A stretch of DNA of 64,000 nt, taken from assembly GCA_021787535.1 (NCBI GenBank), contig JAJYLR010000003.1, positions 56-64,055 on the forward strand, given 5' to 3'. This document shows positions 1 to 64,000 of this stretch, piece after piece. The position numbers and the translations under genes are program-made. Source of the DNA: a bacterium (lineage in GTDB: Bacteria > Patescibacteriota > CPR2 > UBA1875 > JAJYID01). The stretch's first letter is position 1; the number at the start of each line of letters is the position of its first letter. The notes under the pieces are model-generated. The model saw nothing but the letters and a program-made list of their open reading frames with translations. It did no database searches and had not been told where the DNA came from.

Positions 1-135
1 AACTGGCCGGGCTTAAAGCTTAAACTGCCCTTGTCGAGTTTAATTCTTAAAGCCAAAATGTCACGGCAAAGTCGGTCTGTTGCCAGAACGGTTGCTTCTT
101 TTAGTTTGTAATCGCATGTTTTGCAGTTTTTCATC
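1..135 (-). CDS. Partial CDS (N-terminus only; MKNCKTCDYKLKEATVLATDRL...) running off the window start
   Basis: The reverse complement of 1..135 reads as an open frame from an ATG at 133-135 with no stop before the window edge. A GAGG-type RBS and a GAATGACA repeat end lie just upstream at 145-152. Confidence 0.3.
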
Positions 136-144
136 TCGCCTCGC

Positions 145-234
145 TGTCATTCTGAACTTCCTGCCCGTCCGGCAGGCGGGGATTCAGAATCCAGATTTTA
201 TTGGTATAGATTCCGGATCGAGTCCGGAATGACA
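145..234. repeat. Hairpin repeat element, TGTCATTC...GAATGACA family (complete copy)
   Basis: TGTCATTCTGAA...TTCAGAATCCAGA plus ATTCCGGATCGAGTCCGGAATGACA. The GAATGACA end faces the minus-strand gene at 1..135. Confidence 0.6.
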
Positions 235-281
235 AGTCTTGAAAATTGATTGGAAATTGAGAATTGGTCATTGAAAATTTT

Positions 282-1112
282 CTACCCATATTTTTCCTCC
301 AAATAATCTAATGTTTCGCGGAAATTGATTTTTGCCGGGCAGTAGGTGATGCATCTTTTGCAGCTGACGCATCCGGAAAAGCCGTATTCTTTCGGCATTC
401 GCACAAACTTATGATGATACCAGTTGTAGATTCTGTCTCTCAGCTCCGGCCTGAAGTCGTGGCTGGAAATGGCGGCGAAGTCGGCAGTCATGCACGAGTC
501 CCAGCTTCTTTGCCTGCAGCCTTCACATTTCGTAATCCCTTCGATTTTCACGATATCTTCAGTATCGAAACAGTAACACATCGGGCAAACGTAGGAACAG
601 ATGCCGCAACCGAAACATATCTCTGCCAGCTTGTCCCAAATCTTATCTCCTTTTGAGTTTGCCAGAATCTCAGCTCGTTTGTTTTTCGGGTATTTCTTTG
701 ACGGTTTATATTTTTTTCTTATGTCTTTTGATTTGATAAAAAGGTCTGAGTTTGCGTCGACTATTTTCTGGCCTTGTTTCGATCCGACCCAGGCGATATA
801 CTTGTTGTCACCGGTTTTTCGAAGATGAAGATCAAAAGCTTGATCATTCTTGGGATCGAAGTCTTCGCTCATGCTTATTAAAATTGAGTTCTTCCTAGTT
901 ACACCATAAACCTCATCTTGCGTTGGTTCGCCGAAAATTTTATCCAGCCGGTTTATTGCTTTCAAGTCAAAGAGACTGAGGCCAAAAATAACTTTATTTT
1001 TTTTGTCTGATTCTTTCTCGGCTTCTCTATTATTTTTGAATTCCAAGATCGTTTGGCGCGCCGGGAAGAAATACTTTGCCGGCGGCAGAGTCGTGATCGG
1101 GTAGTGAAGCAC
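282..1112 (-). CDS. 4Fe-4S cluster protein, anaerobic sulfite reductase subunit A (AsrA) / sulfhydrogenase beta (HydB)-like
   Basis: C-terminal pattern CFGCGICSYVCPMCYCFD...W.SCM...HDFRPELRDRIYNWYHHKF...GCVSCKRCITYCPAKINF, which parallels the AsrA/HydB Fe-S C-terminus. The frame stays open upstream of the GTG at 1112 to about 1255 with no in-frame ATG, so the true start is uncertain. Confidence 0.55.
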   Translation of the reverse strand: MLHYPITTLPPAKYFFPARQTILEFKNNREAEKESDKKNKVIFGLSLFDLKAINRLDKIFGEPTQDEVYGVTRKNSILISMSEDFDPKNDQAFDLHLRKTGDNKYIAWVGSKQGQKIVDANSDLFIKSKDIRKKYKPSKKYPKNKRAEILANSKGDKIWDKLAEICFGCGICSYVCPMCYCFDTEDIVKIEGITKCEGCRQRSWDSCMTADFAAISSHDFRPELRDRIYNWYHHKFVRMPKEYGFSGCVSCKRCITYCPAKINFRETLDYLEEKYG

Positions 1113-1378
1113 TAGCTTGTCGCCGTCCTCCAGGCGCTTAAACTGAAACTTTGAATATACGGCCTCGTCACGTACCTTGACTGGTCCATATACTTCATAT
1201 TTTTCTTGGAGATTTTTGGCCAGCTCCCGTATGCCGGCTTCTGTAATAGTGTAAATATGCCCTCCAAAGCTTTAATGATAACTAAATTATAATCTAAGAA
1301 TATTGCAACTTCAATTTAAAGATTGAGTTTGCGGTTAAGTTGCTTGGATTTTAAGAATTTTCAGTCTATAATTATCTT

Positions 1379-1585
1379 ATGTGGTTAATACTGGTTTTAT
1401 ACCTATTATTTTTTCTAGTTTGGCTGATTATCTCGGGTTTTACAATTTATCAAACCCTCCATTTCTATGAGCCAAACTCTAAGATGAAGATGATGATCCA
1501 CGCGTATATTTGGTTGAGTGTTTTGATATTAATCGTTACCTTTTATTTGCTATATCGGGTAAATTGGAGCGCTCATATTACCTAA
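1379..1585 (+). CDS. Small two-TM membrane protein (hypothetical)
   Basis: 68-aa ORF with two hydrophobic segments, located directly upstream of the bPH_2 gene. Confidence 0.3.
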   Translation: MWLILVLYLLFFLVWLIISGFTIYQTLHFYEPNSKMKMMIHAYIWLSVLILIVTFYLLYRVNWSAHIT

Positions 1586-1599
1586 ATCTGAGGAAAAAT

Positions 1600-2328
1600 A
1601 TGCCTGAAATCGATAAAAACCACAAATATTTTGAGACACAAGAGCCAAACGAAAATGTTTTAAGGGTTGTACGAAGACATTGGGTAGTTTATATGCCGTC
1701 AATCGTGGCACCTGTTTTAGTTTATGTGATTTCAATAAGCTTTTTTATCTTTATCTATCATACCTTTTCTTCTCACGAAGTCATTCAGGCACTTAGCGCG
1801 GCCGTACTGAGCGTATTTTTACTCTTTATTACTCTTTTCGCCTATGCTAATTGGCTGGTCAACTATCTTAATATGCAGGTCATCACAGACTCGCACGTTG
1901 TAGATATTGATCAGATGAACCTATTTTCCCGTAAGATTTCTGAACTTGATCTTCAAGAAATTCAGGATGTTTCAGCTACAAAAAAGGGAATTTTCCAATC
2001 ATTCTTGAATTATGGCGATGTCGTAATCCAGACAGCGGGAGAAATGGAGAATTTTACATTTGATATGATTCCAGAGCCAGATCAGCTGGCTAGGGATGTA
2101 ATGCTTATCAGAGATCAGTATGGAAGAGATCAAAGAAGATATGACGCTAACGTAGTAGGTTATCAGGTACGGGAACAATCAGCAAATCAGGGCTTGAATC
2201 AAAACCAACAAACATCTGTTTTAAATCAGAGCAGTTTGGGTGCCAGACAAACGGGTGTCCAAGCACCGAACCCTGACATCCGGCAAACTGACGCAGATGA
2301 CAGCAGCCGGCCATCAGGCGAGAGTTAA
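1600..2328 (+). CDS. Bacterial PH-domain (bPH_2, YdbS/YdbT-like) membrane protein with Q/N-rich C-terminal tail
   Basis: ATG at 1600 is preceded by GAGGAAAAAT. The segment VVRRHWVVYMPSIVAPVLVYV plus a downstream soluble domain is typical of DUF304/bPH_2 proteins. The track ORF starts earlier, at 1510. Confidence 0.5.
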   Translation: MPEIDKNHKYFETQEPNENVLRVVRRHWVVYMPSIVAPVLVYVISISFFIFIYHTFSSHEVIQALSAAVLSVFLLFITLFAYANWLVNYLNMQVITDSHVVDIDQMNLFSRKISELDLQEIQDVSATKKGIFQSFLNYGDVVIQTAGEMENFTFDMIPEPDQLARDVMLIRDQYGRDQRRYDANVVGYQVREQSANQGLNQNQQTSVLNQSSLGARQTGVQAPNPDIRQTDADDSSRPSGES

Positions 2329-2346
2329 TTTTTTAGGAGGGTATGT

Positions 2347-4296
2347 GTGAGAATCAGCGACGAGGAACTAAAACAAATCCTAATCGAAAACCATCTTTTA
2401 AGTGAGGTTAAGTTTAATGATTATCTAAGTGAAGCCAAAGAAAGCAAAGTCCCGCTTTACAACCTTTTAATTATGAAAAAGGTCATCTCTGATCGCGACC
2501 TTGTGAAGTTATATGGAAAAGAAACAGGGATTCCCTATATAGATTTGGCTGATTTTCAAATAGATAAAAAAGTTTTAAAGAATCTCCCTGAGAAAATTGC
2601 CAGAAAATATAATACGATTGTTTTCAGTAAAGAAAAAGACGGCAGATTTTCTCTGGCAATGAGCGACCCCGGGGATATTCAGGCGATTCAGTTTATCAAG
2701 AAAAAATTTGGCAGTAACTTAAGAATTTTTATCACGCCTCAGTCAGACATTGACTTGATTCTTGACCAATACAAGGCGGGTTTCTCTGAGGAAATCTCAA
2801 AGGCCATTGAAGAAAATAAGGAGATATCCGTTGAGGAAGAAGAACTTGAGGAAACCGCTACCGCCGATACCGTCAAAGAAATAGTCCAGGAAGCGCCTAT
2901 TGCAAGGGCGGTTAAAATCATTCTGGAATATGCAGTAAAATCGCGGGCCAGTGATGTGCATATAGAACCAAGGGAAACATTTATTCAGATTAGATATCGT
3001 ATTGATGGCGTGCTCAGGGATACGATGACATTACCTAAACAGATTATGTATTCGATAGTTACAAGAGTGAAGATCCTGTCAAATTTAAGGATTGACGAAC
3101 ATAGAGTCCCTCAAGACGGAAGGATTAAGCTCAAACTTGCCGGTAAAAGCATTTCGATCAGAGTCTCTACCCTGCCGGTTATGGACGGTGAAAAGGTGGT
3201 CATGAGGATTTTAGATGAATCAACTAAGGCAGCTTCTCTTGAAGAGCTGGGATTTCGGGGGCTGGCCCTCAAAGTTATCAAAAGGAATCTTCATCGTCCG
3301 CATGGAATGACTCTTGTAACCGGTCCTACGGGATCAGGAAAGTCGACCACTCTTTATAGTCTGCTGACCTTGCTTAATGATATCGGCGTTAACATTTCCA
3401 CAGTAGAGGATCCCGTGGAGTATCGCATCCCCGGTGTTAATCAAACTCAAGTGAATCCGGCTGTGGGAATGACCTTTGCTTCCGGACTTAGAGCACTGCT
3501 GCGCCAAGATCCGGATGTGATTATGGTTGGGGAAATACGAGATCGGGAAACGGCGGAAATGGCTGTACATGCTTCGCTGACCGGCCACGTAGTTTTATCT
3601 ACTTTACACACAAACTCAGCCATCGGATCTTTGCCAAGATTGGAAGATATGGAAATCGAACCTTTCCTAATCGCTTCAACAGTCAACGATGTCATTGGCC
3701 AGCGGCTGGTCAGAAAGCTTTGTCCTGATTGCAAGCAGCAGTATTCTCTGGATCATAAGGTTTTAGAGCAGCTGATTTGCGATTTCGGGCTCAAAGAGGA
3801 ATTTTTAAAAATAGAGAATGTCCAGAAAGAGAAAAAGAAGCTTTTAAATCTCGGGCTGGAAACAAAAGATATTTCTGCTCTCGCCGGTTTCACAGGAAAG
3901 AAGTCAATCGCGCAGATTCTGGCTGAAAAACCAGAGCTCTTAGATAAGGTCTCTGCCAAAACAGGCCGCGAGGTTCGCGCAGAACTTTTTATCGAAACCG
4001 ACCCCAAAACCTGCCGGCTGAGTTTAGGTAAAATCGATGCATATCATCTAGATCTTTACAAAGCGGTTGGGTGTGCGAAATGTGAACAAACCGGCTACAA
4101 AGGACGGCTCGGCATATATGAAGTGGTGGAAGTGACAGATGAAATCGGTTCTTTAATTGTGCGGAAGGCCTCAGAGGATGAACTGTCGGCTGAAGCCAAA
4201 AAAAACGGGTTTACAAATATGTATCAGGACGGTTTTACCAAAGTTTTAAGCGGCATCACATCAATTGAAGAATTAGTAAGAGTAACTCAAGAATAA
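2347..4296 (+). CDS. pilB: Type IV pilus assembly ATPase PilB (GspE family)
   Basis: GTG start with AGGAGG 9 nt upstream. N-terminal T2SSE_N-like domains, Walker A GPTGSGKST, Asp box, His box, and a CPDC...CAKC tetracysteine motif. Confidence 0.9.
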   Translation: MRISDEELKQILIENHLLSEVKFNDYLSEAKESKVPLYNLLIMKKVISDRDLVKLYGKETGIPYIDLADFQIDKKVLKNLPEKIARKYNTIVFSKEKDGRFSLAMSDPGDIQAIQFIKKKFGSNLRIFITPQSDIDLILDQYKAGFSEEISKAIEENKEISVEEEELEETATADTVKEIVQEAPIARAVKIILEYAVKSRASDVHIEPRETFIQIRYRIDGVLRDTMTLPKQIMYSIVTRVKILSNLRIDEHRVPQDGRIKLKLAGKSISIRVSTLPVMDGEKVVMRILDESTKAASLEELGFRGLALKVIKRNLHRPHGMTLVTGPTGSGKSTTLYSLLTLLNDIGVNISTVEDPVEYRIPGVNQTQVNPAVGMTFASGLRALLRQDPDVIMVGEIRDRETAEMAVHASLTGHVVLSTLHTNSAIGSLPRLEDMEIEPFLIASTVNDVIGQRLVRKLCPDCKQQYSLDHKVLEQLICDFGLKEEFLKIENVQKEKKKLLNLGLETKDISALAGFTGKKSIAQILAEKPELLDKVSAKTGREVRAELFIETDPKTCRLSLGKIDAYHLDLYKAVGCAKCEQTGYKGRLGIYEVVEVTDEIGSLIVRKASEDELSAEAKKNGFTNMYQDGFTKVLSGITSIEELVRVTQE

Positions 4297-4417
4297 ATCT
4301 TGCAATTTCTAAATCCGAATTTCTAATTTCTAAACAAATTCAAATGATCAAAATCCAAAATAATCAAACAAAAATTCCGATTCAAACATTTCACCTTTAA
4401 CATTTAATATTAAAAAT

Positions 4418-5632
4418 ATGGCTAGATTTAAATACACAGGCAAAGATGGGTCAGGCAATATGACCAAAGGTTATGTAAGCGCCTTTTCAGAAGAAGAGGC
4501 AGCTGTACTTTTAGGAAAAAACAAGATTACCCCCATCGTTATTACCAAGGACAATAATATTTTAGTCCGCATTAAAGATATTCATTTGTTTGACCATCTT
4601 TCATTAACCGATAAAATGATGTTTTGCGAGGAATTATCTACTCTCATTAACGCCGGTGTTCCGCTTGCCCAGTCAATAAGCATTATTAAAGAACAGACTC
4701 AAAAGGGAACGATGAAAAAAATCGCTGCCAATCTTCTGGGAGATATAGAAGGGGGCCAGTCGCTCTCGGGGGCGCTTGAAAAACAAGGGAGGTTTTTCTC
4801 TCCGGTGTTTGTGAATATGGTGAAAACCGGTGAAACGAGCGGAACGCTGGACGAAACTTTACGGGATTTAGCTGTGCAAACAGAAAAAGATCATGATCTT
4901 GTCTCGAAGATCAGGGGAGCTATGACTTATCCCGCTGTGATTTTGGTTGTTATGACCGGGGCTATCATCTTTCTTATGGTCAAGGTTGTCCCGGCTATCT
5001 CCGGTCTCTTCGATGAGCTTGGCGCTACGCTTCCTTTGACCACGCGGATTATGATAGCTGCAAGCCGGATCATGGTGCATGACGGCATTTTTCTGGCCAT
5101 CGGCGCGATAGCGGTGATCGCGGGAATATACTTTGCTTTGACCAGGGTTGCGCCTATCCAAAAAAGTTTTCATGCGGCCATTTTAAAAGCCCCGATTATA
5201 GGTAAAATTTCCTTAAGGTTTAATCTGGCTCGATTTTCAAGGACTTTGGGATCGCTCCTTGGAAGCGGTGTGAGTGTCTTGGAGGCACTGGAAATTGTTT
5301 CTCATTCAACCAAAAACGTTATATTTTCAAATGAGATAGAACAAGTCAAAGAAAGAGTAAAAAACGGCGCGCCGCTTGCGGAACCGCTGAAACAGTCTAA
5401 GATTTTCCCGGTCATGGTCTCTCAAATGATCGGCGTTGGAGAAGAAACAGGCAATCTTGACAAAATGCTGATCAAAGTAGCCGAGTTTTATGAGAGGCAG
5501 ATTGAAAGCTTTACCAAAAATCTTTCAAGCATCATTGAGCCGATTATTATGCTCATTGTCGGCGTTGCTGTCGGTTTTATTATTGTTTCTATTATTACTC
5601 CGATTTATCAAGCTACTCAGAACATTAAGTAA
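4418..5632 (+). CDS. pilC: Type IV pilus inner-membrane platform protein PilC (GspF family)
   Basis: About 400 aa with two GspF-like repeats and three TM segments, immediately downstream of pilB. Confidence 0.85.
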   Translation: MARFKYTGKDGSGNMTKGYVSAFSEEEAAVLLGKNKITPIVITKDNNILVRIKDIHLFDHLSLTDKMMFCEELSTLINAGVPLAQSISIIKEQTQKGTMKKIAANLLGDIEGGQSLSGALEKQGRFFSPVFVNMVKTGETSGTLDETLRDLAVQTEKDHDLVSKIRGAMTYPAVILVVMTGAIIFLMVKVVPAISGLFDELGATLPLTTRIMIAASRIMVHDGIFLAIGAIAVIAGIYFALTRVAPIQKSFHAAILKAPIIGKISLRFNLARFSRTLGSLLGSGVSVLEALEIVSHSTKNVIFSNEIEQVKERVKNGAPLAEPLKQSKIFPVMVSQMIGVGEETGNLDKMLIKVAEFYERQIESFTKNLSSIIEPIIMLIVGVAVGFIIVSIITPIYQATQNIK

Positions 5633-5769
5633 AAATGTTGGAAGTGCGGAAACCGTTGGAGATGTTGGATATTAGAAACAAACCCGCGCACCATCTCAAA
5701 GTACGGGGCAGGCAATTCCGACAAGCGAAGCGATCCGCCAATTCTAACAATTCCTGCTTTAATTAATCA

Positions 5770-5799
5770 TTGACATACAGTTTGAAACAAACTTATAAT
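5770..5799 (+). promoter_or_regulatory. Sigma70-type promoter for the major pilin (TTGACA-18-TATAAT)
   Basis: TTGACA at 5770-5775 and TATAAT at 5794-5799, about 40 nt upstream of the pilin start. Confidence 0.5.
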
Positions 5800-5841
5800 G
5801 GCGCTGTAACTTAAAATGGCTATGCCAGAAAGGAGGTGAAA

Positions 5842-6234
5842 ATGTTAAGTAAGCTGCAAAATAAACGAGGTTTTACCTTGATTGAACTTTTGATTGTTGT
5901 CGTTATTTTAGGCGTCCTTATTTTGATTGTTATCGGTGCAACCAGAGGTGATAAAGGCAAGGCAAACGATGCCAAAAGGAAAGCCGACCTCACTCGCATC
6001 CAGAATGCCTTGGAAGATTGTTATTCAGTGCCATCAGGTACAACCGGCGGATATCCGACCAGTTTAAGCGATACCTGTGTTCAACAAAAATTTGATAATA
6101 ACACTGTGCCGACTGATCCAAAAGATGGAGCAAGCTATAGCTATACTACGACAGGTACTCCTCCTACTACCTATAATCTTTCAACCACTGAGATGGAAAG
6201 AGAATCTAATATGACATTGACGCAAAAACAGTAA
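5842..6234 (+). CDS. Type IV major pilin (prepilin-type N-terminal cleavage/methylation domain)
   Basis: MLSKLQNKRGFTLIELLIVVVILGVL matches the class III signal peptide, G/FTLIE. AGGAGG lies 6 nt upstream of the ATG at 5842. A strong promoter sits upstream. Confidence 0.8.
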   Translation: MLSKLQNKRGFTLIELLIVVVILGVLILIVIGATRGDKGKANDAKRKADLTRIQNALEDCYSVPSGTTGGYPTSLSDTCVQQKFDNNTVPTDPKDGASYSYTTTGTPPTTYNLSTTEMERESNMTLTQKQ

Positions 6235-6301
6235 AAGTATTTGTTCTAAAAAACAGTCCTAAGGGGCTGTTTTTTAGTGGGATAAAAGTTATAATAGATA
6301 T

Positions 6302-6691
6302 ATGCGGAGGGGAATCTTAAAAAACAGCCGGGGAGTGACGCTGACTGAGATTATTATCTTGGTGGTGGTTGTTGCTGTTTTTGCTATTACCTTTATTCCG
6401 CTTGTTACTGAAAATATGGTGGCGAATACCAAGGCAAAGACTCAACTTGCCGCTTATGAGGCGGCCCATCAAAAAATGGAGGAGCTTAGAAATACAAGTT
6501 TTGATACTCTTGCAAGCGGCGCATTTCAAACACCTAATGTTCAGGGGGGGAGCGGTACAGTGACGATTACTCCGGATATAAATGGTGACGGACAAGATGA
6601 ACAGGGTATTGTCAAGGCGGATGTTCAGGTGGCTTATCCCGATCGCGGCCAGACGAAAACTGTAACTTTAACGACCTTTATAGCGCAATGA
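6302..6691 (+). CDS. Pilin-like / minor pseudopilin
   Basis: N-terminal GVTLTEIIILVVVVAVFAI resembles a prepilin signal followed by a hydrophobic helix. Confidence 0.5.
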   Translation: MRRGILKNSRGVTLTEIIILVVVVAVFAITFIPLVTENMVANTKAKTQLAAYEAAHQKMEELRNTSFDTLASGAFQTPNVQGGSGTVTITPDINGDGQDEQGIVKADVQVAYPDRGQTKTVTLTTFIAQ

Positions 6692-7266
6692 AAACATTAG
6701 GCCAAAAAGGATTTACCATTATCGAAATGACTATAGCTGTTGTTATTTTAGGCATAATAGTAGTGGTGATCAGCGATATGTATTTAAAGGGCACCATTTC
6801 TTCAAAAACAGAAATGGCGAGGTCTAAGCTGCAGATTGAAGAGAAAAATGCACTTGAAGGAATAACTAACAATGTTACGCTGAGTACAAAAATCGATTCC
6901 GATTACGGCAGCGGCGCATACACGGGAGGGCAACAAACCTTGATTTTAGACTTGCCGGCTATAGACAGCGGCAATAATTTTCTATATAGCGGCAGCCAGA
7001 AAGTCCATGATTATATAATTTATTATCTAAGCGGTTCGGATTTGCATAAGCTTGTTTATTCAAGCGATCCTGATAGCCGGCTGCATTCTGAAGACGGCAG
7101 CGACCAAATATTGCTTTCCGATGTCAAAAGCTTGTCATTTACCTATGATGCTGCTCTGCCAAATAGCGTAACAGTAACAACAAATCTGATAATTCAGGAT
7201 ACTGCCCAAAATCCGCCGCAGGAAGTAAACATGAGCTCAAAAGCAATGAGGAGGAATAGTGACTAG
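6688..7266 (+). CDS. Minor pilin (prepilin-type N-terminal domain)
   Basis: KGFTIIEMTIAVVILGIIVVVI. The gene overlaps its neighbours by 4 nt. Confidence 0.6.
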   Translation: MKTLGQKGFTIIEMTIAVVILGIIVVVISDMYLKGTISSKTEMARSKLQIEEKNALEGITNNVTLSTKIDSDYGSGAYTGGQQTLILDLPAIDSGNNFLYSGSQKVHDYIIYYLSGSDLHKLVYSSDPDSRLHSEDGSDQILLSDVKSLSFTYDAALPNSVTVTTNLIIQDTAQNPPQEVNMSSKAMRRNSD

Positions 7267-8524
7267 CAAGAAATTTTCAATTTTCAATTTTCAATTTTCA
7301 ATGTCCCTGATTTTGCGGCCGCTTAGAAATAGGCAGCTTTTGCCAAGCCGCCAGGGATCAATCTTGGTTCTATTTATTATTGTTCTGTCTGTCATGACTA
7401 CGATCGTTCTGGCCGTTTCGGGGCTTGTTTTAAATAACCGGATTGGAGTTGAGCGGACTTATCAGAAAGACAAAGCTTTAAATATTGCCGAGGCGGGGAT
7501 ACAAAAAGCGCTGTGGGAACTAAAGGGTCATAACCCATCCTATACCGGAGAAACGGGTAATACTTACATTGCGGGCGGGGAATTTGATGTTACAGTCACT
7601 CAAATTGATGCGAACAACGATTACATTACATCAACAGCTTATGTTCCCTCGAAAGCCAATCCTAAATACAAAAAAGCGATCAAAGTTAAAATATCTGATA
7701 CGCCGGTTACTACAAATCCGGCCTTTAGCTACGCTATTCAGGCGGGAGCAGGAGGTATCGATGTGGGCGGATCGAGCGAGGTACATGGCAGTCTTTATTC
7801 TAATGGTGCAATCTCTGTATCAGGCGCATCAGCAACAGTAAATGATCCCGGAGATGCTTGGGCAGTCACAACTATTACCGATCCCAAAGGCGGAATCAAA
7901 GGCACTAAAACGCAAGGAGCCCAGCCGGTAGCTTTGCCGACTATTGACTTGAACCAATGGCGGTCTTTGGCCCAAGCTGGCGGGACCATTACCGGCGACT
8001 ATTCTCCGCCTGCGACCGGTAGTTACACCAATTTTGGACCAAAAGAAATTACGGGGAATTTTTCAATGTCCGGATCAAATCAAAAAATGAATCTAATGGG
8101 GCCTTTGTATATCCACGGCAACCTAAATATTAGCGGTGGCGAATGGAAACTTGATGATTCCTTCGGGTCCAATGGCACGATAGTTTTGGTCGACGGCCAA
8201 ATCAGTATTACCGGAGGCGACTTTCATGGCAATTCCAGCGGATCTTATATTTTATTTATTTCTACTAGTACCGCTAACACTAAAGACAGCGGTTCTGCAA
8301 TATATTATAGAGGCAATGCTAATGGTGAAAAGCTGGCTCTTTATGCATATAATGGAGCGATGACGTTGGCAGGTTCCGGCGAAATTATCGCAATGACCGG
8401 ACAAACCTTGTTTTTAAACGGCAGCGGAGAGATACACTATGACAGCGGCCTGAAGTCCGAACAGTTTGCCGGCGGCCCCGGCGGGACTTGGGTTGTGAAA
8501 GAATGGCAGGAGATATCGCCCTGA
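7259..8524 (+). CDS. PilX-like large minor pilin (PilX N-terminal domain)
   Basis: GTG start after AGGAGG. RQGSILVLFIIVLSVMTTIVLAVSGL resembles PilX_N. The C-terminal region is rich in G, S and T. Confidence 0.55.
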   Translation: MTSKKFSIFNFQFSMSLILRPLRNRQLLPSRQGSILVLFIIVLSVMTTIVLAVSGLVLNNRIGVERTYQKDKALNIAEAGIQKALWELKGHNPSYTGETGNTYIAGGEFDVTVTQIDANNDYITSTAYVPSKANPKYKKAIKVKISDTPVTTNPAFSYAIQAGAGGIDVGGSSEVHGSLYSNGAISVSGASATVNDPGDAWAVTTITDPKGGIKGTKTQGAQPVALPTIDLNQWRSLAQAGGTITGDYSPPATGSYTNFGPKEITGNFSMSGSNQKMNLMGPLYIHGNLNISGGEWKLDDSFGSNGTIVLVDGQISITGGDFHGNSSGSYILFISTSTANTKDSGSAIYYRGNANGEKLALYAYNGAMTLAGSGEIIAMTGQTLFLNGSGEIHYDSGLKSEQFAGGPGGTWVVKEWQEISP

Positions 8525-8733
8525 CGGGAATGACTAATTAACAATTTCTAATGTCTAATCAAATTCAAATGACCAAATTTCAAAAATTGACGTTTATAAA
8601 TTAGGTATTGTTAAGTATTGATTAGACATTAGAAATTAGGATTTAGAAATTACTCATATGAATTGCTTAAATACTTTGGTTTAAATATAATAAAGATAAT
8701 TATAAAAAGATTAGTTAAGTTACCGGAGGGTTT

Positions 8734-9786
8734 TTGCTTAAGCAAGATCTGATTTATAAAGAAAAAGATTGCCTGGGGCTTGATATCGGCGCCAGTTCGG
8801 TTAAAATCGTCCAGCTTAAAAAGAAAAAGTCGCTGACAAAGTTGATGGGCTACGAAAGCAAGGCGCTTCCGGAGAATATCATTATCGAAGGTGTGATTTC
8901 CGAGCCGGAAAAATTGGCTCAAATGATTAAAGGCATGATAAGCGAGACGAAGGAAGGCAAGTTTACTGCAAAAAAAGCCATTGCTTCAATACCAGATGCA
9001 AATGTTTTCACCAGAGTTTTGGAGATGCCGCCTCTTTCCGCTAAGGAACTGAAAGAAGCTCTCATGTGGGAAGCGGATCAGTCAATACCGATGGCTATGA
9101 CTGATCTTGTCATTGATTGGCAGGTCCTCGGCCCGTCTATTACCAAAAAAGGCATGAATGATATCCTGCTTGTTGGGGCGCCGCTTGCGATTGTCAACTC
9201 TTATGTCCAGCTCTTTGACAAACTAGGTCTCCAGCCGGAAGCGATTGAAACTAGTTTGGTCTCAGTTATTCGGGCGCTTGTGTCAAATAAGGAGCGCGAT
9301 GAAGTAATGCTAGTTGTCGATATTGGATCAAGGTCTACAAACTTAGGTTTTTATGATCATACTCTGCGGCTGGCCGACAGTTTGGATTTCGGCGGATTAA
9401 ACTTTACAGATGCGATCAGGGCCGGCGCTCAAGTTGACGAAAAAAAAGCTGAGGAAATGAAAATGAAAATTGGGCTGAAAGATAAAAAAGTCGCCGAAGC
9501 GCTTGATAGTATTCTTGCCAATTTGAAGAGTGAGATGAGCAAAGTTATTAAATATCACGATGAGAGAAATGAAACTAAGACTTCGAAAGTTATTCTTTGC
9601 GGAGGATCTTCGAACCTTATAGGTCTGACAGAATACTTGGCTGAGGCACTGAAAGTAGAGGTTAAGGTCGGAAATCCATGGGTTAATATCGACACTTATC
9701 CTTTAAAGCCCGTGCCGAAAGCCGAAGCTCCTGCATATGCCAATGCTATCGGGCTTTCGCTGAGGGCTATGGAGGCAATAGTATGA
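8734..9786 (+). CDS. pilM: Type IV pilus assembly protein PilM (actin-like ATPase)
   Basis: LGLDIGASSVKIVQL N-terminal actin-fold motif. TTG start after GGAGGG. It is followed by pilN and pilO. Confidence 0.8.
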   Translation: MLKQDLIYKEKDCLGLDIGASSVKIVQLKKKKSLTKLMGYESKALPENIIIEGVISEPEKLAQMIKGMISETKEGKFTAKKAIASIPDANVFTRVLEMPPLSAKELKEALMWEADQSIPMAMTDLVIDWQVLGPSITKKGMNDILLVGAPLAIVNSYVQLFDKLGLQPEAIETSLVSVIRALVSNKERDEVMLVVDIGSRSTNLGFYDHTLRLADSLDFGGLNFTDAIRAGAQVDEKKAEEMKMKIGLKDKKVAEALDSILANLKSEMSKVIKYHDERNETKTSKVILCGGSSNLIGLTEYLAEALKVEVKVGNPWVNIDTYPLKPVPKAEAPAYANAIGLSLRAMEAIV

Positions 9787-10355
9787 TCCAGGTTAATTTA
9801 TTGCCTGAAGAGATACGGGAAAACATTAACTTTTCTAAGAAGAATCGAAAAGTTTTAAATCTTTTGAAAATGATATCTATCCTCTGCCTTTTCATATTAG
9901 CCGGTTTCCTGATCATTGGAGCATCACTTCTTTCCAGCAGCAGTTTCTTTAAAAAAGCGATTAGCGAGTCTACAGATACTCTGAGATCCTATCAGCCCAG
10001 TATCGATGAAAAAGAAAACATAGAAAACAAAGGGGTGATCGTCGCTAATATTCGGAAAAACTATAGATATTGGACTAAGTTCAACTATATCTTAGCTGAG
10101 AACACGCCTCAAGGGATTTATCTCTCCACGGTAGCCAACAAAAATAAGACTTTGCAAATAGAAGGTTATGCGAAGACTAAAAACGATGTCGGGATTTTTA
10201 GGGACGCTCTAGGCAAAAGCTCTGCTTTTTCAAATGTGAACATCGAGAGTATAAAAGAAGTGCCGGATCCTCTAAATCAGAACCTTCAAGTGAATGACTT
10301 CATCATGACTATGGCGCTTGAGAATGCGGCGACAAATCAGGGAGGCGGACGATGA
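9783..10355 (+). CDS. pilN: PilN
   Basis: MIQVNLLPEEIRE N-terminus with one TM segment, translationally coupled to pilM. Confidence 0.7.
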   Translation: MIQVNLLPEEIRENINFSKKNRKVLNLLKMISILCLFILAGFLIIGASLLSSSSFFKKAISESTDTLRSYQPSIDEKENIENKGVIVANIRKNYRYWTKFNYILAENTPQGIYLSTVANKNKTLQIEGYAKTKNDVGIFRDALGKSSAFSNVNIESIKEVPDPLNQNLQVNDFIMTMALENAATNQGGGR

Positions 10356-10933
10356 GAGTGAAAAAAATAAATGCGCGGTCGCTTCTCGGAATCCTTTACG
10401 GATTTTTAGGGCTTATTATAATCTTAACGTTGGCAGCCGGGGTATATCTTGCCCTCAAGGTAAATGACCTGAGCTTAGAGGTAGCAAAAAACAGATATTT
10501 ATCGGTAAATAACAATCAGAAAATAGAGGCCCTCGCTAACCTTCAAAAAAATTTAAAAGAAATGTCTGATGAAAAGGCGCTTTTGGATAGCTATCTGCCT
10601 CAGGATAAAGAAGTTTCCAGTATCTTGAAGGACTTTGAAACATTATCGGGGGCAAATGGCTTAAGTTTCAGTATTTTTACCGCCGGCGAAGGATCTTCAA
10701 CCACAACATTCAAACCTTCGAGCGACCAGACGCAAAAGTCCGGCAACTATTATGTTTTTCCATTTCAGGTGACTGTCAACGGCAGCTTCGCCCGCATCAA
10801 CCTAATGATGAGGGAAATGGAAAATTATAAGAGATTAGTAGAAATCAAAGATATTAAGTATGCAAAAGATACCAGTGCCCCGTCAGATATTACAGAGGCA
10901 GTTTTACAAGTTAACGCTTATTTAAAAAAATGA
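10352..10933 (+). CDS. pilO: PilO-like
   Basis: Single TM plus a periplasmic domain, in operon position after pilN. Confidence 0.5.
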   Translation: MRVKKINARSLLGILYGFLGLIIILTLAAGVYLALKVNDLSLEVAKNRYLSVNNNQKIEALANLQKNLKEMSDEKALLDSYLPQDKEVSSILKDFETLSGANGLSFSIFTAGEGSSTTTFKPSSDQTQKSGNYYVFPFQVTVNGSFARINLMMREMENYKRLVEIKDIKYAKDTSAPSDITEAVLQVNAYLKK

Positions 10934-11238
10934 AAATTCCAAAACCACCAAAGCCACCGAAGCTAAAAAGGCAAATTCAGTTCAATTTCTCTGCGAAGAT
11001 GCCATATATTTTTATAGCGCTCTTTCTTGCCGTTGGTTTGTCTATGGTGGCTTTCGGCTACCTTCTCCTAAACCGCCAGCCGCAGCAGTCGGTTGTCTCA
11101 GGCATGCAAAACGAGATAGACGGTCTGAAACTTAATTATGATAAAAGAAAAACAATGGAACTTTTCAATACGATGTATAATACTTCTGATTTCAAAAACT
11201 CTGCTTTTCAAGGCAAAGATCCTTTCATGAGTTTTTAA
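10930..11238 (+). CDS. Small membrane protein (possible PilP-like, hypothetical)
   Basis: Coupled to pilO and has one TM segment. Confidence 0.3.
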   Translation: MKIPKPPKPPKLKRQIQFNFSAKMPYIFIALFLAVGLSMVAFGYLLLNRQPQQSVVSGMQNEIDGLKLNYDKRKTMELFNTMYNTSDFKNSAFQGKDPFMSF

Positions 11239-11244
11239 AGTGCC

Positions 11245-11273
11245 TTGACCTGTGCGGCCGTTTCGATTATAAT
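11245..11273 (+). promoter_or_regulatory. Sigma70-type promoter (TTGACC-17-TATAAT) driving a ~270-nt leader
   Basis: TTGACC at 11245-11250 and TATAAT at 11268-11273. Confidence 0.5.
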
Positions 11274-11532
11274 TATTCAGCGTTCGAAACGACTTACCGT
11301 TTTCATGAGAAACCAGAAGTATGGTAATTTCTCAAGGTAAAATGTTTTGTTCGTACCTACAGATACAGGGATACGGGTCCCTACAAACTTCCTGAGGCGG
11401 AAGTATACGTAAGGTCTGTAGGTTGATTTCAATGGGTACTAAGAATCTGGCAAAAGCAAGTGAAACTCTGATTGTTGATAGATTCAGTTCTCTTCTTGAA
11501 AAAAATGACATCTCAGCCTCCTCTCTATTCAA

Positions 11533-11558
11533 GGGCGCTCCCGTAAGCGCTCTTTTTC
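11533..11558 (+). terminator. Intrinsic terminator/attenuator inside the leader upstream of the GT4 gene
   Basis: GCGCT-cccgta-AGCGC hairpin followed by TCTTTTTCC. Confidence 0.45.
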
Positions 11559-11633
11559 CTTTGGAAATTTTATCCGGCGGCTTTTTTATGAAAAAAAGCT
11601 TTCCAAAAAAAGCGCATTGTTTATACTTAGGTT

Positions 11634-12869
11634 ATGAATGCAGTCAAAACACAGAGAGGCATCGGTCTAGAGCATTATCAGGGTATTATTGATGATTCCC
11701 TTTTTGATGAGGTTGTTGGTCTGGCCAGGCGGCTCAAGGATGTTCGGGTTTGCCATATAAACGCCACTTCATACGGCGGAGGCGTAGCAGAAATTCTTCA
11801 AAAAGAAATTCCTCTGGCAAAAGGAATGGGTCTTCAGTTTGACTGGAAAACAGTTTCCGCTGAACCGGGATTTTTTGATGTAACCAAAAAAATACACAAT
11901 GGGCTTCAAGGGGCAGATGTGAAAATTTCCGAGCGCGAATGGCAGATATATCAAAGCTGCAATATCGATCAGGTGAAGCGTATTAACCCTAGCGATTATG
12001 ACGTTTTCTTTATTCACGATCCTCAGCCGGCTGAGATCATCGGCTGCATCGGCAAAAACGGCGCCAAGTGGGTCTGGCGATGCCATATCGATACTGATGA
12101 GCCAAACCGGGCGATTGCCGATTATTTCCTGAAGTTTTTAAATTTATATGATGCGTCTATATTCACTATGAAAGATTACGTCTTAAAAGGCATGAAAAAC
12201 GATATTTTTATTATTGAACCGGCCATCGATCCGCTTGCTATAAAAAATCGCTGCTTATCACACAAAGAAGCTGAAGAACTGGTGAGGGGTTTTCATATTG
12301 ATACGAGCAGGCCGCTTGTCACCCAGGTGTCGCGCTTTGATCCCTGGAAAGATCCGATTGGCGTAGTTGATGCCTACCGAGCAGCTAAAAAGGAAATGCC
12401 TGAGCTGCAGCTTGCCATGATCGGTTCCATGGCCGATGATGATCCGGAAGGGCAAGAAATTTATAATCAGCTAAAAGAGTATGCAGGCGAAAATCAAGAT
12501 ATTCATATTCTTACCAACCATGATGCGCTACACGACATCGAAGTCAACGCTTTCCAGACTTATTCGGATGTTATAATCCAGAAATCCGTCAAAGAAGGTT
12601 TTGGGCTGACGGTTTCCGAAGCGCTCTGGAAAGAAACGCCGGTTATAGGCGGCAACGTCGGCGGGATACCGACTCAGATTCAAGATGGCAAGACCGGATT
12701 CCTCGTAAATAATTCGCTAGAATGCGCCGAAAAGATCGTTTATTTAGTTAAAAATAAAAAGATTGGCGAAAAAATGGGAAAACTTGGCAAAGAGGATGTC
12801 CGGAAAAAATTTCTCTTACCCCGGCTTCTGCGAGATGAGCTAAAGCTGATAGAAAAGCTAGTCCACTAA
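11634..12869 (+). CDS. GT4 family glycosyltransferase (trehalose synthase TreT-like)
   Basis: 411 aa. The C-terminal half carries EGFGLTVSEALWKETPVIGGNVGGIP, a GT-B nucleotide-sugar binding motif. Overall layout resembles the TreT/GT4 clade. Confidence 0.55.
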   Translation: MNAVKTQRGIGLEHYQGIIDDSLFDEVVGLARRLKDVRVCHINATSYGGGVAEILQKEIPLAKGMGLQFDWKTVSAEPGFFDVTKKIHNGLQGADVKISEREWQIYQSCNIDQVKRINPSDYDVFFIHDPQPAEIIGCIGKNGAKWVWRCHIDTDEPNRAIADYFLKFLNLYDASIFTMKDYVLKGMKNDIFIIEPAIDPLAIKNRCLSHKEAEELVRGFHIDTSRPLVTQVSRFDPWKDPIGVVDAYRAAKKEMPELQLAMIGSMADDDPEGQEIYNQLKEYAGENQDIHILTNHDALHDIEVNAFQTYSDVIIQKSVKEGFGLTVSEALWKETPVIGGNVGGIPTQIQDGKTGFLVNNSLECAEKIVYLVKNKKIGEKMGKLGKEDVRKKFLLPRLLRDELKLIEKLVH

Positions 12870-13230
12870 TTTGACTTTTAGCTTTATATTGGTTAAATTT
12901 TAATTAAATGTTTGGAAATTTTGCTAGAAAAGCAAGTTCATTGAATCGAAGAAACAAGAGTTGGCAAAGAATCTATTCAATCAAAAAGTTTCGGTTCAGC
13001 CGCTCGAGAGGTCTGAACCGGGCCTGACACCTCCGCGTCGCCCGCTTATACTTCATCTGTTCCTTCAAACACCATTTTGGGTTTTTAGGGTAACATAACA
13101 GACAGGCATAAGCGGGCATTTTTTATTTTATAATTTTTCCGCAAAATTTTTATAAGATTTACAGATGTAAACCTCCTTTAAAAGAGCATAATAAGGATAC
13201 TTTAAATCATAAGAGAAGGAGGTGATCAAG

Positions 13231-13638
13231 ATGGCGGAAGAAGAAAAAAAAGATAAGAAAAAGGAAGAGGAGGGCAAAGAGTTTCATGCTCACGCTTATG
13301 TTGAGAGGCGTTATGGCCAAACAGCGGCAAGCGCCAGCTGGCAGCAGTGGATAAACGGCATTTTAGGCCTCTGGCTGATCGTAGTTGCTTTAATCGGGCT
13401 CTCAACCAGTGCAACCACACTTGTGGTCACTGGTATTGTTATTGCTATAGTCGGATTCTGGGGCGCGGCTATGAGAACTGCGCTATGGCAGCAATGGGTG
13501 AATGCGATTTTGGGACTTTGGACGATAGCAATTCCATTTATTGGCTTGTCAGATATTGCTTTGGGCTGGACGGTGGGTATTACGGGACTTGTTATCGCTG
13601 TTCTCGGCTTCTGGGCGACCGGACGGGAGAGCGCATAA
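13231..13638 (+). CDS. SPW-repeat membrane protein
   Basis: Two copies of W(Q)QW(I/V)N(G/A)ILGLW...IGLS TM repeats. AGGAGG lies 8 nt upstream of the ATG at 13231. Confidence 0.55.
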   Translation: MAEEEKKDKKKEEEGKEFHAHAYVERRYGQTAASASWQQWINGILGLWLIVVALIGLSTSATTLVVTGIVIAIVGFWGAAMRTALWQQWVNAILGLWTIAIPFIGLSDIALGWTVGITGLVIAVLGFWATGRESA

Positions 13639-13777
13639 AGTACTGGTCCTATAAAAGATAAAAGAGACCGGCTCTACGGCGCTCTTTTATCTTAGATTGA
13701 TAGACTTGTACCCTATGTTTTTAGCTTATTTCTTCTAATTTTTGAAAAAAATCGAACCTTGAGGAGGATACTTATTA

Positions 13778-13968
13778 TGCGTGGACTAGGGTTTGAGTAT
13801 GTGAGATGTCCGAAGTGCTTTAAAATGCTTTTTGAGGAAGAATCGGCGAAGGGCAAGATTACCTGCCGGTATTGCAAAACCGTTATAAACATCCGCGACA
13901 TCGATTGGAAGAGCCATGCCGTGAAAGGAAAGGAGAGTGGCAGCGATGAAATACGGGGAGGCAATTAA
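13778..13968 (+). CDS. Small zinc-ribbon protein (CPKC...CRYC), paralog of 14950..15183
   Basis: MRGLGFEYVRCPKCFKMLFEE...CRYCKTVINIRDIDW. GAGGAGG RBS upstream. Confidence 0.5.
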
Positions 13969-14140
13969 AAATCTGGAAAACATTCCTGCAACTAACCGTC
14001 TGGGCTATCTGGAGAATAAAATCTGTCCGCTTTGTCCGAGCACTGTAAATTGCGAAAAGGGAAAGTTAGAGCATCTTCAGTGCTTGGTGCAGCTTGCGCA
14101 GAATTTTACTCCCATGTTCGACTATGGGCGGCCGCGATAG
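13946..14140 (+). CDS. Small Cys-containing protein (hypothetical), translationally coupled to the upstream zinc-ribbon gene
   Basis: ATGA overlap with the upstream gene. Contains CPLCPSTVNC. Its stop codon sits inside a GGGCGGCCGC-gata-GCGGCCGCCC palindrome. Confidence 0.4.
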   Translation: MKYGEAIKNLENIPATNRLGYLENKICPLCPSTVNCEKGKLEHLQCLVQLAQNFTPMFDYGRPR

Positions 14141-14224
14141 CGGCCGCCCCCACAATATCAATTTGAAATAAAAAATTTAAACATTGGCCGATTAAAAGAT
14201 TTTTATTTTTCCTATCATAGAAAT

Positions 14225-14899
14225 ATGGAAAAAGTTTTAATATTTGCATTGATTGGAACAGTCTGTTTTGTCCTTGGCGTTTCAGCCGCATCGGGGCATC
14301 CCGAATTTTTTATTCAAAGCTTAGCAGCCACGGGAACGTTAAGCTTGGCTTCTGTGACAGCGCTCGCATTTTTTCGCAGTTCTAAAATGGCGCGCGACAG
14401 ATTCCATGAAGCTGTCTTGATTTCTATTGATACTGACGGCACTTTTGAAATCAGAAATGATTGGCATAAAAAGATTAAGGTACTTGATGTCAGGCAGCAT
14501 CTGGCTACTATTACCCCCGCGCGAAGTTTACATAGCTGGAGACAGGGCAGAAACCTCTCTTTTGAAGAAAAATACTCCGGCAACAAAGGAGTCTATTTTC
14601 GCAGCAGGCAAAAGCTAAACAAGCGTTTTTTCTTGAAATCAGCCAGGAAGGTTCCAAAAACAAAAATCAGATCGAGAATAATGGAGAATGAGCTGGAAGT
14701 TGCTCCGGGCGAGAGGGTATTTATGGATAGGTCGCATACTCATCAGCTGCCGCTGGGAAGCGAGTGCGCCCTCGGTTATGTTTGCTATAGCTTAGTCAAA
14801 TACCGCGACATGGAAGATTCGATGCAGAAAGAAATTCTCTTGAAACACCGCTATTCTCTCTATATCGATCCGCGGGAGAGGTGGATCAAAATAGGGTAG
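14225..14899 (+). CDS. Hypothetical protein with N-terminal TM/signal
   Basis: 224-aa ORF with no recognised motif. Confidence 0.45.
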   Translation: MEKVLIFALIGTVCFVLGVSAASGHPEFFIQSLAATGTLSLASVTALAFFRSSKMARDRFHEAVLISIDTDGTFEIRNDWHKKIKVLDVRQHLATITPARSLHSWRQGRNLSFEEKYSGNKGVYFRSRQKLNKRFFLKSARKVPKTKIRSRIMENELEVAPGERVFMDRSHTHQLPLGSECALGYVCYSLVKYRDMEDSMQKEILLKHRYSLYIDPRERWIKIG

Positions 14900-14949
14900 T
14901 GTTTGTGAAAGTTGCCGAAGAAACTAATCGGCCGGAGTGATAGGTTATC

Positions 14950-15183
14950 ATGAGCTGGACGGGTTTACATGGAGCAGCTTTATTAAAAGCGATAAAAAGC
15001 GAACTTGAGGGGGATCTGATGCATGGTTATACCAAATGTCCGAGTTGCGGAAAATTTCTTTTTGAGGAAGATTTTCAAGGAGAGTACGAGAAAAAATGCA
15101 GATGGTGCGGTATCGGTCTGAATCCCCGCAATCTAAATTGGCGGGGAGCAGCTGACATAGTATCAGGTAAAAAAGGAAAATAG
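14950..15183 (+). CDS. Small zinc-ribbon protein (CPSC...CRWC), paralog of 13778..13968
   Basis: YTKCPSCGKFLFEE...CRWCGIGLNPRNLNW aligns with the first copy. Followed by a GGGGCGGC-tata-GGCCGCCCC palindrome and a T-run. Confidence 0.5.
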   Translation: MSWTGLHGAALLKAIKSELEGDLMHGYTKCPSCGKFLFEEDFQGEYEKKCRWCGIGLNPRNLNWRGAADIVSGKKGK

Positions 15184-15292
15184 TTTTGGCAACAGAAAGA
15201 GCAGTTGTTTTGAGTATAACCGGCATAAGCTGAAGCTGTCTCCCCTGAAAGTTTTGAGGGGCGGCTATAGGCCGCCCCTTTATCTTATATCT

Positions 15293-15913
15293 TTATACTG
15301 TAATCTGCGAAAACCCTCCCTCTTGATAGACATTGAGCCAGAGGCAGAGAGCTTCTTCTGCATCAAAAATCTTGAGGTGTTCCTGAGATATATTTACAGG
15401 TATTTTCCGGATCGTTTCTTTCAACCAGTTACTCAGCAGAATCGGCTCATATATAGCGTCTTTCTCTTCATAACAAAAGGAGGTTCTGCAATTTCGGGGA
15501 CGGACGTCATATATTGTGCAGGATTGTTTGTAAAGAAAAGGGCATAGATCAACGCGATCAAATACTTCCAAATTAGAGCTCATAAGGCCGATATCCTCTA
15601 CGAAATTTGAAAGGCATTGTCTCATCTTTTTTCTCACCCATCTCTCAGCGCCGCCGCTAAGCTTTTCAATTTCCTGGAGAATAAACATGAACTCTACAGC
15701 CGAAAGCTCGAAATATGGGTGGCAGCAAGTATCGCAGCCATTTCGGCAGGCGATTTTTTTCTGTCTTTTCCGAAAATGATTCACCCACTCCTCATCAAAA
15801 ACCCTGTAAGCGGCAATGAGATGGTCTGCGCCTTGTTCGACGAGTCTTTTAGTCTGACTGTTTAACTGATGAAGCCGTCTTGCTTTACGTCTTTTCGTCA
15901 ACATAAGGTTCAC
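15293..15913 (-). CDS. YkgJ-family CxxCxxCC putative Zn/Fe-chelating protein (UPF0153)
   Basis: ACRNGCDTCCHPYF plus a downstream CRTSFC. Confidence 0.55.
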   Translation of the reverse strand: MNLMLTKRRKARRLHQLNSQTKRLVEQGADHLIAAYRVFDEEWVNHFRKRQKKIACRNGCDTCCHPYFELSAVEFMFILQEIEKLSGGAERWVRKKMRQCLSNFVEDIGLMSSNLEVFDRVDLCPFLYKQSCTIYDVRPRNCRTSFCYEEKDAIYEPILLSNWLKETIRKIPVNISQEHLKIFDAEEALCLWLNVYQEGGFSQITV

Positions 15914-16075
15914 CCTTCCTGAGATGTAAGGATTTGAGGGAAATTGTTAAGTATTATAGCATAAAAAGTGATTATGTTCTATTGTTTTTGAAGTGGAGTC
16001 GGTTGCTTTGGCAAAAGAAAAAGGCGGCCCTGGCAGGCCGCCTTGATCAAGTTTCTAATTTCGGGACAGTGGGGA

Positions 16076-16594
16076 CTAGCCCACTTTGATGTAGCGAGGA
16101 GGCAGCAGCAACTCATTTTCGCTGATAGTTGCTATCTCCCTTACCGTATTCTCATTGGTTAGGCCAAGGTTCAGGCCGGTGATGAGGGTGAAGCTCTCGT
16201 CATGCTTCCATGGCAGACCCGAGCCCGAGAGGATGTAATCTTCTCCGATGAGCACTGCTCCTGGCCACCTTTCCTTCATGTCTGCGCTTTGAAAGCTTGA
16301 GACATGGCCTTCGGCTATGTGTTCGCCGAGTCGGCAGCCCTTTTCTTGGCAGTGATGCCGGTACTTGACTGCGAGGTCAGGTGTCAGCTCTCCGAAGAGA
16401 ACTGTTGCGAGAGGGACCTTGGCTATAGCACTCTCGACCGTGTAGATAGAGCCGTAAAAGCCAGTCTTCGGCGTGTCCTTGCCCTCATCTGACGTGTTGT
16501 AAGCCAATAGTGCTAGCTCGGCCACAGATCTCATTGTATCGAGAGCGTGCACGAGACTGTATGAACCAACTGTGTCAGTAAGCAAATTGTTCAC
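16076..16594 (-). CDS. Hypothetical protein (GC-rich islet)
   Basis: 172-aa ORF. Local GC is noticeably higher than the surroundings. Confidence 0.45.
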   Translation of the reverse strand: MNNLLTDTVGSYSLVHALDTMRSVAELALLAYNTSDEGKDTPKTGFYGSIYTVESAIAKVPLATVLFGELTPDLAVKYRHHCQEKGCRLGEHIAEGHVSSFQSADMKERWPGAVLIGEDYILSGSGLPWKHDESFTLITGLNLGLTNENTVREIATISENELLLPPRYIKVG

Positions 16595-16600
16595 CTCCCT

Positions 16601-17023
16601 TCAGTTAGTCGTGTCCGGATACTCGGACATTTGGACTGCATTTTCCTCTCCAAGCATGAAAATCTCGTCGTATCCATCTTCGTGTCGTAGGAAAAATACG
16701 AACATGTTAGCCACTATCAATTTGGCTGGTTTCGATCCAACACCATAAACATCATTCATACAATCTATGGCGAGTTCATTTCCTTCCAGGAGTGCCTTCT
16801 TGAATTTGTCGAAGTCAGCAGGACTTACGATAATCTGCCATCCTCCCGAAGGGCCAACATCAATGACGGTATGGTCTTCTCGCTTCCAGATGATGAGAGA
16901 TTTCTTTTGAACCTCTCGGCCTTCACTGTCAGTTAGTGCTATGTCTTGTAGGAGCATCTGAAGTCCTTTCTTAGAATGTACACGATTGATCATAAAACCA
17001 AACTTAATGGTAAATATTAACAT
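16601..17023 (-). CDS. Hypothetical protein (GC-rich islet)
   Basis: 140-aa ORF co-directional with the previous one. Confidence 0.45.
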   Translation of the reverse strand: MLIFTIKFGFMINRVHSKKGLQMLLQDIALTDSEGREVQKKSLIIWKREDHTVIDVGPSGGWQIIVSPADFDKFKKALLEGNELAIDCMNDVYGVGSKPAKLIVANMFVFFLRHEDGYDEIFMLGEENAVQMSEYPDTTN

Positions 17024-17063
17024 AAAAATATTAATTTGTCAAAGATTTTTGCGAAAAGGGTAT

Positions 17064-17092
17064 TGACAACTGTATTCGGTATTGCTATATTT
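17064..17092 (+). promoter_or_regulatory. Sigma70 promoter of the hrcA operon (TTGACA-17-TATATT)
   Basis: TTGACA at 17064-17069 and TATATT at 17087-17092, immediately 5' of CIRCE. Confidence 0.6.
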
Positions 17093-17095
17093 TAT

Positions 17096-17122
17096 TAGCA
17101 CTCGGACACCGAGAGTGCCAGA
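17096..17122 (+). promoter_or_regulatory. CIRCE operator (HrcA binding site)
   Basis: TTAGCACTC-ggacaccga-GAGTGCcAg matches the CIRCE consensus TTAGCACTC-N9-GAGTGCTAA. Confidence 0.8.
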
Positions 17123-17170
17123 AATCACATCTTGGTGTAGTATGCAGTATACCGTATTGAGTATTGAGGG

Positions 17171-17251
17171 GATTCTGGACAAGCCAGAATGACAAAGGGA
17201 AAGGGATTCCTCCGCTTGCCCCGTCGGACGGGGTTGTCGGTCGGAATGACA
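17171..17251. repeat. Two repeat units (GATTCTGGACAAGCCAGAATGACA + GGATTCCTCCGC...GTCGGTCGGAATGACA) between CIRCE and the hrcA start
   Basis: Hairpin ATTCTGG-acaag-CCAGAAT followed by GACA. The second unit closely resembles the 3' half of the murD insert. Confidence 0.65.
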
Positions 17252-17258
17252 AAAACCT

Positions 17259-17969
17259 ATGACATCACGCAGAGAAGCGATATTAGAAGCGATTGTTCGT
17301 GAATACGTCGAAACGGCGGAGCCGGTTGGCTCTTTAACGCTTGTTCGGAAGTACGCTTTTCCTTACTCCTCAGCCACGATTCGTGCTGAGATGGCCATGC
17401 TGGAGGAAAATGGCTTCATCATGCAACCGCACACTTCAGCGGGAAGAATTCCGACCGAAAAGGGTTATAAATATTTCGTCAAAATGATTGAGAATGAAGA
17501 AAAAAGCCTGGCCGGTCGTGAGGAGGATATATTAAAAAAGCGCATTGAAGCTATGCATGCTCAATACGAGCGTAAGTTTGACGCCGCCGCGCTGGCACTG
17601 GCCGAGATGACTAGAAATGTAGCGCTTTCTACGCTTGGCCAGGAAGTGTATTCGCATGGTTTGGCAAACCTTTTCCGCCAGCCGGAGTTTATAGATACGG
17701 ATCGCGTGCTGGGGATAGCCGACATGATTGACAACATGAGCACGCTGTTAAACGAATTACCCAGAAGCAAGAATTTCATGGTTCTGGTTGGCTCCGAGAC
17801 GCCTATTGGCAAGTCAGCCGACGCATCACTTGTCATATCGAGAGTAGACACTCCCTACGGGGTTCGCGGATATTTAGGTGTCTTGGGTCCCACCAGGATG
17901 AGTTATGAAAGGGTAATTCCATTAGTTAAACGCACCAGAGATTTGCTGGAGAATGATTTAAATAGGTAG
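17259..17969 (+). CDS. hrcA: Heat-inducible transcription repressor HrcA (short form)
   Basis: N-terminal winged helix ILEAIVREYVETAEPVGSLTL and C-terminal GVLGPTRMSYERVIPLV. CIRCE lies upstream. Confidence 0.8.
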   Translation: MTSRREAILEAIVREYVETAEPVGSLTLVRKYAFPYSSATIRAEMAMLEENGFIMQPHTSAGRIPTEKGYKYFVKMIENEEKSLAGREEDILKKRIEAMHAQYERKFDAAALALAEMTRNVALSTLGQEVYSHGLANLFRQPEFIDTDRVLGIADMIDNMSTLLNELPRSKNFMVLVGSETPIGKSADASLVISRVDTPYGVRGYLGVLGPTRMSYERVIPLVKRTRDLLENDLNR

Positions 17970-18053
17970 CTTTACAAGGGTCCGACCCTTCTAGGGACGA
18001 ATTCTTTGCGAGGGTCGGGCCCTTGTAAAACGGGAGAACAAATCACCTTCTCC

Positions 18054-18087
18054 TGTCATTCCCGCTCAGGCGGGAATCCAGACAAGC
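18054..18087. repeat. Repeat unit TGTCATTCCCGCTCAGGCGGGAATCCAGACAAG
   Basis: Same termini with a different hairpin stem. Lies upstream of grpE. Confidence 0.5.
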
Positions 18088-18141
18088 AATGTTAAATAGT
18101 TAATTATAGAATTTTAAATAAATTTAGAAAGATCAAGAAGT

Positions 18142-18729
18142 ATGAAAGAGAAAGACAAGAAAGCCAAAGGCAAAAAGGAAGACCAACTGGATTCCCGCCG
18201 GAGTTTATCCGACGAAGCTAAAGCGTGGGCGGGTGGGAATGACAAGAAAGAGGTCAGGAATGAAAATATAGAAGCCGAGCATGACAAGGGTCAGACCCTT
18301 GCAATGGAAAATGTTGCTTTGAAGAAGATGCTGCAGCGGGCACAGGCGGATTTTATAAATTACCGCCAGCGTGCAGAGCGGGAGAAGTCAGAAATGGTCG
18401 ATTACGGCAAGCTGGAGACGATTAAGGAGCTTCTGCCGGTATTCGACAACTTCGAACGGGCCAGAAACCATTTCCCGAAGGAGCTGGAGAAGAATGATTG
18501 GGCGCAGGGGATGCTCGCGGTAGAGAAGCAGTTTGTCCAGAAAATGGAAGAAATGGGGATTAAGAGAATCCCGACAGTCGGCGAGCAATTTGATCCAAAT
18601 TTACATGAGGCAATACACATGGAGCCGGCAAAAGGCAAGAAATCGAATGAGATTACCTGCGAATACGAACCGGGATACATATATAAAGATAAAGTTTTAA
18701 GGTATGCAAAGGTAAAGTTGGCAAAATGA
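18142..18729 (+). CDS. grpE: Nucleotide exchange factor GrpE
   Basis: Coiled-coil N-terminus, LLPVFDNFERA motif and a C-terminal beta domain. Confidence 0.8.
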   Translation: MKEKDKKAKGKKEDQLDSRRSLSDEAKAWAGGNDKKEVRNENIEAEHDKGQTLAMENVALKKMLQRAQADFINYRQRAEREKSEMVDYGKLETIKELLPVFDNFERARNHFPKELEKNDWAQGMLAVEKQFVQKMEEMGIKRIPTVGEQFDPNLHEAIHMEPAKGKKSNEITCEYEPGYIYKDKVLRYAKVKLAK

Positions 18730-19412
18730 AGTTTGAACTAAAAAGGTACAATAAAGGTCCTAGAAAAGATTATCGCAATATAACTAATGAGGAGCTGATT
18801 ACTGATTTGCGGGATGTCGCTAATAGGTTACAGAAAGAGTCAGTCACTCATGGAGAATACGACCAGAATGGCAGATTTAATAGTCATATTTTTGGTAGAA
18901 GGTTTGGAGGTTGGTTGAACGCACTTGAAGAAGCTGGTCTTCAAAAAACAAGAAATTATCAAATAGCTGATGAGGAAGCATTTCAAAATTTAGAGAATGT
19001 TTGGATGAAACTGGGGCGACAACCTAGGCGCGAAGATTTACATAGACCACTTTCAAAGTATAGCGGAGCATTCTATGAATATCGATTTGGTGCATGGAGC
19101 AAGGCGCTGGAAAAGTTTATTAATTATATTAACAAGGCAGAACTCAGTACATTAGAGAGATCCGAAAATACAACAAGTAATCCGAGTATTCAACATAAAA
19201 CAAATAGGAATATAAATTTGCAGTTACGTTTTATTGTCATGAAAAGAGATAATTTTAAATGTCAAAAATGTGGTCGATCGCCAGCAACTGACTCGAGCAT
19301 AATTCTACATGTTGATCATAAAAAAGCATGGGCGAATGGTGGTGAAACAGTATTGGAAAACTTGCAGACACTTTGTTCGAAGTGCAACATAGGTAAAAGC
19401 GATTTGGAGTAA
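18726..19412 (+). CDS. Free-standing HNH endonuclease with two homing-endonuclease-associated repeats
   Basis: C-terminal HNH signature: CQKCG...LHVDHKKAWANGGETVLENLQTLCSKCN. N-terminal repeats read RFGGWLNALEEAGL and YRFGAWSKALEKF. ATGA overlap with the grpE stop. Confidence 0.75.
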   Translation: MKFELKRYNKGPRKDYRNITNEELITDLRDVANRLQKESVTHGEYDQNGRFNSHIFGRRFGGWLNALEEAGLQKTRNYQIADEEAFQNLENVWMKLGRQPRREDLHRPLSKYSGAFYEYRFGAWSKALEKFINYINKAELSTLERSENTTSNPSIQHKTNRNINLQLRFIVMKRDNFKCQKCGRSPATDSSIILHVDHKKAWANGGETVLENLQTLCSKCNIGKSDLE

Positions 19413-19446
19413 TTAAAAACGTTAAGGTTAAAGAAGGAGAAATAAA

Positions 19447-19593
19447 ATGGGGAATGAATCAGATTATACATGTGGAAATTGTGGGAGGAATTATCAAATC
19501 AACACAGAGGGTGAACGGATTCAGCCATGCCCTTATTGTGGTGCAAATGAAATGGTAAAGACATTGGAAGGTAAAGTTATTAAGAAAAAATAA
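19447..19593 (+). CDS. 48-aa zinc-ribbon protein (CGNC...CPYC)
   Basis: MGNESDYTCGNCGRNYQINTEGERIQPCPYCGANEMVKTLEGKVIKKK. Its RBS/start GGAGAAATAAAATGGG repeats the dnaK start context. The track missed it because it is shorter than 60 aa. Confidence 0.4.
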   Translation: MGNESDYTCGNCGRNYQINTEGERIQPCPYCGANEMVKTLEGKVIKKK

Positions 19594-19614
19594 TTAAGAA
19601 AGGGGAGAAATAAA

Positions 19615-21567
19615 ATGGGAAAAATTATCGGAATTGACCTTGGTACAACCAACTCAGCCATGGCGGTGATGGAAGGCGGAAAGGCCACCATTATCCCGAA
19701 CGCTGAAGGCGGAAGGACCACACCGTCCATCGTGGCGATGACCAAGGACGGCGCCACGAACCAGACGGTTCATGGCGGCGAGAGGCTAGTCGGACAAGCG
19801 GCCAAAAGGCAAGCAGTTATAAATCATGAGAATACAATCTTCTCAGTGAAGCGTCTGATCGGGCGAAAGTTTGACGATGCGGAGGTGAAGCGCGACATCG
19901 AGCTCATGCCGTACAAAATTGAAAAAGGAAACGGTGGAGTGAAGGTGAAGATGGGCGATAAGGATTACTCACCGGCTGAGATTTCGGCAATGATTTTACA
20001 GAAGCTGAAGGCTGATGCGGAAAGCTATCTGGGCGGTAGCGTGACTGAAGCGGTTATCACCGTGCCGGCCTACTTCAACGACTCACAAAGACAGGCCACC
20101 AAAGATGCAGGAAAGATTGCGGGCTTGGAAGTAAAGAGAATCATCAACGAACCGACCGCAGCCGCGCTGGCTTACGGATTAGACAAAAAGAAGGAAGAGA
20201 AGGTTGCCGTTTATGACCTTGGCGGAGGTACGTTTGACATCTCTATCCTTGAGCTTGGTGATGGCGTCTTTGAAGTAAAGTCAACCAATGGTGACACTCA
20301 TCTTGGCGGTGACGACTTCGACCAGCACTTGATCGATGAGCTGGCTGAAGAGTTTAAGAAAGACCAAGGCGTTGATCTGAAGAAAGATACAGCTGCGCTA
20401 CAGAGACTTAAAGAAGCAGCCGAGAAGGCGAAAATTGAGCTTTCTTCTGCCATGGAGACGGAGATTAACATCCCGTTTATTACGGCTGACGCATCCGGTC
20501 CTAAGCATTTGACCATGAAGTTAAGCCGGGCAAAGTTCGAGTCCATCGTTGGCGAACTAGTCGACAAGACATTAAAGCCGGTTGAAAAGGCTTTGAAGGA
20601 TGCCGGAATTAAAAAGGAAGATGTGAACGAGGTGATCCTGGTCGGCGGTATGACGAGAATGCCGCTGGTGCAGAAGAAGGTGAAGGAGTACTTCGGCAAA
20701 GATCCGCTGAAAGGCGTGAATCCTGACGAGGTGGTGGCGATCGGCGCTGCTATCCAGGGTGGTGTGCTTGGCGGAGAGGTGAAGGATGTTCTTCTTCTCG
20801 ATGTCACTCCACTTTCACTTGGTATCGAGACTCTTGGCGGTGTTTCCACCAGATTAATCGAGAGAAATACGACTATTCCGACGAGCGCTTCGCAGGTGTT
20901 CTCAACGGCGGCTGACAATCAGACTTCTGTAGAGATTAACGTGCTGCAGGGTGAGCGTGAATTTGCCAAAGACAACAAATCGCTTGGACGATTTATACTT
21001 GATGGTATTCCACCGGCACCTCGAGGCATTCCTCAGGTTGAGGTAACCTTTGATATCGATGCCAACGGTATCGTCAATGTTTCTGCTAAGGATAAGGCAA
21101 GCGGGAAATCGCAGCACATAACCATCCAATCTTCATCCGGACTTTCAGAGGAAGAGATCGAGAAGATGAGAAAAGACGCTGAGGCGCATGCCGAGGAAGA
21201 TAAGAAGCAGAAAGAGCTGGTTGAGATCCGAAATATGGCTGACTCCTTAATTTACACTTCGGAAAAGACCGTCAAAGATGCCGGAGACAAGGCAACAGAC
21301 GAGGAGAAGAAGGATGTCGAGGATAAGATTAAAGAGCTTCGTGAAGTGAAGGATAAGGATGACAAGGATGCGATTCAGAAAGCCTATGATGAACTGTCTG
21401 AGGTCATTCAAAAGATTGGTGCAAAGATGTACGAATCTCAAGCCGGCGCTGAAGGCGGTGAATCTACCGAAGAACCAAAGAAAGACGAAGGACCAGTTGA
21501 GGGTGAGGTTGTAGACGAAGATAAGAAAGATCCTTCATCAGATTCAGGACAAGCTGAAGAGAAATAA
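19615..21567 (+). CDS. dnaK: Chaperone DnaK (Hsp70)
   Basis: [18 protein letters not shown] and the canonical substrate-binding domain. Acidic C-terminal tail. Confidence 0.95.
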
Positions 21568-21575
21568 TTCCACTT

Positions 21576-21671
21576 TGTCATCCTCGGACTTGATCCGGGG
21601 ATCCAGACAGTCAGTGGGAAATTGACTGGATCCCCGCCTTCGCGGGAATGACAAAAAGAAGGGGAATGACA
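21576..21671. repeat. Repeat element with nested palindromes (TGTCATCC...CGCGGGAATGACA, GGGGAATGACA)
   Basis: CCGGGGATCC...GGATCCCCG long stem. Two GAATGACA ends. Lies immediately after the dnaK stop. Confidence 0.55.
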
Positions 21672-21824
21672 AATGTAAGTGAATTATTAATTCATTGATC
21701 CGACCAGGGCTCGGAAAGTGATTTCCGGGCCTCATCGGGTTAAGAGCCTGTACATTTTAGCTAAATAGTGGTAAAATTTATGCCACGAAAACCAAAAAAT
21801 TCGAGTACCTGAGGAGGTGTAGCC

Positions 21825-22247
21825 TTGACAGAACTAACGGAAGAACTAAATCAGCTAATGGCAGCTGAAACGATGGCGAATGATCTCTCACGTAAGTTTG
21901 TTAAAGTCATTCGCGGCTTATCTCCGGAAGAATTTTGGGAATTTTTGAAAGACACGAAAGTTCCTATTATCAGAGATATGCCTGAGGGTGTCATAAGAAT
22001 CTTGGTGGTCAGGTTGCGAGATCCGGACATTGTCGCCTTTGAAGACTCTGTCTCTACTTGCAGGAGCAAGATTGCAAAGATCGAAAAGATACACCGTGAC
22101 TTTGTCACCTCTTCACTAGCTACCCTCTCTGATATTGAGAAGGAGAGTCTGGCAAGAAGGCTGGATCCAACTCTTGTTCCGCGAGAAGAAAGATCCTGCG
22201 GGACAGGTTCCTCTGGTTGGGGTGGCGGAGGCGGAGGCGGTAAGTAA
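21825..22247 (+). CDS. Hypothetical protein with C-terminal poly-Gly tail
   Basis: TTG start after GAGGAGG. Ends ...SSGWGGGGGGGK. GC-rich. Confidence 0.4.
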   Translation: MTELTEELNQLMAAETMANDLSRKFVKVIRGLSPEEFWEFLKDTKVPIIRDMPEGVIRILVVRLRDPDIVAFEDSVSTCRSKIAKIEKIHRDFVTSSLATLSDIEKESLARRLDPTLVPREERSCGTGSSGWGGGGGGGK

Positions 22248-22283
22248 GTTCAGTCACAAAAATCACCGAGGAGGTGACCACAT

Positions 22284-22890
22284 GAAAGATAGATTCTCCG
22301 GCGTGGTGCACGGCATAACCCGAGTAGTATTGACCGCTCCGCTGCGCAGGCTCTGGGGCTGCCATGTCATTGGCGCGGAAAATCTTCCAGCGCAGGGCCC
22401 AGCGATATTTGCATCGAACCATGCGAGTTATCTGGACCCCATGATTCTCGGAATCAGCTATGCAGGCAACATTCGCTGGATGGCGAAAGCCGAGCTCTGG
22501 AAGATACCGGTTTTCAGGTGGCTTATCGAAAAGCTGGGGGCATTTCCGGTCAGGCGCGGCAAGCCTGATAGGGCGGCCCTTCGGCAGGCACGCGAACTGC
22601 TTGTCGGGAAAAAGGTCCTCGGGATGTTTCCCCAAGGCACGCGGATTAAGGGGGAAGACCTCGGCGAAGCTTTTCCGGGAGTCGGTATGATTGCCTTGTC
22701 CGAGGATATCCCAGTGATTCCTATTCGGGTGAGAGGCCATAATCAGGTTTTCCGGCGGGGGATACCACGCTTTCCGGCGATAACAATCACTGTCGGTGAA
22801 CCGATAGATCTCGAGATCAAAGGGATGAGGCGGAGTGAGGCAGCTAAGGAGGCGGCCAACCGTATCATGGCAGCAATCAAGGCTTTATGA
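22284..22890 (+). CDS. Lysophospholipid (1-acyl-glycerol-3-phosphate) acyltransferase family protein
   Basis: HX4D motif FASNHASYLDP, a PVRRG-type motif FPVRRGKPDR, and FPQGTR. ATG at 22284 follows GAGGAGGTGA. The track ORF starts earlier, at 22135. Confidence 0.7.
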
Positions 22891-22907
22891 CTCGGGAGGT
22901 GACGGAG

Positions 22908-23054
22908 ATGGAACCAGGAACGGGTACGGCTGTAGGTTTCCTGATGGCTGCTCTGCTAATTGCGGTATTGGTCATTGCAATGATCGCAGATGATAACGAT
23001 ACCGCAGGGAATAACGTTTACCCACAGGTTGCAAAGACAATCAGCCAACCCTAA
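22908..23054 (+). CDS. Small single-TM peptide (hypothetical)
   Basis: 48 aa. RBS GGGAGGTGA. Hydrophobic core AVGFLMAALLIAVLVIAMIA. Confidence 0.25.
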   Translation: MEPGTGTAVGFLMAALLIAVLVIAMIADDNDTAGNNVYPQVAKTISQP

Positions 23055-23070
23055 CACAGGAGGACAGCGT

Positions 23071-23253
23071 ATGCACAAAGGCACTTATGAGAAGCCAGCT
23101 CTTGTTCAGGAAGGTGATCTCAAACGCATCACTGGTACGGATGCGGGTTGGCAGAGCAGTATTGCGACTGCCCACAATACCAAGAAGCATGAGTGCCATT
23201 GTGGTGATGGCGCCCATGGGTGTGGCTGTAGTCACGATCACGACGCCGCCTAG
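23071..23253 (+). CDS. Small Cys/His-rich protein (HECHCGDGAHGCGCSHDHD), putative metal-binding
   Basis: ATG at 23071 after GGAGG. 60 aa ending in a dense C/H cluster. Confidence 0.35.
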   Translation: MHKGTYEKPALVQEGDLKRITGTDAGWQSSIATAHNTKKHECHCGDGAHGCGCSHDHDAA

Positions 23254-23365
23254 AAGGAATGGCGGGGGTGTAAGGATTTGCAAAAGGGCAGGGCGTTCGC
23301 GCCCCGCCCATTCAATTTAAGAGACAATTTAGATAGAAATTTGGTATAATTTTTATATAGATTCC

Positions 23366-23384
23366 TGTTTTCACGGGAATGACA
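23366..23384. repeat. 3'-end fragment of the repeat (TTCACGGGAATGACA), 11 nt before the dnaJ start
   Basis: Matches CTTCGCGGGAATGACA at 21640-21653. Confidence 0.4.
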
Positions 23385-23395
23385 GAAAGAGGAAT

Positions 23396-24514
23396 ATGGC
23401 AAGTAAAGATTATTATGAAATACTAGGCGTCAAGAAGGATGCCGGAGTGGACGAAATCAAGAAGGCTTATCGCAAGCTGGCTTTAAAGTATCATCCGGAT
23501 AAAGGCGGCGGAGCCGAAGCTGAGTCGAAATTTAAAGAGATTAACGAGGCCTACCAGATTCTTTCCGACCCCGAGAAGCGCCAGGCGTATGATCAGTTTG
23601 GTTCCACCCAGCCGGGTGGTGGGTTTAATTGGCAGCAGTACCAGCAGCAGGCCGGGCAAGGTTATGACGGTGGTTTTGAAGGGTTCGACTTTTCGGATCT
23701 TGGAGGATTTGGCGATATATTTGAAACATTTTTCGGCGGTGGCGGAGGCAGGTCTCGCGCGCGAAAAGGCGCTGACCTCGAAACCGTCATTACTGTAGAT
23801 TTCAAAGAGGCGGTTTTCGGTGCGGAAACTTTCATCAAGCTAAACAAACATTTTGAGTGCGAAAAGTGCGGCGGGTCAGGCGCAGAAAAAGGCACGGAAA
23901 TGGTGGAGTGCAAGGTTTGCCATGGCGCCGGCAAGACCCAGACGGCCAGGCGTACAATTCTCGGCACGTTTGCCCAAACTGCCATCTGCGAGGAGTGCCA
24001 AGGGCAGGGTAAGGTGCCAAAAGTCGCCTGCTCGGTCTGCAAGGGTAAGGGAATTGTTAAAACTGAAAAAGAGGTTAAGATCAAAATCCCGGCCGGTGTT
24101 GACGATGGGCAAACTATCCGGCTCTCAGGATTGGGCGAGGCCATGAAGGGCGGTGCAACCGGCGATCTCTATGTCCACATCCGGGTGCGGCCGAATGATA
24201 AGATTAAACGAGAAGGATACAATCTCATGAATACGGCCGTCATTTCATTTGCCGAAGCGGCCATGGGCACGGTCATCGAAGTGCCGACCATTGATGGTAA
24301 TGTAAAACTGAAGATTCCGGCAGGCACCCAAAGTGAAAAGGTCTTTAAATTATCTAGCCGCGGTGTGCCGCATCTTGGTGGAGGTAAGCGTGGTGATCAT
24401 CTGGTGACCATCAAAGTTCGCGTGCCGGAAAAATTAACGAAGAAACAAAAAGAACTCTTGGAAGAATTTCAGAAAGAAGAGGGTAAAGAAAAGCCCAAAT
24501 TCTGGCCGTTCTAA
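23396..24514 (+). CDS. dnaJ: Chaperone DnaJ
   Basis: J-domain with HPD (KYHPDKG), a G/F region, and four CxxCxGxG zinc-finger repeats. Confidence 0.95.
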
Positions 24515-25284
24515 TTATCTTTTCTCTCAACCTGATCGCTCTGCCAAACTAGATTGAATATGGCCCCTAAAGCGCCTGCGAGATATGGATTTTCGATTAA
24601 GGTCCCGTTGATGTTTCCCTTGAAGGAAATAAAGGAAACTTTCTCGGCATAAATATATATTTGGGTATATATGCCGAAAAGATCATTTGGCACGTAAGCT
24701 CTGTCTTTGTAATATATCCGATCTTTTAGGTTCTGAGCTTTAGTTAAGTTGGCAGGGGAAATAATACGAGTTTTTATGTCCGCACTTGCCCGTCTTTTTG
24801 CTTCTTCAGCGAGAAAGTCGTCGACCTTTTTCTTATTTTCAACAGATCTAAAAATTAGAAGTTCTTTTGGCTTTTCTCTTACGATATCGTCGAATAGCTT
24901 TTTTATGCCTTTTCGCCCTTCATAATGAGAAATGCCCGGTTTATTATTTATAAGATTATAGTCAGATATCATATCCGGAAGCATGTTCTCTATAATCTGC
25001 GTATTCTCGAGAGACTCTTTCTCTTTTTTCTCAGCATAGCTTAGAAGTTTCTGCGGATGGCTAATGCGATATGTCAATTTTTTCTTCCTGCTTATGCGTT
25101 CGATTAAGTCTTTTTCCTCGAGCTTATTTAAGACTGAATATGTGTTTGTTCTTGTAAGTTTAGACTTTTTTGCTATATCACTGGCTATAAGCGGCTCGCT
25201 GGCCAAAAGAATTTCGTAAACTCTGGTTTCGCTAGAGGTTAATCCGAGTTTTTCAAGGACTGCTTTTTTCATAATTTCCTCCAA
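24511..25284 (-). CDS. TrmB-family transcriptional regulator
   Basis: N-terminal wHTH: [46 protein letters not shown]. Confidence 0.55.
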
Positions 25285-25403
25285 GGTTATTAATAATTCT
25301 TATTCTAAATTATGTTATTTATAATGTCAATATGATAATGACATTATATATTGAATCTTCATATCTATACTAAAATATTGTTTCACACAGTGTCTTTATA
25401 CTA

Positions 25404-25432
25404 TTGACACTTCTATAGAACAGTTGTACTAT
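25404..25432 (+). promoter_or_regulatory. Sigma70-type promoter (TTGACA-17-TACTAT)
   Basis: TTGACA at 25404-25409 and TACTAT at 25427-25432, ahead of a GC-rich two-gene cassette. Confidence 0.45.
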
Positions 25433-25554
25433 ATGTCTCGCGATAGGGTGAGTCGGGTACATTGAGAGAAAAATGGCTGCGGTTTGGGGCAAGATATATC
25501 CCCCAGACTGCAGCCATCCGGTTGCAGCAAAGACAACCGAAAGGAGAAGAAGAA

Positions 25555-25959
25555 ATGAGAGTATTTGGATGGATCGTTGCGGGATTCCTTGGAATCTTAG
25601 CGGTCATTACACTGGCAACGGCAATCACCTGGTACGCAACAGGTGGGCAGTATCTGATCATCAGATTCTGGGCGCCAAGAATGGCTGCTGTTGAGCGCCA
25701 GATCTTCGTCCAGACGCCTTCCTATGTCCAGGGGATGCAGCAGGAGCTTGACTCCTATCATCTGGACTATCTGAAGGCGCAGTCGAAAGGCGACACCGGC
25801 CATATGGATGCGATTGCCGATATCGTCCTGCATCGCGCAGACGAGATCGATAACAGTCTGCTGTCGGATGATCTTCAGAGCTGGATTCAGCATCTGAAGG
25901 CCGAAAGAGAGGCGAAGGCGATGGGATCCGAAACAAAGACAAGTACCACTGGTTACTAG
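25555..25959 (+). CDS. Hypothetical membrane-anchored protein (GC-rich)
   Basis: ATG at 25555 after AAAGGAGAAGAAGAA. N-terminal TM VFGWIVAGFLGILAVITLATAI. The track ORF starts at 25462. Confidence 0.4.
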   Translation: MRVFGWIVAGFLGILAVITLATAITWYATGGQYLIIRFWAPRMAAVERQIFVQTPSYVQGMQQELDSYHLDYLKAQSKGDTGHMDAIADIVLHRADEIDNSLLSDDLQSWIQHLKAEREAKAMGSETKTSTTGY

Positions 25960-25986
25960 ATACACCAAAAACAAGGAGGAATTACC

Positions 25987-26520
25987 ATGAAAAAGTGGTT
26001 TATTGCACTAGCGATCGTGGTTTTCGCCGGTGTAACCCTGATAGCCGCCGGCTGCAACGACGCACCGAAGACTGCGGACAGCGCCCAGCGCGATCGGCAG
26101 GAAAAGCTTCAGTCTGATGAAGCAAACCAGGTCGGCATGCCGGATATCAAGAACTTCAGGGAAGCGAAGATCCTGAAGGATCTCTACGAGAAGCGCGACC
26201 AGATGGACCTCGCGACCTACACCTACGTTTACAACGAGATGAGCGGGAAGTTCGTCTTCCTTGGCGAAAGCGTGGGGTACGGTATTCCTTACTCGACCCA
26301 GTTCAGCAATCCAGATAAGGTTGAGTATCATGGCGATCAGGGTGCTGGCAACGTTGTAATACCTCAAGCTGAACCGAACGGTCTCTTCACCCCCAGTTCC
26401 ACCGAAGGAACTTGGGTCATGTTGAAGGATCCGAACGGCTCAGGTGTCACACCGGTCTACGTCGAACCTCGCGTTCTCGTTTCGCAGTTCAAACTGCCAG
26501 ACAGCATCGTGCAACACTAA
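25987..26520 (+). CDS. Lipoprotein (hypothetical, GC-rich)
   Basis: Signal peptide with lipobox LIAAGC. RBS AAGGAGGAAT. Confidence 0.5.
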   Translation: MKKWFIALAIVVFAGVTLIAAGCNDAPKTADSAQRDRQEKLQSDEANQVGMPDIKNFREAKILKDLYEKRDQMDLATYTYVYNEMSGKFVFLGESVGYGIPYSTQFSNPDKVEYHGDQGAGNVVIPQAEPNGLFTPSSTEGTWVMLKDPNGSGVTPVYVEPRVLVSQFKLPDSIVQH

Positions 26521-26547
26521 CAGGACTGAGCAGGCCTACTGCTCAAT

Positions 26548-26578
26548 GCCCCGGAACTATGTTTCGGGGCCTTTCTTA
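26548..26578 (+). terminator. Intrinsic terminator after the lipoprotein gene
   Basis: GCCCCGGAA-ctatg-TTTCGGGGC followed by a T-run. Confidence 0.5.
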
Positions 26579-26602
26579 TAAAATGCCCAGAAGACATTTC
26601 GT

Positions 26603-26628
26603 TTCTGGTGGGTCGGCTGGGATTCGAA
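26603..26628 (-). repeat. 26-nt duplicate of the tRNA-Lys 3' end (T-arm + acceptor + CCAGAA)
   Basis: TTCTGGTGGGTCGGCTGGGATTCGAA is identical to 26707-26732, 104 bp away. Confidence 0.7.
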
Positions 26629-26676
26629 GCGGCTCGCCGCATTCGGCTTAACTGGGTTCTCACCAAGCACTCCACC

Positions 26677-26701
26677 AAAATAAAAACTCCACTTCGTGGA
26701 G
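26677..26701 (-). terminator. Intrinsic terminator downstream of tRNA-Lys
   Basis: Minus strand reads CTCCACGAAGTGGAG followed by TTTTTATTTT. Confidence 0.5.
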
Positions 26702-26709
26702 ATTTATTC

Positions 26710-26785
26710 TGGTGGGTCGGCTGGGATTCGAACCCAGGACATCCTGCTTAAAAGGCAGGCGCTCTACCAACTGAGCTACCGACCC
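26710..26785 (-). tRNA. tRNA-Lys (anticodon TTT)
   Basis: Reverse complement is GGGTCGGTAGCTCAGTTGGTAGAGCGCCTGCCTTTTAAGCAGG...GGTTCGAATCCCAGCCGACCCACCA, a cloverleaf with CCA encoded. Confidence 0.85.
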
Positions 26786-26801
26786 GAATTGTACTTGAAA
26801 A

Positions 26802-26825
26802 GATTCTGGACAAGCCAGAATGACG
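26802..26825. repeat. Repeat unit GATTCTGGACAAGCCAGAATGAC
   Basis: Identical to the unit at 17171-17195. Confidence 0.55.
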
Positions 26826-26934
26826 CTGAAATAACTATGATATTTTAGCAGATTTAAGGCGAAGGGTCAATCAAATCAAGGGTTTTTTTCTGTCATTTGA
26901 CAAGCACTTTCAAAAAAGCCATAATACTTATATT

Positions 26935-27432
26935 ATGCGAGCGAGGGTGTTAAACAAAAGAAAAGAAGGTTTCACTCTAATTGAAGTTGTAGTGGTAATG
27001 GCTATTATTGCAGTTCTTGCGGTATTGGTTATTGGCGCCATAACTGTGGCAAAAAATACAGCCATAGAAACACAAAACAGAACTAATGCCCATATCTTAC
27101 AATCGTCATTTGAGGCGTATTATGCAAAGTATAAAACCTGGCCTACCTTCAATAGCAACACCTGTCCAGGTGATTATTACTGCTCCTTTAGAGATTTAGC
27201 TAATGATGGCACGGCCGGTTCAGGTTCATATACGAGCCAAAACTGGACTCCTCCCAAAATCCAGCCCTCATGTTCCGGTACTGGTAATAAATGGGCGGGG
27301 ACTTTTTCTGATGATGATGGCGGTCTTGTCACTTCTTCATCTTCTGGCGGTTATACTATATATATGGCTAACTATAATTGCAGCACTGGCATTGCTTCTA
27401 ATTTTAATGATGATGTTATCCAAGGGCAATAA
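26935..27432 (+). CDS. Type IV pilin-like protein (prepilin N-terminal methylation domain)
   Basis: KRKEGFTLIEVVVVMAIIAVLAVLVIGAI. Confidence 0.6.
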   Translation: MRARVLNKRKEGFTLIEVVVVMAIIAVLAVLVIGAITVAKNTAIETQNRTNAHILQSSFEAYYAKYKTWPTFNSNTCPGDYYCSFRDLANDGTAGSGSYTSQNWTPPKIQPSCSGTGNKWAGTFSDDDGGLVTSSSSGGYTIYMANYNCSTGIASNFNDDVIQGQ

Positions 27433-27464
27433 AAATTTATCTAAATTTTCAAGTTTATCTCGAC

Positions 27465-27953
27465 CTATTTAGAAACCTTGCCTTTTACAAAATCGGCTAC
27501 GAAGAGAAAGCCGATTGGTGCCACTATCCAGACTAGCTTTAACTGGTCTATTTTTGTGATGAGAACTGATTTAGCAAGCAAATCCACCTTTGCTCCCGGA
27601 TCGAGGAAGGATAAAATTGCCGTTGCCATAAAGCCGGCAGCTAGAAGACCGTAGATTATTCCGATAACTAAAGATCCGTCATCTCCTCCTTTACCGCTCA
27701 GTTCGGTTTTGGCGTTCAAAATGATAATTGTAGCGAAAAAGAGAGCGACTTTAACCAAAAATAACGAGAAATTTTGTGTATGGGCGAAATGTTTTGCTTC
27801 ATCAAATGCAAGTGATCCAAGCTCCGTGGCAACAACATAGCCCATAAAAGATCCCATGAGAATGCCAAGCGCTTTTCCGCGCCCCAGAAGAGCGCCGACA
27901 GCACCCAACGCTGCGAAAAACACGATTGTAAACAAGTCCCAGGATAATGTCAT
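27465..27953 (-). CDS. CvpA-like membrane protein (putative)
   Basis: Four TM segments in a 162-aa protein. Resemblance to CvpA is weak. Confidence 0.35.
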   Translation of the reverse strand: MTLSWDLFTIVFFAALGAVGALLGRGKALGILMGSFMGYVVATELGSLAFDEAKHFAHTQNFSLFLVKVALFFATIIILNAKTELSGKGGDDGSLVIGIIYGLLAAGFMATAILSFLDPGAKVDLLAKSVLITKIDQLKLVWIVAPIGFLFVADFVKGKVSK

Positions 27954-28172
27954 GTATTCCCTCCAGTCTTAGAGTATAAACAATTTTATTATAGGTAGAA
28001 GGGATGATCAGTGTAAAGGGGATTTTATAAATGACTAATTAAGAATTTCTAATGTCTAATCAATAACCAATGAGCTAATTTTAAATTTTGCTAACAAGGA
28101 CTGTCCTTGAAAGACAGTCCTGAAGAACAATCATTTTGTACTTTACACTTCTTCTATTACAATAAATACATT

Positions 28173-28784
28173 ATGTTTGTTGAATCTTTAGCTCATTTTA
28201 TAATGTCAGCTATCTCATCTTTCGGATATCTGGGAGTTTTTTTGGCGATGGCGGTAGAATCAGCATGTATACCTTTGCCATCTGAAATCATCATGCCTTT
28301 TTCGGGATTTTTAGCTTTCAAAGGTGAGTTTAATCTGGTTTTAGTTGGGGTTGTCGGGGCTTTCGGTAACCTGGCCGGATCCTTAATCGCCTATTACATC
28401 GGCAAATGGGGTGGACTGCCTCTAGTGGAAAAATATGGCAAATACATTTTAATCTCGCATCATGACATCAAAAAGGCCCACAAATGGTTTGATCGCCACG
28501 GCAAAAGTACTGTATTTTTTACCCGTCTCATCCCGGTTGTCAGAACTTTCATTTCATTTCCGGCCGGCGTCAGCGAGATGAATGTAGTGACATTTTCGAT
28601 TTACACATTTCTCGGCGCGCTGCCCTGGTCTCTCTTGCTTGCTTATGTCGGATATAAACTCGGGGCAAACTGGAATACCCTGGGAGCATATTTTCATAAG
28701 GCAGATTTGGCAGTTGGTATAGTGATTATTATCGCGATTGCGTGGTACATTAGAAGACACGTTAAGCATCTTAAGAAAGATTAA
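28173..28784 (+). CDS. DedA/SNARE-associated family membrane protein
   Basis: GYLGVFLAMAVESACIPLPSEII...G.L..VVRTFISFPAG. The track ORF starts at 28107. Confidence 0.7.
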   Translation: MFVESLAHFIMSAISSFGYLGVFLAMAVESACIPLPSEIIMPFSGFLAFKGEFNLVLVGVVGAFGNLAGSLIAYYIGKWGGLPLVEKYGKYILISHHDIKKAHKWFDRHGKSTVFFTRLIPVVRTFISFPAGVSEMNVVTFSIYTFLGALPWSLLLAYVGYKLGANWNTLGAYFHKADLAVGIVIIIAIAWYIRRHVKHLKKD

Positions 28785-28851
28785 GATTTAATTTTCAATT
28801 TACAATTTGAAATTTTCAGTCGATTATTAAATAATAAATTTTCTAGTAAAG

Positions 28852-28876
28852 GATTCTGGTCAAGCCAGAATGACAG
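28852..28876. repeat. Repeat unit GATTCTGGTCAAGCCAGAATGACA
   Basis: One substitution relative to the 17171 copy. About 60 nt upstream of the M16 peptidase gene. Confidence 0.55.
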
Positions 28877-28934
28877 AATAAAAATTCTAAATTTCAGATT
28901 CCCATTCAAAATACTAAATACGAGATACCAATCA

Positions 28935-30194
28935 ATGATCGAACGGCATACATTAAAAAATGGACTTAGGGTCATGGAGCAAAGACAAAAAAATACCTTT
29001 GCCTGCAGTGTCTTGGTGATGGTGAAAACCGGTTCGCGTAATGAAACTGAGCAAATCCATGGTATCTCACATTTCTTAGAGCATATGTCTTTTAAAGGAA
29101 CTAAAAAAAGGCCCTCTTTTCAGGTCATTACCAGGGAAGTTGATTCTCTGGGTGCTCTTCACAATGCCTTTACCGGGAAAGAATATACGGGCTATTATCT
29201 AAAAGCTGACAACGAACATTTTGAGCAGTCGCTGGATATTCTATCCGACATAGCTTTCCATTCTAAACTGGAGGAGGCGGAAATTAGCAAAGAAAAAGGC
29301 ACTATCATAGAGGAAATCAATATGTATGAAGATGATCCCTCTACCCTGGTGTATCTTCTTTTTGATACTTTGCTTTATAAAAATCAACTCGTTGCCCAAG
29401 ATGCTTTAGGCCGAAAAGAGTCGGTCCAAGCTATGAGCCATGATGCCATGAGTGCTTACCGCAACAGGTACTATAAATCTGATAATGTGATCGTTTCCTG
29501 TGTCGGCAATCTTCCCCAAAACTATCTTAAATTAATCAATAAATACTTTGGCGATATTGAGGTTGGCGGAGAAAAATATTTGCCGGCAAAAGAAAACGAA
29601 ATGTATGAGCGCCGCGTCATTTTAAGAGAAAAGGACACAGAACAGTCCCATATCGCTTTGGGCATCGAGTCTTTTGATATCTATCACAAAGAAAGATACG
29701 CTGCTGATATTTTGTCGGTCATTTTAGGAGGCAATGCAAGTTCTCGGCTGATGACTGAAATCAGAGAAAAAAGAGGATTGGCTTACTTTGTGGCATCCAT
29801 GGTCGATAGAGGATCAGACAATGGAGCTTTCCTTGTGAAAGCTGACTTGAATCTGAAAGGGACCGAGGAGGGCATAAAAATTATTTTGAATGAGATGCAG
29901 AAAATGAAGCAGGAAATTACCGAAGAGGACCTCAAAAGAGCCAAAGATTATATCAAAGGATCACTGGCTCTTTCTGAAGAAAATTCCCTTGTTGTGTCCG
30001 AAAAAAATGCTCTTGAAGATATTTTGGGCGCCAAGGCTCTGTCTCTTTCCGAGCGAATCAAGAAGTATGAAGCGGTTAACTTGAGCGATGTTGAAAAAAT
30101 GGCCCGAGAAATTTTAATTCCCTCAAAAATGAAGCTGGCTATAATAGGACCCTTTAAAACGCCAGAAAAATTTGCTAAAATACTGGAAAGCTGA
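28935..30194 (+). CDS. M16 family zinc peptidase (insulinase-like)
   Basis: Inverted zinc motif HFLEHMSFKGT. Two-domain length of about 420 aa. Confidence 0.8.
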   Translation: MIERHTLKNGLRVMEQRQKNTFACSVLVMVKTGSRNETEQIHGISHFLEHMSFKGTKKRPSFQVITREVDSLGALHNAFTGKEYTGYYLKADNEHFEQSLDILSDIAFHSKLEEAEISKEKGTIIEEINMYEDDPSTLVYLLFDTLLYKNQLVAQDALGRKESVQAMSHDAMSAYRNRYYKSDNVIVSCVGNLPQNYLKLINKYFGDIEVGGEKYLPAKENEMYERRVILREKDTEQSHIALGIESFDIYHKERYAADILSVILGGNASSRLMTEIREKRGLAYFVASMVDRGSDNGAFLVKADLNLKGTEEGIKIILNEMQKMKQEITEEDLKRAKDYIKGSLALSEENSLVVSEKNALEDILGAKALSLSERIKKYEAVNLSDVEKMAREILIPSKMKLAIIGPFKTPEKFAKILES

Positions 30195-30239
30195 AGTAAA
30201 TCTTTAATTTGAGATTCGAAATTTATAATTTAAAGAAAA

Positions 30240-30264
30240 GATTCTGGTCAAGCCAGAATGACAA
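30240..30264. repeat. Repeat unit GATTCTGGTCAAGCCAGAATGACA overlapping the annotated ndk start
   Basis: The ATG of the GAATGACA motif is in frame with ndk. Confidence 0.55.
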
Positions 30265-30278
30265 AAAAAGGACAACTT

Positions 30279-30779
30279 ATGTCGTCACATATAGAAAAAA
30301 CTTTAGTGCTTTTGAAGCCGGATGCAGTGCAAAGGGGTTTGATTGGAAAGGTTATCTCAAGATTTGAAGACGCGGGCTTAAAAATTATCGGACTGAAAAT
30401 GGTGCAGGCGGATGAAGCCAGGGCTCTGGAACATTATGACGAAGACCTAGCCAGAAGGAGAGGCGAGCATATCAGAAAGTATAATGTTGACTTCCTCACC
30501 TCCGGACCGGTTGTGGCTATGGTTATAGAAGGTGTCAATGCCATCGAGAATATCAGGAAAATGTGCGGGACGACCGAACCGAAGTCCTCGCCACCTGGAA
30601 CCATAAGAGGCGATTTTTCCCACGTCAGTTACGGCCACTGCGATGATAAAAAAATGGTAACCAGAAATATCATCCATGCTTCCGAAGACAAGAAATTTGC
30701 TGAGAAAGAAATAAAGATCTGGTTCAAACCGGAAGAAATTACCGATTACACGGCTGTCCATGAAGTGCATACGAGGTAA
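30279..30779 (+). CDS. ndk: Nucleoside diphosphate kinase
   Basis: TLVLLKPDAVQRGLIGKVISRFEDAGLKII with the catalytic His in NIIHASED. The track ORF begins at 30258, at an ATG contributed by the upstream repeat. The biological start is probably the ATG at 30279. Confidence 0.85.
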   Translation: MSSHIEKTLVLLKPDAVQRGLIGKVISRFEDAGLKIIGLKMVQADEARALEHYDEDLARRRGEHIRKYNVDFLTSGPVVAMVIEGVNAIENIRKMCGTTEPKSSPPGTIRGDFSHVSYGHCDDKKMVTRNIIHASEDKKFAEKEIKIWFKPEEITDYTAVHEVHTR

Positions 30780-30893
30780 AATGATCAATAACCAATTGCC
30801 AATATCCAATCAATGTTAAATAACTGAGTTTTAAAATTTCAAATTGGGATTTGATTAGTCATTGGTAATTGAAAATTAGAAATTTACAAACCT

Positions 30894-30968
30894 GCCCCCA
30901 TAGTTCAAGGGATAGAACAAGGGACTCCTAAGCCCTAGATCTAAGTTCGAGTCTTAGTGGGGGCACCA
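30894..30968 (+). tRNA. tRNA-Arg (anticodon CCT)
   Basis: GCCCCCATAGTTCAAGGGATAGAACAAGGGACTCCTAAGCCCT...TAAGTTCGAGTCTTAGTGGGGGCACCA. Anticodon loop CUCCUAA, with one mismatch at the base of the anticodon stem. Confidence 0.7.
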
Positions 30969-30997
30969 GGTATTAATTCAAAATTCATAATTATATT

Positions 30998-31330
30998 ATG
31001 TCGCTTTCGTTACATCATTTCATTCATACTCATAATGTTGATGAGGAAAAATTTGAACGTCTGCATACGAAAAAGTACGTTCGATTCTTTGATAAATTTA
31101 TTTTTCTTATTGCCTTTATCGGGCCTTTAGCTACAGCGCCTCAAGCTTTTCAGATATTTATTACTCATAACGCAAGCGGAGTGTCTGCTGTAACATGGCT
31201 TTTCTATGACTTTGTCCAGCTGTCATGGCTCTTATATGGTATCGCGCATAGAGATAAGCCCATTATTTTGAGTAATATATTTTGGGTTTTTTGGCAAACT
31301 CTGGTCTTAATCGGCGCTATAATTTACTAA
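30998..31330 (+). CDS. PQ-loop (SemiSWEET/MtN3-like) small membrane protein
   Basis: GPLATAPQAFQIFITH and three TM segments. Confidence 0.4.
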   Translation: MSLSLHHFIHTHNVDEEKFERLHTKKYVRFFDKFIFLIAFIGPLATAPQAFQIFITHNASGVSAVTWLFYDFVQLSWLLYGIAHRDKPIILSNIFWVFWQTLVLIGAIIY

Positions 31331-31381
31331 TTTTAGATATCTGATTATTAATTTATTTTTAACATAAGATAAGGTGATAAT

Positions 31382-31774
31382 ATGAAAGACATGAAGAAAG
31401 ACAAAAACCTAATAGGGCCTGAAAATTGGCCGAAAATACCGATTGTAGAAATAAAGGGCGTAAAAGAAGCAAAGAAGCTGGATTCAAAGATGTCTATGGA
31501 AGAAGGTGAAAAGGTTTTAAAGTCTTGGGAAGATATTGCTGTCCTCAAAGCTTCGCCAGATATACCTTTTTATGTTGGTTTTATTGCGGGTAATCACTCG
31601 CAGTTTTTAAAATATGATACTGAAACTGCAGGCGGTATGTTTGGTATGCGAGTCGGCCCGGAAGATGTAAAGTTCTTTATTTTGCCCAAGGACCTAAAGA
31701 CTGAAATGAATCTTGAGCTTATAGAGATGACAGCTATTGATAACCCAAAGTATCAAGATTTGCCTCTTTATTGA
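31382..31774 (+). CDS. Hypothetical protein
   Basis: 130-aa ORF. RBS AAGGTGATAATATG. Confidence 0.4.
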   Translation: MKDMKKDKNLIGPENWPKIPIVEIKGVKEAKKLDSKMSMEEGEKVLKSWEDIAVLKASPDIPFYVGFIAGNHSQFLKYDTETAGGMFGMRVGPEDVKFFILPKDLKTEMNLELIEMTAIDNPKYQDLPLY

Positions 31775-31889
31775 TAGTCACAAAGTTTGGTATCATTTCA
31801 TCACTGTTGATTTTTGAGGTCGAATCGGGTAAAATTATAACAAATGGAGGCCTAGCCTCCCTTTATTTTCCTATTACTAGGAGGCTACC

Positions 31890-32735
31890 TTGGAAATTTT
31901 AGCGGAAGGCAAGACGAAGAGGATTATTCCTGTCGTATTAATTTATTCAAAAGACGACGTGACGGCTGGAGACGGCAACCGGCAAATCAAGCTGCAAGAT
32001 AAGGGCCGGTTTGCCAATGAAACGACCTGCAATGTCTTTGAATTCTTAAAGACGCAGTTCATTCCAATGGCTTACCTAGGCAGATTCAACGAACTGGCTT
32101 TTATAGCCGAGGAGTTGAAAATGCTGCCGCTCGAGTTTGTGGCCAGACGGGTTGCCTGGGGATCGTTCATGGACAGAGCGGAGGATGGCGTCAAGAAGGG
32201 TGACAGGTTCGAAACGGTTGTCACTGAGATGTTCCTAAAAGATGACAGCCGGCATGATCCGCTGATAGTTTACAGCGAAGAACGCGGGCAATACCTTCTC
32301 TATGATGCCCATAAAACGCTTTCGTCGGGTGAAATCGGCGTTTTTGATCCTGAGTCTATTGGTTACACGCTTGCTGATTTTCGAGCGCTCGAGCTGAAAC
32401 TTAAGAGTTTAACGGCAGAGATCTTTATCGCTCTCGAAGGGGAACTCTTAAAGCAAGATGTTATGCTTGTTGACTTCAAGGTTGAGTTTGGAGTTGACTC
32501 TGCCGGCAAAGTTAAGCTCGGTGATGTTATCGACGCTGACTCATGGCGGGCTTGGATAGGCGGTGATCCGGAGCAAGGCATTGATAAGCAGTACTTTCGG
32601 GATAATCCTGATTTTAACAGTGATCATCTTGAAAAACTCTATGCCAAATATCGGCAAGCCACTGAAATCACCAGCCGTTTTACCGGTTTGGATCTAAGCG
32701 AAGTTGACTTGGGATTTCAGATCAGGCCTGCTTAA
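31890..32735 (+). CDS. purC: Phosphoribosylaminoimidazole-succinocarboxamide synthase (SAICAR synthetase)
   Basis: N-terminal EGKTKRII and a C-terminal LVDFKVEFGVD...GKVKLGDVIDADSWRAW signature. TTG start after AGGAGG. Confidence 0.7.
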   Translation: MEILAEGKTKRIIPVVLIYSKDDVTAGDGNRQIKLQDKGRFANETTCNVFEFLKTQFIPMAYLGRFNELAFIAEELKMLPLEFVARRVAWGSFMDRAEDGVKKGDRFETVVTEMFLKDDSRHDPLIVYSEERGQYLLYDAHKTLSSGEIGVFDPESIGYTLADFRALELKLKSLTAEIFIALEGELLKQDVMLVDFKVEFGVDSAGKVKLGDVIDADSWRAWIGGDPEQGIDKQYFRDNPDFNSDHLEKLYAKYRQATEITSRFTGLDLSEVDLGFQIRPA

Positions 32736-33061
32736 GGAGTGTGAAGTATGAGAGTGATTTGTGAAGCGAATTAGCTTTCTCCGGTAGCACAACTGATGAA
32801 GGATAATGTTGCAGCATTATTCCCAAAGTCAATGTTCGAAGGAGGTGACAAAGATGCCGTGCGGCTTTCTTAATCCCGACGAACTTCCGGCTGATCTTAG
32901 CAGACTGGATTTCGACCTCGATCCTGAAGTCGAGGAAGAGCTAAGGGAGATGGACGAGGCAGATCCGTGGTAGCGGGGAAGAGGATTTTGGGCATTGGGC
33001 CGGCGCTTTTTAAAAGCGCCGGCCCATTTAAATTTAGGCAACTTGTGCTATACTTTTTCTA

Positions 33062-33621
33062 TGGCAGAAGACTTTCCTGGACAAAACACAGGTGAAAAAA
33101 CCATCAAAACCTTTAGAAAAAATCCTCTAACTCTTACTAAAAGGATCTTAAAATTTTTGATATTTTTAGTTGTTTCAATCTTTTTTCTTACTTACATCAG
33201 CCAGCTTGAAATTCTATCGTTTGCCGCAAGCTACATTAATATCGCTGCTCTCGCCGGTGTTGTTTTTTCCTTTTCCTACGGATTTTATGTTTGGATGACT
33301 TGGTATTATGACGTATATATTTTAACCAGCGAGAGAATTATCGAGGCGCGCCAAAAGGGATTTTTTAGCCGCGAGGTCAAAGAAATAGATCTCCATAAAA
33401 TCCAGGACATTACCTATAATGTCTCGGGCTTTATTGCAACTATTATCGGACTCGGCAATGTGCATATTAAGTCCGTGTCCGGTCTTGAGATAGAAATGGA
33501 GCGAGTGGGTAAGCCCTCGGTCGTTCGCGAAGTTATATTAAAACTAGCCGAGAAAAAAGCAAAAAAGGAGCTCTCCGCCGATGATATTGCGAAAGCTCTG
33601 GCAGAGCGGCTTACGAGCTAG
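33062..33621 (+). CDS. Bacterial PH-domain (bPH_2/YdbS-like) membrane protein
   Basis: Two TM segments then YYDVYILTSERIIEARQKGFFSREVKEIDLHKIQDI. The track ORF starts at 32995. Confidence 0.5.
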
Positions 33622-33680
33622 CAATTTTCTTATTGCTCGGGTACAGAAAAAATAATATTATTAAATGAGTATTTAAAGGG

Positions 33681-34781
33681 ATGGAGAAAATGGCAGAAAA
33701 AAAGAAAGCAGGTTCTTTAGCGAAAAAAGCCGGCGCAGTTGCGGGGCTGGCGAAAAATAAGGTAAAAAAGCTATCCGACAGCGATAAAAAAAGCAGTGGA
33801 GCGGGCAAAAAAGATAAGGTCCTAGCTTTTTTTCAGACAAAGGCGGGGTTGGCTGTCGGGACGCTTATAGCTCTCGCTCTGATAATCTTCGCTGTTTTTA
33901 CAGCCGGAATTTATAAATTTGGATGGAGCGATGATGCAACTCTGGCTCTGGCGAGAGTTGTACCGTATCCGGCGATATTTGTTAACGGTCATGTAGTTTC
34001 CTATGCCAAATATGAGGATTATCAGAAAGCTTATATGACCTATGTAAAAGAATTCTACATTAAAGAGCAGCAAAAGATGGATGTTAACTCTGCTGATGCC
34101 AAAAAAATCTTAGCCGATGCTCAAAGCAGAGTTCAAGACATATTAGTGAGAAATGCTGTCATTGAAAATGAAGCTAAAAAACGCCATATTAAATACACCC
34201 GGAAAGATATTGATGATTCCTTTAATGATTTTGTAAAAAGAACCGGGGGGGATCAAGAAGTCGCAAAAAACCTTAAAAAGTATTACGGCCTGACGGTTGA
34301 GAGGTTTAAGCAAGAATTTTATGTGGACACGTTCCTTTCCGGCAAGCTGCAAAATGATATTCAAAACGATAAATCTCTAAATGCCGATGCCAAAAAGAAG
34401 GCCGAGGATGTGCTGGCTAAAGTGAAGGCCGGCCAGGATTTTGCCGAACTGGCTAAAAAATACAGCGATGATTCAACGGCTTCAAAGGGCGGCGACTTGG
34501 GATTTGTTAAGAAAGGTACTCTTGTGCCTGAGTTTGAAGACGCTCTCTGGAAGCTGAAAAATCCCGGGGATGTCTCGGGACTAGTCAAAACTGTTTATGG
34601 CTATCACATTATTAAACTGACAGCTATTAATGGCGATGAAAGGCAGGCCAGCCATATCTTAATCAAAACCATGGACTATGACAGCTGGTTGAATGACCAG
34701 GTAAAAAAAGCCAAAGTCTCTTATTGGGTGAAGGAGTTCAAAAGTAATAACCCTACATCCCAACCTACTTCGGGAAAATAA
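33681..34781 (+). CDS. PpiC-type peptidyl-prolyl isomerase (PrsA/SurA-like foldase)
   Basis: Parvulin domain: FAELAKKYSDDSTASKGGDLGFVKKGTLVPEFEDALWKLKNPGDVSGLVKTVYGYHIIKL. Confidence 0.7.
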   Translation: MEKMAEKKKAGSLAKKAGAVAGLAKNKVKKLSDSDKKSSGAGKKDKVLAFFQTKAGLAVGTLIALALIIFAVFTAGIYKFGWSDDATLALARVVPYPAIFVNGHVVSYAKYEDYQKAYMTYVKEFYIKEQQKMDVNSADAKKILADAQSRVQDILVRNAVIENEAKKRHIKYTRKDIDDSFNDFVKRTGGDQEVAKNLKKYYGLTVERFKQEFYVDTFLSGKLQNDIQNDKSLNADAKKKAEDVLAKVKAGQDFAELAKKYSDDSTASKGGDLGFVKKGTLVPEFEDALWKLKNPGDVSGLVKTVYGYHIIKLTAINGDERQASHILIKTMDYDSWLNDQVKKAKVSYWVKEFKSNNPTSQPTSGK

Positions 34782-34968
34782 TTAAAAATTCCAATATAAA
34801 TTTTAAAATCATTTGATTTTCCAAAAATCTTATTTTAAAATTTTTACAAGGGTGATTGAGAGCTTTCTGTAAACTTACAGAGCCTTCAAGCAAGCTAGAA
34901 AAGATCCGCCGTGCGCGGGTCTTTTTTAACTCTTTTTTCACGTCTTTTACTTTGCTACAATAGTTCTT

Positions 34969-36588
34969 ATGAAACTAAAGGATTTGGCAACTGATAAATT
35001 TCGCTGGCTGGCACTTGTGGTGTTGGCTCTATCACTTGCCATTGTGGTGATCGACAATAGCGTTTTAAATGTGGCGGTGCCCTATATTATCCGTGACCTC
35101 AAAACAAATCTCTCTTCAATGGAATGGGTTATCTCCGGTTACGCTCTGATTATCGCCACACTTCTCATCACAGTTGGGCGGTTGGGTGACATCTATGGCC
35201 GCAGAAAAATCTTTATGGTCGGACTCGTCTTTTTTGCCATCGGTTCATTTATCGCTTCTATTGCTCCGAATGTAGGGATTCTGTTTTTCGGCGAGGCGTT
35301 TGTAGAAGCTATCGGCGCCTCAATGATGCTGACTTCGTCACTATCACTAATTGTGACAGAGTTTCGCGGCCGTGAAAGAGCCATAGCCTTTGGCGTCTGG
35401 GGATCGGTGGCCGGAGCGGCGGCAGCGCTTGGGCCGCTTCTCGGAGGATATTTTACATCATATTATTCCTGGCGCTGGTCGCTCAGGATTAATGTAGTCG
35501 TAGCGATCGTGGCTATCCTCGGATGTGTCTTTGTGAAGGAAGCCAAAGGGGAACAGGAGAAGCACTTCGACTTTCCGGGCATGTTTCTCTCCGGCGCCGG
35601 ACTCTTTTCTCTCGTCTTTGCTTTAATCGAAGGAAAAAAATACGGCTGGTTTGGCGTCAATGAGATTTTTAAAATAGACAGCTGGCAGTGGCCTTTCACT
35701 CGGGTATCGGTCATACCTTTTGCATTTTTAGCGGCGGCTGTTCTTCTGGCGGGATTTTTCCTCTGGGAGTACAGGCTGGAAAAGGCCGGACGAGCTCCTT
35801 TGATGAGGCCGTCAATTTTTAAAAATATCAGTTTTAGTGTCGGGCTTGCCACGGTTGTAATCATTGGTCTCGGACAGTTTGGCATTTTCTTCGTGATGCC
35901 GATATATTTGCAAAATGTGCTTGGACTGGACGCTTTTCACACGGGTCTCCTTTTCTTGATCGCGGCGGCTACTATGTTTGTGGTGGGGCCGGTGACCGGT
36001 TTTATCGCATCAAGAATCAGTCCGAAATGGATAGTGACAAGCGGTATGTTTATTCTAGCTGCCGGCGCACTTCTGCTGCGCAGTGAACTCTCGTCTACTG
36101 CCACCGGGTGGACTCTGGCGCCGGGGCTTTTTGTCTTCGGGGTTGGTATGGCGATGGCTTCGGCTCAGCTGACCAATATAGTGCTTTCTTCCGTTCCGCA
36201 GAAACTTTCAGGTGAAGCCTCTGCCATAAATGCCACGGCGCGCCAGGTCGGCACCAGCGTCGGTATCGCCATTATCGGCATGGTTCTGGCCGGAGCTATT
36301 ACAACCGGCGTTCAAAATAATGTTAAAAATGACTCTAAACTTCCGCTTCCCGTCAAAAACAAAGTTATCGAATCTGCCGGCTCAACAAGCTTTGAAGGAG
36401 GGCAGTTTAGCCAAGAAGAACAAAAAGCTCCGGTAGAAATTGTGGATGCAATAAAGTCGGATGTTGAAAACGCCATCGTTGATGCTTCCAAGGAAGCCAT
36501 TGCGATAGCCACTGCCTTTATAGTACTCGGCGGCTTCATATCTGTCTTTACCAAAAAGCCCGTTGGTGAGAAAAGTCAAAAGAGCTAG
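34969..36588 (+). CDS. MFS transporter (DHA2-like, 14 TM)
   Basis: GRLGDIYGRRKIF motif A and 14 predicted helices. Confidence 0.75.
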   Translation: MKLKDLATDKFRWLALVVLALSLAIVVIDNSVLNVAVPYIIRDLKTNLSSMEWVISGYALIIATLLITVGRLGDIYGRRKIFMVGLVFFAIGSFIASIAPNVGILFFGEAFVEAIGASMMLTSSLSLIVTEFRGRERAIAFGVWGSVAGAAAALGPLLGGYFTSYYSWRWSLRINVVVAIVAILGCVFVKEAKGEQEKHFDFPGMFLSGAGLFSLVFALIEGKKYGWFGVNEIFKIDSWQWPFTRVSVIPFAFLAAAVLLAGFFLWEYRLEKAGRAPLMRPSIFKNISFSVGLATVVIIGLGQFGIFFVMPIYLQNVLGLDAFHTGLLFLIAAATMFVVGPVTGFIASRISPKWIVTSGMFILAAGALLLRSELSSTATGWTLAPGLFVFGVGMAMASAQLTNIVLSSVPQKLSGEASAINATARQVGTSVGIAIIGMVLAGAITTGVQNNVKNDSKLPLPVKNKVIESAGSTSFEGGQFSQEEQKAPVEIVDAIKSDVENAIVDASKEAIAIATAFIVLGGFISVFTKKPVGEKSQKS

Positions 36589-37634
36589 ATTTTAAATAAT
36601 AGGAAAATACCGGCTGCATAGACTAAAATTTCCAAGACTGAATCCCAGCCCAAACGGAGGTGGCGCTTTTTTAATTTAAAAATAAAAGCAACTCCGTAAA
36701 TAGCCATAAGAGCGACACCGAGGTCGCCAAGGAAAATAGTTTGGTGATCTGCATATGAAAGAACCGGTTTTTTCGCTAAAATATCTGCTATTAAAAATAT
36801 TACCAGCATAAAGGCGTTGCCGCCAAGAATGTCGCTGATAGCAAGGTGGTTATCTCCGATAAAAATCGACTCAAGACCGGTGCTTATTTCCGGTAGAGAA
36901 GTCACAAGCGCCAGAGCAGTAGCTGCAAAAATACCGGTGCCGATGCCGAAGTGATTGGCGATGGCTACGCCGGATTCTTCAAGCAGGACGCCGGCCGCTA
37001 GAGTGGCAATGGAAGCAGCAGCGAAAATTAAAACCACATGCAAAGTCGACTTTTTGGCATAGAAAGGATGATTTTCGGTCTTACGGCGTTCTCTGCGGCT
37101 GCGGCCCGGAGCGGCGTCTTCAACACTTACCGCCAGACGCGGATTTTCTCTCGCTTTATTTATAATGAAAAGGCCGGCCACCCAAGCAATAACGATTATG
37201 ATCGAAAAGGGATTGAGGTGAAGAAATGACTTTGCGGCCGGAACGAAAGCGCCGGCAACGGCAAGTAAAGTTAAGACAATGGCAAAAAGAGCTTCAAAGA
37301 GCAGCTCTACCGATCCGGCCAAGTATGAAAGCGGCTTTTTGCCCTTTATAGCAAAGTCGAAAATAACAATAACGAGAGTTTGAAAAGCGATGCCGCCCAG
37401 GAGATTGCCAATTATGACCGGTATGTCTCCGCGAATGGCAGCACTCGACACAATAGCCAGTTCCGGCAGGCTGCCGGCAATACCAAGCAAGATCAGACCG
37501 CCCAAAGCATCGCCAAGTTTGAAACGGGTGTCCAGCGAATCGGTGGTTTTGGTCAGCGCAATCCCGGCAAACCAGGTGACAGCCGATGCAGCGACGAAAA
37601 TGATTATCAAAAAGATAATATTCATGCCTTCCAT
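36585..37634 (-). CDS. Na+/Ca2+ exchanger (CaCA family) membrane protein
   Basis: Two alpha-repeat signatures, GDALGGLILLGIAGSLPELAIV and GNLLGGIAFQTLVI. Confidence 0.65.
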   Translation of the reverse strand: MEGMNIIFLIIIFVAASAVTWFAGIALTKTTDSLDTRFKLGDALGGLILLGIAGSLPELAIVSSAAIRGDIPVIIGNLLGGIAFQTLVIVIFDFAIKGKKPLSYLAGSVELLFEALFAIVLTLLAVAGAFVPAAKSFLHLNPFSIIIVIAWVAGLFIINKARENPRLAVSVEDAAPGRSRRERRKTENHPFYAKKSTLHVVLIFAAASIATLAAGVLLEESGVAIANHFGIGTGIFAATALALVTSLPEISTGLESIFIGDNHLAISDILGGNAFMLVIFLIADILAKKPVLSYADHQTIFLGDLGVALMAIYGVAFIFKLKKRHLRLGWDSVLEILVYAAGIFLLFKI

Positions 37635-37705
37635 AGGTTTTATTATAAGCGAAAGAATTTAATATGGTAGAGTTATCGTAAAAGTTTTATTTCCATTTGC
37701 CTTAA

Positions 37706-39280
37706 TTGAAAAACAAGAATATTATAGTCCTAATGTTACGGAAAAAGCATTTAATCATTGGCGGATTTGCTCTGGCGGTAGTAATCTTGGCCGTTGCCGG
37801 AATACTTCTTTTTCCCTATTTTAAATCATTAGCCGTTTATGGCAGCTTTTCAGGCGATTTCTCAAAAGCCGGCCTGCCGGTCAATGTTAAACTAGTTCTT
37901 GATAATAAGATTAAGTCTTCGGCAAATGTCGGTTCTGCCGGCGGCGATGTTGCTGTGCCGGCGCAGAATACCAAACTAAACATTCCTCAAGGCGCTTTAA
38001 TCGCTAACGAAAACATAACGGCTGCGAAAATCATCTCGCTTCAAGGCTTGCCTTCCGGATGGAAACTCGTTGACGGCTACAGCTTTGAACCATCCGGGAT
38101 TATTTTTGGAAAGCCGGCCATATTTAGCGCAAACTCTAGCGTTGTAGGCAAAGAGATCTATGCTTTTACAATTGAGAATGGGCAGTTGAAACGCGTCCCA
38201 TACTTTATCAAAGGGAATCAGGCTCAGGTGGGAATGAGCGGATTTTCCGGCGTTGCTTTCATTCAAATAACCGGCCACGTACCATATGTGTCCAACAATC
38301 ATTCCGTCGAGGACCGGGCGGTGGAAATTATCGGAGAAGGGCTTTCGATAGATTATTATGCAAATCCGATCGACCCCAAAATCTCTGACAGCCAAAAGGC
38401 GAGGTTTCTCAAGATTTTGCAAATTTGGTATTCCAACTCGGTCAAGCTGCACCTAGAAGACGCGGCCAAAGACCCGGCCAAGATCAAAGACTCAGGCCGA
38501 GAATATAACCACTGGCTTTCGTCCGCAATGCTTCTTGGCCTGGACGGCCAACTGTCGCAGCAAGCCAGTGAAGGCAAGCAGCTTCTTGCCCAAGATCTGA
38601 AAAATGCCCTCGAAGACGCAAGCAAAAAATGTACAGCCGGCGGAGATGCCACTCAAATAGCCAATATGCTTCAGTGGGAAAGCTTGGCTATGGTTTTGGG
38701 GATCGAAAATCAGCCCGGCTTGACCCAGACGGACCTGAATAATTACATAAAAAGCTGCGGTAAATTTGAACTGGATTTCACCTCTCACTTTTCGGACAAC
38801 CAAGGAGGTCAGGCAACAGCCAGCGGAAAGGCTGAGCTTGCTATTGCCGATGATATGACCCTGCAAGGTAGCGGCACCATGAAAGAAGATTCTATGGCCT
38901 ACCCCGGCACATCCGATACAGACGGGATGATCGGGATGCCATTTGCTTTTACAATTCCCAAAACGCCTATCTCCATCAATGCAGGGACATCGCCTTCAGC
39001 ATCCATCGCGCTTCGAATGAATATGGATGCAATAGCTAACGCTCAAGATACGTTAAATAAAAGCTGTTGGTGGGTTGTTAACTGGGCTTTGGCACACCAA
39101 TCAGATGCAATTTTCGGCACTTCTCTCACTTCCAATATACGCGATTGGCAATATGTCGGCAAAAACAGCATTTTCGCCCAAAAGGTTTTCAACCGCACAG
39201 TCAACGTTCCTCTATACCCCGGTAAAATCGACAGTATTACTGAGAATACAATCTTCACATTAAAGCCCGCCTCTCATTAG
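37706..39280 (+). CDS. Large hypothetical secreted/membrane-anchored protein
   Basis: N-terminal TM (GGFALAVVILAVAGILLF) followed by a 480-aa extracytoplasmic region. Confidence 0.5.
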   Translation: MKNKNIIVLMLRKKHLIIGGFALAVVILAVAGILLFPYFKSLAVYGSFSGDFSKAGLPVNVKLVLDNKIKSSANVGSAGGDVAVPAQNTKLNIPQGALIANENITAAKIISLQGLPSGWKLVDGYSFEPSGIIFGKPAIFSANSSVVGKEIYAFTIENGQLKRVPYFIKGNQAQVGMSGFSGVAFIQITGHVPYVSNNHSVEDRAVEIIGEGLSIDYYANPIDPKISDSQKARFLKILQIWYSNSVKLHLEDAAKDPAKIKDSGREYNHWLSSAMLLGLDGQLSQQASEGKQLLAQDLKNALEDASKKCTAGGDATQIANMLQWESLAMVLGIENQPGLTQTDLNNYIKSCGKFELDFTSHFSDNQGGQATASGKAELAIADDMTLQGSGTMKEDSMAYPGTSDTDGMIGMPFAFTIPKTPISINAGTSPSASIALRMNMDAIANAQDTLNKSCWWVVNWALAHQSDAIFGTSLTSNIRDWQYVGKNSIFAQKVFNRTVNVPLYPGKIDSITENTIFTLKPASH

Positions 39281-39380
39281 GTTTGATTGGTGTTGACGGA
39301 AAGTTGGCAAAAATTGTCTTTTTGCCACTATTTTTTTGCAAACAATCAATTAGAATGGAGTCAGTTTATTTGGAGATAAA

Positions 39381-39578
39381 ATGGCAAAGAATCAAAATTG
39401 GAAATGCGGCGGTGGGGGAGCCGGGGCCGGAGCAGTCTACGGGCTAGGATTTATTGGCGCGCTCGTCTACTACATCCAGCATGCGGCAACGTTCTGGCTG
39501 GGAGTCTGGGGCATTCTAAAAGCTCTCGTCTGGCCGGCGCTCTTAATCTACGAAGCGCTGAAATTCCTCAGAATGTAA
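39381..39578 (+). CDS. Small Gly-rich membrane peptide (hypothetical)
   Basis: GGGGAGAGAVYGLGFIGALVYYI. RBS GGAGATAAAATG. Confidence 0.3.
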   Translation: MAKNQNWKCGGGGAGAGAVYGLGFIGALVYYIQHAATFWLGVWGILKALVWPALLIYEALKFLRM

Positions 39579-40189
39579 GTTCTTTCATATTTGCGCACTG
39601 AAAATAGTAAAACGGCAGCCAAGGAAGCAAAGGCGAACTTTTGCAGGATATAGGATAAGGGATCGATACTCAGGAAATATGTTCCGGCATAGGCGAGGAT
39701 AGGGATTTGCAGCAATATTTGTAGAATGACAAACTTTGTCCAGCCGACGTTTTTTCTTATGTCAAAAAGATAGATGAGAGCCAAGGCCCAAAGTGATGCG
39801 ATGAACATACCCGAGCCGAAGGCATGATAGGGATGAGCGATATCATCCGGAGAAAAGGCGGCGATGATAGCGCCAAGTCCGCCGATCACACCGAGAGCCG
39901 GTTTAAAAATATTCATTTTATGATCGCTCCGAAAACGGTTGGCGATTAAAAACATGACAAAAGCGGACAGAGCCATATCTGCGCTGTACAGGAAAGATGA
40001 TATTGGGTTTGGCAACCCTTTTGCATTGAAGGCATCGCCCAAATCGCTCAAAGGGTCAGTCCAGAAGTGAAAATGGCCGTTATAGAAAATCCCGGCTATA
40101 GTCATTACAACAAGATTGATGGCAAAAAGCCCTAGAAAATAATGAAAGGGGGTAAAATTTTTTCTGCTGAATTTTGATTCCTTTGCCAT
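39548..40189 (-). CDS. Hypothetical polytopic membrane protein
   Basis: 213 aa with about 6 TM segments. Confidence 0.5.
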   Translation of the reverse strand: MAKESKFSRKNFTPFHYFLGLFAINLVVMTIAGIFYNGHFHFWTDPLSDLGDAFNAKGLPNPISSFLYSADMALSAFVMFLIANRFRSDHKMNIFKPALGVIGGLGAIIAAFSPDDIAHPYHAFGSGMFIASLWALALIYLFDIRKNVGWTKFVILQILLQIPILAYAGTYFLSIDPLSYILQKFAFASLAAVLLFSVRKYERTYILRNFSAS

Positions 40190-40233
40190 ACAACTATTTT
40201 AGCACTTTAGAGTTTTCAAATTAATTCACAAAT

Positions 40234-40272
40234 CAAAAACCGCCCAATTCTTCTTGCGAAGAGTTGGGCGGT
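40234..40272 (-). terminator. Intrinsic terminator
   Basis: ACCGCCCAA...TTGGGCGGT stem followed by TTTTTG on the minus strand. Confidence 0.5.
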
Positions 40273-40293
40273 ATGAAGGCCATATTGGGATTA

Positions 40294-40938
40294 TCAGACC
40301 TTTTTCTGGCCCTTGCGCAACTTACCCTCCTTTTTACGGATGGTAATCTCTCCAACATCGACTCTGATTTTATTGTTCAAGGCCTCCGTCCAAGCCAGCT
40401 GTTTATAGGTGTCATTTTTGTCATTCTCGTTGAGGAGGAACTCGTACTGCCAGATTTTTTCCGGTGCCTGAGTTTGATCAGATTCCTCAAACTCCTCAGC
40501 TGCGTCTCCCTGCTTGTATTCTCTGGTGATGTAGTGATAACCCGGTAAGATGACTTCAGTTCTCTTGATCCTTGCGTGAACCCACTCCTGGCCAAAGAGC
40601 TCTGCTAAGTCATTATATTGCTTTTCCCCAGCGTCGTTCTCAGCCATTTTCAGATTGGGGATTAGCATAGCAAGGGTTCGCCCTGACACCCACTCTACTG
40701 CACCTTGGCGAAGAATCAGGTCGGCGATTCTCATCTCAAACTCTGTTTTATAGACTCCCGATCGGCCATGAGTGGTCTTAATACGCCTATCTTGCCGAAT
40801 CAGCACATTAAGCTCTGCCACGTCAAGTTTTACAGGGGGAGTTTCCCAGCTTAGTAGAACGCGTATCCGCTTTCTCGCCTCTTTGGCTGCCTTTTTCCAG
40901 ATCGCTTTCTGGGATAATTTCTTAGCCATCTTGGACAC
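40294..40938 (-). CDS. Hypothetical basic protein
   Basis: 214-aa ORF. Lys/Arg-rich at both ends. Confidence 0.45.
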   Translation of the reverse strand: MSKMAKKLSQKAIWKKAAKEARKRIRVLLSWETPPVKLDVAELNVLIRQDRRIKTTHGRSGVYKTEFEMRIADLILRQGAVEWVSGRTLAMLIPNLKMAENDAGEKQYNDLAELFGQEWVHARIKRTEVILPGYHYITREYKQGDAAEEFEESDQTQAPEKIWQYEFLLNENDKNDTYKQLAWTEALNNKIRVDVGEITIRKKEGKLRKGQKKV

Positions 40939-41096
40939 CTTCTTTCTAAGGTTCGCGGTTTCAAAAAGGTCACTGCCCGTGACCCTCTGTCTTTCCAGAA
41001 CTGATTATATCATAAATTAGCATGTTTTAATATAGGAAGATGTCAGAAAAATCTTTAATGATTAATGTAAAATAATGTAAGAATAATATATTTAAA

Positions 41097-41126
41097 AGAA
41101 AAAACCCTCGAGTGAGGGTTTTTTGC
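41097..41126 (-). terminator. Intrinsic (bidirectional-capable) terminator
   Basis: AAAAAACCCTCGAGTGAGGGTTTTTTG. Confidence 0.55.
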
Positions 41127-41148
41127 CTTACCCGAGGGTGATGGAGAT

Positions 41149-41481
41149 TCAGCCCAGCATTCCACCGAAGGTTATGCCACGACTGTGTGCTATATTCAGG
41201 ATACGATTGCAGAAGCGGTGCCAATTCTCCGAATGATCAGGAGTTCTGAGCAGATCTGAGTACGCGCTGTCGGCGAAGAACCGGTAAGCAAGCTCGAGGA
41301 ACTTGATGGGCTCTGTCTGCGCGAAGATCTCGAGCGAGTCGATTGGTATCACGGTGTTGCTGCGCTTGAAGACGTATCCGATGATACCTCTTGGCCACTC
41401 CGTGATTCTCAAAATGATCGTGCCATTACTCTCTTCGACCACTTGCTTGGTACAACGCGCTTTGTTTTTCTTCTTCTTCAC
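41149..41481 (-). CDS. Hypothetical protein
   Basis: 110-aa ORF in a GC-rich minus-strand block. Confidence 0.4.
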   Translation of the reverse strand: MKKKKNKARCTKQVVEESNGTIILRITEWPRGIIGYVFKRSNTVIPIDSLEIFAQTEPIKFLELAYRFFADSAYSDLLRTPDHSENWHRFCNRILNIAHSRGITFGGMLG

Positions 41482-41548
41482 TTCGTTTCACCTTCTTGTT
41501 ACTAGTCGGAAGTCGGGAGTTGTTACGGCTTCAACGGACAGAAAAGTA

Positions 41549-41860
41549 TCACTGCCAGTCAGGGATGATTGAGCGGATCAAAGTCAGCATATCTTCCCGT
41601 TCTTGATCGGCGATCTCGGCGATAGCTTTGTAAGCAGCTTCCTCCATGTGCTGGGACAGCTCAAGTTCAGAGTTCTTGGAGATCAGTTTGAGATGCGGCA
41701 TTCCGTTCACCATTCTGTCTCCGATGCAGGCTCTAATCACCGCATCAAGGTGTTTTTTCTGGGTGAACCATTCACCGATCTGAGCGTACTGCTCCCGTGA
41801 AATCTGGCCGGGCTTGAGCTCTACCTGTGTTTTAGTACCTTGTTTAGCCATTTGCTTCAC
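41549..41860 (-). CDS. Hypothetical protein
   Basis: 103-aa ORF, same block. Confidence 0.4.
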   Translation of the reverse strand: MKQMAKQGTKTQVELKPGQISREQYAQIGEWFTQKKHLDAVIRACIGDRMVNGMPHLKLISKNSELELSQHMEEAAYKAIAEIADQEREDMLTLIRSIIPDWQ

Positions 41861-41889
41861 CTCCTTTGTGATCCGCCAGAGATCAGTCT

Positions 41890-42585
41890 CTACAGAGTGA
41901 AAAGCGGGTCAGGGATTTCTTCGGTGTAGCGGCGGTCGGGGATATTATCATTATTCATCCACCAACCTTCCTTATTCTCCTTGGCGTTCTTCCACTTCTC
42001 GATGAACTGCTGAACTCGATAGTTGAAGTCCGCGCCCAGGATGGTTGCTTCGCGCCGGTCCTGAATAGAACTAGCTCCGCTGGCACCTACAATAGTGCCG
42101 TCGACATCCGCGGAGAAGCCGAAGCGGAAAGCGCCTTGCTGCAGCCGATGCTGGGAGACGAAGACGCCGACGCCGCAGTTTGCGTTCAGATTACGGTGTT
42201 CGAAGGCCTTTGCTCGGGCATTGATACCGAAGCGTTCGCCTTCCGGGCCGACCTCGGCCAAAACCATGAGTGTCTGCGAGGTTGGTATATCAGCTGGAGC
42301 GGTTGGATCGAGGATAGCATACCCCATGGAAGGTCTGGAGTATTCGCCGCTGGCATGCAGTCTGGCGAGTGCTTCTGCGCGATCGGTGATAATTTGCCTG
42401 ATGATTTCTTTGAAAGTATTATTGTCCATAAAATTGGAGTAAGGGGTACGGTAAATCATGATTTGTCTTTGCTGATTGCTCACGTATATTCCTTTCCTAG
42501 GTGCTTTCTGCGAGACCCTCGCAGCAGGGATTATCGAATAAATTCGGTAATGCTTAATCATAACATAAAAGCAACATAAAGTCAA
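41890..42585 (-). CDS. GlcG/HbpS-like (DUF336) domain protein, putative
   Basis: FRFGFSADVDGTIVGASGASSIQDRREATILGA resembles the GG.P..DG..IGA.GVSG...QD core of DUF336. Match is weak and the true start is probably internal. Confidence 0.3.
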   Translation of the reverse strand: MTLCCFYVMIKHYRIYSIIPAARVSQKAPRKGIYVSNQQRQIMIYRTPYSNFMDNNTFKEIIRQIITDRAEALARLHASGEYSRPSMGYAILDPTAPADIPTSQTLMVLAEVGPEGERFGINARAKAFEHRNLNANCGVGVFVSQHRLQQGAFRFGFSADVDGTIVGASGASSIQDRREATILGADFNYRVQQFIEKWKNAKENKEGWWMNNDNIPDRRYTEEIPDPLFTL

Positions 42586-42611
42586 TCTTTTTCGGGCCGG
42601 GTTTTTGTAAT

Positions 42612-43115
42612 ATGATTATTATTATGAATACGCTTGTTATTTTATCTGCCAAATATCTCTACATTGTCATCATTTTGGCGGCGATAGGTTTGACATTTTA
42701 TAAAACCAAGATGGAAAAGCGCATAGAAATGATTGTCACAGCTATTTTTGCAGCTATTATTGTTTTGGCTCTTATTTGGTTATCCAGACACTTAATCTAT
42801 TCAGCCAGGCCTTTTGTCGTCGGTCACTTCACACCCCTCATTCCGCACGTGGCTGACAACGGCTTCCCGTCAGACCACACCGCCATTTCCATGGGCGCGG
42901 CTCTCGTAATTTATCTATTCAACAAATATGCCGGCATCATCCTGGCCGTTTTGGCTCTCTGGGTCGGCATCGCCAGGGTTCTGGCCGGTGTCCATCATCC
43001 GATCGATATTTTTGGCAGTATTATCATTGCTCTCATTGCCATCATGGCGGCAAAACTAATTTTAAAGCGCTGTCCAAAGCTCCTATCCTGCCCAATGAAG
43101 AAGTTGGGGAAGTGA
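42612..43115 (+). CDS. PAP2-superfamily phosphatase (undecaprenyl-diphosphatase-like)
   Basis: PSDHTAISMGAAL and GVHHPIDIFG motifs. Confidence 0.7.
   Translation: MIIIMNTLVILSAKYLYIVIILAAIGLTFYKTKMEKRIEMIVTAIFAAIIVLALIWLSRHLIYSARPFVVGHFTPLIPHVADNGFPSDHTAISMGAALVIYLFNKYAGIILAVLALWVGIARVLAGVHHPIDIFGSIIIALIAIMAAKLILKRCPKLLSCPMKKLGK
43027..43112 (+). repeat. Direct repeat A: the functional 3' end of the PAP2 gene
   Basis: About 85% identical to 44564-44650. Confidence 0.65.
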
Positions 43116-43128
43116 GTTTAGAGGCATT

Positions 43129-43731
43129 ATGACGAACTCACAGTATAAAATAGATCCAGCGAAAGCCTTTGGGCATTTAGTGTATGAATATAGATGCTTA
43201 GTGCGTGCGGAATTTGCCTACAAGCAGGCTGATAAGCATAAATGCATCAATGATTTCATTCCTGAGATAGGAACTGTTGCACGCAATGCAGTTCTACAAA
43301 AAGCCCGCTCATTAATTAAGTTTTATATGCCATTAAGTCGGGACACTGATATTACTTCAGAAAAGTATTTTGGAATCTCTTTGAGTGTTATTGATAATAA
43401 ATTATACAAAAAGCTAGAAAACATTTATCGATCAATCGAAGTCCACGATTTGCATTTAACGGTGTGGCGTGATCCAAGCTATCGTAATAATAAATCTGAT
43501 AAGATGCAACGGAGAGAATGGAATATAGAACAAGACAAAATAGTGGAGAATCTCATTAAAGCACTAGAGGTGATATCAAAAACATCTGGATTGAATGATA
43601 AGTGGCAAAGAGTTTTCCGAGAGCTTCATGATTGTTGTGCCAATGTATTGAAGGGCGATAGGGAATGGCCTGAAGAATTCTCAAGTCCTGAAAAAATTGA
43701 AAAGCATCTCAAAAGTATAGGTATACCTTAG
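43129..43731 (+). CDS. Hypothetical protein (cargo of the PAP2-3'-end insertion)
   Basis: 200-aa ORF. RBS GAGGCATTATG. Confidence 0.45.
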   Translation: MTNSQYKIDPAKAFGHLVYEYRCLVRAEFAYKQADKHKCINDFIPEIGTVARNAVLQKARSLIKFYMPLSRDTDITSEKYFGISLSVIDNKLYKKLENIYRSIEVHDLHLTVWRDPSYRNNKSDKMQRREWNIEQDKIVENLIKALEVISKTSGLNDKWQRVFRELHDCCANVLKGDREWPEEFSSPEKIEKHLKSIGIP

Positions 43732-43801
43732 CTTTATAATTTATACCATCCATGATTGAAGGAGCCCTTGGCTTGTCAGTAGTTTCTCAGCAAGATGCCG
43801 G

Positions 43802-44563
43802 ATGATAACCTTTATGTATAGACGAAGACTGGCAAGACAAAGAGCATCCAGGAAACGAATCAAAAGCTTCTTTGTTGTTGTCATTGTCATCGGCACTACG
43901 CTTGCAATAATAAAAGGTGTGAGTTTAATCCCGGATGGCCTTGTTCATGCTAAAAAATCGGATAAAAGGACGCTTGGGTCAGTTTGCCTTGACCCCGGCC
44001 ACGGCGGCAGCGACACTGGCGCGAACAACCAAGATCTCTATGAACGCGACCTCAATCTGCGGGTGGCTGAGCGTGTAGAGAGTATCCTTGAAAATGATGG
44101 CTACAAGGTCTATATGACTAGAACGACCAACGATCCGTATCTGACAAACAACGACCGGGTCACTTTTTGTAATGGCAAAAATACCGACATTTTAGTAGCG
44201 ATTCATCAAAACTACTTTACCGACAGCGCCACTGATTACACGACAGCGCTTTATTATAATCAGAATTCACGAGGGCTGGCGGCCAGCCTCGCAAATGCTG
44301 AAGCGGCTCGCCTGGGCACTACAAATAATGGTATAGCGAGTTTTGATGATGGAGAACTCATGAGAGCCAAGATGCCGGCAGCACTTGTAGAAGGCTTTTT
44401 TATAAGCAGTGATCGTGAATATTCACTCATAAGTGCGGCCGGCTCGACACGGCTTGCAGACGAAGCGTCGGGAATCGTCCAGGGAGTTGAAAACTATTTT
44501 AAAAATCCGAATCAGAAGCCGACCCAAGACACAGTGCTTGACCAGGCCGACTCACCGGAATAG
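43802..44563 (+). CDS. N-acetylmuramoyl-L-alanine amidase (Amidase_3 / CwlD-like)
   Basis: VCLDPGHGGSDTGA...DILVAIHQNYF...EGFFIS with an N-terminal TM anchor. Confidence 0.75.
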   Translation: MITFMYRRRLARQRASRKRIKSFFVVVIVIGTTLAIIKGVSLIPDGLVHAKKSDKRTLGSVCLDPGHGGSDTGANNQDLYERDLNLRVAERVESILENDGYKVYMTRTTNDPYLTNNDRVTFCNGKNTDILVAIHQNYFTDSATDYTTALYYNQNSRGLAASLANAEAARLGTTNNGIASFDDGELMRAKMPAALVEGFFISSDREYSLISAAGSTRLADEASGIVQGVENYFKNPNQKPTQDTVLDQADSPE

Positions 44564-44650
44564 TTGCTCTCATTGCCGTCATGGCGGCAAAACTAATTTT
44601 AAAGCGCTACCCCAAACTCATATCCTGCCCAATGAAAAAGATAGGGAAAG
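44564..44650 (+). repeat. Direct repeat B: a non-coding remnant copy of the PAP2 3' end
   Basis: TTGCTCTCATTGCCGTCATGGCGGCAAAACTAATTTTAAAGCGCT...TATCCTGCCCAATGAA. Confidence 0.65.
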
Positions 44651-44670
44651 CTTAGCTAAAGTTTAGGGAA

Positions 44671-44916
44671 TTATTTCTTAATATATTTTTTGCCGCGGAC
44701 GCCCTCGACATATATCTTATGCCAGGCAAGAGGCCCAAGGACAATGCCCAAAACTACGCCTTGAGCTATCATGATGCCATAAAGCACTGCAGTCAGATTG
44801 AGCGCGCCATAGAGCTCAAGAGAAACGAACTCAATAATTCCGCCAAGCGTTACCATAAAAAGGATTCCGGTTATCACCCAGAGCACAATGTAAATTATTT
44901 CTTTAGTATTTTTCAT
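44671..44916 (-). CDS. Small membrane protein
   Basis: 81 aa with two TM segments. Confidence 0.3.
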   Translation of the reverse strand: MKNTKEIIYIVLWVITGILFMVTLGGIIEFVSLELYGALNLTAVLYGIMIAQGVVLGIVLGPLAWHKIYVEGVRGKKYIKK

Positions 44917-44929
44917 ATTCGCCGGTAAG

Positions 44930-45259
44930 TTATATTTTTTTCACGGTCACAGCGGTGCCATAGGCAGCCACCTCACTAACTATGCCGGCCAGCTCATTGC
45001 AGTCAAAACGCATAGCGATGACAGCGTTAGCGCCCTTAGCGGCCGCAGCTGCGCGCAATCTGTCTACTGCCTGGTCGCGGCTGTCTGTCAAAAGTTTGGT
45101 GTAGCCCTTGGCTTCGCCGCCGACGATAGTTCTGAGATTTGCCCCAAAGTTCGAGAAAGCATTTCTGGCTCGAGTGATAAGGCCAAAAACCTCTCCCTGT
45201 ACCTCGATGATTTCGTATCCAGGCAAGTCGTTCATAGTTGTCACAATCACTTCTTCCAT
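44930..45259 (-). CDS. YbjQ/UPF0145 family protein
   Basis: Full-length match to the family pattern: MNDLPGYEI..VQGEVFGL..RA.N.....ANLR.IVGGE...Y...L...R..A..RL...A...GANAVI..RFD. Confidence 0.7.
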   Translation of the reverse strand: MEEVIVTTMNDLPGYEIIEVQGEVFGLITRARNAFSNFGANLRTIVGGEAKGYTKLLTDSRDQAVDRLRAAAAAKGANAVIAMRFDCNELAGIVSEVAAYGTAVTVKKI

Positions 45260-45340
45260 TTTTTAAATCTCCTTTTCTTTATGAGTTATTGCTATTTCTA
45301 ATTTAACATAATACGGGCAGTTTTAAAATTTATGAATATA

Positions 45341-45523
45341 TTATTTCCACTTGTAGACGTGGACGGCGATGTACATTGCAAGCATCCCAAGCAGAAAACC
45401 GGCAGAGAAAGTCATTACCACGGTCGATTCTGCACTGCCTCGCAGGTACCACACTAGAAGATTGAGAATAATGAGGACAATCACAACTGCTATAACATAT
45501 ACTTTGAGTGGATATTTTTTCAT
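45341..45523 (-). CDS. Small membrane protein
   Basis: 60 aa with two TM segments. Confidence 0.3.
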   Translation of the reverse strand: MKKYPLKVYVIAVVIVLIILNLLVWYLRGSAESTVVMTFSAGFLLGMLAMYIAVHVYKWK

Positions 45524-45538
45524 ATTTTGATTATACCA

Positions 45539-46045
45539 TTAAAACTCTTCAAAAATTCTTTTGCCATTTCCGTCTTTTCCCAGATTCATCAAAACTTTCT
45601 TGCCTTCATTGACCCAGGAGGCGACAACATCGGCAAGGAATATGTCGTGATCGCCGGCATCAAAAATACCTGTCACTCTGCATTCATGATTTATGGTCGC
45701 GTCAGTGAGCAGTGGAGCATTTACGTATTTGCCTTTCGTTGTTTTAACTCGCGTTTCTTTAAATTTATCCATATCTCTTCCTGAAGTAGTGCCGAAAACG
45801 AGAGCTGTATTTTCCAAATCTTTATTGGGTATGGCAACCACAAACTCTTTGTTTTCTTTGAGCGGATTATAGGTATATCTCTCCTTGCCGATCGAAACCA
45901 TGATTCTCGGCGGGTCAAAAGATACTTGGGAAAACCAGCTGGCCGTCATGCCTGTCGGCTTGCCATCCCGGTCCGTGCAAATAACGAGCGTGCACAAAAG
46001 CGGATGGAGGATATTCAGGCCCTCGGTTGGAGTGATTTCTTTCAT
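45539..46045 (-). CDS. Flavin reductase-like domain protein (FMN-binding split barrel)
   Basis: LLCTLVICTDRDGKPTGMTASWFSQVSFDPPRIMVSIG. Confidence 0.65.
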   Translation of the reverse strand: MKEITPTEGLNILHPLLCTLVICTDRDGKPTGMTASWFSQVSFDPPRIMVSIGKERYTYNPLKENKEFVVAIPNKDLENTALVFGTTSGRDMDKFKETRVKTTKGKYVNAPLLTDATINHECRVTGIFDAGDHDIFLADVVASWVNEGKKVLMNLGKDGNGKRIFEEF

Positions 46046-46208
46046 AGTTTAAATTATAACATAGACGTAAATAATGCCTATTCAAAGACATTATTGATTA
46101 TTATTTTTTGACAAGCCGAAGCAGAGGTAATGCCAATGCTTTACAAATACCTTAGATTATGATACTATATAGTCTGTCTTGGTGAAAAATTGACAAGGAG
46201 GTTTAGGA

Positions 46209-46429
46209 TGTGTGGCGGTAATTGTCGGCACAAACCGCCGCAAGCAGTTTGCATGGCTTGCCTTGCGGCAAACGATGGATGCACGGCACGTTGCCGTGAC
46301 GCATTCGTCTACGACCCTGAGCTTACTGATGAACAAATCGTTGGCATGCTGAAAGCCGACTATACCATCGGCCAGGGGCGCTTCGAGTTAGGAGTCAAGA
46401 TCCCCGAACGGATACAGGCACTCCTGTAG
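46209..46429 (+). CDS. Small Cys-rich protein (hypothetical)
   Basis: MCGGNCRHKPPQAVCMACLAANDGCTARC. ATG at 46209 is preceded by AGGAGG. Terminator at 46472-46508. Confidence 0.35.
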
Positions 46430-46471
46430 CAAGCAGCGTTTTTGCTAGAGATTATTTCACTAAGAACAAAA

Positions 46472-46508
46472 ATGGCTCCGTAGTTGTACGGAGCCATTTC
46501 TCTTTTTG
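46472..46508 (+). terminator. Intrinsic terminator
   Basis: AATGGCTCCGTAGTTGTACGGAGCCATTT followed by a T-run. Confidence 0.55.
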
Positions 46509-46637
46509 TCTGTTTATCTAAACTTTGTAATTTTTGACGCAGCGGGGTATATAGAGGAACCAAAAAGAAAACCCGCCCTCGGAAGAACCGAGATTCACTT
46601 TCGTGAAAACGGGTTCTCCCTTGAGCGGGCGGCTGTG

Positions 46638-47207
46638 CTAGTCCACTTTTAGCGGACCTCGGCACTGGTTATGGCACTGGCCGTATGGTATTAGACAAAT
46701 GTCGCATAGGAGTGCAATTGCCTTTTCGAGAGTGTCTTCGAGGTTCTCGCCGATCGGAACGTTCGGGAGGGATTTAAGACGGTGTCGAATGTAATGATCA
46801 CCATCAAATCCTTCCTCAAAACCAACGACGATATTGGTGCCGTCGATCTCATGATGTGCAATCCATTCGCCGAACTCAATACGAGTTGTTCGGGCAAACG
46901 GCCTATCACAGTAGTGCGTCTCCTCTTTGGCGAAAAAGAAGATGATTACACCGCGCATTGCGGCTCTTCGCAGGTAATGAGACTCCCAGTCGGCCTGACT
47001 AATGTAATCCTTTTCGCTGTAGTCATTAGCTTGATCGAGATTTCTCCTAGGAGATGCAACATTGAGGATGGGAATCTTTCTTTGTAGATACGAGATTGCC
47101 TCATCTTGCCACCTGGCGGAACCTTTGATAGGACCAGCCAGAAAGGCAAGTGCACCCTCTACTTCCACCATCTCCGGCGGAAAAATGACTTTGCTCACCG
47201 AATTCAT
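46638..47207 (-). CDS. Hypothetical protein (GC-rich)
   Basis: 189-aa ORF. A terminator hairpin lies downstream at 46560-46635. Confidence 0.45.
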   Translation of the reverse strand: MNSVSKVIFPPEMVEVEGALAFLAGPIKGSARWQDEAISYLQRKIPILNVASPRRNLDQANDYSEKDYISQADWESHYLRRAAMRGVIIFFFAKEETHYCDRPFARTTRIEFGEWIAHHEIDGTNIVVGFEEGFDGDHYIRHRLKSLPNVPIGENLEDTLEKAIALLCDICLIPYGQCHNQCRGPLKVD

Positions 47208-47351
47208 GTTTACCTCCTAGGTTCTGAATCGAGAAAGGCCATACCGTTTCTGGTATGACCCTCCTGTTTGAATTCCGAAATCATAATAACACAAAAAGGA
47301 TAAAAAAAGAAGAGCGAGACTATGTCTCGCTCCCGTTCTTTTGTGGCAGGA

Positions 47352-47828
47352 TTAGCAGATTTTCGGGTATGACCGCCAAGCCGGTTTGAGTTGGCTAAGG
47401 TCAGCGAGATCAGGATCAGGGCAAGGACAAGGAGGCATTTCAATTTCGAGATCTTTGAAGAGGGTAGGAAATCCTCCTCGCATGGCGCAGGGGAGACCCC
47501 GGAATTCTTCAGTATTGCAGATGTGGAGACTTTCACACTTTGTCGGATCTTCGTCGAACTCGCACATGCCGATCATATTACAGCGCATACATGCGGGCTG
47601 ATATTCTGTTCTGTCCTTTAAGAACGCTTGTATATTTGCGTTGCAAATATCACAGCTGCCGTCGGCATGGCTGTAACTTTGGAGGATATGCGGAGGAATA
47701 CGCCCATCTTGAACATCCACGAGGGTATTAAGCGGGACATGAGGTTCCACATCCGTAGCCAGTGGCTCCAAAGTTCTGTGTAAAAGCTTATGGCCGTATT
47801 GCTTCATTATGCTTTTTGGATCTGCCAT
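47352..47828 (-). CDS. Cys-rich hypothetical protein
   Basis: 158 aa with 14 Cys including CDIC, CMRC and CPCPDPD. Confidence 0.4.
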   Translation of the reverse strand: MADPKSIMKQYGHKLLHRTLEPLATDVEPHVPLNTLVDVQDGRIPPHILQSYSHADGSCDICNANIQAFLKDRTEYQPACMRCNMIGMCEFDEDPTKCESLHICNTEEFRGLPCAMRGGFPTLFKDLEIEMPPCPCPDPDLADLSQLKPAWRSYPKIC

Positions 47829-47829
47829 A

Positions 47830-48054
47830 TCACCGCTCCTTTGTGGGTTGTAATAGTGAATGTACGCTCTTTGTTTGTGTGAGGCCCCCGATAAACCAGA
47901 ACATCATCAAAACAAAAATAGCAAGGAGTACAAAACCGGGCTCTGACCATGCCACACAAAGATCTCTGATCATTGCGACAGTTCCTATAAGTCCAATCAA
48001 GACCATAAAGGAACAAAAACTTACCCAGACTTTTTGTTCAACTGTTAGGTTCAT
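47830..48054 (-). CDS. Small membrane protein
   Basis: 74 aa with two TM segments. Confidence 0.3.
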   Translation of the reverse strand: MNLTVEQKVWVSFCSFMVLIGLIGTVAMIRDLCVAWSEPGFVLLAIFVLMMFWFIGGLTQTKSVHSLLQPTKER

Positions 48055-48204
48055 TAGTTAGTCCTTTCCCGATTGAAAGATGAAGATTATGGACAGCTAA
48101 AAGTACCATATTATATCATAGAAGCCTCTTAATAAACTAACGATTTTGAATCATAAATAAAAAATAAGCCATCTCTGGATAGCTTATTAAGTATGTGTCC
48201 GACT

Positions 48205-48281
48205 TGGCGACCCGGACCGGACTCGAACCGGCGACCTCCTGCGTGACAGGCAGGCGCTCTAACCAACTGAGCTACCGGGCC
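48205..48281 (-). tRNA. tRNA-Asp (anticodon GTC)
   Basis: Reverse complement is GGCCCGGTAGCTCAGTTGGTTAGAGCGCCTGCCTGTCACGCAGGAGGTCGCCGGTTCGAGTCCGGTCCGGGTCGCCA. Confidence 0.8.
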
Positions 48282-48478
48282 ACGTCGGAATCCTCTATTA
48301 GATTATGAAATTGTCGAAACAATTTCTCCACCTTTTCGAGATTCCTCCTCTTCAATCAAAACCGACAGATTTTGACTGGGATTAACTTTGTTATTTTAGC
48401 AGAAAATGGGCTTTTTAGCAACGGATTTAGAATTTTTGTCTACTTGAATCGGCAAATTTTAACCATTAGAATTTTAGA

Positions 48479-49057
48479 ATGAAGAAGGATCCTAGAAAGT
48501 TTGGGGCGGTTGTTTTGGTGGCGGCTTTGATAGCCGGCGTTTACGGATTTTCGCAGATTTCATCGAAAACGGCTGCTGTTTCAAACAAACCGAAACCGCA
48601 TTACACTGCGCCAAAAGAAGCGCCGAAACCGGGGTTTAACTGGGTGACGCACGTGGTGGATGGCGACACTATTGACGTCGATATGAACGGAAAAACGGAG
48701 CGGATTAGATTAATCGGCATAGATACACCTGAAACGGTCGATCCCAGGAAACCGGTACAATGCTTCGGCAAGGAGGCATCGGATGAAACTAAGAAAATGC
48801 TCTCAGGCAAGCAAATTAGGTTAGAATCTGATCCTACTCAGGATGACCGCGACAAGTACGGCCGGCTGCTTCGCTATGTTTTCCTGCAGGATGGAACGAA
48901 TTACAACCAGTGGCTGATCGACCAGGGATATGCTCACGAGTATACCTATCATATTCCTTATAAATACCAAGCCGAGTTTAAAGCTGCCGAGCGCGCCGCT
49001 CGCGACTCAAACCTTGGCCTGTGGTCGCCTAAAACCTGTGGCGGAATTACAAAATAA
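48479..49057 (+). CDS. Thermonuclease (SNase/micrococcal nuclease family), secreted
   Basis: VVDGDTIDV...RIRLIGIDTPE...YGRLLRYV core with an N-terminal TM/signal. Confidence 0.75.
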   Translation: MKKDPRKFGAVVLVAALIAGVYGFSQISSKTAAVSNKPKPHYTAPKEAPKPGFNWVTHVVDGDTIDVDMNGKTERIRLIGIDTPETVDPRKPVQCFGKEASDETKKMLSGKQIRLESDPTQDDRDKYGRLLRYVFLQDGTNYNQWLIDQGYAHEYTYHIPYKYQAEFKAAERAARDSNLGLWSPKTCGGITK

Positions 49058-49172
49058 GAACATTGGAGCATCAAGTGTGCTTAAAAAATGCAACTTTCAC
49101 TGCTCTAATACAAATTAGCGTGGTGGTTGTGGGAAAGATTTTTCCAATACAGTGATTGCCGTATTAAAAATA

Positions 49173-49799
49173 TTAATTTTTTTTAGAAGACAGTTTCTTG
49201 CCAAAATGTTTGTGAAAGTAGTAGATGATAATGATGGCCAAAACGACGAACCCGGCCCATCTGAAGTAGTGGAGAAAGCGGAGAACCGTATCCAGGTTTT
49301 TGCTGAAATGATAGCTCAGGAGGGAAATGATTGTGACGAAAGAGATTGCCCCTAAAATATTGAAAGTCAGAAATCTCTTGTAAGCCATGTGCGACATGCC
49401 GGCGGTAAGAGCGGCCAGGATTCTGGTGGTGGCGAAAAAGTGGGCTGTGTAGACGGTTCGTCCGCCTTTTTCCTTGAAAAGCGTTTCCATTTCACCCAAT
49501 TTCTTCTGGTCTATGCGTACATATTTGCCGTATTTCTCAACCAGCGGCCGTCCGCCTTCGCGTCCGATCCAGAAGCCGAGGTTGTCACCGACCACGTCGC
49601 CAACTATTGCAATCGGAATAACCAGCCAGATATTTAAAACCTTTTGGCCGGCAAAAAAAGCCATGGCGACGAGAGTTGACTCTGCCGGGACCGGTATGCC
49701 GGCGTTTTCAAGCATCATGCCGAAAAAGGCAACCAGATAGCCGTAAGTATGGACATACGGCGAAAGCAGATTAACATAATATTGGATCTCGGTGTGCAT
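49173..49799 (-). CDS. DedA family membrane protein (second copy)
   Basis: GYLVAFFGMMLENAGIPVPAESTLV. Confidence 0.7.
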   Translation of the reverse strand: MHTEIQYYVNLLSPYVHTYGYLVAFFGMMLENAGIPVPAESTLVAMAFFAGQKVLNIWLVIPIAIVGDVVGDNLGFWIGREGGRPLVEKYGKYVRIDQKKLGEMETLFKEKGGRTVYTAHFFATTRILAALTAGMSHMAYKRFLTFNILGAISFVTIISLLSYHFSKNLDTVLRFLHYFRWAGFVVLAIIIIYYFHKHFGKKLSSKKN

Positions 49800-49879
49800 T
49801 AACTAATTATCTTTGATTTATCTGTAATATGCAAAATTTATCTTGCAGAATTGACTAGATCTCTGGTTATGTTTACAAT

Positions 49880-50341
49880 TTGTTTATGGTCAATCAACAA
49901 TTAATTGATTACGTAAAACAAGAATTGGCAAAAGGCAACAGTCCTGAAAAAATCAGCGCCGATCTTTTAGCTCAAGGGTGGAAAAAGATAGATATAGATT
50001 ATGCCTTTGATGAGTTGAATATGGAGAAGTCGGATTCACAGACTTCGGGACCATCCCAGTTACCTGAAAAAGGGCAGCCGCAACAATATTATGAGGCAAT
50101 GATTCCGGTGGAGAAAAAAGGTTCCAAAGGCATGGTTGAGGGGATTATTTCTGTCACGTGCGCGGTCATATCTTTGATTTTTTTGCCGATAATTTTTGGT
50201 CCGGTGGGGATAGTACTTGGTGTTTTGGCACGCAAAAAAGGCCAAAAAACTTTGGGTCTTGTAGGTATTATTCTCTCATCAATATTTCTAGCATTGGGCG
50301 TAATCTTTATGGTTCTGATCATTTTAACCAAATACCATTAG
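49880..50341 (+). CDS. Hypothetical membrane protein (DUF4190-like C-terminus)
   Basis: Soluble N-terminus followed by two C-terminal TM segments. Confidence 0.4.
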   Translation: MFMVNQQLIDYVKQELAKGNSPEKISADLLAQGWKKIDIDYAFDELNMEKSDSQTSGPSQLPEKGQPQQYYEAMIPVEKKGSKGMVEGIISVTCAVISLIFLPIIFGPVGIVLGVLARKKGQKTLGLVGIILSSIFLALGVIFMVLIILTKYH

Positions 50342-50362
50342 AAGAAATTTTAATTTGATTGC

Positions 50363-51103
50363 ATGTTAATACTTCTCTACTTTCTGTTTGTTTTATGTCC
50401 GATTATTTTCTGGTTTTCCTTTTTTTATTGGGAAGACCGTGCTGATCCCGGTCCTAAGAAGCTGATGGCTTTTATTTTTTTACTCGGTATAGGTATGGCC
50501 ATACTAGCCGGCGCTTTCAATTCGTTAATTTCTTATTATTTGCTGCCCGATCATACCAAGGGGCTGATGGATTTTATTAAACATCCCGTTCCAATGTTTT
50601 TTGTTGTTCTTGCCATAGGCAGTGTTTTAGAAGAGAGTTTAAAGTATTTGACTCTCAGAGAATTTTTTTATGATAGGGTACAGTTTAACCAAATTGCAGA
50701 TGGGATCTTTTATGGAGTGACTTTAGCACTCGGTTTTAGCTTGGTAGAAAACACATCATATTTTTTTATGATTCATCAAAGTATGCCATATGTTAAATTT
50801 TTGATCGATATTGCCGGACGGGCTGTATTTAGCGTCACATTACACATTACCACAGCCGGCATCTTGGGTTTCTACCTTGGCAAAAGAAAATATTCGCTGC
50901 AACATAGCAGGAAATATTTATTTCTCAGTTTAGCGATAGCATACTCTTTGCATCTTTCATTTAATTTATTGAGCATTGTCGGGTTTATTGCGGTGATTCC
51001 TGCCCTAACTTTCCTAATCGTACAATTAAAAAATCCCGATGTCTTGGCTGTGTGGAGGCTAGTTGAGGTTGATGCGGGCGGACATGTAATTCGTGTCGAT
51101 TAA
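50363..51103 (+). CDS. PrsW-family intramembrane metalloprotease
   Basis: EESLKYL (EExxK) and FSLVENTSYF motifs. Confidence 0.6.
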   Translation: MLILLYFLFVLCPIIFWFSFFYWEDRADPGPKKLMAFIFLLGIGMAILAGAFNSLISYYLLPDHTKGLMDFIKHPVPMFFVVLAIGSVLEESLKYLTLREFFYDRVQFNQIADGIFYGVTLALGFSLVENTSYFFMIHQSMPYVKFLIDIAGRAVFSVTLHITTAGILGFYLGKRKYSLQHSRKYLFLSLAIAYSLHLSFNLLSIVGFIAVIPALTFLIVQLKNPDVLAVWRLVEVDAGGHVIRVD

Positions 51104-51126
51104 CCACACTTACTGGCTGACAATCA

Positions 51127-51621
51127 TTGAAGATTAAGTTGTTGCATGCTAAAATTGCTGCCATGAAAATCAGAAGTATTCAGAGCAAAGATCGGCAAGG
51201 ATGCCTGAAAATAGCAGATTGTTTAAATGATTGGTTTAGTGAAGAAACTCTTCAGGAAATGGCAAAAAAGATTTTAGATTATTCTACTTTTGTTTACGAA
51301 GAGAAGGGTGATATTCTTGGTTTTATAACTCTGAGAGAAGTAAATAGTGGAGTTGAAGAAATCGTTTGGATTGCAGTGGCGAAAAATTATCATCGTGCAG
51401 GTATTGGTACAAAACTTTTAAAATATGCGGAAAATCATCTTAAAAGTAAGCAAATTTTGAAGGTTAAAACCCTGGATAACACTGAGGATTATAAACCTTA
51501 TGAAATCTCCAGGGCTTTTTATGAAAATAACGGTTTTATAAAAATAACAGTAATCGATCCTTATCCCGGTTGGGAGCTGGGGAACCCTTGTGCCATTTAT
51601 ATTAAGCCAATTAACTGGTAA
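51127..51621 (+). CDS. GNAT family N-acetyltransferase
   Basis: Motif A: VWIAVAKNYHRAGIGTKLLKYAENHL. Confidence 0.6.
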   Translation: MKIKLLHAKIAAMKIRSIQSKDRQGCLKIADCLNDWFSEETLQEMAKKILDYSTFVYEEKGDILGFITLREVNSGVEEIVWIAVAKNYHRAGIGTKLLKYAENHLKSKQILKVKTLDNTEDYKPYEISRAFYENNGFIKITVIDPYPGWELGNPCAIYIKPINW

Positions 51622-51714
51622 TTAAGCTTAACTCGTGCTAAAATATGCAGGTTATTATTTAGAATTTTGGATTTGATTGTAAATGATTCATTGGAAATTG
51701 AAAATTAATATATA

Positions 51715-51787
51715 GCGGGTATAGTTAAGTGGTATAACGTGACCTTCCCAAGGTCGAGTGACGGGTTCGATTCCCGTTACCCGCTCC
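51715..51787 (+). tRNA. tRNA-Gly (anticodon CCC)
   Basis: GCGGGTATAGTTAAGTGGTATAACGTGACCTTCCCAAGGTCGAGTGACGGGTTCGATTCCCGTTACCCGCTCCA. Confidence 0.8.
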
Positions 51788-51803
51788 AAATGAGACGGAA
51801 TTG

Positions 51804-51878
51804 AGCCGCCTTAGCTCAGTGGTAGAGCAATGCTTTCGTAAAGCAGAGGTCCCGAGTTCAACTCTCGGAGGCGGCTCC
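51804..51878 (+). tRNA. tRNA-Thr (anticodon CGT)
   Basis: GCCGCCTTAGCTCAGTGGTAGAGCAATGCTTTCGTAAAGCAGAGGTCCCGAGTTCAACTCTCGGAGGCGGCTCCA. Confidence 0.8.
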
Positions 51879-51924
51879 ATTACATATTCAATAAAAACTA
51901 AGGTATAATGTATCCGCTTTTGTT

Positions 51925-52332
51925 ATGTATAAACAATACTTAAAAAAAATAGATACGGATTCTTTGAGGAAAAAAGCTGTGAAGGCGCACGGCAAATCTT
52001 TCCTTCAGGAAAAACCATTTAAATATATTTTAATGGCAGTTGGTCTTTTGCTTGCAATTGATTTAGTATTTATTTTAACTCATCTCAAGGTGGATCAAAC
52101 TTCACAGCCGATTAAGTATAATTATCTTTTTGGGATTACGAAAACCGGTTCATGGATCTCTACTTTAATTTTACCCGCCATTTTGATTATAGTTACGTTG
52201 ACCAATGTATTAGCTGCTGAGTATTTTTACAAAAAAGATAAGCTTCTGACTTATATTTTCTTAAGTATTAATCTTTTTCTGACCATTATTGTTTTTCTTG
52301 AGACTATTGCTTTAAATGCTCGAGGTTCTTAG
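51925..52332 (+). CDS. Hypothetical membrane protein
   Basis: 135 aa with 3-4 TM segments. Confidence 0.4.
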   Translation: MYKQYLKKIDTDSLRKKAVKAHGKSFLQEKPFKYILMAVGLLLAIDLVFILTHLKVDQTSQPIKYNYLFGITKTGSWISTLILPAILIIVTLTNVLAAEYFYKKDKLLTYIFLSINLFLTIIVFLETIALNARGS

Positions 52333-53977
52333 GATGCAAACTTGGGTTGATTCGCATTGGTTTCAGAGATTGCTGGAAATTATTCCAGGGCTTAGCGTCT
52401 GGGCAGTTATAATTTTTCCGTTTGCTTTTGCTTATCCTTTCCCACTCATGGTTGCTTATTTTATTCTGATTTTTAACCTTTATTGGTTTTTGAAAGCGTT
52501 CAATATTGCCCGCCATCTCCTAAACGGACTCTATCACATGAAATATAACATGCATACTAATTGGTACGAGAGGTGCAAAGCGGTTTCGGGAGACCTGCCG
52601 GGTTCTCGATCAAAGTTGAAAGAAGACTATAAGAAAAATGCTAAAAATGTTTTTCAAAAAATCAGGTATCGCGATCTAAAGAAAGAGATTGAAGAACTTG
52701 AAAATCTGGATGACAAGGAGTATTTGGTGAAAAAACTTGACGACATTCTGCATTTGGCGGTTATTCCGACTTACAAAGAGTCTTTTCAGATTTTGGATGA
52801 AACACTTGAATATATTTTGAAATCTAACTACCCCTCGAAGAAAATTATGATTGTAGTAACGGGCGAAGAGAGGGATGAAAAAAATTTTAAAAAAATTTCA
52901 AAACAGCTTGAAGGGAAATATCACGGTAAGTTTAGGAATCTTATCTTTTATGTCCACAAAGATAAAGCTGGCGAAGTAAAAGGGAAGGGCTCTAATATTG
53001 CCTCGGCCGGTAAAAAGGTTATGAAATTTATCACTCAGGAAGGAATCGATCCTGAAAATATCTTAGTTACCACCTTGGATGCCGATCATGTGGTGCACAG
53101 GGAATATTTCTCTCGTCTGACATATAAATATATTACTGATCCCGATAGAGACAGAAAGACTTATCAGCCGGTAGCGCTTCTTTTCAATAATATCTGGGAT
53201 GCGCCGGCGCCAAACAGGGTGGCGGCTATCGCGTCGTCGTTTTGGATTATTGTTGAGTCAATGCGGCCATACCGCTTAAGAACATTTGCTTCGCATACTC
53301 AGAGCTTGAAAACTTTGCTCGTGACGGATTTCTGGTCGACCCAGACTATCGTCGAAGACGGCCATCAGTATTTCCGCACCTATTTTGCCTTTAACGGCAA
53401 TATAGAAATGGTCCCATTGCTCGTTCCGATTTATCAGGATTGTCTCCTAGATAAAACACTTTGGAAAACTTTCAAAAGCCAGTATTTGCAGCGCAGGCGC
53501 TGGGCATGGGGAGCGAGCGATTTTCCGTACGTAGTCAAAAATTTTCTAAAACATCCTGAAATTCCAAAGAGAGAAAAGTTTATCCAAACATTTCGCCAAT
53601 ATATTTCTCATCTCTCATGGGCTTCCTCATCACTGCTTCTTGCTACAGCTTGGGTTCCGCTTCTCTTTAACAAGGTTTTTATGAACTCGGTCATTGCTCA
53701 TAATGTTACAAGCTACAGTTCCAATCTGGCTCTCACTGCCTGGATAGGAGTTTTCTTCAGCGTCTGGACATACCTATTTCTTTTGCCTAAAAAACCAAAA
53801 AAGTATTCTCACTTTCGTTATGTTGGTATGGTGGTTCAATGGATTTTCACTCCGATTGTCGCCATTATACTTAGCTCGCTGCCCTCAATTGACGCCCAAA
53901 CCCGGTTGATGTTCGGTAAATATCTGGAGTTTTTTATTACGCCGAAAATTCGCAAATCAAAGATCGAGATTAGTTAA
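52316..53977 (+). CDS. Membrane-embedded processive GT2 glycosyltransferase (cellulose/PNAG-synthase-like)
   Basis: IPTYKE, TLDADH and QYLQRRRWAWG (QxxRW) motifs, with TM segments on both sides of the catalytic domain. Confidence 0.7.
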   Translation: MLEVLRMQTWVDSHWFQRLLEIIPGLSVWAVIIFPFAFAYPFPLMVAYFILIFNLYWFLKAFNIARHLLNGLYHMKYNMHTNWYERCKAVSGDLPGSRSKLKEDYKKNAKNVFQKIRYRDLKKEIEELENLDDKEYLVKKLDDILHLAVIPTYKESFQILDETLEYILKSNYPSKKIMIVVTGEERDEKNFKKISKQLEGKYHGKFRNLIFYVHKDKAGEVKGKGSNIASAGKKVMKFITQEGIDPENILVTTLDADHVVHREYFSRLTYKYITDPDRDRKTYQPVALLFNNIWDAPAPNRVAAIASSFWIIVESMRPYRLRTFASHTQSLKTLLVTDFWSTQTIVEDGHQYFRTYFAFNGNIEMVPLLVPIYQDCLLDKTLWKTFKSQYLQRRRWAWGASDFPYVVKNFLKHPEIPKREKFIQTFRQYISHLSWASSSLLLATAWVPLLFNKVFMNSVIAHNVTSYSSNLALTAWIGVFFSVWTYLFLLPKKPKKYSHFRYVGMVVQWIFTPIVAIILSSLPSIDAQTRLMFGKYLEFFITPKIRKSKIEIS

Positions 53978-54125
53978 TCAATTCATAAGTTTCCGCTCAA
54001 TATCTGTCTGTCGGTAAGGCAGATGATTTGCTGAGGTATACTGGTATGATATTTGGATTAAAGTTATGATTGACAATTAGTTTGCCTGCATCTATAACTA
54101 TGTTAGAATAAATAGAGGAGAGCAG

Positions 54126-54455
54126 ATGGACGGGAAACAATTTTTCGAACTTATAAAAAATATTTATACGGCACTCAAATGTCCGGCTTGCGGAGAAGTT
54201 TATGAGATTGAGGAGATACAATTCATAGGCCAGTTTGACGGGCTATTTCTTATTCAGATGACTTGTTCTAAATGCAAACTGCCTGTTAGTGTTAACTTTT
54301 ATGCGAAAGAAAACCCAAAAGATTTCTTAAGCGACCTTAAAATAATGGATCTCAAAAGCATACCCAGAGAACCTATTTCGACTAACGAAGTTATAGATTT
54401 TCACTCATCACTCAAAAACTTTGACGGCGATCTGAAAAACATTTTAAATAAATAA
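54126..54455 (+). CDS. Zinc-ribbon hypothetical protein
   Basis: CPACGEVY...CSKCKLPV. Confidence 0.4.
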   Translation: MDGKQFFELIKNIYTALKCPACGEVYEIEEIQFIGQFDGLFLIQMTCSKCKLPVSVNFYAKENPKDFLSDLKIMDLKSIPREPISTNEVIDFHSSLKNFDGDLKNILNK

Positions 54456-54565
54456 TCTGATTTCTTATCTAACAATTGACCTTTTGGGGAATTTTTGGTA
54501 AGATGAATTTTGTCTTAAGGATTGATAAGGTCCCGGCTTATGTCGGGATTATCTAAATAAGGTTT

Positions 54566-55264
54566 ATGGAAAAAATTAAACTACAGGCAAAGAAAAGGGA
54601 AGTCTTGGGTAAGAAAGTAGCTGCTCTTAAAAGGCAAGGTTTGGTACCGGCTGTTTTGTATGGTAAAGGTAAGGATAATATTGCGCTTTCGGTTGAAAAT
54701 AAGGCGTTTAATCATGCTTATAAACTATCCGGCGGAAGCACGCTAATACTTTTAGAGATCGAGGGTGATAAAGCGAAGAATGTTTTAGTGAAAGATGTGC
54801 AGAAAGATCCTGTGAAAGATGAGGTGGTACATGCGGACTTCTATCAGGTTAAGATGAGCGAGAAAATCACAGCAACCGTACCGCTCAACTTCATTGGCGA
54901 CTCCAAGGCAGTGATTGACCTATCAGGCAGTCTTATAACCAATAAAAGCGAGCTTGAAGTTGAATGTTTGCCCGCTGATTTGCCGCATGAGCTGGAAGTC
55001 GATATTTCAGCGCTCGAAAACTTTGACTCAGTTATCCATATTAGTGACATTAGAATACCTGAAGGTGTTGAGGTCAAGGATGATCTAGAAGAAGCGGTTG
55101 CTTTCGTAGAGCCGCCTAGAAGCGAAGAGGAATTAGCCGAACTTGAGGAGCCAGTAGAAGAAGGCGAAATGCCGGAGGCAGAACAGGGCGGCAAAGAAGT
55201 AAAAACTGAGGCGGAAGAAGGTGAAGAAAAATCGGTTGAGCCCCAGGAACAAAAAAGTGAATAA
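54566..55264 (+). CDS. rplY: Ribosomal protein bL25 / general stress protein Ctc
   Basis: N-terminal LQAKKREVLGKKVAALKRQGLVPAVLYGKG and an acidic C-terminal extension. Confidence 0.8.
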   Translation: MEKIKLQAKKREVLGKKVAALKRQGLVPAVLYGKGKDNIALSVENKAFNHAYKLSGGSTLILLEIEGDKAKNVLVKDVQKDPVKDEVVHADFYQVKMSEKITATVPLNFIGDSKAVIDLSGSLITNKSELEVECLPADLPHELEVDISALENFDSVIHISDIRIPEGVEVKDDLEEAVAFVEPPRSEEELAELEEPVEEGEMPEAEQGGKEVKTEAEEGEEKSVEPQEQKSE

Positions 55265-55322
55265 ATTATATTTCAAAAAGACCTCTTCTTAATAGGTCTT
55301 TTTTAGTGTAAAATGGTTACAA

Positions 55323-55577
55323 ATGTTCAATTTAGAAATATTAGGTTATCTGGGCGGTGGATTGGTTACCATATCATTATTGCCTCAGGTTATAAAATCC
55401 TTTAAGACAAAGTCCACTTCTGATATTTCTATAGTTTATACTTTGGTTTTAATCTCCGGACTTGCACTTTGGGTTCTGTATGCAGCCTTAAATACTATAA
55501 CTCCCCTCTTAATCGCAGCAAGTATTGAGCTGGCTATCACGATTAGTTTGTTTATTTTAAAGTTAATCTATAAATAG
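55323..55577 (+). CDS. SemiSWEET (PQ-loop) sugar transporter
   Basis: 84 aa, three TM segments, and an LPQVIK PQ motif in TM1. Confidence 0.55.
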   Translation: MFNLEILGYLGGGLVTISLLPQVIKSFKTKSTSDISIVYTLVLISGLALWVLYAALNTITPLLIAASIELAITISLFILKLIYK

Positions 55578-55582
55578 AAAAA

Positions 55583-56662
55583 ATGAGAAAAATTAAATTA
55601 TTTTTTAACAGGATTAAACTGGTACTCAAAAACAAGTATTTTCTTTTATGCGCTGCCGTAATTGTAATCGCCGGAGGGGCGCTTATTTATGTGGCACTGA
55701 CAAAGCCGGCGGAAATGCCCAATATTCAAATACCTGTCAAAAAACCGGCACCGGTTGATACAAGGGTTCAGTCGAAACTCGAGGGTATCAAAGTTGATCC
55801 CAGTGTGAATAACAGAAAGATCTTAGCCGTAGTGGTCGAGAACCATCCGGATGCCAGGCCGCAATCGGGGCTGGATAAGGCAAGCATTATTTACGAAACG
55901 CTGGCCGAAGGAGGCATAACCAGATTTTTAGCGCTTTATCAAGAAAATCAGGCGGAAGAAATTGGTCCGGTCAGATCGGCCCGGCTGTGCTTTCTTGATT
56001 GGACTCTTGAGTATGATGCGCTTTTCGCTCATGTGGGGGGGAACGTACTCGCTTTGAATAAAATAGGCCCACTGGGTATACAAGATATCAACCAGTTTTA
56101 TTATGCAAACTACTTCTGGCGGGACAACTCTCGTTATGCTCCCCATAATGTTTATACCTCTACAGAAAAGCTTCGAGCCGCTGGAGCTCAGAAAAAATAC
56201 CCGACAACCAGTGATTTTAAAGGATTAGATTTTAAAGCGGACGCATCTCCGGATCAAAGGCCGGCATCTGCCCAACTGACCGTTCATTTTTCCGGTTATG
56301 AATTTGACCCTACCTACACTTATGATAGAAATAACAATGTCTGGCTGAGAAGCGAGGCTGGCGTACCTTTTAAAGATAAGGTTACAGGCAAGCAAATAGC
56401 GCCCAAGAATGTAATCGTGCAGTATGAGGGCTACAGCAATATAACCGACATTTATGACCACACTTTGAGCAATTTTCAAACGCTGGGGTCGGGTAAAGCT
56501 GAGTTTTACATGGATGGCAAGCAGATTGTCGGCACCTGGGAAAAGGCAGACAGAAAGTCCCAAACCGTTTATAAAGACTCGGTCGGTAATCCGATCAAGC
56601 TTGATACTGGCCAGACTTGGATTGAAGTAGTACCAAGCGGCAACACAGTTGATTTCAGGTAA
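55583..56662 (+). CDS. DUF3048 (YerB-like) domain protein
   Basis: ILAVVVENHPDARPQSGLDKASIIYETLAEGGITRFLALY. Confidence 0.6.
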   Translation: MRKIKLFFNRIKLVLKNKYFLLCAAVIVIAGGALIYVALTKPAEMPNIQIPVKKPAPVDTRVQSKLEGIKVDPSVNNRKILAVVVENHPDARPQSGLDKASIIYETLAEGGITRFLALYQENQAEEIGPVRSARLCFLDWTLEYDALFAHVGGNVLALNKIGPLGIQDINQFYYANYFWRDNSRYAPHNVYTSTEKLRAAGAQKKYPTTSDFKGLDFKADASPDQRPASAQLTVHFSGYEFDPTYTYDRNNNVWLRSEAGVPFKDKVTGKQIAPKNVIVQYEGYSNITDIYDHTLSNFQTLGSGKAEFYMDGKQIVGTWEKADRKSQTVYKDSVGNPIKLDTGQTWIEVVPSGNTVDFR

Positions 56663-56716
56663 TTAGGGATTAGGTAAATAGGAAATTTGGAGACCGTTGA
56701 AAAAGCTAACTTAATT

Positions 56717-56796
56717 TGTCATTCTGGCGACGATAGGAGACCAGAATCTAAAGGTTACCACACAAGATACAGATTCTGGACAAGCCAGAATGACAC
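56717..56796. repeat. Composite repeat (TGTCATTCTGGCGACGATAGGAGACCAGAATC ... GATTCTGGACAAGCCAGAATGACA)
   Basis: Left-end and right-end units separated by about 25 nt. About 60 nt upstream of mntH. Confidence 0.6.
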
Positions 56797-56852
56797 CCAA
56801 AATAGTTTTCAACAGTTTCAGGAATGAGGTTTTAAATTGTTAAGGAAATGTA

Positions 56853-58316
56853 ATGGCAGAGATTAAAACAAAGAAAGATTCAAAACAAAAGAGCATAAAG
56901 CTTTATTCTTTGACCCAGCTTGAGAAAGAGTTTAAAATCCCGCTTCGCTATGCCAGACACTTAATAATGGCGCGCCACGTGGAATCGGTCTTAAAAAACG
57001 GGCGGGTTTACGTGACGGCGGAAAGCTTGAAGAATTTTCTTGCGAAACCAAAAAATGAAAGAGAAGTTCACAAGCATAAAGGATTAATGAAGAGGATGGG
57101 GCCGGGTGTCATCACCGGTGCCGCAGATCATGATCCGTCCGGTATCGGTACCTACTCGACCGTTGGGGCTCAGTTTGGCCTGGAGCTTTCTTGGTTGGCT
57201 CTATATCTTCTGCCTCTCATGTTTGCGGTTCAGGAAACATGTGCCCGCATAGGTATCGTAACCGGCAAAGGTCTCTCCGGCGCGCTTCGCAAAAAGTTTG
57301 GCAGAAATACTATATTCATACTCATTCTTCTTCTGATTGTCGCAAACACTATAAACATCGGCGCCGATCTCGGCGCTATGGCGGCATCATTTCGAATGAT
57401 TACAGGCGCCAGTTATGCGCTGTCGGCCATTGTCTTTGCCGGCATCATTATCTTTTTCACTGTTTTTCTCTCTTATCATACTTTTGCTAAATACTTGCGG
57501 TGGCTGGTGATTGTACTTTTGGCGTATGTGATCACAGGTATCATTATTAAGCCGGATTGGCTGCAAGTCGCTCACTCGATCGTGATTCCGAAAATGCATT
57601 TAAACAAAGACTTTTTGATGGCCAATATCGCCGTTATCGGGACGACCATCTCACCTTACCTTTTCTTTTGGCAGAGCTCTCAAGAAGTGGAAGAGGAGCG
57701 CGACGACGGCACTTTGAGCGACCGGCACGCCGCCATTATCAGGGAAGAAGTCCGCGAAATGCGAAAGGATGTTCTCTCCGGCATGTCGCTCACCAATATA
57801 ATCTTTCTTTTCATTATTATTACCACGGCTTTCGTGCTTTTTGCCCATGGTATTACCAATATACAGACGGCCGAACAGGCGGCTTCGGCCTTAAAGCCGC
57901 TTGCCGGTAACTTAGCATACCTCATCTTTGCCCTCGGCATCGTCGGAACCGGTTTTCTGGCCATTCCGGTTTTAGCCGGGGCCAGCGCTTATGCCATTGC
58001 CGAAGTCATGAAGTGGCATGAGGGCTTAAACTTAAAATACAAACGGGCGCACGGCTTTTATGGCATTATTATCGCTTCAACTTTGGTTGGGCTGCTTATA
58101 AACTTTGTCGGCATCAACCCCATAGCGGCGCTCTACTGGACGGCGGTTATAAACGGCATTATTTCATCAGTGCTTCTGGTCTTTATCTTTAAAATCGGCA
58201 ATGACAAGAAAATCATGGGGGCTCATACCAGTCCCGGTTGGATAAAAACATTGGGGTTTATTGTGACGGCTCTTATGATCATAAGTTCGGCAGCCTTCAT
58301 TATCGCTTCATTATAG
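56853..58316 (+). CDS. mntH: Nramp-family divalent metal transporter (MntH-like)
   Basis: GPGVITGAADHDPSGIGTYSTVGAQFG and MFAVQE signatures. About 11 TM segments plus a roughly 70-aa N-terminal extension. Confidence 0.75.
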   Translation: MAEIKTKKDSKQKSIKLYSLTQLEKEFKIPLRYARHLIMARHVESVLKNGRVYVTAESLKNFLAKPKNEREVHKHKGLMKRMGPGVITGAADHDPSGIGTYSTVGAQFGLELSWLALYLLPLMFAVQETCARIGIVTGKGLSGALRKKFGRNTIFILILLLIVANTINIGADLGAMAASFRMITGASYALSAIVFAGIIIFFTVFLSYHTFAKYLRWLVIVLLAYVITGIIIKPDWLQVAHSIVIPKMHLNKDFLMANIAVIGTTISPYLFFWQSSQEVEEERDDGTLSDRHAAIIREEVREMRKDVLSGMSLTNIIFLFIIITTAFVLFAHGITNIQTAEQAASALKPLAGNLAYLIFALGIVGTGFLAIPVLAGASAYAIAEVMKWHEGLNLKYKRAHGFYGIIIASTLVGLLINFVGINPIAALYWTAVINGIISSVLLVFIFKIGNDKKIMGAHTSPGWIKTLGFIVTALMIISSAAFIIASL

Positions 58317-58323
58317 GACTCGT

Positions 58324-59058
58324 ATGATCGGAATATTTGACTCAGGGATAGGCGGCCTTTCTTTATACAAAAAAGCCAAGAAAGCAATGTCGGATAAGAC
58401 ATTTATATATTTAGCTGATCAGGATAGCTTTCCTTACGGCGAAAAATCGGAAAAAGAGTTGCGTGCCCTCACTAGGAAAAATATTAAGCTGCTGGAAAAC
58501 TTAGGGGCAAAGGTTGTACTCATTGCTTGCAATAGTGCTACGGTTAGTTCAAGAGACAGGATCAGAAGAGAGTTTGACATTCCGCTTGTCGGGGTTGAGC
58601 CGGCAGTCAAGGTTGTACATGATCTATACAGTAATAAAAAAGCATTAGTCCTTGCCACAGACAGGACTTCTCGCTCGCATTTGAAAAACAAAGCCGCAAG
58701 CTATGGTAATGTCAAAATTATCGGCGCAAACGGCCTAGTGAGTTTAATTGAAGAAAAATTTCCAAATATTCAAGCAAGTGAATTAAAGAATATTCTGGAT
58801 AATAAGATTGATGGAGAAGAAGTCATCGTTCTTGGCTGTACGCATTATCATTTAATCCAAAAGATATTAGAAAGCATATATCCCGATAAGATATTCATCG
58901 CTCCGGAAGAGGCGGTGATAAAGCAGCTCAGTAAATTCTCTGACTTGGCGACAGGCAGCGGGGCGGATGACATCTTTCTGACAACTGGAGATTTGGCAGG
59001 TTTTCAGGTAAAATTAGAGGCGATTATAGGCAGGAAATGTGATGTTAGAAAAATATAA
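58324..59058 (+). CDS. murI: Glutamate racemase
   Basis: IGIFDSGIGGLS, LIACNSAT and VLGCTHY. Confidence 0.85.
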   Translation: MIGIFDSGIGGLSLYKKAKKAMSDKTFIYLADQDSFPYGEKSEKELRALTRKNIKLLENLGAKVVLIACNSATVSSRDRIRREFDIPLVGVEPAVKVVHDLYSNKKALVLATDRTSRSHLKNKAASYGNVKIIGANGLVSLIEEKFPNIQASELKNILDNKIDGEEVIVLGCTHYHLIQKILESIYPDKIFIAPEEAVIKQLSKFSDLATGSGADDIFLTTGDLAGFQVKLEAIIGRKCDVRKI

Positions 59059-60538
59059 AGGCAAAAAAATATTGATTGCGGGGTTTGAAACGGAAGGCAA
59101 AGCTACTTTCGATTTTCTAAGGCAAAACGGCATCAGGGCCGACATTGCCGATCTTCTCACCCCCGTCATTCCCGCCCCCGATCGGGTCGAGGGTAAAGCT
59201 CCGGCGGGAATCCAGCCCAGCCCTACCCAAGTTTTTACGGGAAAAGACTATCTTAATTCTGCTTCGGATTATGATGTTATCTTCCGGACGCCCGGCTTAT
59301 CTCCGCTCAATCCTTTACTTTTAGGGGCGCAGAAGAACGGAACTGAGGTAACAAGCCAGATCAAGCTTTTTATGGAGCTTTGTTCGGCTAAGACCATCGG
59401 CGTTACAGGGACGAAAGGTAAGGGCACAACAGCCACTCTGATTTATGAAATTTTGCAGGCAAGCGGCAAGGATGTGTATCTGGGCGGAAACATTGGGGTG
59501 CCGGCTATTTCCTTGATTGATGAATTAAACAAAGATTCGATCGTTGTCCTGGAGCTTTCCAGCTTTCAGCTCATGGATTTGGACAGGAGTCCAAATATTG
59601 CTGTGGTTTTGGGGATTACAAGCGAGCACCTGGATTATCACAAAAACAGGGATGAATATGTTGATGCCAAGAAATCTATTGTTAAGTTTCAGAGGTCAGA
59701 AGACTTTGCGGTTATCAATACAGATTACGAAACCTCCAGTTCGTTTGCCGGTCTCACTCAAGCAGATATTTTTGAAGTTTCAACCCTCTCCCCTGTCATC
59801 CCGAGCGAAGCGTTAGCGAAGTCGAGGGATCTCTTAAATTATGATGAGAGAAAGGGATTCCTCCGCTCGTCCTTGCAGGAAGTCGGTCGGAATGACAGGA
59901 TTTGCGGCGGTTGTTATGTCGATGAAAATGATGAAATTATCTTGATCGGGAAAAATGAGGAAGAAAAAATTGCTTCATTCAGTGAATTACAGCTTCGCGG
60001 CCGGCATAACCTGGAAAATGTTTGTGCAGCCGTCATGGGGTCATCTCTTGCCGGAGCCGACTTTGAATTAATCCGCAAAACAGTGAGGTCTTTCAAAGGG
60101 CTTGAACATCGGCTCGAGTTTGTTGCCGAAAAAGGCGGAGTTAAATATTATAACGATTCATTCTCGACGACTCCGGAATCAACAATTGCCGCAGTCAAAG
60201 CTTTCGAAGAACCGGTGCTACTCATAGCCGGAGGAAGCGAAAAAGGGTCGGATTATTCGGAAATGAGTGAGGTAATAGCTAAGAAAGCCAAAACTATATT
60301 TCTGATAGGACAAACAGCTAACAAAATAAAAAGACAAATCTTAAAAATAAACCCTAAAGCAGATGTCCGGGAGGGATATGAAAATATGGAAGATTTGGTA
60401 AAAAGGGTGGATAACGCCAGTAAACCCGGAGATGTGGTTGTGCTTTCACCTGGATGCGCCTCTTTTGATATTTTTCAAAATTACAAGGAGCGCGGTGATC
60501 TTTTTAAGGAAGCAGTTGCTAAGTTAATTAGGGATTAG
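59039..60538 (+). CDS. murD: UDP-N-acetylmuramoylalanine--D-glutamate ligase (MurD) carrying an in-frame repeat-element insertion
   Basis: GVTGTKGKGTTATLIYEIL P-loop and Mur ligase middle and C-terminal domains. The residues STLSPVIPSEALAKSRDLLNYDERKGFLRSSLQEVGRNDRI are translated from the repeat at 59794..59897. Confidence 0.8.
   Translation: MMLEKYKGKKILIAGFETEGKATFDFLRQNGIRADIADLLTPVIPAPDRVEGKAPAGIQPSPTQVFTGKDYLNSASDYDVIFRTPGLSPLNPLLLGAQKNGTEVTSQIKLFMELCSAKTIGVTGTKGKGTTATLIYEILQASGKDVYLGGNIGVPAISLIDELNKDSIVVLELSSFQLMDLDRSPNIAVVLGITSEHLDYHKNRDEYVDAKKSIVKFQRSEDFAVINTDYETSSSFAGLTQADIFEVSTLSPVIPSEALAKSRDLLNYDERKGFLRSSLQEVGRNDRICGGCYVDENDEIILIGKNEEEKIASFSELQLRGRHNLENVCAAVMGSSLAGADFELIRKTVRSFKGLEHRLEFVAEKGGVKYYNDSFSTTPESTIAAVKAFEEPVLLIAGGSEKGSDYSEMSEVIAKKAKTIFLIGQTANKIKRQILKINPKADVREGYENMEDLVKRVDNASKPGDVVVLSPGCASFDIFQNYKERGDLFKEAVAKLIRD
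59794..59897. mobile_element. MITE-like repeat copy inserted in-frame within murD
   Basis: TGTCATCCCGAGCGAAGCG...AGGGATTCCTCCGCTCGTCCTTGCAGGAAGTCGGTCGGAATGACA. Its 3' half is near-identical to 17200-17251. Confidence 0.65.
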
Positions 60539-60684
60539 GTAAATAGGACACATAACCAAATTAACTACTTAACTAATCTCCTAGTTGCCTAACGTACAAC
60601 TTATTTGAACAATTTACCCATAAAACCCTTTACAAATATTTCGTTTCGTGCTAGAATGCCTTTACTAAATAAGGAGTAAGAAAA

Positions 60685-61317
60685 GTGCACGAAAAACTTT
60701 TTGGGTCAAAAACCAGAGCCAAACTTTTGAATTTATTTCTCAATAATCAAGATAAATCATATTACGTTCGTGAAATTACCAGGACTATCAACGAACAGAT
60801 CAACTCAGTCAGAAGGGAACTGGCAAATCTAAAATCCTTAGGTCTGGTGGTAAGCCAAGGTAAAAAAGGCAAACTTTACTATAAGGCAAACAAAAAATCT
60901 CCTCTTTATCCAGATCTCAAAAAAATATTTACTAAAACCGCAAAAGAAGAGAAGAAGACCAAAGAAGCTGATCTGGCTGAAACTATCAGGAAGCTGGGTG
61001 AAGTTTCATATGCCGCCAAGATGGGTTATTTTGTTAAAGATAACTCATCGCCAATTGATTTCTTTATTGTTGGAAAAGTCAACAAGCGCCGTTTGAAAAC
61101 TTTTATTGCTCAGCTTGAGAAAGAATCGCGCAAAGAGTTGAACTATTCTGTCATGACCTTGGATGAGTTCGAAAATAGGCGTTTAATGTTTGATAGATTT
61201 ATGACTGAAATTATGGCTAGCCCAAAAGATGTAGTCATCGATTATATCGATGAAACCGGCGAGGGAGAAGGCCTTAGAAGCTCGAAATCTAATAACGAAG
61301 AAAAGGCAGCAGATTAA
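60685..61317 (+). CDS. Hypothetical protein with N-terminal winged-helix-like segment
   Basis: SKTRAKLLNLFLNNQDKSYYVREITRTINEQINSVRRELANLKSLGLV. Confidence 0.4.
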   Translation: MHEKLFGSKTRAKLLNLFLNNQDKSYYVREITRTINEQINSVRRELANLKSLGLVVSQGKKGKLYYKANKKSPLYPDLKKIFTKTAKEEKKTKEADLAETIRKLGEVSYAAKMGYFVKDNSSPIDFFIVGKVNKRRLKTFIAQLEKESRKELNYSVMTLDEFENRRLMFDRFMTEIMASPKDVVIDYIDETGEGEGLRSSKSNNEEKAAD

Positions 61318-62339
61318 TGGAGAAACAACCGTTAAGGTTTGATGTTCCTACACTAACGGTTCTTAAAATAATCGGGATCTTGCTTTTTGTGTTTTTTCTT
61401 TACTTAATTAAAGATGTCCTGGTAATACTTGCAGTCAGCTTTATTGTTTCAGCTGCACTGGAGCCGGCTGTAGACAAACTCCAGAAAAACATGAAAATAC
61501 CAAGATGGATTGGTGTTCTTGCGATTTATTTGCTCTTTATCGGGGTTCTCGCCGTTCTTATAAATCTCATTGTTCCTATCTTAAATGAACAGGTAGGTAC
61601 CTTGATTGCAAACCAAGATACTTATATGAAAGATATTAGCGGCATGATCTCTACTTGGCCCCAGGGAGTCCAGACGTATATTAACACCTCAATACAAAAC
61701 ATCCCCGCAGTTATCCAAAACTGGCAAATCGGGGGACTATCACATAGGGTCTTTGGTTTCTTTTCCGGCGTCGGGTCATTTATAGCGGTACTGGTTATTA
61801 GCGCGTACGTGCTTTCTCTGAAAAACGGCATGAAACAGACTGTATCGGCTTTTGTGCCTGAGTCGAGGCGAGAAATTTTTCTCAAAATATTCAGTGAAAT
61901 CACTAGAAAGGTTAGCTTATGGTTTCGCGGCCAGCTGATCTTATCATTTACAGTAGGACTGGCGACATTTATCGGGCTTTGGATTATGCATATTCCCTTT
62001 GCTTTAATCTTGGCTTTGATTGCCGCTTTTACCGAACTTATTCCAATGGTCGGACCGATACTCGGGGCCATTCCGGCGGTACTTGTGGCTCTTTTTATCA
62101 GTCCGGTTATGGCGATTATTGTGGCTGCATTTTATATATTCGTTCAAGAATTTGAAAGCCATGTCCTAGTTCCGCAAGTTATGAAAAAAGCGGTGGGTTT
62201 AAACCCCGTCATTATTATCTCTTCAATGCTTATCGGAGCAAAACTTCTCGGAATACTAGGCGTGATCTTAGCTGTTCCGGTAGCTTCAAGCGTAGTCGTC
62301 GTTTTGAAGGAATGGCCGGCTATCAAAAACGGCTCATAG
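61317..62339 (+). CDS. AI-2E family transporter (UPF0118/PerM-like)
   Basis: 340 aa with about 8 TM segments and the characteristic GQL...L.LI..F.E..P..GP and AVPV motifs. Confidence 0.65.
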   Translation: MEKQPLRFDVPTLTVLKIIGILLFVFFLYLIKDVLVILAVSFIVSAALEPAVDKLQKNMKIPRWIGVLAIYLLFIGVLAVLINLIVPILNEQVGTLIANQDTYMKDISGMISTWPQGVQTYINTSIQNIPAVIQNWQIGGLSHRVFGFFSGVGSFIAVLVISAYVLSLKNGMKQTVSAFVPESRREIFLKIFSEITRKVSLWFRGQLILSFTVGLATFIGLWIMHIPFALILALIAAFTELIPMVGPILGAIPAVLVALFISPVMAIIVAAFYIFVQEFESHVLVPQVMKKAVGLNPVIIISSMLIGAKLLGILGVILAVPVASSVVVVLKEWPAIKNGS

Positions 62340-62406
62340 TTGTTCGATATACTTGGAGGCGCGGTGCTACTGTGTTATCTTAGAATAAGTAAAAAATAGG
62401 AGAAAA

Positions 62407-63039
62407 ATGGAAATAACACATCTGGGCCATTCGTGTTTTAAGATAGTCGGGAAAAACCTGGCTGTTATAACGGATCCTTTTAATCATCCGCGAATCAGTT
62501 TCAAAATGCCAAAGGTGGAAGCCGATGTAGTTACTATCAGCCATGGTCATCAGGACCACAACTATAAAGAAGGGGTAAAGGGTGACTCTCTGCTTCTGGA
62601 CTCTCCCGGCGAATATGAAGTGAAAGAAAATTTTTTTCAGGGAATTTTATCTTATCACGATGATCAAAAGGGAGAAGAGCGCGGTTTAAATACCATTTTT
62701 ACCATGGAAATAGACGGGATTCATCTCTGCCACTTGGGAGATCTTGGAATAGAGCTTGATAATGACCAAATAGAAGCTATGGATGGCGTGGATATTCTCA
62801 TGATTCCTGTTGGAGGCGTCTATACGATAGACGCTAAAACAGCCGTTAAGGTTATAAACGATGTCAGTCCGAAGATTGTGATTCCTATGCATTACAAGGT
62901 ACCCGGAGGATTTGATAATATCGATCCGGTTGATAAATTTATCAAGGAGATTGGCGAACAGCCAGAAACTCTCGACAAGCTAAAGATTACAAAAAAAGAC
63001 CTTCCGGAAGAGATGAAAGTGGTAGTGCTCAAAAGCTAG
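62407..63039 (+). CDS. MBL-fold metal-dependent hydrolase
   Basis: ISHGHQDH metal-binding motif. Confidence 0.65.
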   Translation: MEITHLGHSCFKIVGKNLAVITDPFNHPRISFKMPKVEADVVTISHGHQDHNYKEGVKGDSLLLDSPGEYEVKENFFQGILSYHDDQKGEERGLNTIFTMEIDGIHLCHLGDLGIELDNDQIEAMDGVDILMIPVGGVYTIDAKTAVKVINDVSPKIVIPMHYKVPGGFDNIDPVDKFIKEIGEQPETLDKLKITKKDLPEEMKVVVLKS

Positions 63040-63047
63040 ATTCATTG

Positions 63048-63110
63048 TGTCATTCTGGCTTGTCCAGAATCTCTATTTTGTCATTCCACGTCTGATTCGG
63101 GATCTAAAAT
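63048..63110. repeat. Two left-end repeat units (TGTCATTCTGGCTTGTCCAGAATC; TGTCATTCCACGTCTGATTCGGGATC)
   Basis: Lies downstream of the MBL hydrolase gene. Confidence 0.5.
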
Positions 63111-63322
63111 TTAATTTTTTCTTTCTACTTTTTTAGAAAAAGTAGAGCAAAAATCGCGGCTTAGACGGCTCCTCAAAGGGTCGGCTTACAACTTACTTCA
63201 TGTTTGAAAAATCATAACTCCCATGGTCGGCCTAAAGGCAAATCGATTTTTCAAATATTTAGCAAGTCTGATCCTCGCTTTTCGAACCGATAGCCGCATA
63301 ACAAAAATTTGAATTTAAAAAA

Positions 63323-63346
63323 ATCGGCTGTTAGGCCGATTTTTTA
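63323..63346. terminator. Hairpin with a T-run on one side and an A-run on the other, at the rpmB 3' end
   Basis: AAAAAAATCGGCTGTTAGGCCGATTTTTTA. Confidence 0.45.
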
Positions 63347-63534
63347 GTTGTTCTGATTTTGCTCTGAGTTTTTATGCATTTGGCGCAGGCTTTTACTTTT
63401 TGCTCTTTGCCGTCAATGACCATTGTTGCTTTTTGGATATTGGGAAGCCAGCGTCTCTTTGTTTTCCTGTGGGAGTGGGAGACGTTATGGCCGGTCATCG
63501 GCTTCTTGCCGCAAACTTCGCATTCGATAGACAT
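63331..63534 (-). CDS. rpmB: Ribosomal protein bL28
   Basis: [32 protein letters not shown]. Confidence 0.85.
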
Positions 63535-63628
63535 TTTTAACCTTAATTAGAATAATGTAGATTGATAAACTGACTGGTCAATGTTACCATATTTCCGTTG
63601 TCCAGTCAACTAAAATCCGAGGTAATAT

Positions 63629-64000
63629 ATGCTCTCACTTTTATCACAAAATCCGATACTTTTTGTTTTTCTGATAGTTGCGCTGCTTCTGGCAGTGACT
63701 TTTCATGAGTTTATGCATGCGTTTACCGCTAACTACTTCGGCGATCCGACAGCGAAACATATGGGCAGGGTTTCTCTAAATCCTTTGCATCACCTTGATA
63801 CACTAGGGACTCTGGCGATTCTTTTGATTGGCATCGGCTGGGGAAAACCGGTGCAAATTAACGAAAGAAACTTTAAAAATCCCAGATTGGATTCGGCTCT
63901 TGTATCGCTTGCCGGTCCTCTGACAAACCTAGTTTTAGCTATCGTTTTTTCTGTGCCTGTCCTTCTGCGCTTAGTGGATATTAACTCGCTTATCTATATA
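63629..64000 (+). CDS. M50-family (site-2 protease-like) metallopeptidase, 5' partial at the window edge
   Basis: HEFMHA zinc motif in TM1 and LAGPLTN. The frame is open to the end of the window. Confidence 0.6.
   Translation, partial: MLSLLSQNPILFVFLIVALLLAVTFHEFMHAFTANYFGDPTAKHMGRVSLNPLHHLDTLGTLAILLIGIGWGKPVQINERNFKNPRLDSALVSLAGPLTNLVLAIVFSVPVLLRLVDINSLIYI

Follow-up and report, generated by a model that had tools for sequence, protein, structure and literature searches.

Between the heat-shock genes dnaK and dnaJ of an uncultured WS5-like bacterium lie four small genes, and the question raised by this locus is whether they form a single, horizontally acquired insert mobilised or bounded by repeats, as a first-pass annotation of the sequence suggested. 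The whole stretch of DNA analysed, 64 kb in length, is referred to below as the window. On the evidence assembled here, the dnaK-dnaJ spacer of this lineage probably contains a hypervariable array of small-gene cassettes, of which the interval shows the local state.

Gene Content and Composition of the dnaK-dnaJ Interval

The coordinates first given for the interval are correct, with dnaK ending at 21567 and dnaJ starting at 23396. The array lies within the heat-shock locus hrcA-grpE-dnaK-dnaJ, which begins at a CIRCE-like operator (Table 1). The four genes between the chaperones, in the order p140, plsC, TM48 and cys60, are confirmed as co-directional open reading frames (ORFs) with strong Shine-Dalgarno (SD) sequences and inter-ORF gaps of 34, 17, and 16 nt; the ORFs read previously as a 140-aa protein with a poly-Gly tail, a 48-aa transmembrane (TM) peptide and a 60-aa Cys/His-cluster protein are all present.

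Table 1. Features of the heat-shock locus and of the array between dnaK and dnaJ, in window coordinates.
Feature	Position	Strand	Basis or remark
CIRCE-like HrcA operator	17095..17121	+	2 mismatches to TTAGCACTC-N9-GAGTGCTAA; 0.01 expected
hrcA	17259-17969		Downstream of CIRCE-like operator; HrcA Pfam match
dnaK, conserved left anchor of array	19615..21567	+	93-94% aa identity to L006 and L097
Composite palindromic (MITE/REP-like) repeat with nested inverted repeats	21574..21664	.	Repeat and inverted-repeat scans
Conserved array leader	21665..21780	+	81% over 116 nt to L096/L097; 88% over 34 nt to L006
Promoter-like site in array leader, TGTACA-17-TGgTAAAAT	21749-21777	+	Consensus prediction
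p140, cassette 1	21825..22247	+	TTG start; 140 aa
Cassette junction CACCGAGGAGGTGAC	22263..22281	+	Window/L096 homology stops right after GGAGGTGAC
plsC, cassette 2, PlsC/LPLAT-family acyltransferase, 202 aa	22282..22890	+	HX4D at 22420-22437; FPQGTR block
Exact copy of junction module GGAGGTGACGGAGATG (SD, spacer, start)	22895..22910	+	
TM48, cassette 3, 48-aa single-pass TM peptide	22908..23054	+	One hydrophobic helix, AVGFLMAALLIAVLVIAMIA
cys60, cassette 4, 60-aa Cys/His peptide	23071..23253	+	N-terminal 38 residues homologous to PYxKPxL...WQCS family
GC-rich terminator-like hairpin, closing the array	23257..23313	+	Stem GGGCGGGGCGC...GCGCCCCGCCC; structure prediction
Promoter-like site for dnaJ, GAGACA-18-TGnTATAAT	23321..23350	+	Consensus prediction
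dnaJ 5' leader with 21-nt repeat fragment	23357..23395	+	Conserved upstream of dnaJ in L096
dnaJ, conserved right anchor of array	23396..24514	+	

The rise in GC content described for the whole four-gene block is real but narrower than claimed. The 1-kb bin at 22001-23000 has a GC content of 0.543, the highest of 64 bins (window mean 0.432), 300-nt windows reach a maximum of 0.573, and the rise is confined to about 22050-23250. It holds for plsC (GC 0.56, the highest among 70 ORFs; GC3 0.61; z about +2.4) and cys60 (0.54), but not for TM48 (0.48) or p140 (0.47). The flanking dnaK and dnaJ already stand at 0.49-0.50, and other native genes of the window have GC3 values up to 0.58-0.66. The tetranucleotide profile, proposed as a further check, is not discriminating: the block scores z 2.3-2.8, whereas native dnaK, at z 3.8, is the most atypical segment of the scan, and composition alone therefore cannot discriminate.

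Array Content in Relatives

The comparison set consists of five relatives and six contents located between, or just upstream of, orthologous anchors; all compared sequences are metagenome assemblies, in which repeated junctions could in principle cause mis-joins. Two assemblies show the window arrangement, and at least four samples that of L096. Array content differs in every relative compared. The closest, L006, whose DnaK and DnaJ are 93% identical to those of the window, has none of the four window genes between dnaK and dnaJ; the L006/L100 array encodes proteins of 104, 46, about 90, and 37 aa, with one overlapping ORF pair in L006. In L003, plsC is followed by ORFs of 97 and 39 aa, then by a terminator and a 101-aa ORF before dnaJ. 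The arrays of L007 (101, 83, and 60 aa) and L009 (76 and 60 aa), compared over the 0.85-1.25 kb upstream of dnaJ, contain no counterpart of the window's four genes, and that of L096-L099 comprises ORFs of 51, 69, 60, 73, 66, 138, 71, and 95 aa, where a homolog of p140 is the only one of the four window genes found (L096/L097).

The expectation that the block would be absent from this site in relatives is thus borne out by the closest relative and by the varying content, as befits accessory cargo. The same comparison contradicts the view of the four genes as one insert, given that p140 occurs in L096 without plsC, plsC in L003 with other ORFs, and the family of cys60-like "PY" peptides in L006 without plsC. 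Shared cassettes include p140 in the window and L096 (65% identity), plsC in the window and L003 (81%), a 97/101-aa family in L003 and L007 (55%), a Cys-rich 60-aa family in L007 and L096 (82%), and PY peptides in the window, L003, and L006. The array promoter region is common to arrays of entirely different content, and in L003 and L006 the same terminator hairpin stem again stands downstream of the final peptide gene. Other cassette ORFs from the relatives gave no PHROG match and one marginal PADLOC match, and literature searches on cassettes between dnaK and dnaJ and on WS5 returned nothing relevant.

Cassette Junctions and Probable Recombination

The junction module consists of a ribosome binding site (RBS) and start codon, GGAGGTGAC(GGAGATG), spanning 16-23 nt in direct orientation. 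The L096 array contains six copies at 0-1 mismatch within 1.9 kb (758-2644), with no copy elsewhere in the 9.8-kb L096 locus, and the window array contains one exact copy, the remainder of the window having no further copy at 0-1 mismatch. Two breakpoints of homology fall at cassette borders: after GGAGGTGAC, the window plsC stands in place of the 71-aa ORF of L096, and homology between the window and L003 runs through the plsC stop codon and GGGAGGTG and no further. The L009 array corresponds to that of L007 with a single cassette deleted, and both ends of the deletion fall within the repeated junction; this pair provides the one direct junction-to-junction event. The SD sequences at cassette borders could also reflect the translation need of each ORF rather than a recombination site.

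The two sides of the array differ in their affinities, as DnaK is 94% identical to that of L097 yet DnaJ of the same organism (L096) is 78% identical; the DnaJ proteins of L003 and L096 share 93% identity. A single metagenome contains arrays of both the window type and the L006 type. A scan of 23 larger window ORFs (138-539 aa) located between 11.6 and 60.5 kb, which took in every larger ORF at 13.2-32.7 kb except dnaK and dnaJ, detected no integrase or transposase domain, and the gene tables of the related loci list no recombinase. No attC sites were found, and an inverted-repeat scan of the end spacers (21560-21830 and 23250-23400) returned the flanking palindrome and the terminator only.

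Identity and Ancestry of plsC

The PlsC protein matches PF01553 over residues 28-150 (95.6 bits; cut-off 23) and contains an HX4D motif, NHASYLD (H47-D52), in agreement with its first description as a PlsC-like acyltransferase. This motif and FPQGTR (FPxGTR) align to the Thermotoga maritima PlsC (PDB 5KYM; E 4e-14). Its score against TIGR00530 (AGP_acyltrn), 96.4 bits, narrowly misses the curated cut-off of 102.95, and the protein is therefore filed as LPLAT-family/PlsC-like and not as a proven 1-acyl-G3P acyltransferase. Its conserved catalytic motifs, together with strong purifying selection, suggest that it acylates lysophosphatidic acid or other lysolipids, presumably to build or remodel membranes.

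All plsC homologs at 50-62% identity are found in cmk-plsC-ispH contexts on contigs of 59-64% GC, and the remaining homologs among the matches listed reach at most 44%; the best 120 matches include no homolog from a candidate phylum. In a neighbor-joining (NJ) bootstrap analysis of 34 taxa, plsC and the cmk-plsC-ispH plsC genes form a joint clade (99/100), inside which placement is weakly supported (bootstrap 27 and 7). Because of this clade with housekeeping genes on GC-rich contigs, plsC appears foreign and was likely acquired horizontally from a GC-rich lineage, the direction being read from genomic context rather than from a resolved rooted tree. The gene is missing from the arrays of L006/L100, L007/L009, and L096-L099.

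The WS5 relative L003, on a contig that begins inside plsC so that dnaK adjacency lies outside it, carries upstream of dnaJ a plsC 81% identical to that of the window (DnaJ 79% identical), with a GC content of 0.566, as elevated as the window's. Between the two genes, dN is 0.137 (0.157 for dnaJ) and dN/dS 0.067, while synonymous sites are near saturation (pS 0.70, dS about 2). Such strong purifying selection (dN/dS 0.07) indicates a functional protein, and a GC content held at 0.56-0.57 with synonymous sites near saturation argues against unameliorated recent DNA, so that plsC appears to have been transferred long ago and not to be a recent arrival. Horizontal acquisition, as originally proposed, can hence be retained for plsC on account of its high-GC ancestry, but neither for the four genes as one insert nor as a recent transfer.

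Small Proteins of the Array

The p140 protein, a lineage-specific ORFan ending in a poly-Gly tail, is predicted to be all-helical. Its one known relative, 65% identical, is also encoded between dnaK and dnaJ (L096; dN/dS 0.26), and only one other cluster contains homologs among 1.84 billion representatives; its AlphaFold model has a pLDDT of 51. Neither p140 nor TM48 matches a family in Pfam, NCBIfam, PHROGs, or PADLOC. A search of viral contigs found relatives of neither p140 nor the PY peptides, so carriage by phage is unsupported.

The PY family carries Y-x-K-P-x-L and, some 10 residues downstream, a conserved Thr; its core, NLKDITFECPxWQCSVxVPPPP, is highly conserved and not hypervariable. 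In native high-GC loci these peptides are linked to an HprK_rel_A-like kinase, a type that occurs in some RiPP systems. The cys60 peptide carries the corresponding leader motif (YxxPxL, as YEKPAL...T21), of lasso type, and a C-terminal tail, HECHCGDGAHGCGCSHDHD, that is new relative to the family. The cys60 peptide is a diverged member of a small PYxKPxL-leader family native to organisms of 53-61% GC, and its Cys/His tail is probably metal-binding.

The leader motif of lasso peptide precursors is YxxPxL...T, with the Thr at position -2 (PMC6784204). Residues 6-22 of cys60 match the lasso_leader_L3 model NF033521 at 14.1 bits (E 0.037), below the curated cut-off of 19. The sequence following the leader, TDAGWQSSI (or GTDAGWQSS), has no acidic residue (Asp/Glu) at positions 7-9, and the core does not begin with G/A/S/C. 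Neither the array nor the larger window ORFs scanned encode a lasso cyclase, B1/RRE, B2 protease, or radical SAM protein; in 20 native loci no lasso maturase adjoins the PY peptide, and in the native loci examined an acyltransferase never does. A lasso cluster was rejected as a reading of the locus on the grounds that cys60 has no lasso-type core and that cyclase, B1, and B2 are all missing from the array and from the larger window ORFs scanned.

Palindromic Repeats

The left edge of the interval does carry the repeat with nested palindromes that was first noted there (inverted repeats 21574-21586/21643-21655 and 21596-21609/21623-21636), a related copy of which lies at 18054-18085. The repeat reported at the right edge exists, but it is merely a 21-nt fragment (23370-23390; 90% match, E about 0.02-0.03 within the window). 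The 13-mer core of the repeat occurs seven times in the window against 1.0 expected, and the repeat type is also present upstream of grpE and in frame inside grpE (18186-18267). The short GC-rich palindromic units, GTCATTCCCGC...GCGGGAATGAC, occur in few copies in the 64-kb window, both intergenic and in frame, and show no association with cassette borders.

The left palindrome lies upstream of the 116-nt promoter region that is kept (81%) in L096 and is missing from the corresponding site in both L096 and L006; it inserted independently, in the space separating the dnaK stop codon from the array promoter region. The right fragment also precedes dnaJ in L096, whose array differs. The suggestion that repeats bound or mobilise the block is not upheld, with the left copy outside the conserved frame and the right fragment found beside a different array, and the palindromic repeats are dispersed intergenic and in-frame elements of this genome, incidental bystanders to the array.

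Alternative Explanations

A single cargo unit of four genes bounded or mobilised by repeats, such as a composite MITE-bounded element, would account for the repeat copy at one edge and the related 21-nt fragment at the other, for the GC-rich plsC and cys60, and for the absence of the block from the closest relative. It is nonetheless extremely improbable: the left repeat stands outside a promoter region that L096/L097 and L006 share while holding other cassettes, so that relatives keep a region lying inside the supposed element although the cargo differs; the two ends are unlike (an about 82-nt composite palindrome vs a 21-nt fragment), with no evident target-site duplication; L096 has no left repeat at the site and has the right fragment next to a different array; the repeat type recurs upstream of and within grpE; and the four genes are distributed separately among relatives. 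A repeat-bounded transposon was rejected, there being no matching termini and no empty site lacking exactly that segment. A RiPP-like unit, in which cys60 would be the precursor, PlsC would acylate or tailor a lipopeptide, p140 would provide recognition or act as a chaperone and TM48 would confer immunity or export, draws on the lasso-leader motif and NF033521 match of cys60, the co-directional, tightly packed genes, the kinase linkage of native PY peptides, and the PY-leader peptide that again lies within two genes downstream of plsC in L003. This too is very unlikely, as the match falls under its cut-off, the core lacks the required lasso-type residues, maturation enzymes are absent from the array and scanned ORFs, plsC has its nearest homologs outside the arrays among housekeeping genes of cmk-plsC-ispH operons, native PY loci have a conserved core and no adjoining acyltransferase, and the genes assort independently (PY peptides in L006 without plsC, p140 in L096 without either).

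It is also unlikely, though to a lesser degree, that plsC is a native, essential gene ancestrally located between dnaK and dnaJ, its high GC content reflecting selection or expression, and that relatives have relocated it. Its place upstream of dnaJ in two relatives with 79% identical DnaJ, a dN near that of dnaJ, its low dN/dS, a GC content maintained in both copies despite the pS of 0.70, and the GC3 reached by other native window genes would all fit such a history. Against it stand the 99%-supported clade with a 59-64% GC lineage, at 50-62% identity vs at most 44% for the other homologs listed, the lack of candidate-phylum homologs among the best 120 matches, and the position of plsC in an array whose other slots turn over and which, in L006/L100, L007/L009, and L096-L099, does without the gene.

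A Probable Hypervariable Cassette Array in the Heat-Shock Locus

The cassette-array reading would combine a fixed frame with exchangeable content. The frame would consist of a conserved promoter/leader on the 5' side and a GC-hairpin terminator on the 3' side, the latter seen in three arrays examined, and would enclose short, co-directional, tightly packed ORFs, each placed after the RBS/start module. Recombination would add, remove, and reshuffle cassettes: related populations may undergo homologous exchange with dnaK, dnaJ, and the frame serving as homology arms, and short-repeat recombination at junction modules may also occur, one such event having been seen directly. The plsC gene probably entered the array from a lineage of 59-64% GC, where it serves a housekeeping role in the cmk-plsC-ispH operon, and has since been kept as a functional enzyme. 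The four cassettes of this genome would then encode a helical ORFan protein ending in poly-Gly, a lysophospholipid acyltransferase of PlsC type, a membrane peptide with one TM pass, and a diverged PY-leader peptide.

Under this model, a compositional "island" in a highly conserved operon would be a strain-variable slot and not a repeat-mobilised insert, with a fixed regulatory frame and modular SD-delimited cassettes, and the locus would offer a compact site for studying how small proteins turn over in uncultured bacteria. Should the junction-module mechanism prove right, small genomes would have a simple, integrase-independent means of sampling genes for small proteins, among them a lipid acyltransferase acquired from an unrelated, GC-rich lineage. 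GC content appears to be a poor transfer clock, the foreign plsC still being high in GC after near-saturation of its synonymous sites. A further, tentative and rather doubtful possibility is that the dnaK-dnaJ spacer is a dedicated integrase-free platform for gene capture and expression, in which a conserved promoter and terminator would enclose small-protein cassettes, taken up from distant GC-rich donors and from relatives, that are joined and reshuffled at the SD/start module. This would signify a functional analogue of the integron that operates via short-homology recombination inside a heat-shock operon, and the Gly-tailed helical proteins, CxC/His-tailed peptides, and TM peptides might then serve as accessory factors linked to stress, or as clients or modulators of chaperones.

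Comparison With Known Systems

The window PlsC resembles that of T. maritima (5KYM) in its PF01553 domain, HX4D and FPxGTR motifs, and size of about 200 aa; unlike canonical plsC genes, it belongs to an accessory array inside a heat-shock locus and not to a lipid or cmk operon. The cys60/PY family shares YxxPxL plus Thr, and a sub-threshold NF033521 match, with lasso precursors, but has neither a lasso core nor nearby B/C maturases, and its core is conserved like that of a small protein. Rickettsia palindromic elements and REP/MITE-like palindromes are dispersed short palindromes, and the repeats described here are likewise GC-rich palindromic units, both intergenic and in frame in genes (grpE), although they are present in few copies in this 64-kb window and are unassociated with cassette borders.

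Integron arrays are similar in having one upstream promoter (predicted here), a string of short, co-directional, mostly promoterless ORFs, and a content that comes from a common cassette pool and varies among close relatives. In contrast, the dnaK-dnaJ array has no IntI-type integrase among the larger window ORFs scanned and no attC sites, its ORFs being separated by 16-34 nt or, in L006, overlapping; an integron reading was rejected on these two absences. The recurring element here is instead the 16-23 nt SD/start module in direct orientation, and the array sits between two core chaperone genes and not beside attI.

Replacement-type flexible genomic islands flanked by core genes are known from marine and other free-living bacteria. 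The array is like them in its fixed slot and conserved flanks, in a content that varies between co-occurring strains, and in the presumed homologous recombination in the flanks, with sides that are incongruent (DnaK vs DnaJ). It differs in being tiny, at 0.8-2.7 kb with ORFs of 37-202 aa as opposed to tens of kb of surface-polysaccharide genes, and in having its own conserved promoter, a common terminator hairpin (three arrays), and a junction module at its cassette borders.

The dnaK-dnaJ spacer and its gene array

The first-pass annotation described four genes between dnaK and dnaJ as a GC-rich, horizontally acquired insert bounded or mobilised by repeats. This block coincides exactly with the dnaK-dnaJ spacer of a heat-shock locus, where four co-directional ORFs (p140, plsC, TM48 and cys60), each with a strong Shine-Dalgarno (SD) sequence, are confirmed, and identical gene calls for the arrangement occur in two public assemblies. 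The observation largely holds, although its GC signal comes from only two genes. Half of the interpretation stands: the cargo is accessory and plsC apparently foreign, but the block is neither a unit, nor recent, nor repeat-bounded. The interval is best described as an array of small-gene cassettes, delimited by SD sequences, that runs from promoter to terminator between dnaK and dnaJ.

The array lies within a conserved frame. Its promoter region is 81% identical to L096 and L097, loci of relatives, with a core 88% identical to that of another relative, L006, and includes a predicted promoter-like TGTACA-17-TGgTAAAAT. A GC-rich hairpin (GGGCGGGGCGC, loop GCGCCCCGCCC) follows the last peptide gene in the window, L003 and L006, and this terminator-like structure has folding z-scores of -3.1 to -5.7.

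Features of the heat-shock locus, its surroundings and compared loci
Feature	Locus	Position	Remark
Type IV pilus cluster	window	2347-12000	upstream of heat-shock locus
CIRCE-like operator	window	17095-17121	start of heat-shock locus
hrcA	window	17259-17969	after operator
Second palindromic family	window	17970-18028	intergenic
Second palindromic family	L006	8540-8575; 9900-9940	intergenic
Repeat unit	window	18054-18085	upstream of grpE
grpE	window	18142-18729
In-frame repeat	window	18186-18267	5' coding region of grpE
grpE-dnaK spacer	window	18726-19593
grpE-dnaK spacer	L006	5637-6589
grpE-dnaK spacer	L097	3779-4432
dnaK	window	19615-21567	left of spacer
Left repeat, composite palindrome	window	21574-21586/21643-21655; 21596-21609/21623-21636	nested arms
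Promoter region	window	21665-21780	frame
p140	window	21825-22247	TTG start
plsC	window	22282-22890	202-aa acyltransferase
GGAGGTGACGGAGATG	window	22895-22910	exact copy
TM48	window	22908-23054	48 aa, one hydrophobic helix
cys60	window	23071-23253	60-aa Cys/His peptide
Right repeat fragment	window	23370-23390	21-nt match, 90%
dnaJ	window	23396-24514	right of spacer
dnaJ to tRNA-Lys	window	24511-26785	ORFs 25462-25959, 25987-26520; tRNA-Lys 26710-26785
Mur ligase ORF	window	59039-60538	repeat-core match 59164-59176
PY-family loci	L075; L080; L084	245-3384; 2933-6114; 1741-4974	examples from L073-L092

GC content reaches 0.543 in the 1-kb bin 22001-23000, the highest of 64 bins (window mean 0.432), and peaks at 0.573 in 300-nt windows. 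The rise reported over all four genes holds for plsC (GC 0.56, GC3 0.61, the highest among 70 ORFs; mean 0.44, sd 0.05) and cys60 (0.54), but p140 (0.47) and TM48 (0.48) are close to the level of dnaK and dnaJ (0.49-0.50). Tetranucleotide usage is atypical across the block (z 2.3-2.8), but the profile peaks in native dnaK (z 3.8), and composition is therefore only suggestive.

Array content among relatives

A DnaJ-based scan, with one genome per species, yielded four close loci, to which others were added by exact-protein look-ups. In L006 and in L100, the latter from the window's own metagenome (DnaK and DnaJ both 93% identical to the window), the spacer holds a 104-aa ORF, a 46-aa Cys-rich peptide, a ~90-aa ORF and a 37-aa peptide, with no homolog of plsC, p140 or TM48; the 37-aa peptide is related to cys60 through the PY family, small peptides with a PYxKPxL-type leader of which cys60 is a diverged member. 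The L096-L099 loci (DnaK 94%, DnaJ 78%) carry eight ORFs of 51-138 aa between dnaK and dnaJ, the 138-aa ORF being 65% identical to p140, and lack plsC there. Upstream of dnaJ, L007 (DnaJ 87%) encodes 101, 83 and 60 aa, and L009 (DnaJ 87%) the same content minus the 101-aa ORF. L003 (NCBI label candidate division WS5; DnaJ 79%), whose contig starts inside plsC, presents plsC (81% identity), a 97-aa ORF, a 39-aa peptide, the terminator, a 101-aa ORF and dnaJ.

Array content differs in every relative compared, in keeping with the proposed accessory nature of the block. That the four genes form one unit is contradicted by the sharing of p140 with L096, which has no plsC, of plsC with L003, and of PY-leader peptides with L003 and L006. 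A 97/101-aa family is likewise common to L003 and L007, and a Cys-rich 60-aa family to L007 and L096; cassette families recur in new combinations. One metagenome, ENA ERZ27233565, yielded both the window's contig and L100, which represent two co-occurring related populations (~93% DnaK/DnaJ identity) with different arrays.

Cassette borders and recombination

In L096, GGAGGTGACGGAGATG at 0-1 mismatch precedes six of the eight ORFs and is found nowhere else in the locus; apart from its single exact copy, none occurs in the window at 0-1 mismatch. The window and L096 are alignable to the end of p140 plus CGAAAATCACCGAGGAGGTGAC, where they diverge abruptly into plsC versus a 71-aa ORF, and divergence from L003 begins directly past the plsC stop codon plus GGGAGGTG. 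Relative to L007, L009 has lost one cassette, and both endpoints of the loss fall within a repeated GGAGGTrAyGrAAATGGCAGAA. DnaK is about equally close to the window in L006 (93%) and L097 (94%), whereas the L096 DnaJ, 78% identical to that of the window and 93% to that of L003, groups with L003. This incongruence implies a probable recombination breakpoint within or adjacent to the array, whose cassettes would be reshuffled by recombination among related populations.

The palindromic repeats to which mobilisation had been attributed are real at the left edge, where nested arms form a composite akin to a unit upstream of grpE and to a stretch within its coding region; a 13-nt repeat core occurs seven times in the window (1.0 expected by chance). 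The left palindrome is, however, upstream of the conserved frame and absent at that site in L096 and L006, and the right fragment belongs to the dnaJ leader and is also present there in L096, which has a different array, so the repeats do not delimit the variable DNA.

The copy within grpE, of GTCATTCCCGC/GCGGGAATGAC type, is in frame and translated as LDSRRSL...AGGNDK, and GrpE of L006 and L097 lacks ~39 N-terminal residues; such an in-frame repeat resembles the palindromic elements of Rickettsia. Apparent repeat-derived in-frame insertions (VIPAPDRVEGKAPAGIQ..., VIPSEALAKSRDLL...) are also seen in translation of a MurD-like Mur ligase ORF. A second palindromic family (ACAAGGGTC[CA]GACCCT... 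/ GGTCAGACCTTTGAAAGGTCTGACC) is intergenic around the operon, in relatives as well as in the window.

Origin of plsC

The plsC product, as annotated, is PlsC-like: it carries PF01553, matches T. maritima PlsC at the HX4D and FPQGTR motifs in an alignment, and falls narrowly below the TIGR00530 cut-off. Two near relatives are 90% and 81% identical, the next best homologs 50-62%, and the rest at most 44%. All 50-62% homologs with usable context belong to a cmk-plsC-ispH operon that has der and plsY close by, on contigs with a GC content of 59-64% (the sole named member is labelled Thermoleophilia), and form one clade with the array genes (99/100 NJ bootstraps), its inner branching being poorly supported. 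From this context and joint clade, we conclude that the array probably acquired plsC from that lineage. This was not a recent event: plsC dN between the window and L003 (0.137) is near that of dnaJ (0.157), with pS 0.70, dN/dS 0.067 and a similarly high GC (0.566) in L003 plsC.

The small proteins p140, TM48 and cys60

The p140 protein is predicted with low confidence to be helical and is under moderate constraint (dN/dS 0.26). Only one relative of it, likewise encoded between dnaK and dnaJ, was found in a set of 1.84 billion representative proteins. Its poly-Gly tail, as first described, is present, and L007 and L096 have similar tails on cassettes unrelated to p140. TM48 has no match in Pfam, NCBIfam, PHROGs or PADLOC.

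The first ~38 residues of cys60 are homologous to the PY family (consensus xPYxKPELxxxxNLKDITFECPxWQCSVxVPPPP). Outside the lineage, this family occurs at 20 loci (18 from a metagenome scan) on contigs of 53-61% GC, adjoining in almost all a gene for a large secreted protein (Ig-like, fn3 or beta-propeller domains) and in five also near an HprK_rel_A-like kinase, with no dnaK, dnaJ or plsC nearby in any of the 20. L075 has rpoB downstream, and L079 a homologous ORF of ~1,180 aa. This uncharacterised neighbourhood may encode a system for modification or signalling. In cys60, other residues take the place of both family cysteines, and the peptide has gained a new HECHCGDGAHGCGCSHDHD tail, which we infer may bind metal; CxC/His-rich tails also terminate two L006 cassettes. 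The cys60 leader resembles the lasso leader motif YxxPxL...T (PMC6784204), with a sub-threshold match to NF033521, but a lasso-type core is lacking and no maturases were found in the array or the larger window ORFs scanned, so cys60 is not classed as a lasso precursor.

Neighbouring variable slots

The grpE-dnaK spacer is another variable slot, holding in the window a free-standing HNH homing endonuclease gene of low GC (0.36; 2x HNH_repeat + HNH) and a 48-aa zinc-ribbon ORF, in L006 and L100 two small ORFs besides a membrane protein of 195 aa, and in L097 a Peptidase_S51 gene. Speculatively, homing-endonuclease activity may add to local recombination. The interval from dnaJ to tRNA-Lys forms a second compositional island and is likewise variable. 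It holds minus-strand trmB (GC 0.375) and a pair of ORFs that match no Pfam family (GC 0.52-0.54, GC3 up to 0.66), whereas in L006 the tRNA lies within ~270 nt after dnaJ. Upstream of the locus, translations alone indicate a type IV pilus cluster (PilB-like ATPase, PilC, several pilins with N-terminal methylation motifs, PilM/N/O-like ORFs).

Comparison with known systems

The array differs from an integron in that the larger window ORFs scanned contain no integrase or transposase domains, and in that the gaps of 16-34 nt between its cassettes in the window leave no space for attC sites. It relates to known flexible-island and integron-like behaviour, of which it would be a variant.

Follow-up and report, generated by a model that had tools for sequence, protein, structure and literature searches.

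A displaced tRNA-Lys 3' end and a phage-type gene pair at a variable locus downstream of dnaJ

Results

Features of the tRNA-Lys locus

The window, i.e. the whole 64,000-nucleotide stretch of DNA analyzed here, comes from the one genome of its species that was covered. The region of interest extends from the stop codon of dnaJ to that of a conserved gene for a 162-aa membrane protein (24515-27464) and was delimited by blastn and tblastn. Its first gene (24511-25284, minus strand), of which the stop codon overlaps that of dnaJ, encodes a winged-helix regulator of the TrmB/MarR type (Pfam PF01978, E = 8.8e-17). This TrmB-like protein is an orphan accessory protein with nearest homologues of 28-33% identity, and a contig scan with it gave two archaeal winged-helix proteins and no others. 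A single tRNA-Lys(UUU) gene with a genome-encoded CCA was placed at 26710-26785 on the minus strand by both ARAGORN and Rfam (RF00005, 79.4 bits). On the same strand, a promoter scan assigned its promoter region to 26842-26877 (TTGACC, a 17-nt spacer, and TG-n-TAAAAT) and a terminator scan placed its intrinsic terminator at 26701-26687. Folding of the tRNA-Lys RNA with its downstream sequence yielded the tRNA and an extended terminator hairpin, and nothing else. A type IV pilin-like gene (26935-27432, plus strand; PF07963 and NCBIfam pilin models) is located on the 5' side of the tRNA gene.

The 26-mer TTCTGGTGGGTCGGCTGGGATTCGAA is present in exactly two copies within the window and had no match in 100 shuffles. 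One copy lies within the tRNA-Lys gene (26707-26732, minus strand) and is the putative regenerated, attL-like end of the target. The other, an exact match beside the gene (TTCGAATCCCAGCCGACCCACCA; 26603-26628, minus strand), is a putative attR-like fragment of the displaced tRNA 3' end. The copies are 104 nt apart from start to start with 78 nt in between, which agrees with the spacing of about 80 bp reported in the initial annotation. There the duplicate had been described as the last 26 nt of the tRNA plus 3 flanking nt; the exact duplication and its distance hold, but the 26-mer consists of the last 23 nt of tRNA-Lys, from the T-loop TTCGAA to the CCA, and 3 flanking nt. The inclusion of 3 nt of genomic flank indicates that the copying occurred at the DNA level. 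The segment between the copies (26629-26706, minus strand; 78 bp), presumed to be the residue of an integrated element, carries the tRNA terminator, and the displaced copy was thus correctly placed beyond this terminator. The repeat boundaries are sharp, and the flanks of the two copies are 26-28% identical in register. The sharp start at the T-loop and the unrelated flanks indicate that the copy is a displaced tRNA fragment, i.e. an att-type scar, and not a second tRNA. The search for further copies that had been proposed with the initial annotation gave none at ≤3 mismatches within the window, and when up to 10 mismatches in 26 were allowed within 15-35 kb, matches stayed at chance level and no third copy emerged.

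An independent Logan assembly of SRR13170411 was identical over 23908-26739, contained both 26-mer copies, and confirmed the order dnaJ, TrmB-like gene, two-gene cassette, displaced fragment, and tRNA. An assembly artefact is therefore ruled out, also because a chimera joined at the tRNA could not account for the exchange of both flanks.

The locus in related genomes

The variable region was compared by blastn and tblastn with the corresponding regions of six metagenomic relatives (L012, L015-L018, and L023), one of which is of Hainich aquifer origin. Their tRNA-Lys is identical to that of the window at 76 of 76 positions in L012, L018, and L023 and at 75 of 76 in L015, L016, and L017, and none of the six carries the duplicate. 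dnaJ and the genes from 27465 on are colinear with the relatives. Within 24515-27464 only the tRNA module is common to the window and the relatives, and it is inverted: tRNA-Lys and its promoter have the opposite orientation in all five relatives that include dnaJ. The promoter is conserved in the tRNA-sense orientation, as seen in the alignment with the upstream regions of L012, L015, L016, and L018. This inversion, and the larger variable region with its TrmB-like and pilin-like genes, had been missed in the initial annotation.

The sequence 3' of tRNA-Lys is different in every relative. The TrmB-like gene and the two cassette genes are absent at the locus in all six, and the pilin-like gene gave no tblastn match in the relatives. 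The 78-bp segment had no significant similarity to the relatives' tRNA-downstream flanks, nor did the flanks of either 26-mer copy resemble these native flanks significantly (z ≤ 2.8). Neither flank being like that of the relatives, the comparison favours neither copy as the original.

In L012, the closest relative (DnaK 92% identical), the tRNA 3' end is directly abutted by a gene for a 524-aa large serine recombinase (Resolvase, Recombinase, and Zn_ribbon_recom domains), which is accompanied by an ImmA-like peptidase and an XRE-type regulator; this element is located on a 43-kb Hainich contig (ERZ1292625, H41 contig 791). A genome of a distant lineage, L020, carries a 141-nt insert next to its tRNA-Lys 3' end, delimited by a repeat of 57 nt, and no similarity was found between this insert and that of the window.

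An integrase had been suggested as something to look for elsewhere in the contig, and no recombinase or integrase domain was found among the window ORFs of about 190 aa or more. Likewise, no remnant of the L012 element was detected in the window, and IMG/VR contained no relatives of the L012 serine recombinase. A search of IMG/VR for an attP site with the 23-mer gave 0 matches. A single 19-mer match was considered as an attP candidate and turned out to belong to a tRNA-His within the tRNA array of a phage, without relevance here.

A phage gene pair with its own predicted promoter and terminator

The GC-rich islet beside the repeat is a two-gene cassette on the plus strand. As annotated before, it has its own promoter-like site (25404-25432; TTGACA, a 17-nt spacer, and TACTAT, matching 10 of 12 consensus positions) and its own intrinsic terminator (26548-26580; a hairpin at 26548-26570 with a 10-bp stem including seven GC pairs, followed by a T run), both predicted by consensus scans. 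The GC content of 25440-26602 is 0.525, compared with 0.35 and 0.38 in the flanks and 0.432 in the window. The lipoprotein gene has the highest GC3 (0.66) of the 69 ORFs (window mean 0.46, sd 0.08). The elevated GC noted initially is thus real, but it is not peculiar to the islet, since a similar GC richness is seen in plsC, dnaK, dnaJ, and a few further genes.

Both ORFs, annotated initially as a membrane protein and a lipoprotein, are real. The first gene (25555-25959) encodes a 134-aa single-pass protein with an N-terminal membrane helix. The second (25987-26520) encodes a 177-aa protein of which the signal peptide ends in a lipobox (MKKWFIALAIVVFAGVTLIAAG preceding the cysteine; ...LIAAG/C23). 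The cysteine C23 is shared by at least 90% of 41 homologues. With a signal peptide, a lipobox, and an invariant cysteine, the protein has the defining features of a bacterial lipoprotein and is predicted to be lipidated.

The lipoprotein belongs to the PHROGs family phrog_24725 (E = 8.9e-35) and matched Synechococcus, Clostridium, and Vibrio phages by tblastn. It has 553 homologues and was found in at least 367 IMG/VR contigs and in 861 clusters at 50% identity. The 134-aa protein aligns with the product of the gene upstream of the lipoprotein homologue in phages S-SRM01 (35% identity) and phi3626, as well as with that of the partner gene in L004 (BLASTP E = 2e-18). In 78 of 80 loci the partner gene precedes the lipoprotein gene, and the two frequently overlap in an ATGA. 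When the upstream ORFs of viral contigs were searched with the 134-aa protein by phmmer, 53 of 78 matched at E ≤ 10, the 15 best matches ranging from 2e-24 to 1e-16. In phi3626, which has a Gram-positive host, and in S-SRM01, the pair sits among early or hypothetical genes. Its downstream neighbours in 30 viral loci include phrog_16527, a 'protease', and a lipoprotein. These data establish the islet as a conserved phage gene pair, and its genes, of a phage family and absent at the locus in the relatives, are not core genes of the lineage.

For L004, the GC content of the cassette equals that of its host, and no convincing repeats were found to flank it. A motif, GAGYCGGGTAC, common to the 5' leaders of the cassettes in the window and in L004 was put down to chance because it is missing from the 78 viral loci.

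With regard to the function of the lipoprotein, a Foldseek search of PDB had no match at E ≤ 0.001, nor did searches of PDB sequences, NCBIfam, PADLOC, and Pfam give one. Its AlphaFold (AF2) model was of moderate quality (pLDDT 68.8, pTM 0.45). Both proteins of the pair are probably exposed on the outer face of the cytoplasmic membrane. Judging from this topology and the phage origin, a phage-type envelope function, e.g. superinfection exclusion, would be the most plausible role. It may even be speculated, with considerable doubt, that the pair is a widespread phage envelope module captured by small-genome groundwater bacteria as a membrane-level barrier to superinfecting phages; if so, it would be a gene pair for exclusion or defence of a new type.

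Discussion

Origin of the duplicated tRNA end

The initial annotation interpreted the repeat as a scar of integration and excision, or of tandem events. This interpretation agrees with the anatomy of the displaced fragment, its absence from six relatives, and the recombinase-bearing element at the tRNA of L012, but no integrase was found among the window ORFs of about 190 aa or more. The repeats, moreover, do not bound the islet, which lies outside the 78 bp between them, and no third copy was found. Since the islet is outside the repeats, no integrase was found in the window, and the GC content is not unique to the islet, the earlier reading is partly supported. We consider it probable that the 26-mer copy was left behind as a scar when a mobile element, once integrated at tRNA-Lys, was almost entirely lost. 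Such an element would have entered the 3' part of the tRNA gene by site-specific recombination, with a crossover region from the T-loop to just past the CCA. It would have supplied a new tRNA 3' end and terminator and pushed the original 3' end downstream. Subsequent deletion of nearly all of the element would have left 78 bp between exact 26-nt direct repeats and no recombinase. The islet would be separate cargo, a self-contained unit from promoter to terminator with its phage gene pair; lying distal to the displaced fragment, it would either have been in place before or be what is left of an older island. The tRNA and its promoter have also been inverted relative to the relatives, and possibly the whole block with them. 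Several points count against an integration scar: no recombinase was found among the window ORFs of about 190 aa or more and no remnant of the L012 element in the window, IMG/VR gave no matching attP, neither copy has a flank like that of the relatives, a remnant of 78 bp is an extreme reduction, and the sole recombinase type seen at the tRNA in a relative is a serine recombinase. Serine recombinases normally leave no long identity blocks.

The relation between the islet and the repeat would be closer if elements had accumulated in tandem. The cassette, with or without the TrmB-like gene, would then be the stump of an older island that first integrated at tRNA-Lys; a second element would have entered the regenerated tRNA, making the copy at 26603-26628 the junction between the two, and later deletions would have taken most of both elements together with the outermost third repeat. 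The cassette lies convergent with the tRNA and begins 32 nt past the displaced fragment, the usual place of prophage-end accessory genes; it is of phage origin and absent from the relatives, and the locus is a hotspot, with a recombinase element in L012. Nevertheless, we regard this history as rather unlikely, as it needs two integrations and two deletions, no third core copy beyond chance exists in 15-35 kb even at 10 mismatches in 26, no recombinase remnant was found, and the GC content of the TrmB-like gene (0.375) differs from that of the cassette (0.53). Somewhat less likely still is that the duplicate arose without an integrase as a by-product of the inversion of the tRNA module, through illegitimate recombination, break repair, or template switching. 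Five relatives indeed have the module in the opposite orientation, the minimal block whose inversion is required (26603-26877) has the fragment at its edge, and no integrase was found in the window. Mechanisms of inversion, however, yield inverted duplications or none and not a direct repeat 104 nt apart, no inverted repeats surround the block, and boundaries at the T-loop and just past the CCA are the classic position of an integrase identity block.

The perfect identity of the two 26-mers means that they are either recent or conserved. It would fit a 104-bp unit that is itself a minimal non-autonomous integrative element mobilised in trans, or a functional fragment such as a spare attachment site or decoy, and a small insert (141 nt, with a 57-nt repeat) is likewise present at the tRNA-Lys 3' end of L020. 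The unit is, however, present once in the window, the two inserts are dissimilar, neither an excised form nor an attP was found, and nothing shows mobility, which makes this possibility a very slight one. A remnant of a second, degenerate tRNA-Lys gene would share the 26-nt identity and nothing more with what is observed, and it is effectively refuted: the sequence 5' of the copy forms no T-stem and is 28% identical to the tRNA in register, local alignment gives a score of 9, compared with 7.4 ± 1.4 for shuffles, ARAGORN and Rfam (E ≤ 1) gave nothing at the copy, and the relatives have a single tRNA-Lys at the locus.

With the integration scar as the preferred reading, tRNA-Lys(UUU) downstream of dnaJ is likely to be a recombination hotspot in the lineage. 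This tRNA beside the dnaK/dnaJ operon would thus be a site of integration and rearrangement in an uncultivated groundwater-type lineage, probably Patescibacteria-like to judge by the gene content and the Hainich aquifer origin of one relative, and is occupied by a recombinase-bearing element in one relative, by different small cargo in others, and by a scar and a phage-derived envelope cassette here. Since little is known of mobile elements and of the links between phages and hosts in organisms of this kind, the locus offers a practical place to search for them. As a conserved phage module, the gene pair is open to test in cultured phages (phi3626, Vibrio harveyi phages, and S-SRM01).

Comparison with known systems

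The gene pair resembles two-component spanins (Rz/Rz1) in that a type-II-like membrane protein with a helical ectodomain is followed by an often-overlapping lipoprotein gene. In contrast to spanins, the mature lipoprotein (~155 aa) is rich in β-strands and large for an o-spanin, the pair is also present in phages whose hosts lack an outer membrane (Clostridium phage phi3626), and it sits among early or accessory genes and not beside lysis genes. The location of spanins, in a lysis cassette beside holin and endolysin in phages of diderm hosts, is not that of the pair. Superinfection-exclusion membrane proteins and lipoproteins of phages are exemplified by T5 Llp, TP-J34 Ltp, and T4 Imm/Sp. The pair shares with them a small size, phage origin, membrane anchoring, and one lipoprotein member, but searches by sequence, profile, and fold matched it to none of them, and the comparison serves as a working analogy only. 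Lambda bor and lom represent phage morons, or lysogenic-conversion cassettes. Like these, the cassette is an autonomous promoter-gene-terminator unit, as judged by consensus scans, with a composition unlike that of its neighbours, homologues in phages, and envelope proteins as products. It differs from them in lying outside a recognisable prophage: no phage structural or lysogeny genes were found in the window, and its neighbours are dnaJ, the TrmB-like regulator, the tRNA, and the pilin gene.

CIMEs are att-flanked remnants of integrative elements without recombination genes, which undergo tandem accretion with ICEs in Streptococcus; those described are kilobases long. The window locus is likewise att-flanked and without a recombinase, and a tandem arrangement with older adjoining cargo is conceivable, but the unit is far smaller, the third att copy is missing, and there is no evidence of mobilisation.

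According to the Islander description of islands in tRNA genes (PMC4383910), an integrated island is delimited by a regenerated tRNA gene at one end and its displaced fragment at the other. The window locus differs from such islands in that the bounded segment is only 78 bp and thus a scar, with neither cargo nor an integrase within it. As in these islands, the tRNA gene is intact and regenerated, with a displaced piece of its 3' part repeated downstream in the same orientation; the block of identity extends from the T-loop to slightly beyond the 3' end, and none of the six relatives has the bounded DNA. An integration scar is an ordinary hotspot phenomenon and not a new system, and the window locus, as a hotspot of integration that bears a scar and cargo derived from a phage, belongs to a type of feature already known.

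Duplication of the tRNA-Lys 3′ end

ARAGORN predicted five tRNA genes in the window, including tRNA-Lys(UUU) at 26710-26785 on the minus strand (Rfam 79.4 bits). The 26-mer TTCTGGTGGGTCGGCTGGGATTCGAA occurs exactly twice, at 26707-26732 and at 26603-26628, no third copy was found in the window at up to 3 mismatches, and the 26-mer was absent from 100 of 100 shuffled sequences that served as a chance control. In the tRNA sense, the repeat reads TTCGAATCCCAGCCGACCCACCA+GAA: it runs from the T-loop through the 3′ strands of the T- and acceptor stems to the CCA, which is encoded in the genome, and takes in three bases of flank. The duplication reported in the initial annotation is thus confirmed, although its count of 26 nt of tRNA plus 3 flanking nt has to be corrected to 23 plus 3. 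The 78 bp separating the copies contain the intrinsic terminator of tRNA-Lys (26701-26687, minus strand), as had been proposed. Since an independent Logan assembly (SRR13170411, 2832 nt) is identical to window 23908-26739, including both copies, the duplication is not an artefact of one assembler.

The displaced copy had also been considered as a possible degenerate second tRNA-Lys gene. This was rejected, because the flanks of the two copies beyond the 26 nt are 26–28% identical in register, which is random, the GCCGC directly before the fragment is incapable of T-stem pairing, and neither ARAGORN nor Rfam (E ≤ 1) called a tRNA at the duplicate. The sequence 5′ of the fragment gave a best local alignment of 9 with the tRNA body (shuffles, 7.4 ± 1.4). 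The sharp edges of the repeat, in the T-loop and just past the 3′ end, match the product of site-specific integration into a tRNA gene. The Islander paper (PMC4383910) takes the regenerated tRNA gene and the displaced fragment as the ends of an integrated island. When this rule is applied, the island is only 78 bp (26629-26706), and the two-gene islet next to the fragment is not delimited by the repeats.

A phage gene pair in the islet

The islet has a promoter-like site (25404-25432) and a strong predicted terminator (26548-26570), and encodes two proteins, one of 134 aa (25555-25959) that has a single membrane helix at its N-terminus and is helical in the rest, the other a 177-aa predicted lipoprotein with the lipobox …LIAAG/C23 (25987-26520), all on the plus strand; sequence scans recovered these elements, which had been described previously. 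Its GC content is elevated as claimed (0.525 for 25440-26602, against 0.35 on the TrmB side, 0.38 on the pilin side, and 0.432 for the window), and among 69 ORFs the lipoprotein gene reaches the highest GC3 (0.66, where the mean is 0.46 and the sd 0.08). Yet plsC (0.61), dnaK and dnaJ (0.53–0.54), and a few more genes are also high, and the composition is suggestive but not unique.

Neither protein matched Pfam, NCBIfam, or PADLOC. An AlphaFold model of the lipoprotein was of moderate quality (pLDDT 68.8), and nothing in the PDB matched it significantly, either by structure or by sequence. The lipoprotein matched phrog_24725 over its full length (E = 8.9e-35, PHROGs), and tblastn detected homologues in Synechococcus phage S-SRM01 (49% identity), Clostridium phage phi3626 (gp45, 37%), and ~20 Vibrio harveyi phages. 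The family comprises 553 homologues in a large protein collection (best non-self, 58% identity), 861 representatives at 50% clustering, and members in 367 IMG/VR contigs. Directly upstream of the lipoprotein gene, both cultured phages and four long contigs carry a gene of 105–132 aa that aligns with the 134-aa protein. An upstream ORF of this kind is present in 78 of 80 viral loci, many overlapping the lipoprotein gene by 4 nt; phmmer matched 53 of the 78 at the limit of E ≤ 10, and the 15 best gave 2e-24 to 1e-16. These homologues and the recurring partner indicate that the islet is a two-gene module conserved in phages. There, a third small gene of envelope type, missing from the window, often follows; among 30 viral loci (~3480-3920) it was phrog_16527 in 13, phrog_11227 ‘protease’ in 7, and a phrog_200 lipoprotein in 6, which suggests a larger envelope module.

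The pair also occurs in one other bacterial chromosome (GCA_964607655.1, GC 0.57; partner E = 2e-18), where it lies between rpsI and grpE as an independent unit, complete with promoter and terminator, and its composition is the same as that of the host. At 1-425 of that locus, the gene directly upstream of infA and ribosomal protein genes weakly matches Baseplate_J. The membrane anchor and lipoprotein topology, the occurrence in phages that are lytic or temperate and infect monoderm as well as diderm hosts, and the envelope-related neighbours make an envelope-level function, e.g. superinfection exclusion, our best guess. A spanin role is unlikely: the lipoprotein is large, some of the hosts are monoderm, and the gene context does not fit.

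A hypervariable locus and its inverted tRNA module

The window is ordinary chromosome with a type IV pilus operon and hrcA-grpE-[HNH endonuclease]-dnaK-…plsC…-dnaJ, followed by a TrmB-like gene (−), the islet (+), the fragment, tRNA-Lys (−), a pilin-like gene (+), and a 162-aa membrane-protein gene (−). Beyond lie genes for a DedA-family (VTT domain) protein, an M16 peptidase, and what we take, by eye, to be a nucleoside-diphosphate-kinase-like protein, with other housekeeping genes later. The TrmB/MarR-like regulator (24511-25284, minus strand) is an orphan; its closest homologues in a search of 5.8 billion protein clusters are 28–33% identical. Its gene is convergent with dnaJ, their stop codons overlap, and no terminator was found between them. 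The HNH homing-endonuclease gene (18726-19412, plus strand; two PF18780 repeats and PF01844, GC 0.364) sits between grpE and dnaK, overlaps the grpE stop codon by 4 nt, and has the appearance of a selfish element inserted into the heat-shock operon.

A metagenome scan with a 29-mer of the tRNA-Lys T-arm and acceptor returned 12 loci, six with a tRNA-Lys identical at 75–76 of 76 positions. Five of these six relatives carry dnaJ (78–82% identity), one of them, L012, also dnaK (92%), and four (L015, L016, L017, L023) carry the 162-aa membrane-protein gene, L015 with the genes after it. The match ends at the dnaJ stop codon (24514) and restarts at 27465, and on both sides the relatives are oriented as the window is. 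The TrmB-like gene, the islet, and the pilin gene were not found at this locus in any relative; the islet genes are accessory and derived from phage, and do not belong to the core of the lineage, a possibility that had been weighed. Each relative has different DNA 3′ of the tRNA, with two ORFs in L015, a single ORF in L016 and in L017, and one of 282 aa in L023. In L012, the gene of a 524-aa large serine recombinase (Resolvase, Recombinase, and Zn_ribbon_recom) lies directly at the tRNA 3′ end, its final 21 codons running antisense to the tRNA, and is followed by genes for an ImmA-type peptidase and an XRE regulator. The L012 sequence analysed covers the tRNA-side end of this element. This lysogeny-type module, with ImmA/IrrE peptidase and XRE repressor, spans 6748-9154 of ERZ1292625 (Hainich H41, contig 791). 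The locus from dnaJ to the membrane-protein gene is hypervariable, and tRNA-Lys is the site of a recombinase-bearing element in the closest relative. A second copy of the tRNA end is lacking in all six relatives; the displaced fragment is unique to the window.

Within the dnaK-dnaJ spacer (21600-23390), the gene of a PlsC-type acyltransferase (22135-22890) reaches the highest GC of the neighbourhood (0.558; GC3 0.61). In the closest relative, L012, this spacer contains three unrelated small ORFs instead, which makes it a second variable spot.

The tRNA matches the relatives in the opposite orientation, and its promoter region (26786-26877; TTGAC, 17 nt spacer, TGcTAAAAT, then ATCATAGTTATTT) aligns to them in the tRNA sense. 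In the five dnaJ-containing relatives (~three distinct lineages), tRNA and dnaJ are read in the same direction. Since tRNA and promoter are reversed against colinear dnaJ and flank, the tRNA module is inverted in the window, within a block of at least 26603-26877 and at most 24515-27464, around which no flanking inverted repeats were found. The inversion was presumably an event separate from integration. The comparison makes the whole of 24515-27464, with the inverted module, the real variable unit.

Short hairpins, each followed by GAATGACA, recur in the window, mostly just 5′ of genes (e.g. 17167-17200, 18054-18085 on the minus strand, 21629-21659, 23360-23390, 26798-26831, 28848-28881, and 30236-30269), and the octamer occurs 18 times against 2.15 expected. 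L012 and L015 have the same motif between promoter and tRNA-Lys. The family could be REP-like or a leader element.

Origin of the locus and comparison with known systems

We consider it fairly probable that the duplicate is an integration scar and the islet independent cargo. A mobile element would have integrated into tRNA-Lys, most simply by a tyrosine-type integrase given the 26-nt identity block, and would then have been deleted down to 78 bp. Because the islet lies beyond the displaced fragment, it may have come to the hotspot as cargo at an earlier time, or it may be what is left of an older island that lost its outer repeat. The latter as the product of tandem accretion is rather unlikely. 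The displaced fragment, the regenerated tRNA, and the absence of the duplicate from relatives support the scar. An integrase had been suggested as a check, and no integrase or recombinase domain was found among window ORFs of at least ~190 aa, which speaks against it. The interpretation in the initial annotation is supported in part; it has to be corrected in that the repeats do not enclose the islet and that variation extends over all of 24515-27464. A duplicate of non-integrase origin seems less probable still, and a functional mini-element or a degenerate tRNA has little probability.

A parallel case was observed in a distant lineage (L020, GC 0.59), where a small insert is also bounded by repeats at the tRNA-Lys 3′ end: a 57-nt block of the last 14 nt of tRNA-Lys and the terminator is repeated 198 nt downstream around 141 nt. 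The whole arrangement spans tRNA-sense 7692-7946 of Ga0172379_10000688, and at the start of its GC-rich insert lies a T-arm-like fragment in inverted orientation.

The hotspot and the phage gene pair, which is uncharacterised, are the chief leads; no new kind of system is present. The islet resembles a phage moron but lies outside any prophage. CIMEs are att-flanked remnants without a recombinase, and the scar is alike in both respects but far smaller. An Islander-type tRNA-gene island is matched by the regenerated tRNA, the displaced fragment, and the absence from relatives, but not by an integrase; the locus behaves as the remnant of a tRNA-gene island would, and qualifies as one in part.

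What the first reader, a model, noticed from the sequence alone, without database searches (positions are those of the whole stretch)
43027..44650. Approximately 1.45 kb two-gene insertion (unknown protein + Amidase_3 cell-wall hydrolase) into the 3' end of a PAP2 phosphatase gene, flanked by roughly 86-bp direct repeats
The final roughly 86 bp of the PAP2 ORF (43027-43112) recur at 44564-44650 with about 85% identity. The second copy is out of frame with the upstream amidase and is evidently a relic. Between them lie ORF 43129-43731 (no recognisable motifs) and a membrane-anchored N-acetylmuramoyl-L-alanine amidase (DPGHGGSDTGA). The pattern is of an element that inserted into a gene 3' end while bringing a replacement C-terminus, as integrative elements do. 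No integrase remains. The cargo could be a lysin/immunity pair, a toxin/immunity pair or a sporulation-like CwlD pair.
Basis: seen in the sequence. Interest (0 to 1): 0.65.

Follow-up and report, generated by a model that had tools for sequence, protein, structure and literature searches.

The report
Old recombination scar beside a cell-wall amidase
The duplicated end of the PAP2 phosphatase gene is real, but it is an old recombination scar shared with a sister lineage and attached to an ordinary cell-wall amidase, and the unknown 200-aa gene arrived separately, so this is not a recent two-gene mobile element.

Summary
Observation confirmed. The last 28 codons of the PAP2 gene (43027-43111) recur at 44564-44648, with 76/85 bases identical and no indels. 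The second copy starts at the base after the amidase stop codon. Three independent assemblies show the same structure.

Interpretation only partly supported.
- The closest relative (GCA_027342015.1) has the same amidase|PAP2-tail junction but no ORF200. Its tail copy has decayed to about 50% identity.
- The amidase-plus-tail module is therefore ancestral to both lineages.
- The amidase looks native: normal GC3, a full-length C-terminus, and orthologues at other loci in related Patescibacteria.
- ORF200 replaced a pseudogene remnant later. It has low GC3, and its small unannotated family sits elsewhere in variable, mobile or defence-like islands, never beside an amidase.
- I found no integrase within about 15 kb on either side, and no viral, phage or plasmid link.

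The window's second copy is too well preserved for an ancestral scar (pS 0.28 against 0.55-0.74 between species; pN/pS 0.25). This points to later homologous recombination: gene conversion, or re-insertion into another allele. How the first duplication arose is unresolved (Campbell-type crossover or a tandem-duplication join).

Verdict: a known kind of scar, like icd/icdC at e14, in a recombination-prone locus. Low to moderate interest.

The parts
42612..43115 (+). PAP2-family lipid phosphatase gene, undecaprenyl-diphosphatase-like, 167 aa. Relatives start at the MNTL motif, so the start may be 42624.
   Evidence: Pfam PF01569, 1.4e-14. NCBIfam undecaprenyl-diphosphate phosphatase, 1e-21, below cut-off. 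Orthologues at 79-83% aa identity in L001, L003 and L028.
43027..43111 (+). Repeat copy R1: the functional last 28 codons of PAP2 (end of the last hydrophobic helix plus a basic tail).
43129..43731 (+). ORF200: a 200-aa all-alpha cytoplasmic protein of unknown function. It is a later, separate acquisition that replaced the psi-249 remnant seen in L001.
   Evidence: Absent from L001/L002, with no tblastn remnant. GC 0.365 and GC3 0.328, the fourth lowest of 62 genes. 11 homologues at 44-51% identity and 75 cluster representatives at E<=1e-3. AF2 pLDDT 86.7, all helical. No fold match in PDB or BFVD. An AGAGG ribosome-binding site lies 5 nt before the ATG.
43770..43813 (+). Amidase leader conserved with L001. 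This is the left edge of the module shared by the window and L001 (43770-44648).
   Evidence: BLAST aligns window 43770-44639 to L001 8696-9565 at 74.6%. The alignment shows the conserved start is the ATG at 43814; the upstream ATG at 43802 is not in frame in L001.
43814..44563 (+). Membrane-anchored N-acetylmuramoyl-L-alanine amidase (Amidase_3), 249 aa. The mechanical ORF starts at 43802.
   Evidence: Pfam PF01520, 4.9e-34. 80% aa identity to the L001 orthologue P0133. pS 0.74 and pN 0.11 against L001. The C-terminus ..TQDTVLDQADSPE* matches the homologues' ends.
44564..44648 (+). Repeat copy R2: a displaced, untranslated copy of the PAP2 tail, immediately after the amidase stop. The PAP2 frame is still open and ends at TAG 44653-44655.
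   Evidence: R1-R2 pS 0.28, pN 0.07, ratio 0.25, Fisher p = 0.01. The homologous but decayed relic in L001 is at 9489-9573.
44573..44590 (+). A 7-bp hairpin inside R2 followed by a short T run. It is terminator-like and could act as an amidase terminator, but support is weak.
   Evidence: Consensus scan. Fold gives -14 kcal/mol with z = -1.3 only.
44671..44916 (-). Convergent 81-aa membrane-protein gene, the conserved right-hand neighbour of the variable spot.
   Evidence: 79% aa identity to L001 and 64% to L003 and L028.

Best explanation
The locus is the product of at least three separate events, not one two-gene insertion.

(1) Original duplication. In the common ancestor of this lineage and its sister (GCA_027342015.1), a rearrangement placed the lineage's ordinary membrane-anchored peptidoglycan amidase downstream of the PAP2 gene. 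It left a duplicate of the last 85 nt or so of PAP2 directly after the amidase stop codon. The proximal copy keeps PAP2 intact and the distal copy is a non-coding scar. The event was either a Campbell-type single crossover of a circular fragment carrying a PAP2 tail, or the join point of a tandem duplication followed by partial deletion. The present data cannot separate these.

(2) Renewal of the scar. In the window lineage the scar was later renewed by homologous recombination. Either R1 converted it (gene conversion), or the module was re-inserted into a diverged PAP2 allele whose own functional tail became R2. This is why it is 89% identical, indel-free and still in frame, while the sister's scar is about 50% identical.

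(3) Arrival of ORF200. ORF200 is a low-GC accessory gene from a small uncharacterised family found in variable, mobile or defence-like islands. It was acquired horizontally and replaced the pseudogene remnant between PAP2 and the amidase. In addition, the phosphoesterase gene found after the scar in the sister lineage is absent here.

Functional result (inferred): a same-strand PAP2-ORF200-amidase cluster of two cell-envelope enzymes with a passenger gene between them. Shown: the anatomy, the shared junction, the absence of ORF200 in the sister, and the substitution patterns. Inferred: the order of events and the recombination mechanisms.
For: - Repeat and junction.
- Sister locus L001/L002 is syntenic (Na_Ca_ex ... 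PAP2, Amidase_3, 82 aa(-), YbjQ). The window-L001 alignment runs through the amidase into the relic (43770-44639 to 8696-9565).
- The L001 relic is homologous but decayed: 47/85 identical to R2 (z = 6.5), 43/85 to its own tail (z = 5.4), pN 0.38-0.49 and pS 0.57-0.74.
- The L001 spacer is a remnant of L003's 249-aa(-) gene: aa 223-250 at E = 1e-10, aa 28-44 at E = 0.006, plus its upstream region. It holds no ORF200 remnant.
- L003/4/5 and L028 have other genes after PAP2 and no amidase. None of 49 species-representative PAP2 loci has a downstream amidase or a tail duplicate.
- Amidase orthologues examined (L006, L007, L009, L011, L012) are not next to PAP2 and have no relic.
- R1-R2 pS is 0.28, against 0.55-0.61 for the PAP2 body and 0.74 for the amidase between species. 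So the R1/R2 pair is younger than the shared junction.
- pN/pS is 0.25 (p = 0.01). R2 is as close to functional tails of other species (80-85%) as R1 is.
- Mosaic identity among co-occurring lineages: 98.4% for L001-L028 over 318 nt against 77% in PAP2; 93.9% for L003-L028 against 81%. All three lineages occur in sample SRR13170411.
- ORF200 composition and genomic contexts.
- No integrase or transposase domain in the genes scanned from 28.9 to 55.3 kb.
Against: - Only three relative lineages are available, so polarity and event order rest on few sequences.
- R1 and R2 each carry four derived changes, and these are spatially segregated: R1's lie 5' of 43077 and R2's lie 3' of 43078. This could mark a reciprocal crossover (p about 0.03), which would fit a more recent Campbell-type integration of the whole ORF200-amidase block in the window lineage.
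- The possible extension of the repeat into the PAP2 3' flank also fits a window-specific duplication that includes both genes.
- Neutral decay on the R2 branch alone cannot be rejected (about 6 changes).
- The origin of the first duplication is not resolved.
- The function of ORF200 is unknown.
Confidence: 0.6

Rival explanations
1. A single, fairly recent integrative element carrying ORF200 plus the amidase inserted by site-specific recombination into the PAP2 3' end and supplied a replacement C-terminus. The integrase has since been lost.
For: The geometry is that of e14/phage 21 in icd (PMC6379469). R2 looks like a recently functional tail (pN/pS 0.25). The derived changes switch sides at 43076-43079, as at a crossover point. 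The repeat may include the native 3' flank. ORF200 is compositionally foreign.
Against: The sister lineage has the amidase and the tail relic at the same nucleotide junction without ORF200, and its relic is ancient. The amidase has native composition and diverges from the L001 copy like a vertically inherited gene (pS 0.74, pN 0.11). No integrase, excisionase or other element genes lie within about 15 kb on either side. Scans of viral, phage and plasmid collections found nothing.
Confidence: 0.07
2. Recurrent site-specific insertion. An amidase cassette with an att core at the start of the PAP2 tail integrated independently in the two lineages, long ago in L001 and recently in the window. This would explain the identical junction with relics of very different age.
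For: The junction is identical while the relic identities are 51% and 89%. A 15/16-nt core, AATTTT(A/G)AAGCGCTAC, survives even in the decayed relic.
Against: In L001 the DNA between the functional tail and the amidase is a remnant of the gene that natively abuts PAP2 in L003. So that stretch is host DNA, not element DNA. The amidase leader is shared and diverges like the flanks. The core motif occurs nowhere else in the window or in viral contigs. No recombinase is present.
Confidence: 0.08
3. R2 is preserved by selection because it is functional. It could be translated as an alternative C-terminal membrane anchor of the amidase after a -1 frameshift, or it could act as the amidase transcription terminator.
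For: The PAP2 frame of R2 is open and lies -1 relative to the amidase. The same frame is open for 57 codons in L001. R2 holds a 7-bp hairpin plus a T run, flagged as terminator-like.
Against: There is no slippery heptamer before the stop (CACCGGAATAG). The L001 relic evolves neutrally (pN/pS about 0.7), so it is not under coding selection. The hairpin energy is unremarkable (z = -1.3) and the hairpin is absent from the L001 relic.
Confidence: 0.05
4. Assembly or binning artefact: a chimeric join of two PAP2-containing strains.
For: Several related lineages co-occur in the same samples.
Against: Three independent assemblies from two samples give the identical sequence across both repeat copies. 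The sister lineage has the same architecture.
Confidence: 0.01

Closest known systems
e14 / phage 21 integration into the 3' end of E. coli icd, leaving the icdC (icd') pseudo-copy
   Same: Inserted DNA is flanked by a direct duplication of the target gene's 3' end. The proximal copy keeps the ORF intact with a few conservative or synonymous differences, and the distal copy is a C-terminal fragment pseudogene. For icd the duplicated piece is 163 bp (PMC6379469 and PMC13626634).
   Different: No integrase, excisionase or other element genes are present. The inserted DNA here is 1.45 kb, against about 15 kb for e14. One of the two genes between the copies is a native, vertically inherited housekeeping-type amidase shared with a sister lineage. 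The scar is ancient in that sister. There is no evidence of excision.
Campbell-type (single-crossover) homologous integration, and tandem-duplication join points followed by partial deletion
   Same: Both produce a direct duplication of a homologous segment flanking the heterologous DNA, with a novel join. Here the join is the amidase stop codon abutting PAP2 codon 139. Neither needs a dedicated recombinase. Later gene conversion between the repeats is expected (general knowledge of RecA-dependent recombination).
   Different: These are generic mechanisms, not a defined family. Neither has been demonstrated here. The donor circle or the intermediate duplication is hypothetical.
Amidase_3 cell-wall amidases (AmiA/B/C, CwlD type)
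   Same: The Pfam Amidase_3 domain matches (4.9e-34). Motifs resembling the zinc-ligand and catalytic positions (DPGH, YERDL, AIHQN, LVEGF) are visible in the sequence. An N-terminal membrane anchor points to an extracytoplasmic enzyme.
   Different: It falls below every NCBIfam equivalog cut-off: CwlD 88/221, AmiA 59/400, AmiC 51/700. It has no AMIN, LysM or SH3 targeting domains. PHROG endolysin hits reflect the shared domain only.
PAP2 undecaprenyl-diphosphate phosphatases (BcrC/PgpB/YbjG type)
   Same: The PAP2 domain and NCBIfam PRK11837 (1e-21) match. The sequence shows motifs that look like the conserved PAP2 phosphatase motifs (SARPF, PSDH, ARVLAGVHHPID). JGI names homologues undecaprenyl-diphosphatase.
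   Different: It is below the equivalog cut-off (78/229 bits). The substrate is not tested.

Membership tests
Integrative element targeting a protein-gene 3' end (e14/phage 21-icd type) | Direct repeats made of the duplicated 3' end of the target gene flank the inserted DNA, and the target ORF is kept intact. | tested here: met
   85 nt, 89% identical. The PAP2 ORF is complete through R1.
Integrative element targeting a protein-gene 3' end (e14/phage 21-icd type) | A site-specific recombinase (integrase) gene lies inside or next to the element. | tested here: not met
   No integrase or transposase domain in the two genes between the repeats, or in the neighbours scanned from 28.9 to 55.3 kb. 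Several small neighbours have no Pfam hit.
Integrative element targeting a protein-gene 3' end (e14/phage 21-icd type) | The whole block between the repeats is present or absent as a unit among close relatives (an empty site exists). | tested here: not met
   L001/L002 carry the amidase and relic without ORF200. L003 and L028 lack the amidase but carry other genes there. No clean empty site was found. An exact look-up of hypothetical empty-site proteins was negative.
Integrative element targeting a protein-gene 3' end (e14/phage 21-icd type) | The cargo is compositionally or phylogenetically foreign. | tested here: inconclusive
   ORF200 is foreign-looking (GC3 0.328 against a mean of 0.458). 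The amidase is not (GC3 0.469; pS 0.74 and pN 0.11 against L001, like the flanking genes).
Two-gene toxin/immunity or lysin/immunity pair | The two genes co-occur in different genomes. | tested here: not met
   Among the loci examined, ORF200 homologues sit next to an XRE-type HTH, an SF1 helicase-nuclease, a radical SAM gene or unknown genes, never an amidase. No amidase orthologue examined is next to an ORF200 homologue.
CwlD (sporulation-specific amidase) | Score above the TIGR02883 equivalog cut-off. | tested here: not met
   88.2 bits against a cut-off of 221.55.
Amidase_3 (PF01520) peptidoglycan amidases | Domain match above the gathering threshold, with motifs resembling the metal-ligand and catalytic positions. 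| tested here: met
   118 bits against a cut-off of 27. The DPGH, E (YERD), H (AIHQN) and E (LVEGF) motifs are visible in the sequence. Enzyme activity is not testable here.
PAP2 (PF01569) lipid phosphate phosphatases | Domain match above the gathering threshold, with motifs resembling the conserved PAP2 phosphatase motifs. | tested here: met
   54.4 bits against a cut-off of 27.2. The motifs are visible in the sequence. Assignment as undecaprenyl-diphosphatase is only below cut-off.
Known anti-phage defence proteins (PADLOC) or phage proteins (PHROGs), tested for ORF200 | A significant profile match. | tested here: not met
   The best PADLOC hit is HEC-01B at E = 0.02, and there is no PHROG hit. 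No Pfam hit for 46 family members beyond single noise hits. No PDB or BFVD fold match.

The most novel reading that the evidence does not exclude
The amidase module, bracketed by two copies of the PAP2 tail, could behave as an integrase-free cassette that depends on RecA. Recombination between the repeats would loop out a circle (tail-ORF200-amidase). After uptake by a related, naturally competent Patescibacterium, that circle could re-integrate by a single crossover into any similar PAP2 tail, displacing the recipient's own tail. This would explain three things: the fresh, selection-shaped R2; the switch of derived changes at 43076-43079; and the missing phosphoesterase.
Probability: 0.12. 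Interest if true: 0.55.

Novelty: new member of a known kind. Interest (0 to 1): 0.25.

Why it matters
The main value is cautionary and descriptive.
- A gene block flanked by direct repeats of a gene's 3' end looks like a mobile element. Comparison with three related lineages shows instead an old scar around a native gene, renewed by homologous recombination, with an unrelated later gene gain inside it.
- The locus documents how a cell-envelope region in small Patescibacteria genomes is reshuffled among co-occurring lineages. Identity is mosaic, from 77% to 98% within a few kb.
- It flags a small, unannotated, confidently folding all-alpha protein family (ORF200). The family recurs at the 3' side of unrelated genes in variable islands and is a candidate for later functional work.

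Nothing here overturns current understanding.

Tried and rejected
- Amidase truncated at the junction: rejected. Its C-terminus matches full-length homologues.
- ORF200 lost from L001 rather than gained here: rejected. L001 has no tblastn remnant, and its spacer is a remnant of another gene.
- PAP2-amidase adjacency or tail duplication as a general feature of PAP2 loci: rejected. 0 of 49 loci show it.
- Other copies of the conserved tail core in the window or in viral contigs: none.
- ORF200 or amidase relatives in viral contigs, phage genomes or plasmids: none.
- ORF200 as HEPN-like (Rx4-6H): rejected. The Arg before H106 is not conserved.
- ORF200 as DinB-like: one member at E = 0.012 only, with no fold support.
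- PDB sequence hit to HIV gp41 (E = 1e-5): judged spurious. It is a helical-hairpin similarity to repeated designed constructs, with no fold match.
- Conserved terminal sequences flanking ORF200 homologues, as a cassette would have: none.
- Frameshift fusion of the amidase to R2, and R2 as a terminator: weak or unsupported.
- Exact look-up of hypothetical empty-site PAP2 proteins carrying the R2 tail: not in the collection.
- The metagenome scan with the amidase returned only distant relatives at 28-32% identity.
Full report
**1.

The window has an 85-nt ungapped direct repeat, 43027-43111 and 44564-44648, with 76/85 bases identical and a start-to-start spacing of 1537 nt. BLAST gives E about 5e-27. 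It is the longest high-identity direct repeat in the 64 kb.

- Copy R1 is codons 139-167 of a 167-aa PAP2-family phosphatase (42612-43115; Pfam PAP2 1.4e-14). NCBIfam gives undecaprenyl-diphosphate phosphatase at 1e-21, below its cut-off.
- Copy R2 starts at the base after the stop codon (44561-44563) of an Amidase_3 protein (Pfam 4.9e-34).
- R2 lies in the -1 frame relative to the amidase and has no start codon ahead of its hydrophobic part. It nevertheless keeps the PAP2 frame open, with no indel.
- The similarity may continue about 16 nt past the stop codons with an indel (p = 0.0075 by shuffling).
- Two Logan assemblies from different samples are 100% identical to the window across the structure (L077, L078). 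It is not an assembly artefact.

**2. The genes**

- The PAP2 protein shows motifs that look like the conserved PAP2 phosphatase motifs. The duplicated part is the end of the last hydrophobic helix plus a basic tail.
- The amidase starts at the conserved ATG at 43814, giving 249 aa. It has a basic N-terminus followed by a hydrophobic anchor, and motifs resembling the Amidase_3 metal-ligand and catalytic positions. It is below the equivalog cut-offs for CwlD, AmiA and AmiC.
- ORF200 (43129-43731) has no Pfam, NCBIfam or PHROG match. Its only PADLOC match is not significant (HEC-01B, E = 0.02).
- The surroundings are chromosomal and look like Patescibacteria. The best PAP2 homologues are from Patescibacteria MAGs. 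Neighbouring genes include ribosomal protein L25, SAICAR synthetase, an M16 peptidase and tRNAs. No integrase or transposase domain was found from 28.9 to 55.3 kb.

**3. What relatives show**

Three related lineages were recovered.

- L001/L002 (GCA_027342015.1; PAP2 83% aa) is syntenic. Its order is PAP2, a 247-nt spacer, Amidase_3 (80% aa), a phosphoesterase, an 82-aa(-) gene and YbjQ(-).
  - The window-L001 alignment runs from the amidase leader through the amidase and into the sequence after its stop codon (43770-44639 to 8696-9565).
  - After the identical junction CACCGGAATAG|T, L001 carries a decayed PAP2-tail copy. In register it is 47/85 identical to R2 (z = 6.5) and 43/85 to L001's own functional tail (z = 5.4). 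Its pN is 0.38-0.49 and pS 0.57-0.74, which is a neutral pattern.
  - L001 has no ORF200 and no remnant of it. Its spacer is an internally deleted remnant of the 249-aa minus-strand gene that directly follows PAP2 in L003 (aa 223-250 at E = 1e-10, aa 28-44 at E = 0.006, plus its upstream region).
- L003/L004/L005 (GCA_021796415.1; PAP2 79%) have PAP2, then 249 aa(-), 161 aa(+) and 79 aa(-).
- L028 (PAP2 81%) has PAP2, then 161 aa(+) and a 100-aa(-) gene. Neither has an amidase or a relic there.
- None of 49 species-representative PAP2 loci has a downstream amidase or a tail duplicate.
- The amidase orthologues examined at 54-71% identity lie at other loci, without PAP2 or a relic. The amidase C-terminus here is full length.

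**4.

- The amidase with its trailing PAP2-tail fragment is a module shared by two lineages at the same nucleotide junction, so it has a single older origin.
- The amidase is native in composition (GC3 0.469 against a window mean of 0.458). It diverges from the L001 copy like a vertically inherited gene (pS 0.74, pN 0.11).
- ORF200 is a later replacement of the psi-249 remnant in the window lineage. Its GC is 0.365 and its GC3 0.328, the fourth lowest of 62 genes. In other genomes its homologues match host GC.
- The block between the repeats is therefore not one insertion. The pair is not a conserved two-gene system: none of the ORF200 and amidase loci examined shows the two families adjacent anywhere else.

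**5. The age paradox**

If the duplication predates the window-L001 split, R2 should be as decayed as the L001 relic. It is not.

- R1-R2 pS is 0.28 and pN 0.07 (ratio 0.25, Fisher p = 0.01). Between species, pS is 0.55-0.61 for the PAP2 body and 0.74 for the amidase.
- R2 is as similar to the functional tails of L028 and L003 (85% and 80%) as R1 is (84% and 81%).
- The R1/R2 pair was therefore homogenised after the split. This happened either by gene conversion between the repeats, or by recombination that brought together tails of two diverged functional alleles.
- Polarised with three outgroups, R1 carries four derived changes, all 5' of 43077. R2 carries four, all 3' of 43078 and all changes to A. 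Such segregation has p of about 0.03. It hints at a crossover point but is not decisive. Neutral decay on the R2 branch alone cannot be rejected.
- Recombination is plausible at this locus. Identity among the lineages is strongly mosaic: L001-L028 is 98.4% over 318 nt against 77% in PAP2, L003-L028 is 93.9% against 81%, and the psi-249 end in L001 is 88.5% identical to L003 against 76%. The window, L001 and L003 types co-occur in one sample.

**6. Origin of the first duplication (inferred, unresolved)**

Two routes give the observed join (amidase stop abutting PAP2 codon 139) without a dedicated recombinase:

- a Campbell-type single crossover of a circular fragment carrying a PAP2 tail and the amidase;
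- a tandem duplication of tail-to-amidase followed by partial deletion.

A site-specific element is disfavoured for three reasons. No recombinase is present. In L001 the DNA between the functional tail and the amidase is native PAP2-flanking DNA. The tail core, ORF200 and the amidase have no counterparts in viral contigs, phages or plasmids.

**7. ORF200**

- The family is small: 11 proteins at 44-51% identity in 5.8 billion clusters, and 75 representatives at E<=1e-3 among 1.84 billion.
- Members are about 200 aa and all-alpha. The AF2 model has pLDDT 86.7 and pTM 0.83. There is no fold match in PDB or BFVD.
- Invariant or near-invariant residues include F14, H16, R22, R60, H106, H109, T111, R114, D115, R119 and W131.
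- Homologues sit a few bases downstream of unrelated genes: an XRE-type HTH, a 1289-aa SF1 helicase fused to an MTES_1575 nuclease, and a radical SAM gene. These lie in islands with T5orf172, PLDc_2, IS1595, Replic_Relax and DUF4238 genes.
- My best guess, from context only, is a passenger accessory gene of mobile or defence-type islands, possibly a His/Arg-based enzyme. This is not demonstrated.

**8. Comparison with known systems**

The geometry matches e14/phage 21 in icd, where integration leaves a 163-bp icd' (icdC) pseudo-copy and the element supplies the new 3' end (PMC6379469, PMC13626634). Membership of that class fails on the integrase, on presence or absence of the block as a unit, and on foreignness of the amidase. 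The locus works like a 3'-end duplication scar, but it is not an integrative element.

**9. Verdict**

The locus is an ordinary recombination scar in a variable spot downstream of a conserved PAP2 gene. It has two mildly interesting features: the scar was renewed in one lineage, and an uncharacterised passenger gene sits inside it. Interest is 0.25. The most novel reading still open is an integrase-free, repeat-mediated cassette exchanged among co-occurring Patescibacteria, at a probability of about 0.12.

Noticed in passing
window 17167-17200, 26798-26831, 28848-28881, 30236-30269, 56768-56801 (+); 63041-63081 (inverted): A roughly 34-nt intergenic palindromic element, GATTCTGG(A/T)CAAGCCAGAATGACA, occurs in six copies. 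It is a REP-like or terminator-like hairpin family. A second variant, GGATTCCCGC..GCGGGAATGACA, lies at about 18054, 21629, 23360 and 59187.
   Followed up: no
window 4304-4364, 7272-7314, 8529-8651, 28030-28090, 28776-28839, 30780-30889, 51657-51708: AT-rich repeated motifs (AATTTCTAAT..., AATTTTCAATTTTCA) recur in intergenic regions in both orientations. They may be promoter or UP-like elements.
   Followed up: no
L001 11992-12309 vs L028 3871-4188; L003 9332-10124 vs L028 2624-3416: Segments are 98.4% and 93.9% identical between lineages whose PAP2 genes are only 77-81% identical. This indicates recent recombination among co-occurring Patescibacteria, or less likely chimeric bins.
   Followed up: partly
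L001 8494-8693: An internally deleted pseudogene remnant of the 249-aa minus-strand gene that follows PAP2 in L003 (8506-9255). Its 3' end is 88.5% identical to L003, higher than the neighbouring PAP2 gene.
   Followed up: yes
L001 9628-11322: A phosphoesterase (PF04185; PC-PLC or acid-phosphatase-like, NCBIfam 4.5e-50) lies between the relic and the 82-aa gene in the sister lineage. It is absent from the whole window.
   Followed up: partly
L017-L021 (ORF200 homologue at e.g. L017 6001-6606); L013-L016 (6001-6597): ORF200 homologues sit 8-16 nt downstream of unrelated genes: a 1289-aa SF1 helicase fused to an MTES_1575 nuclease, an XRE-type HTH, and a radical SAM gene. DUF4238, T5orf172, PLDc_2, IS1595 and Replic_Relax genes are nearby. 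This looks like a recurrent passenger position in variable islands.
   Followed up: partly
window 41149-41860 and 45539-48054: Some genes have no counterpart at this locus in the three relatives. These are two small unknown genes upstream of PAP2, and a flavin reductase, a nucleoside 2-deoxyribosyltransferase-like gene and unknown genes between the 60-aa gene and tRNA-Asp (48205-48281). This suggests a further variable segment next to a tRNA gene.
   Followed up: no
window 44573-44590: R2 carries a better hairpin (7 bp, TTGCCGT-CATG-GCGGCAA) than R1 (5 bp) because of the G/A difference at 43041/44578. It is terminator-like by consensus but not energetically unusual.
   Followed up: yes
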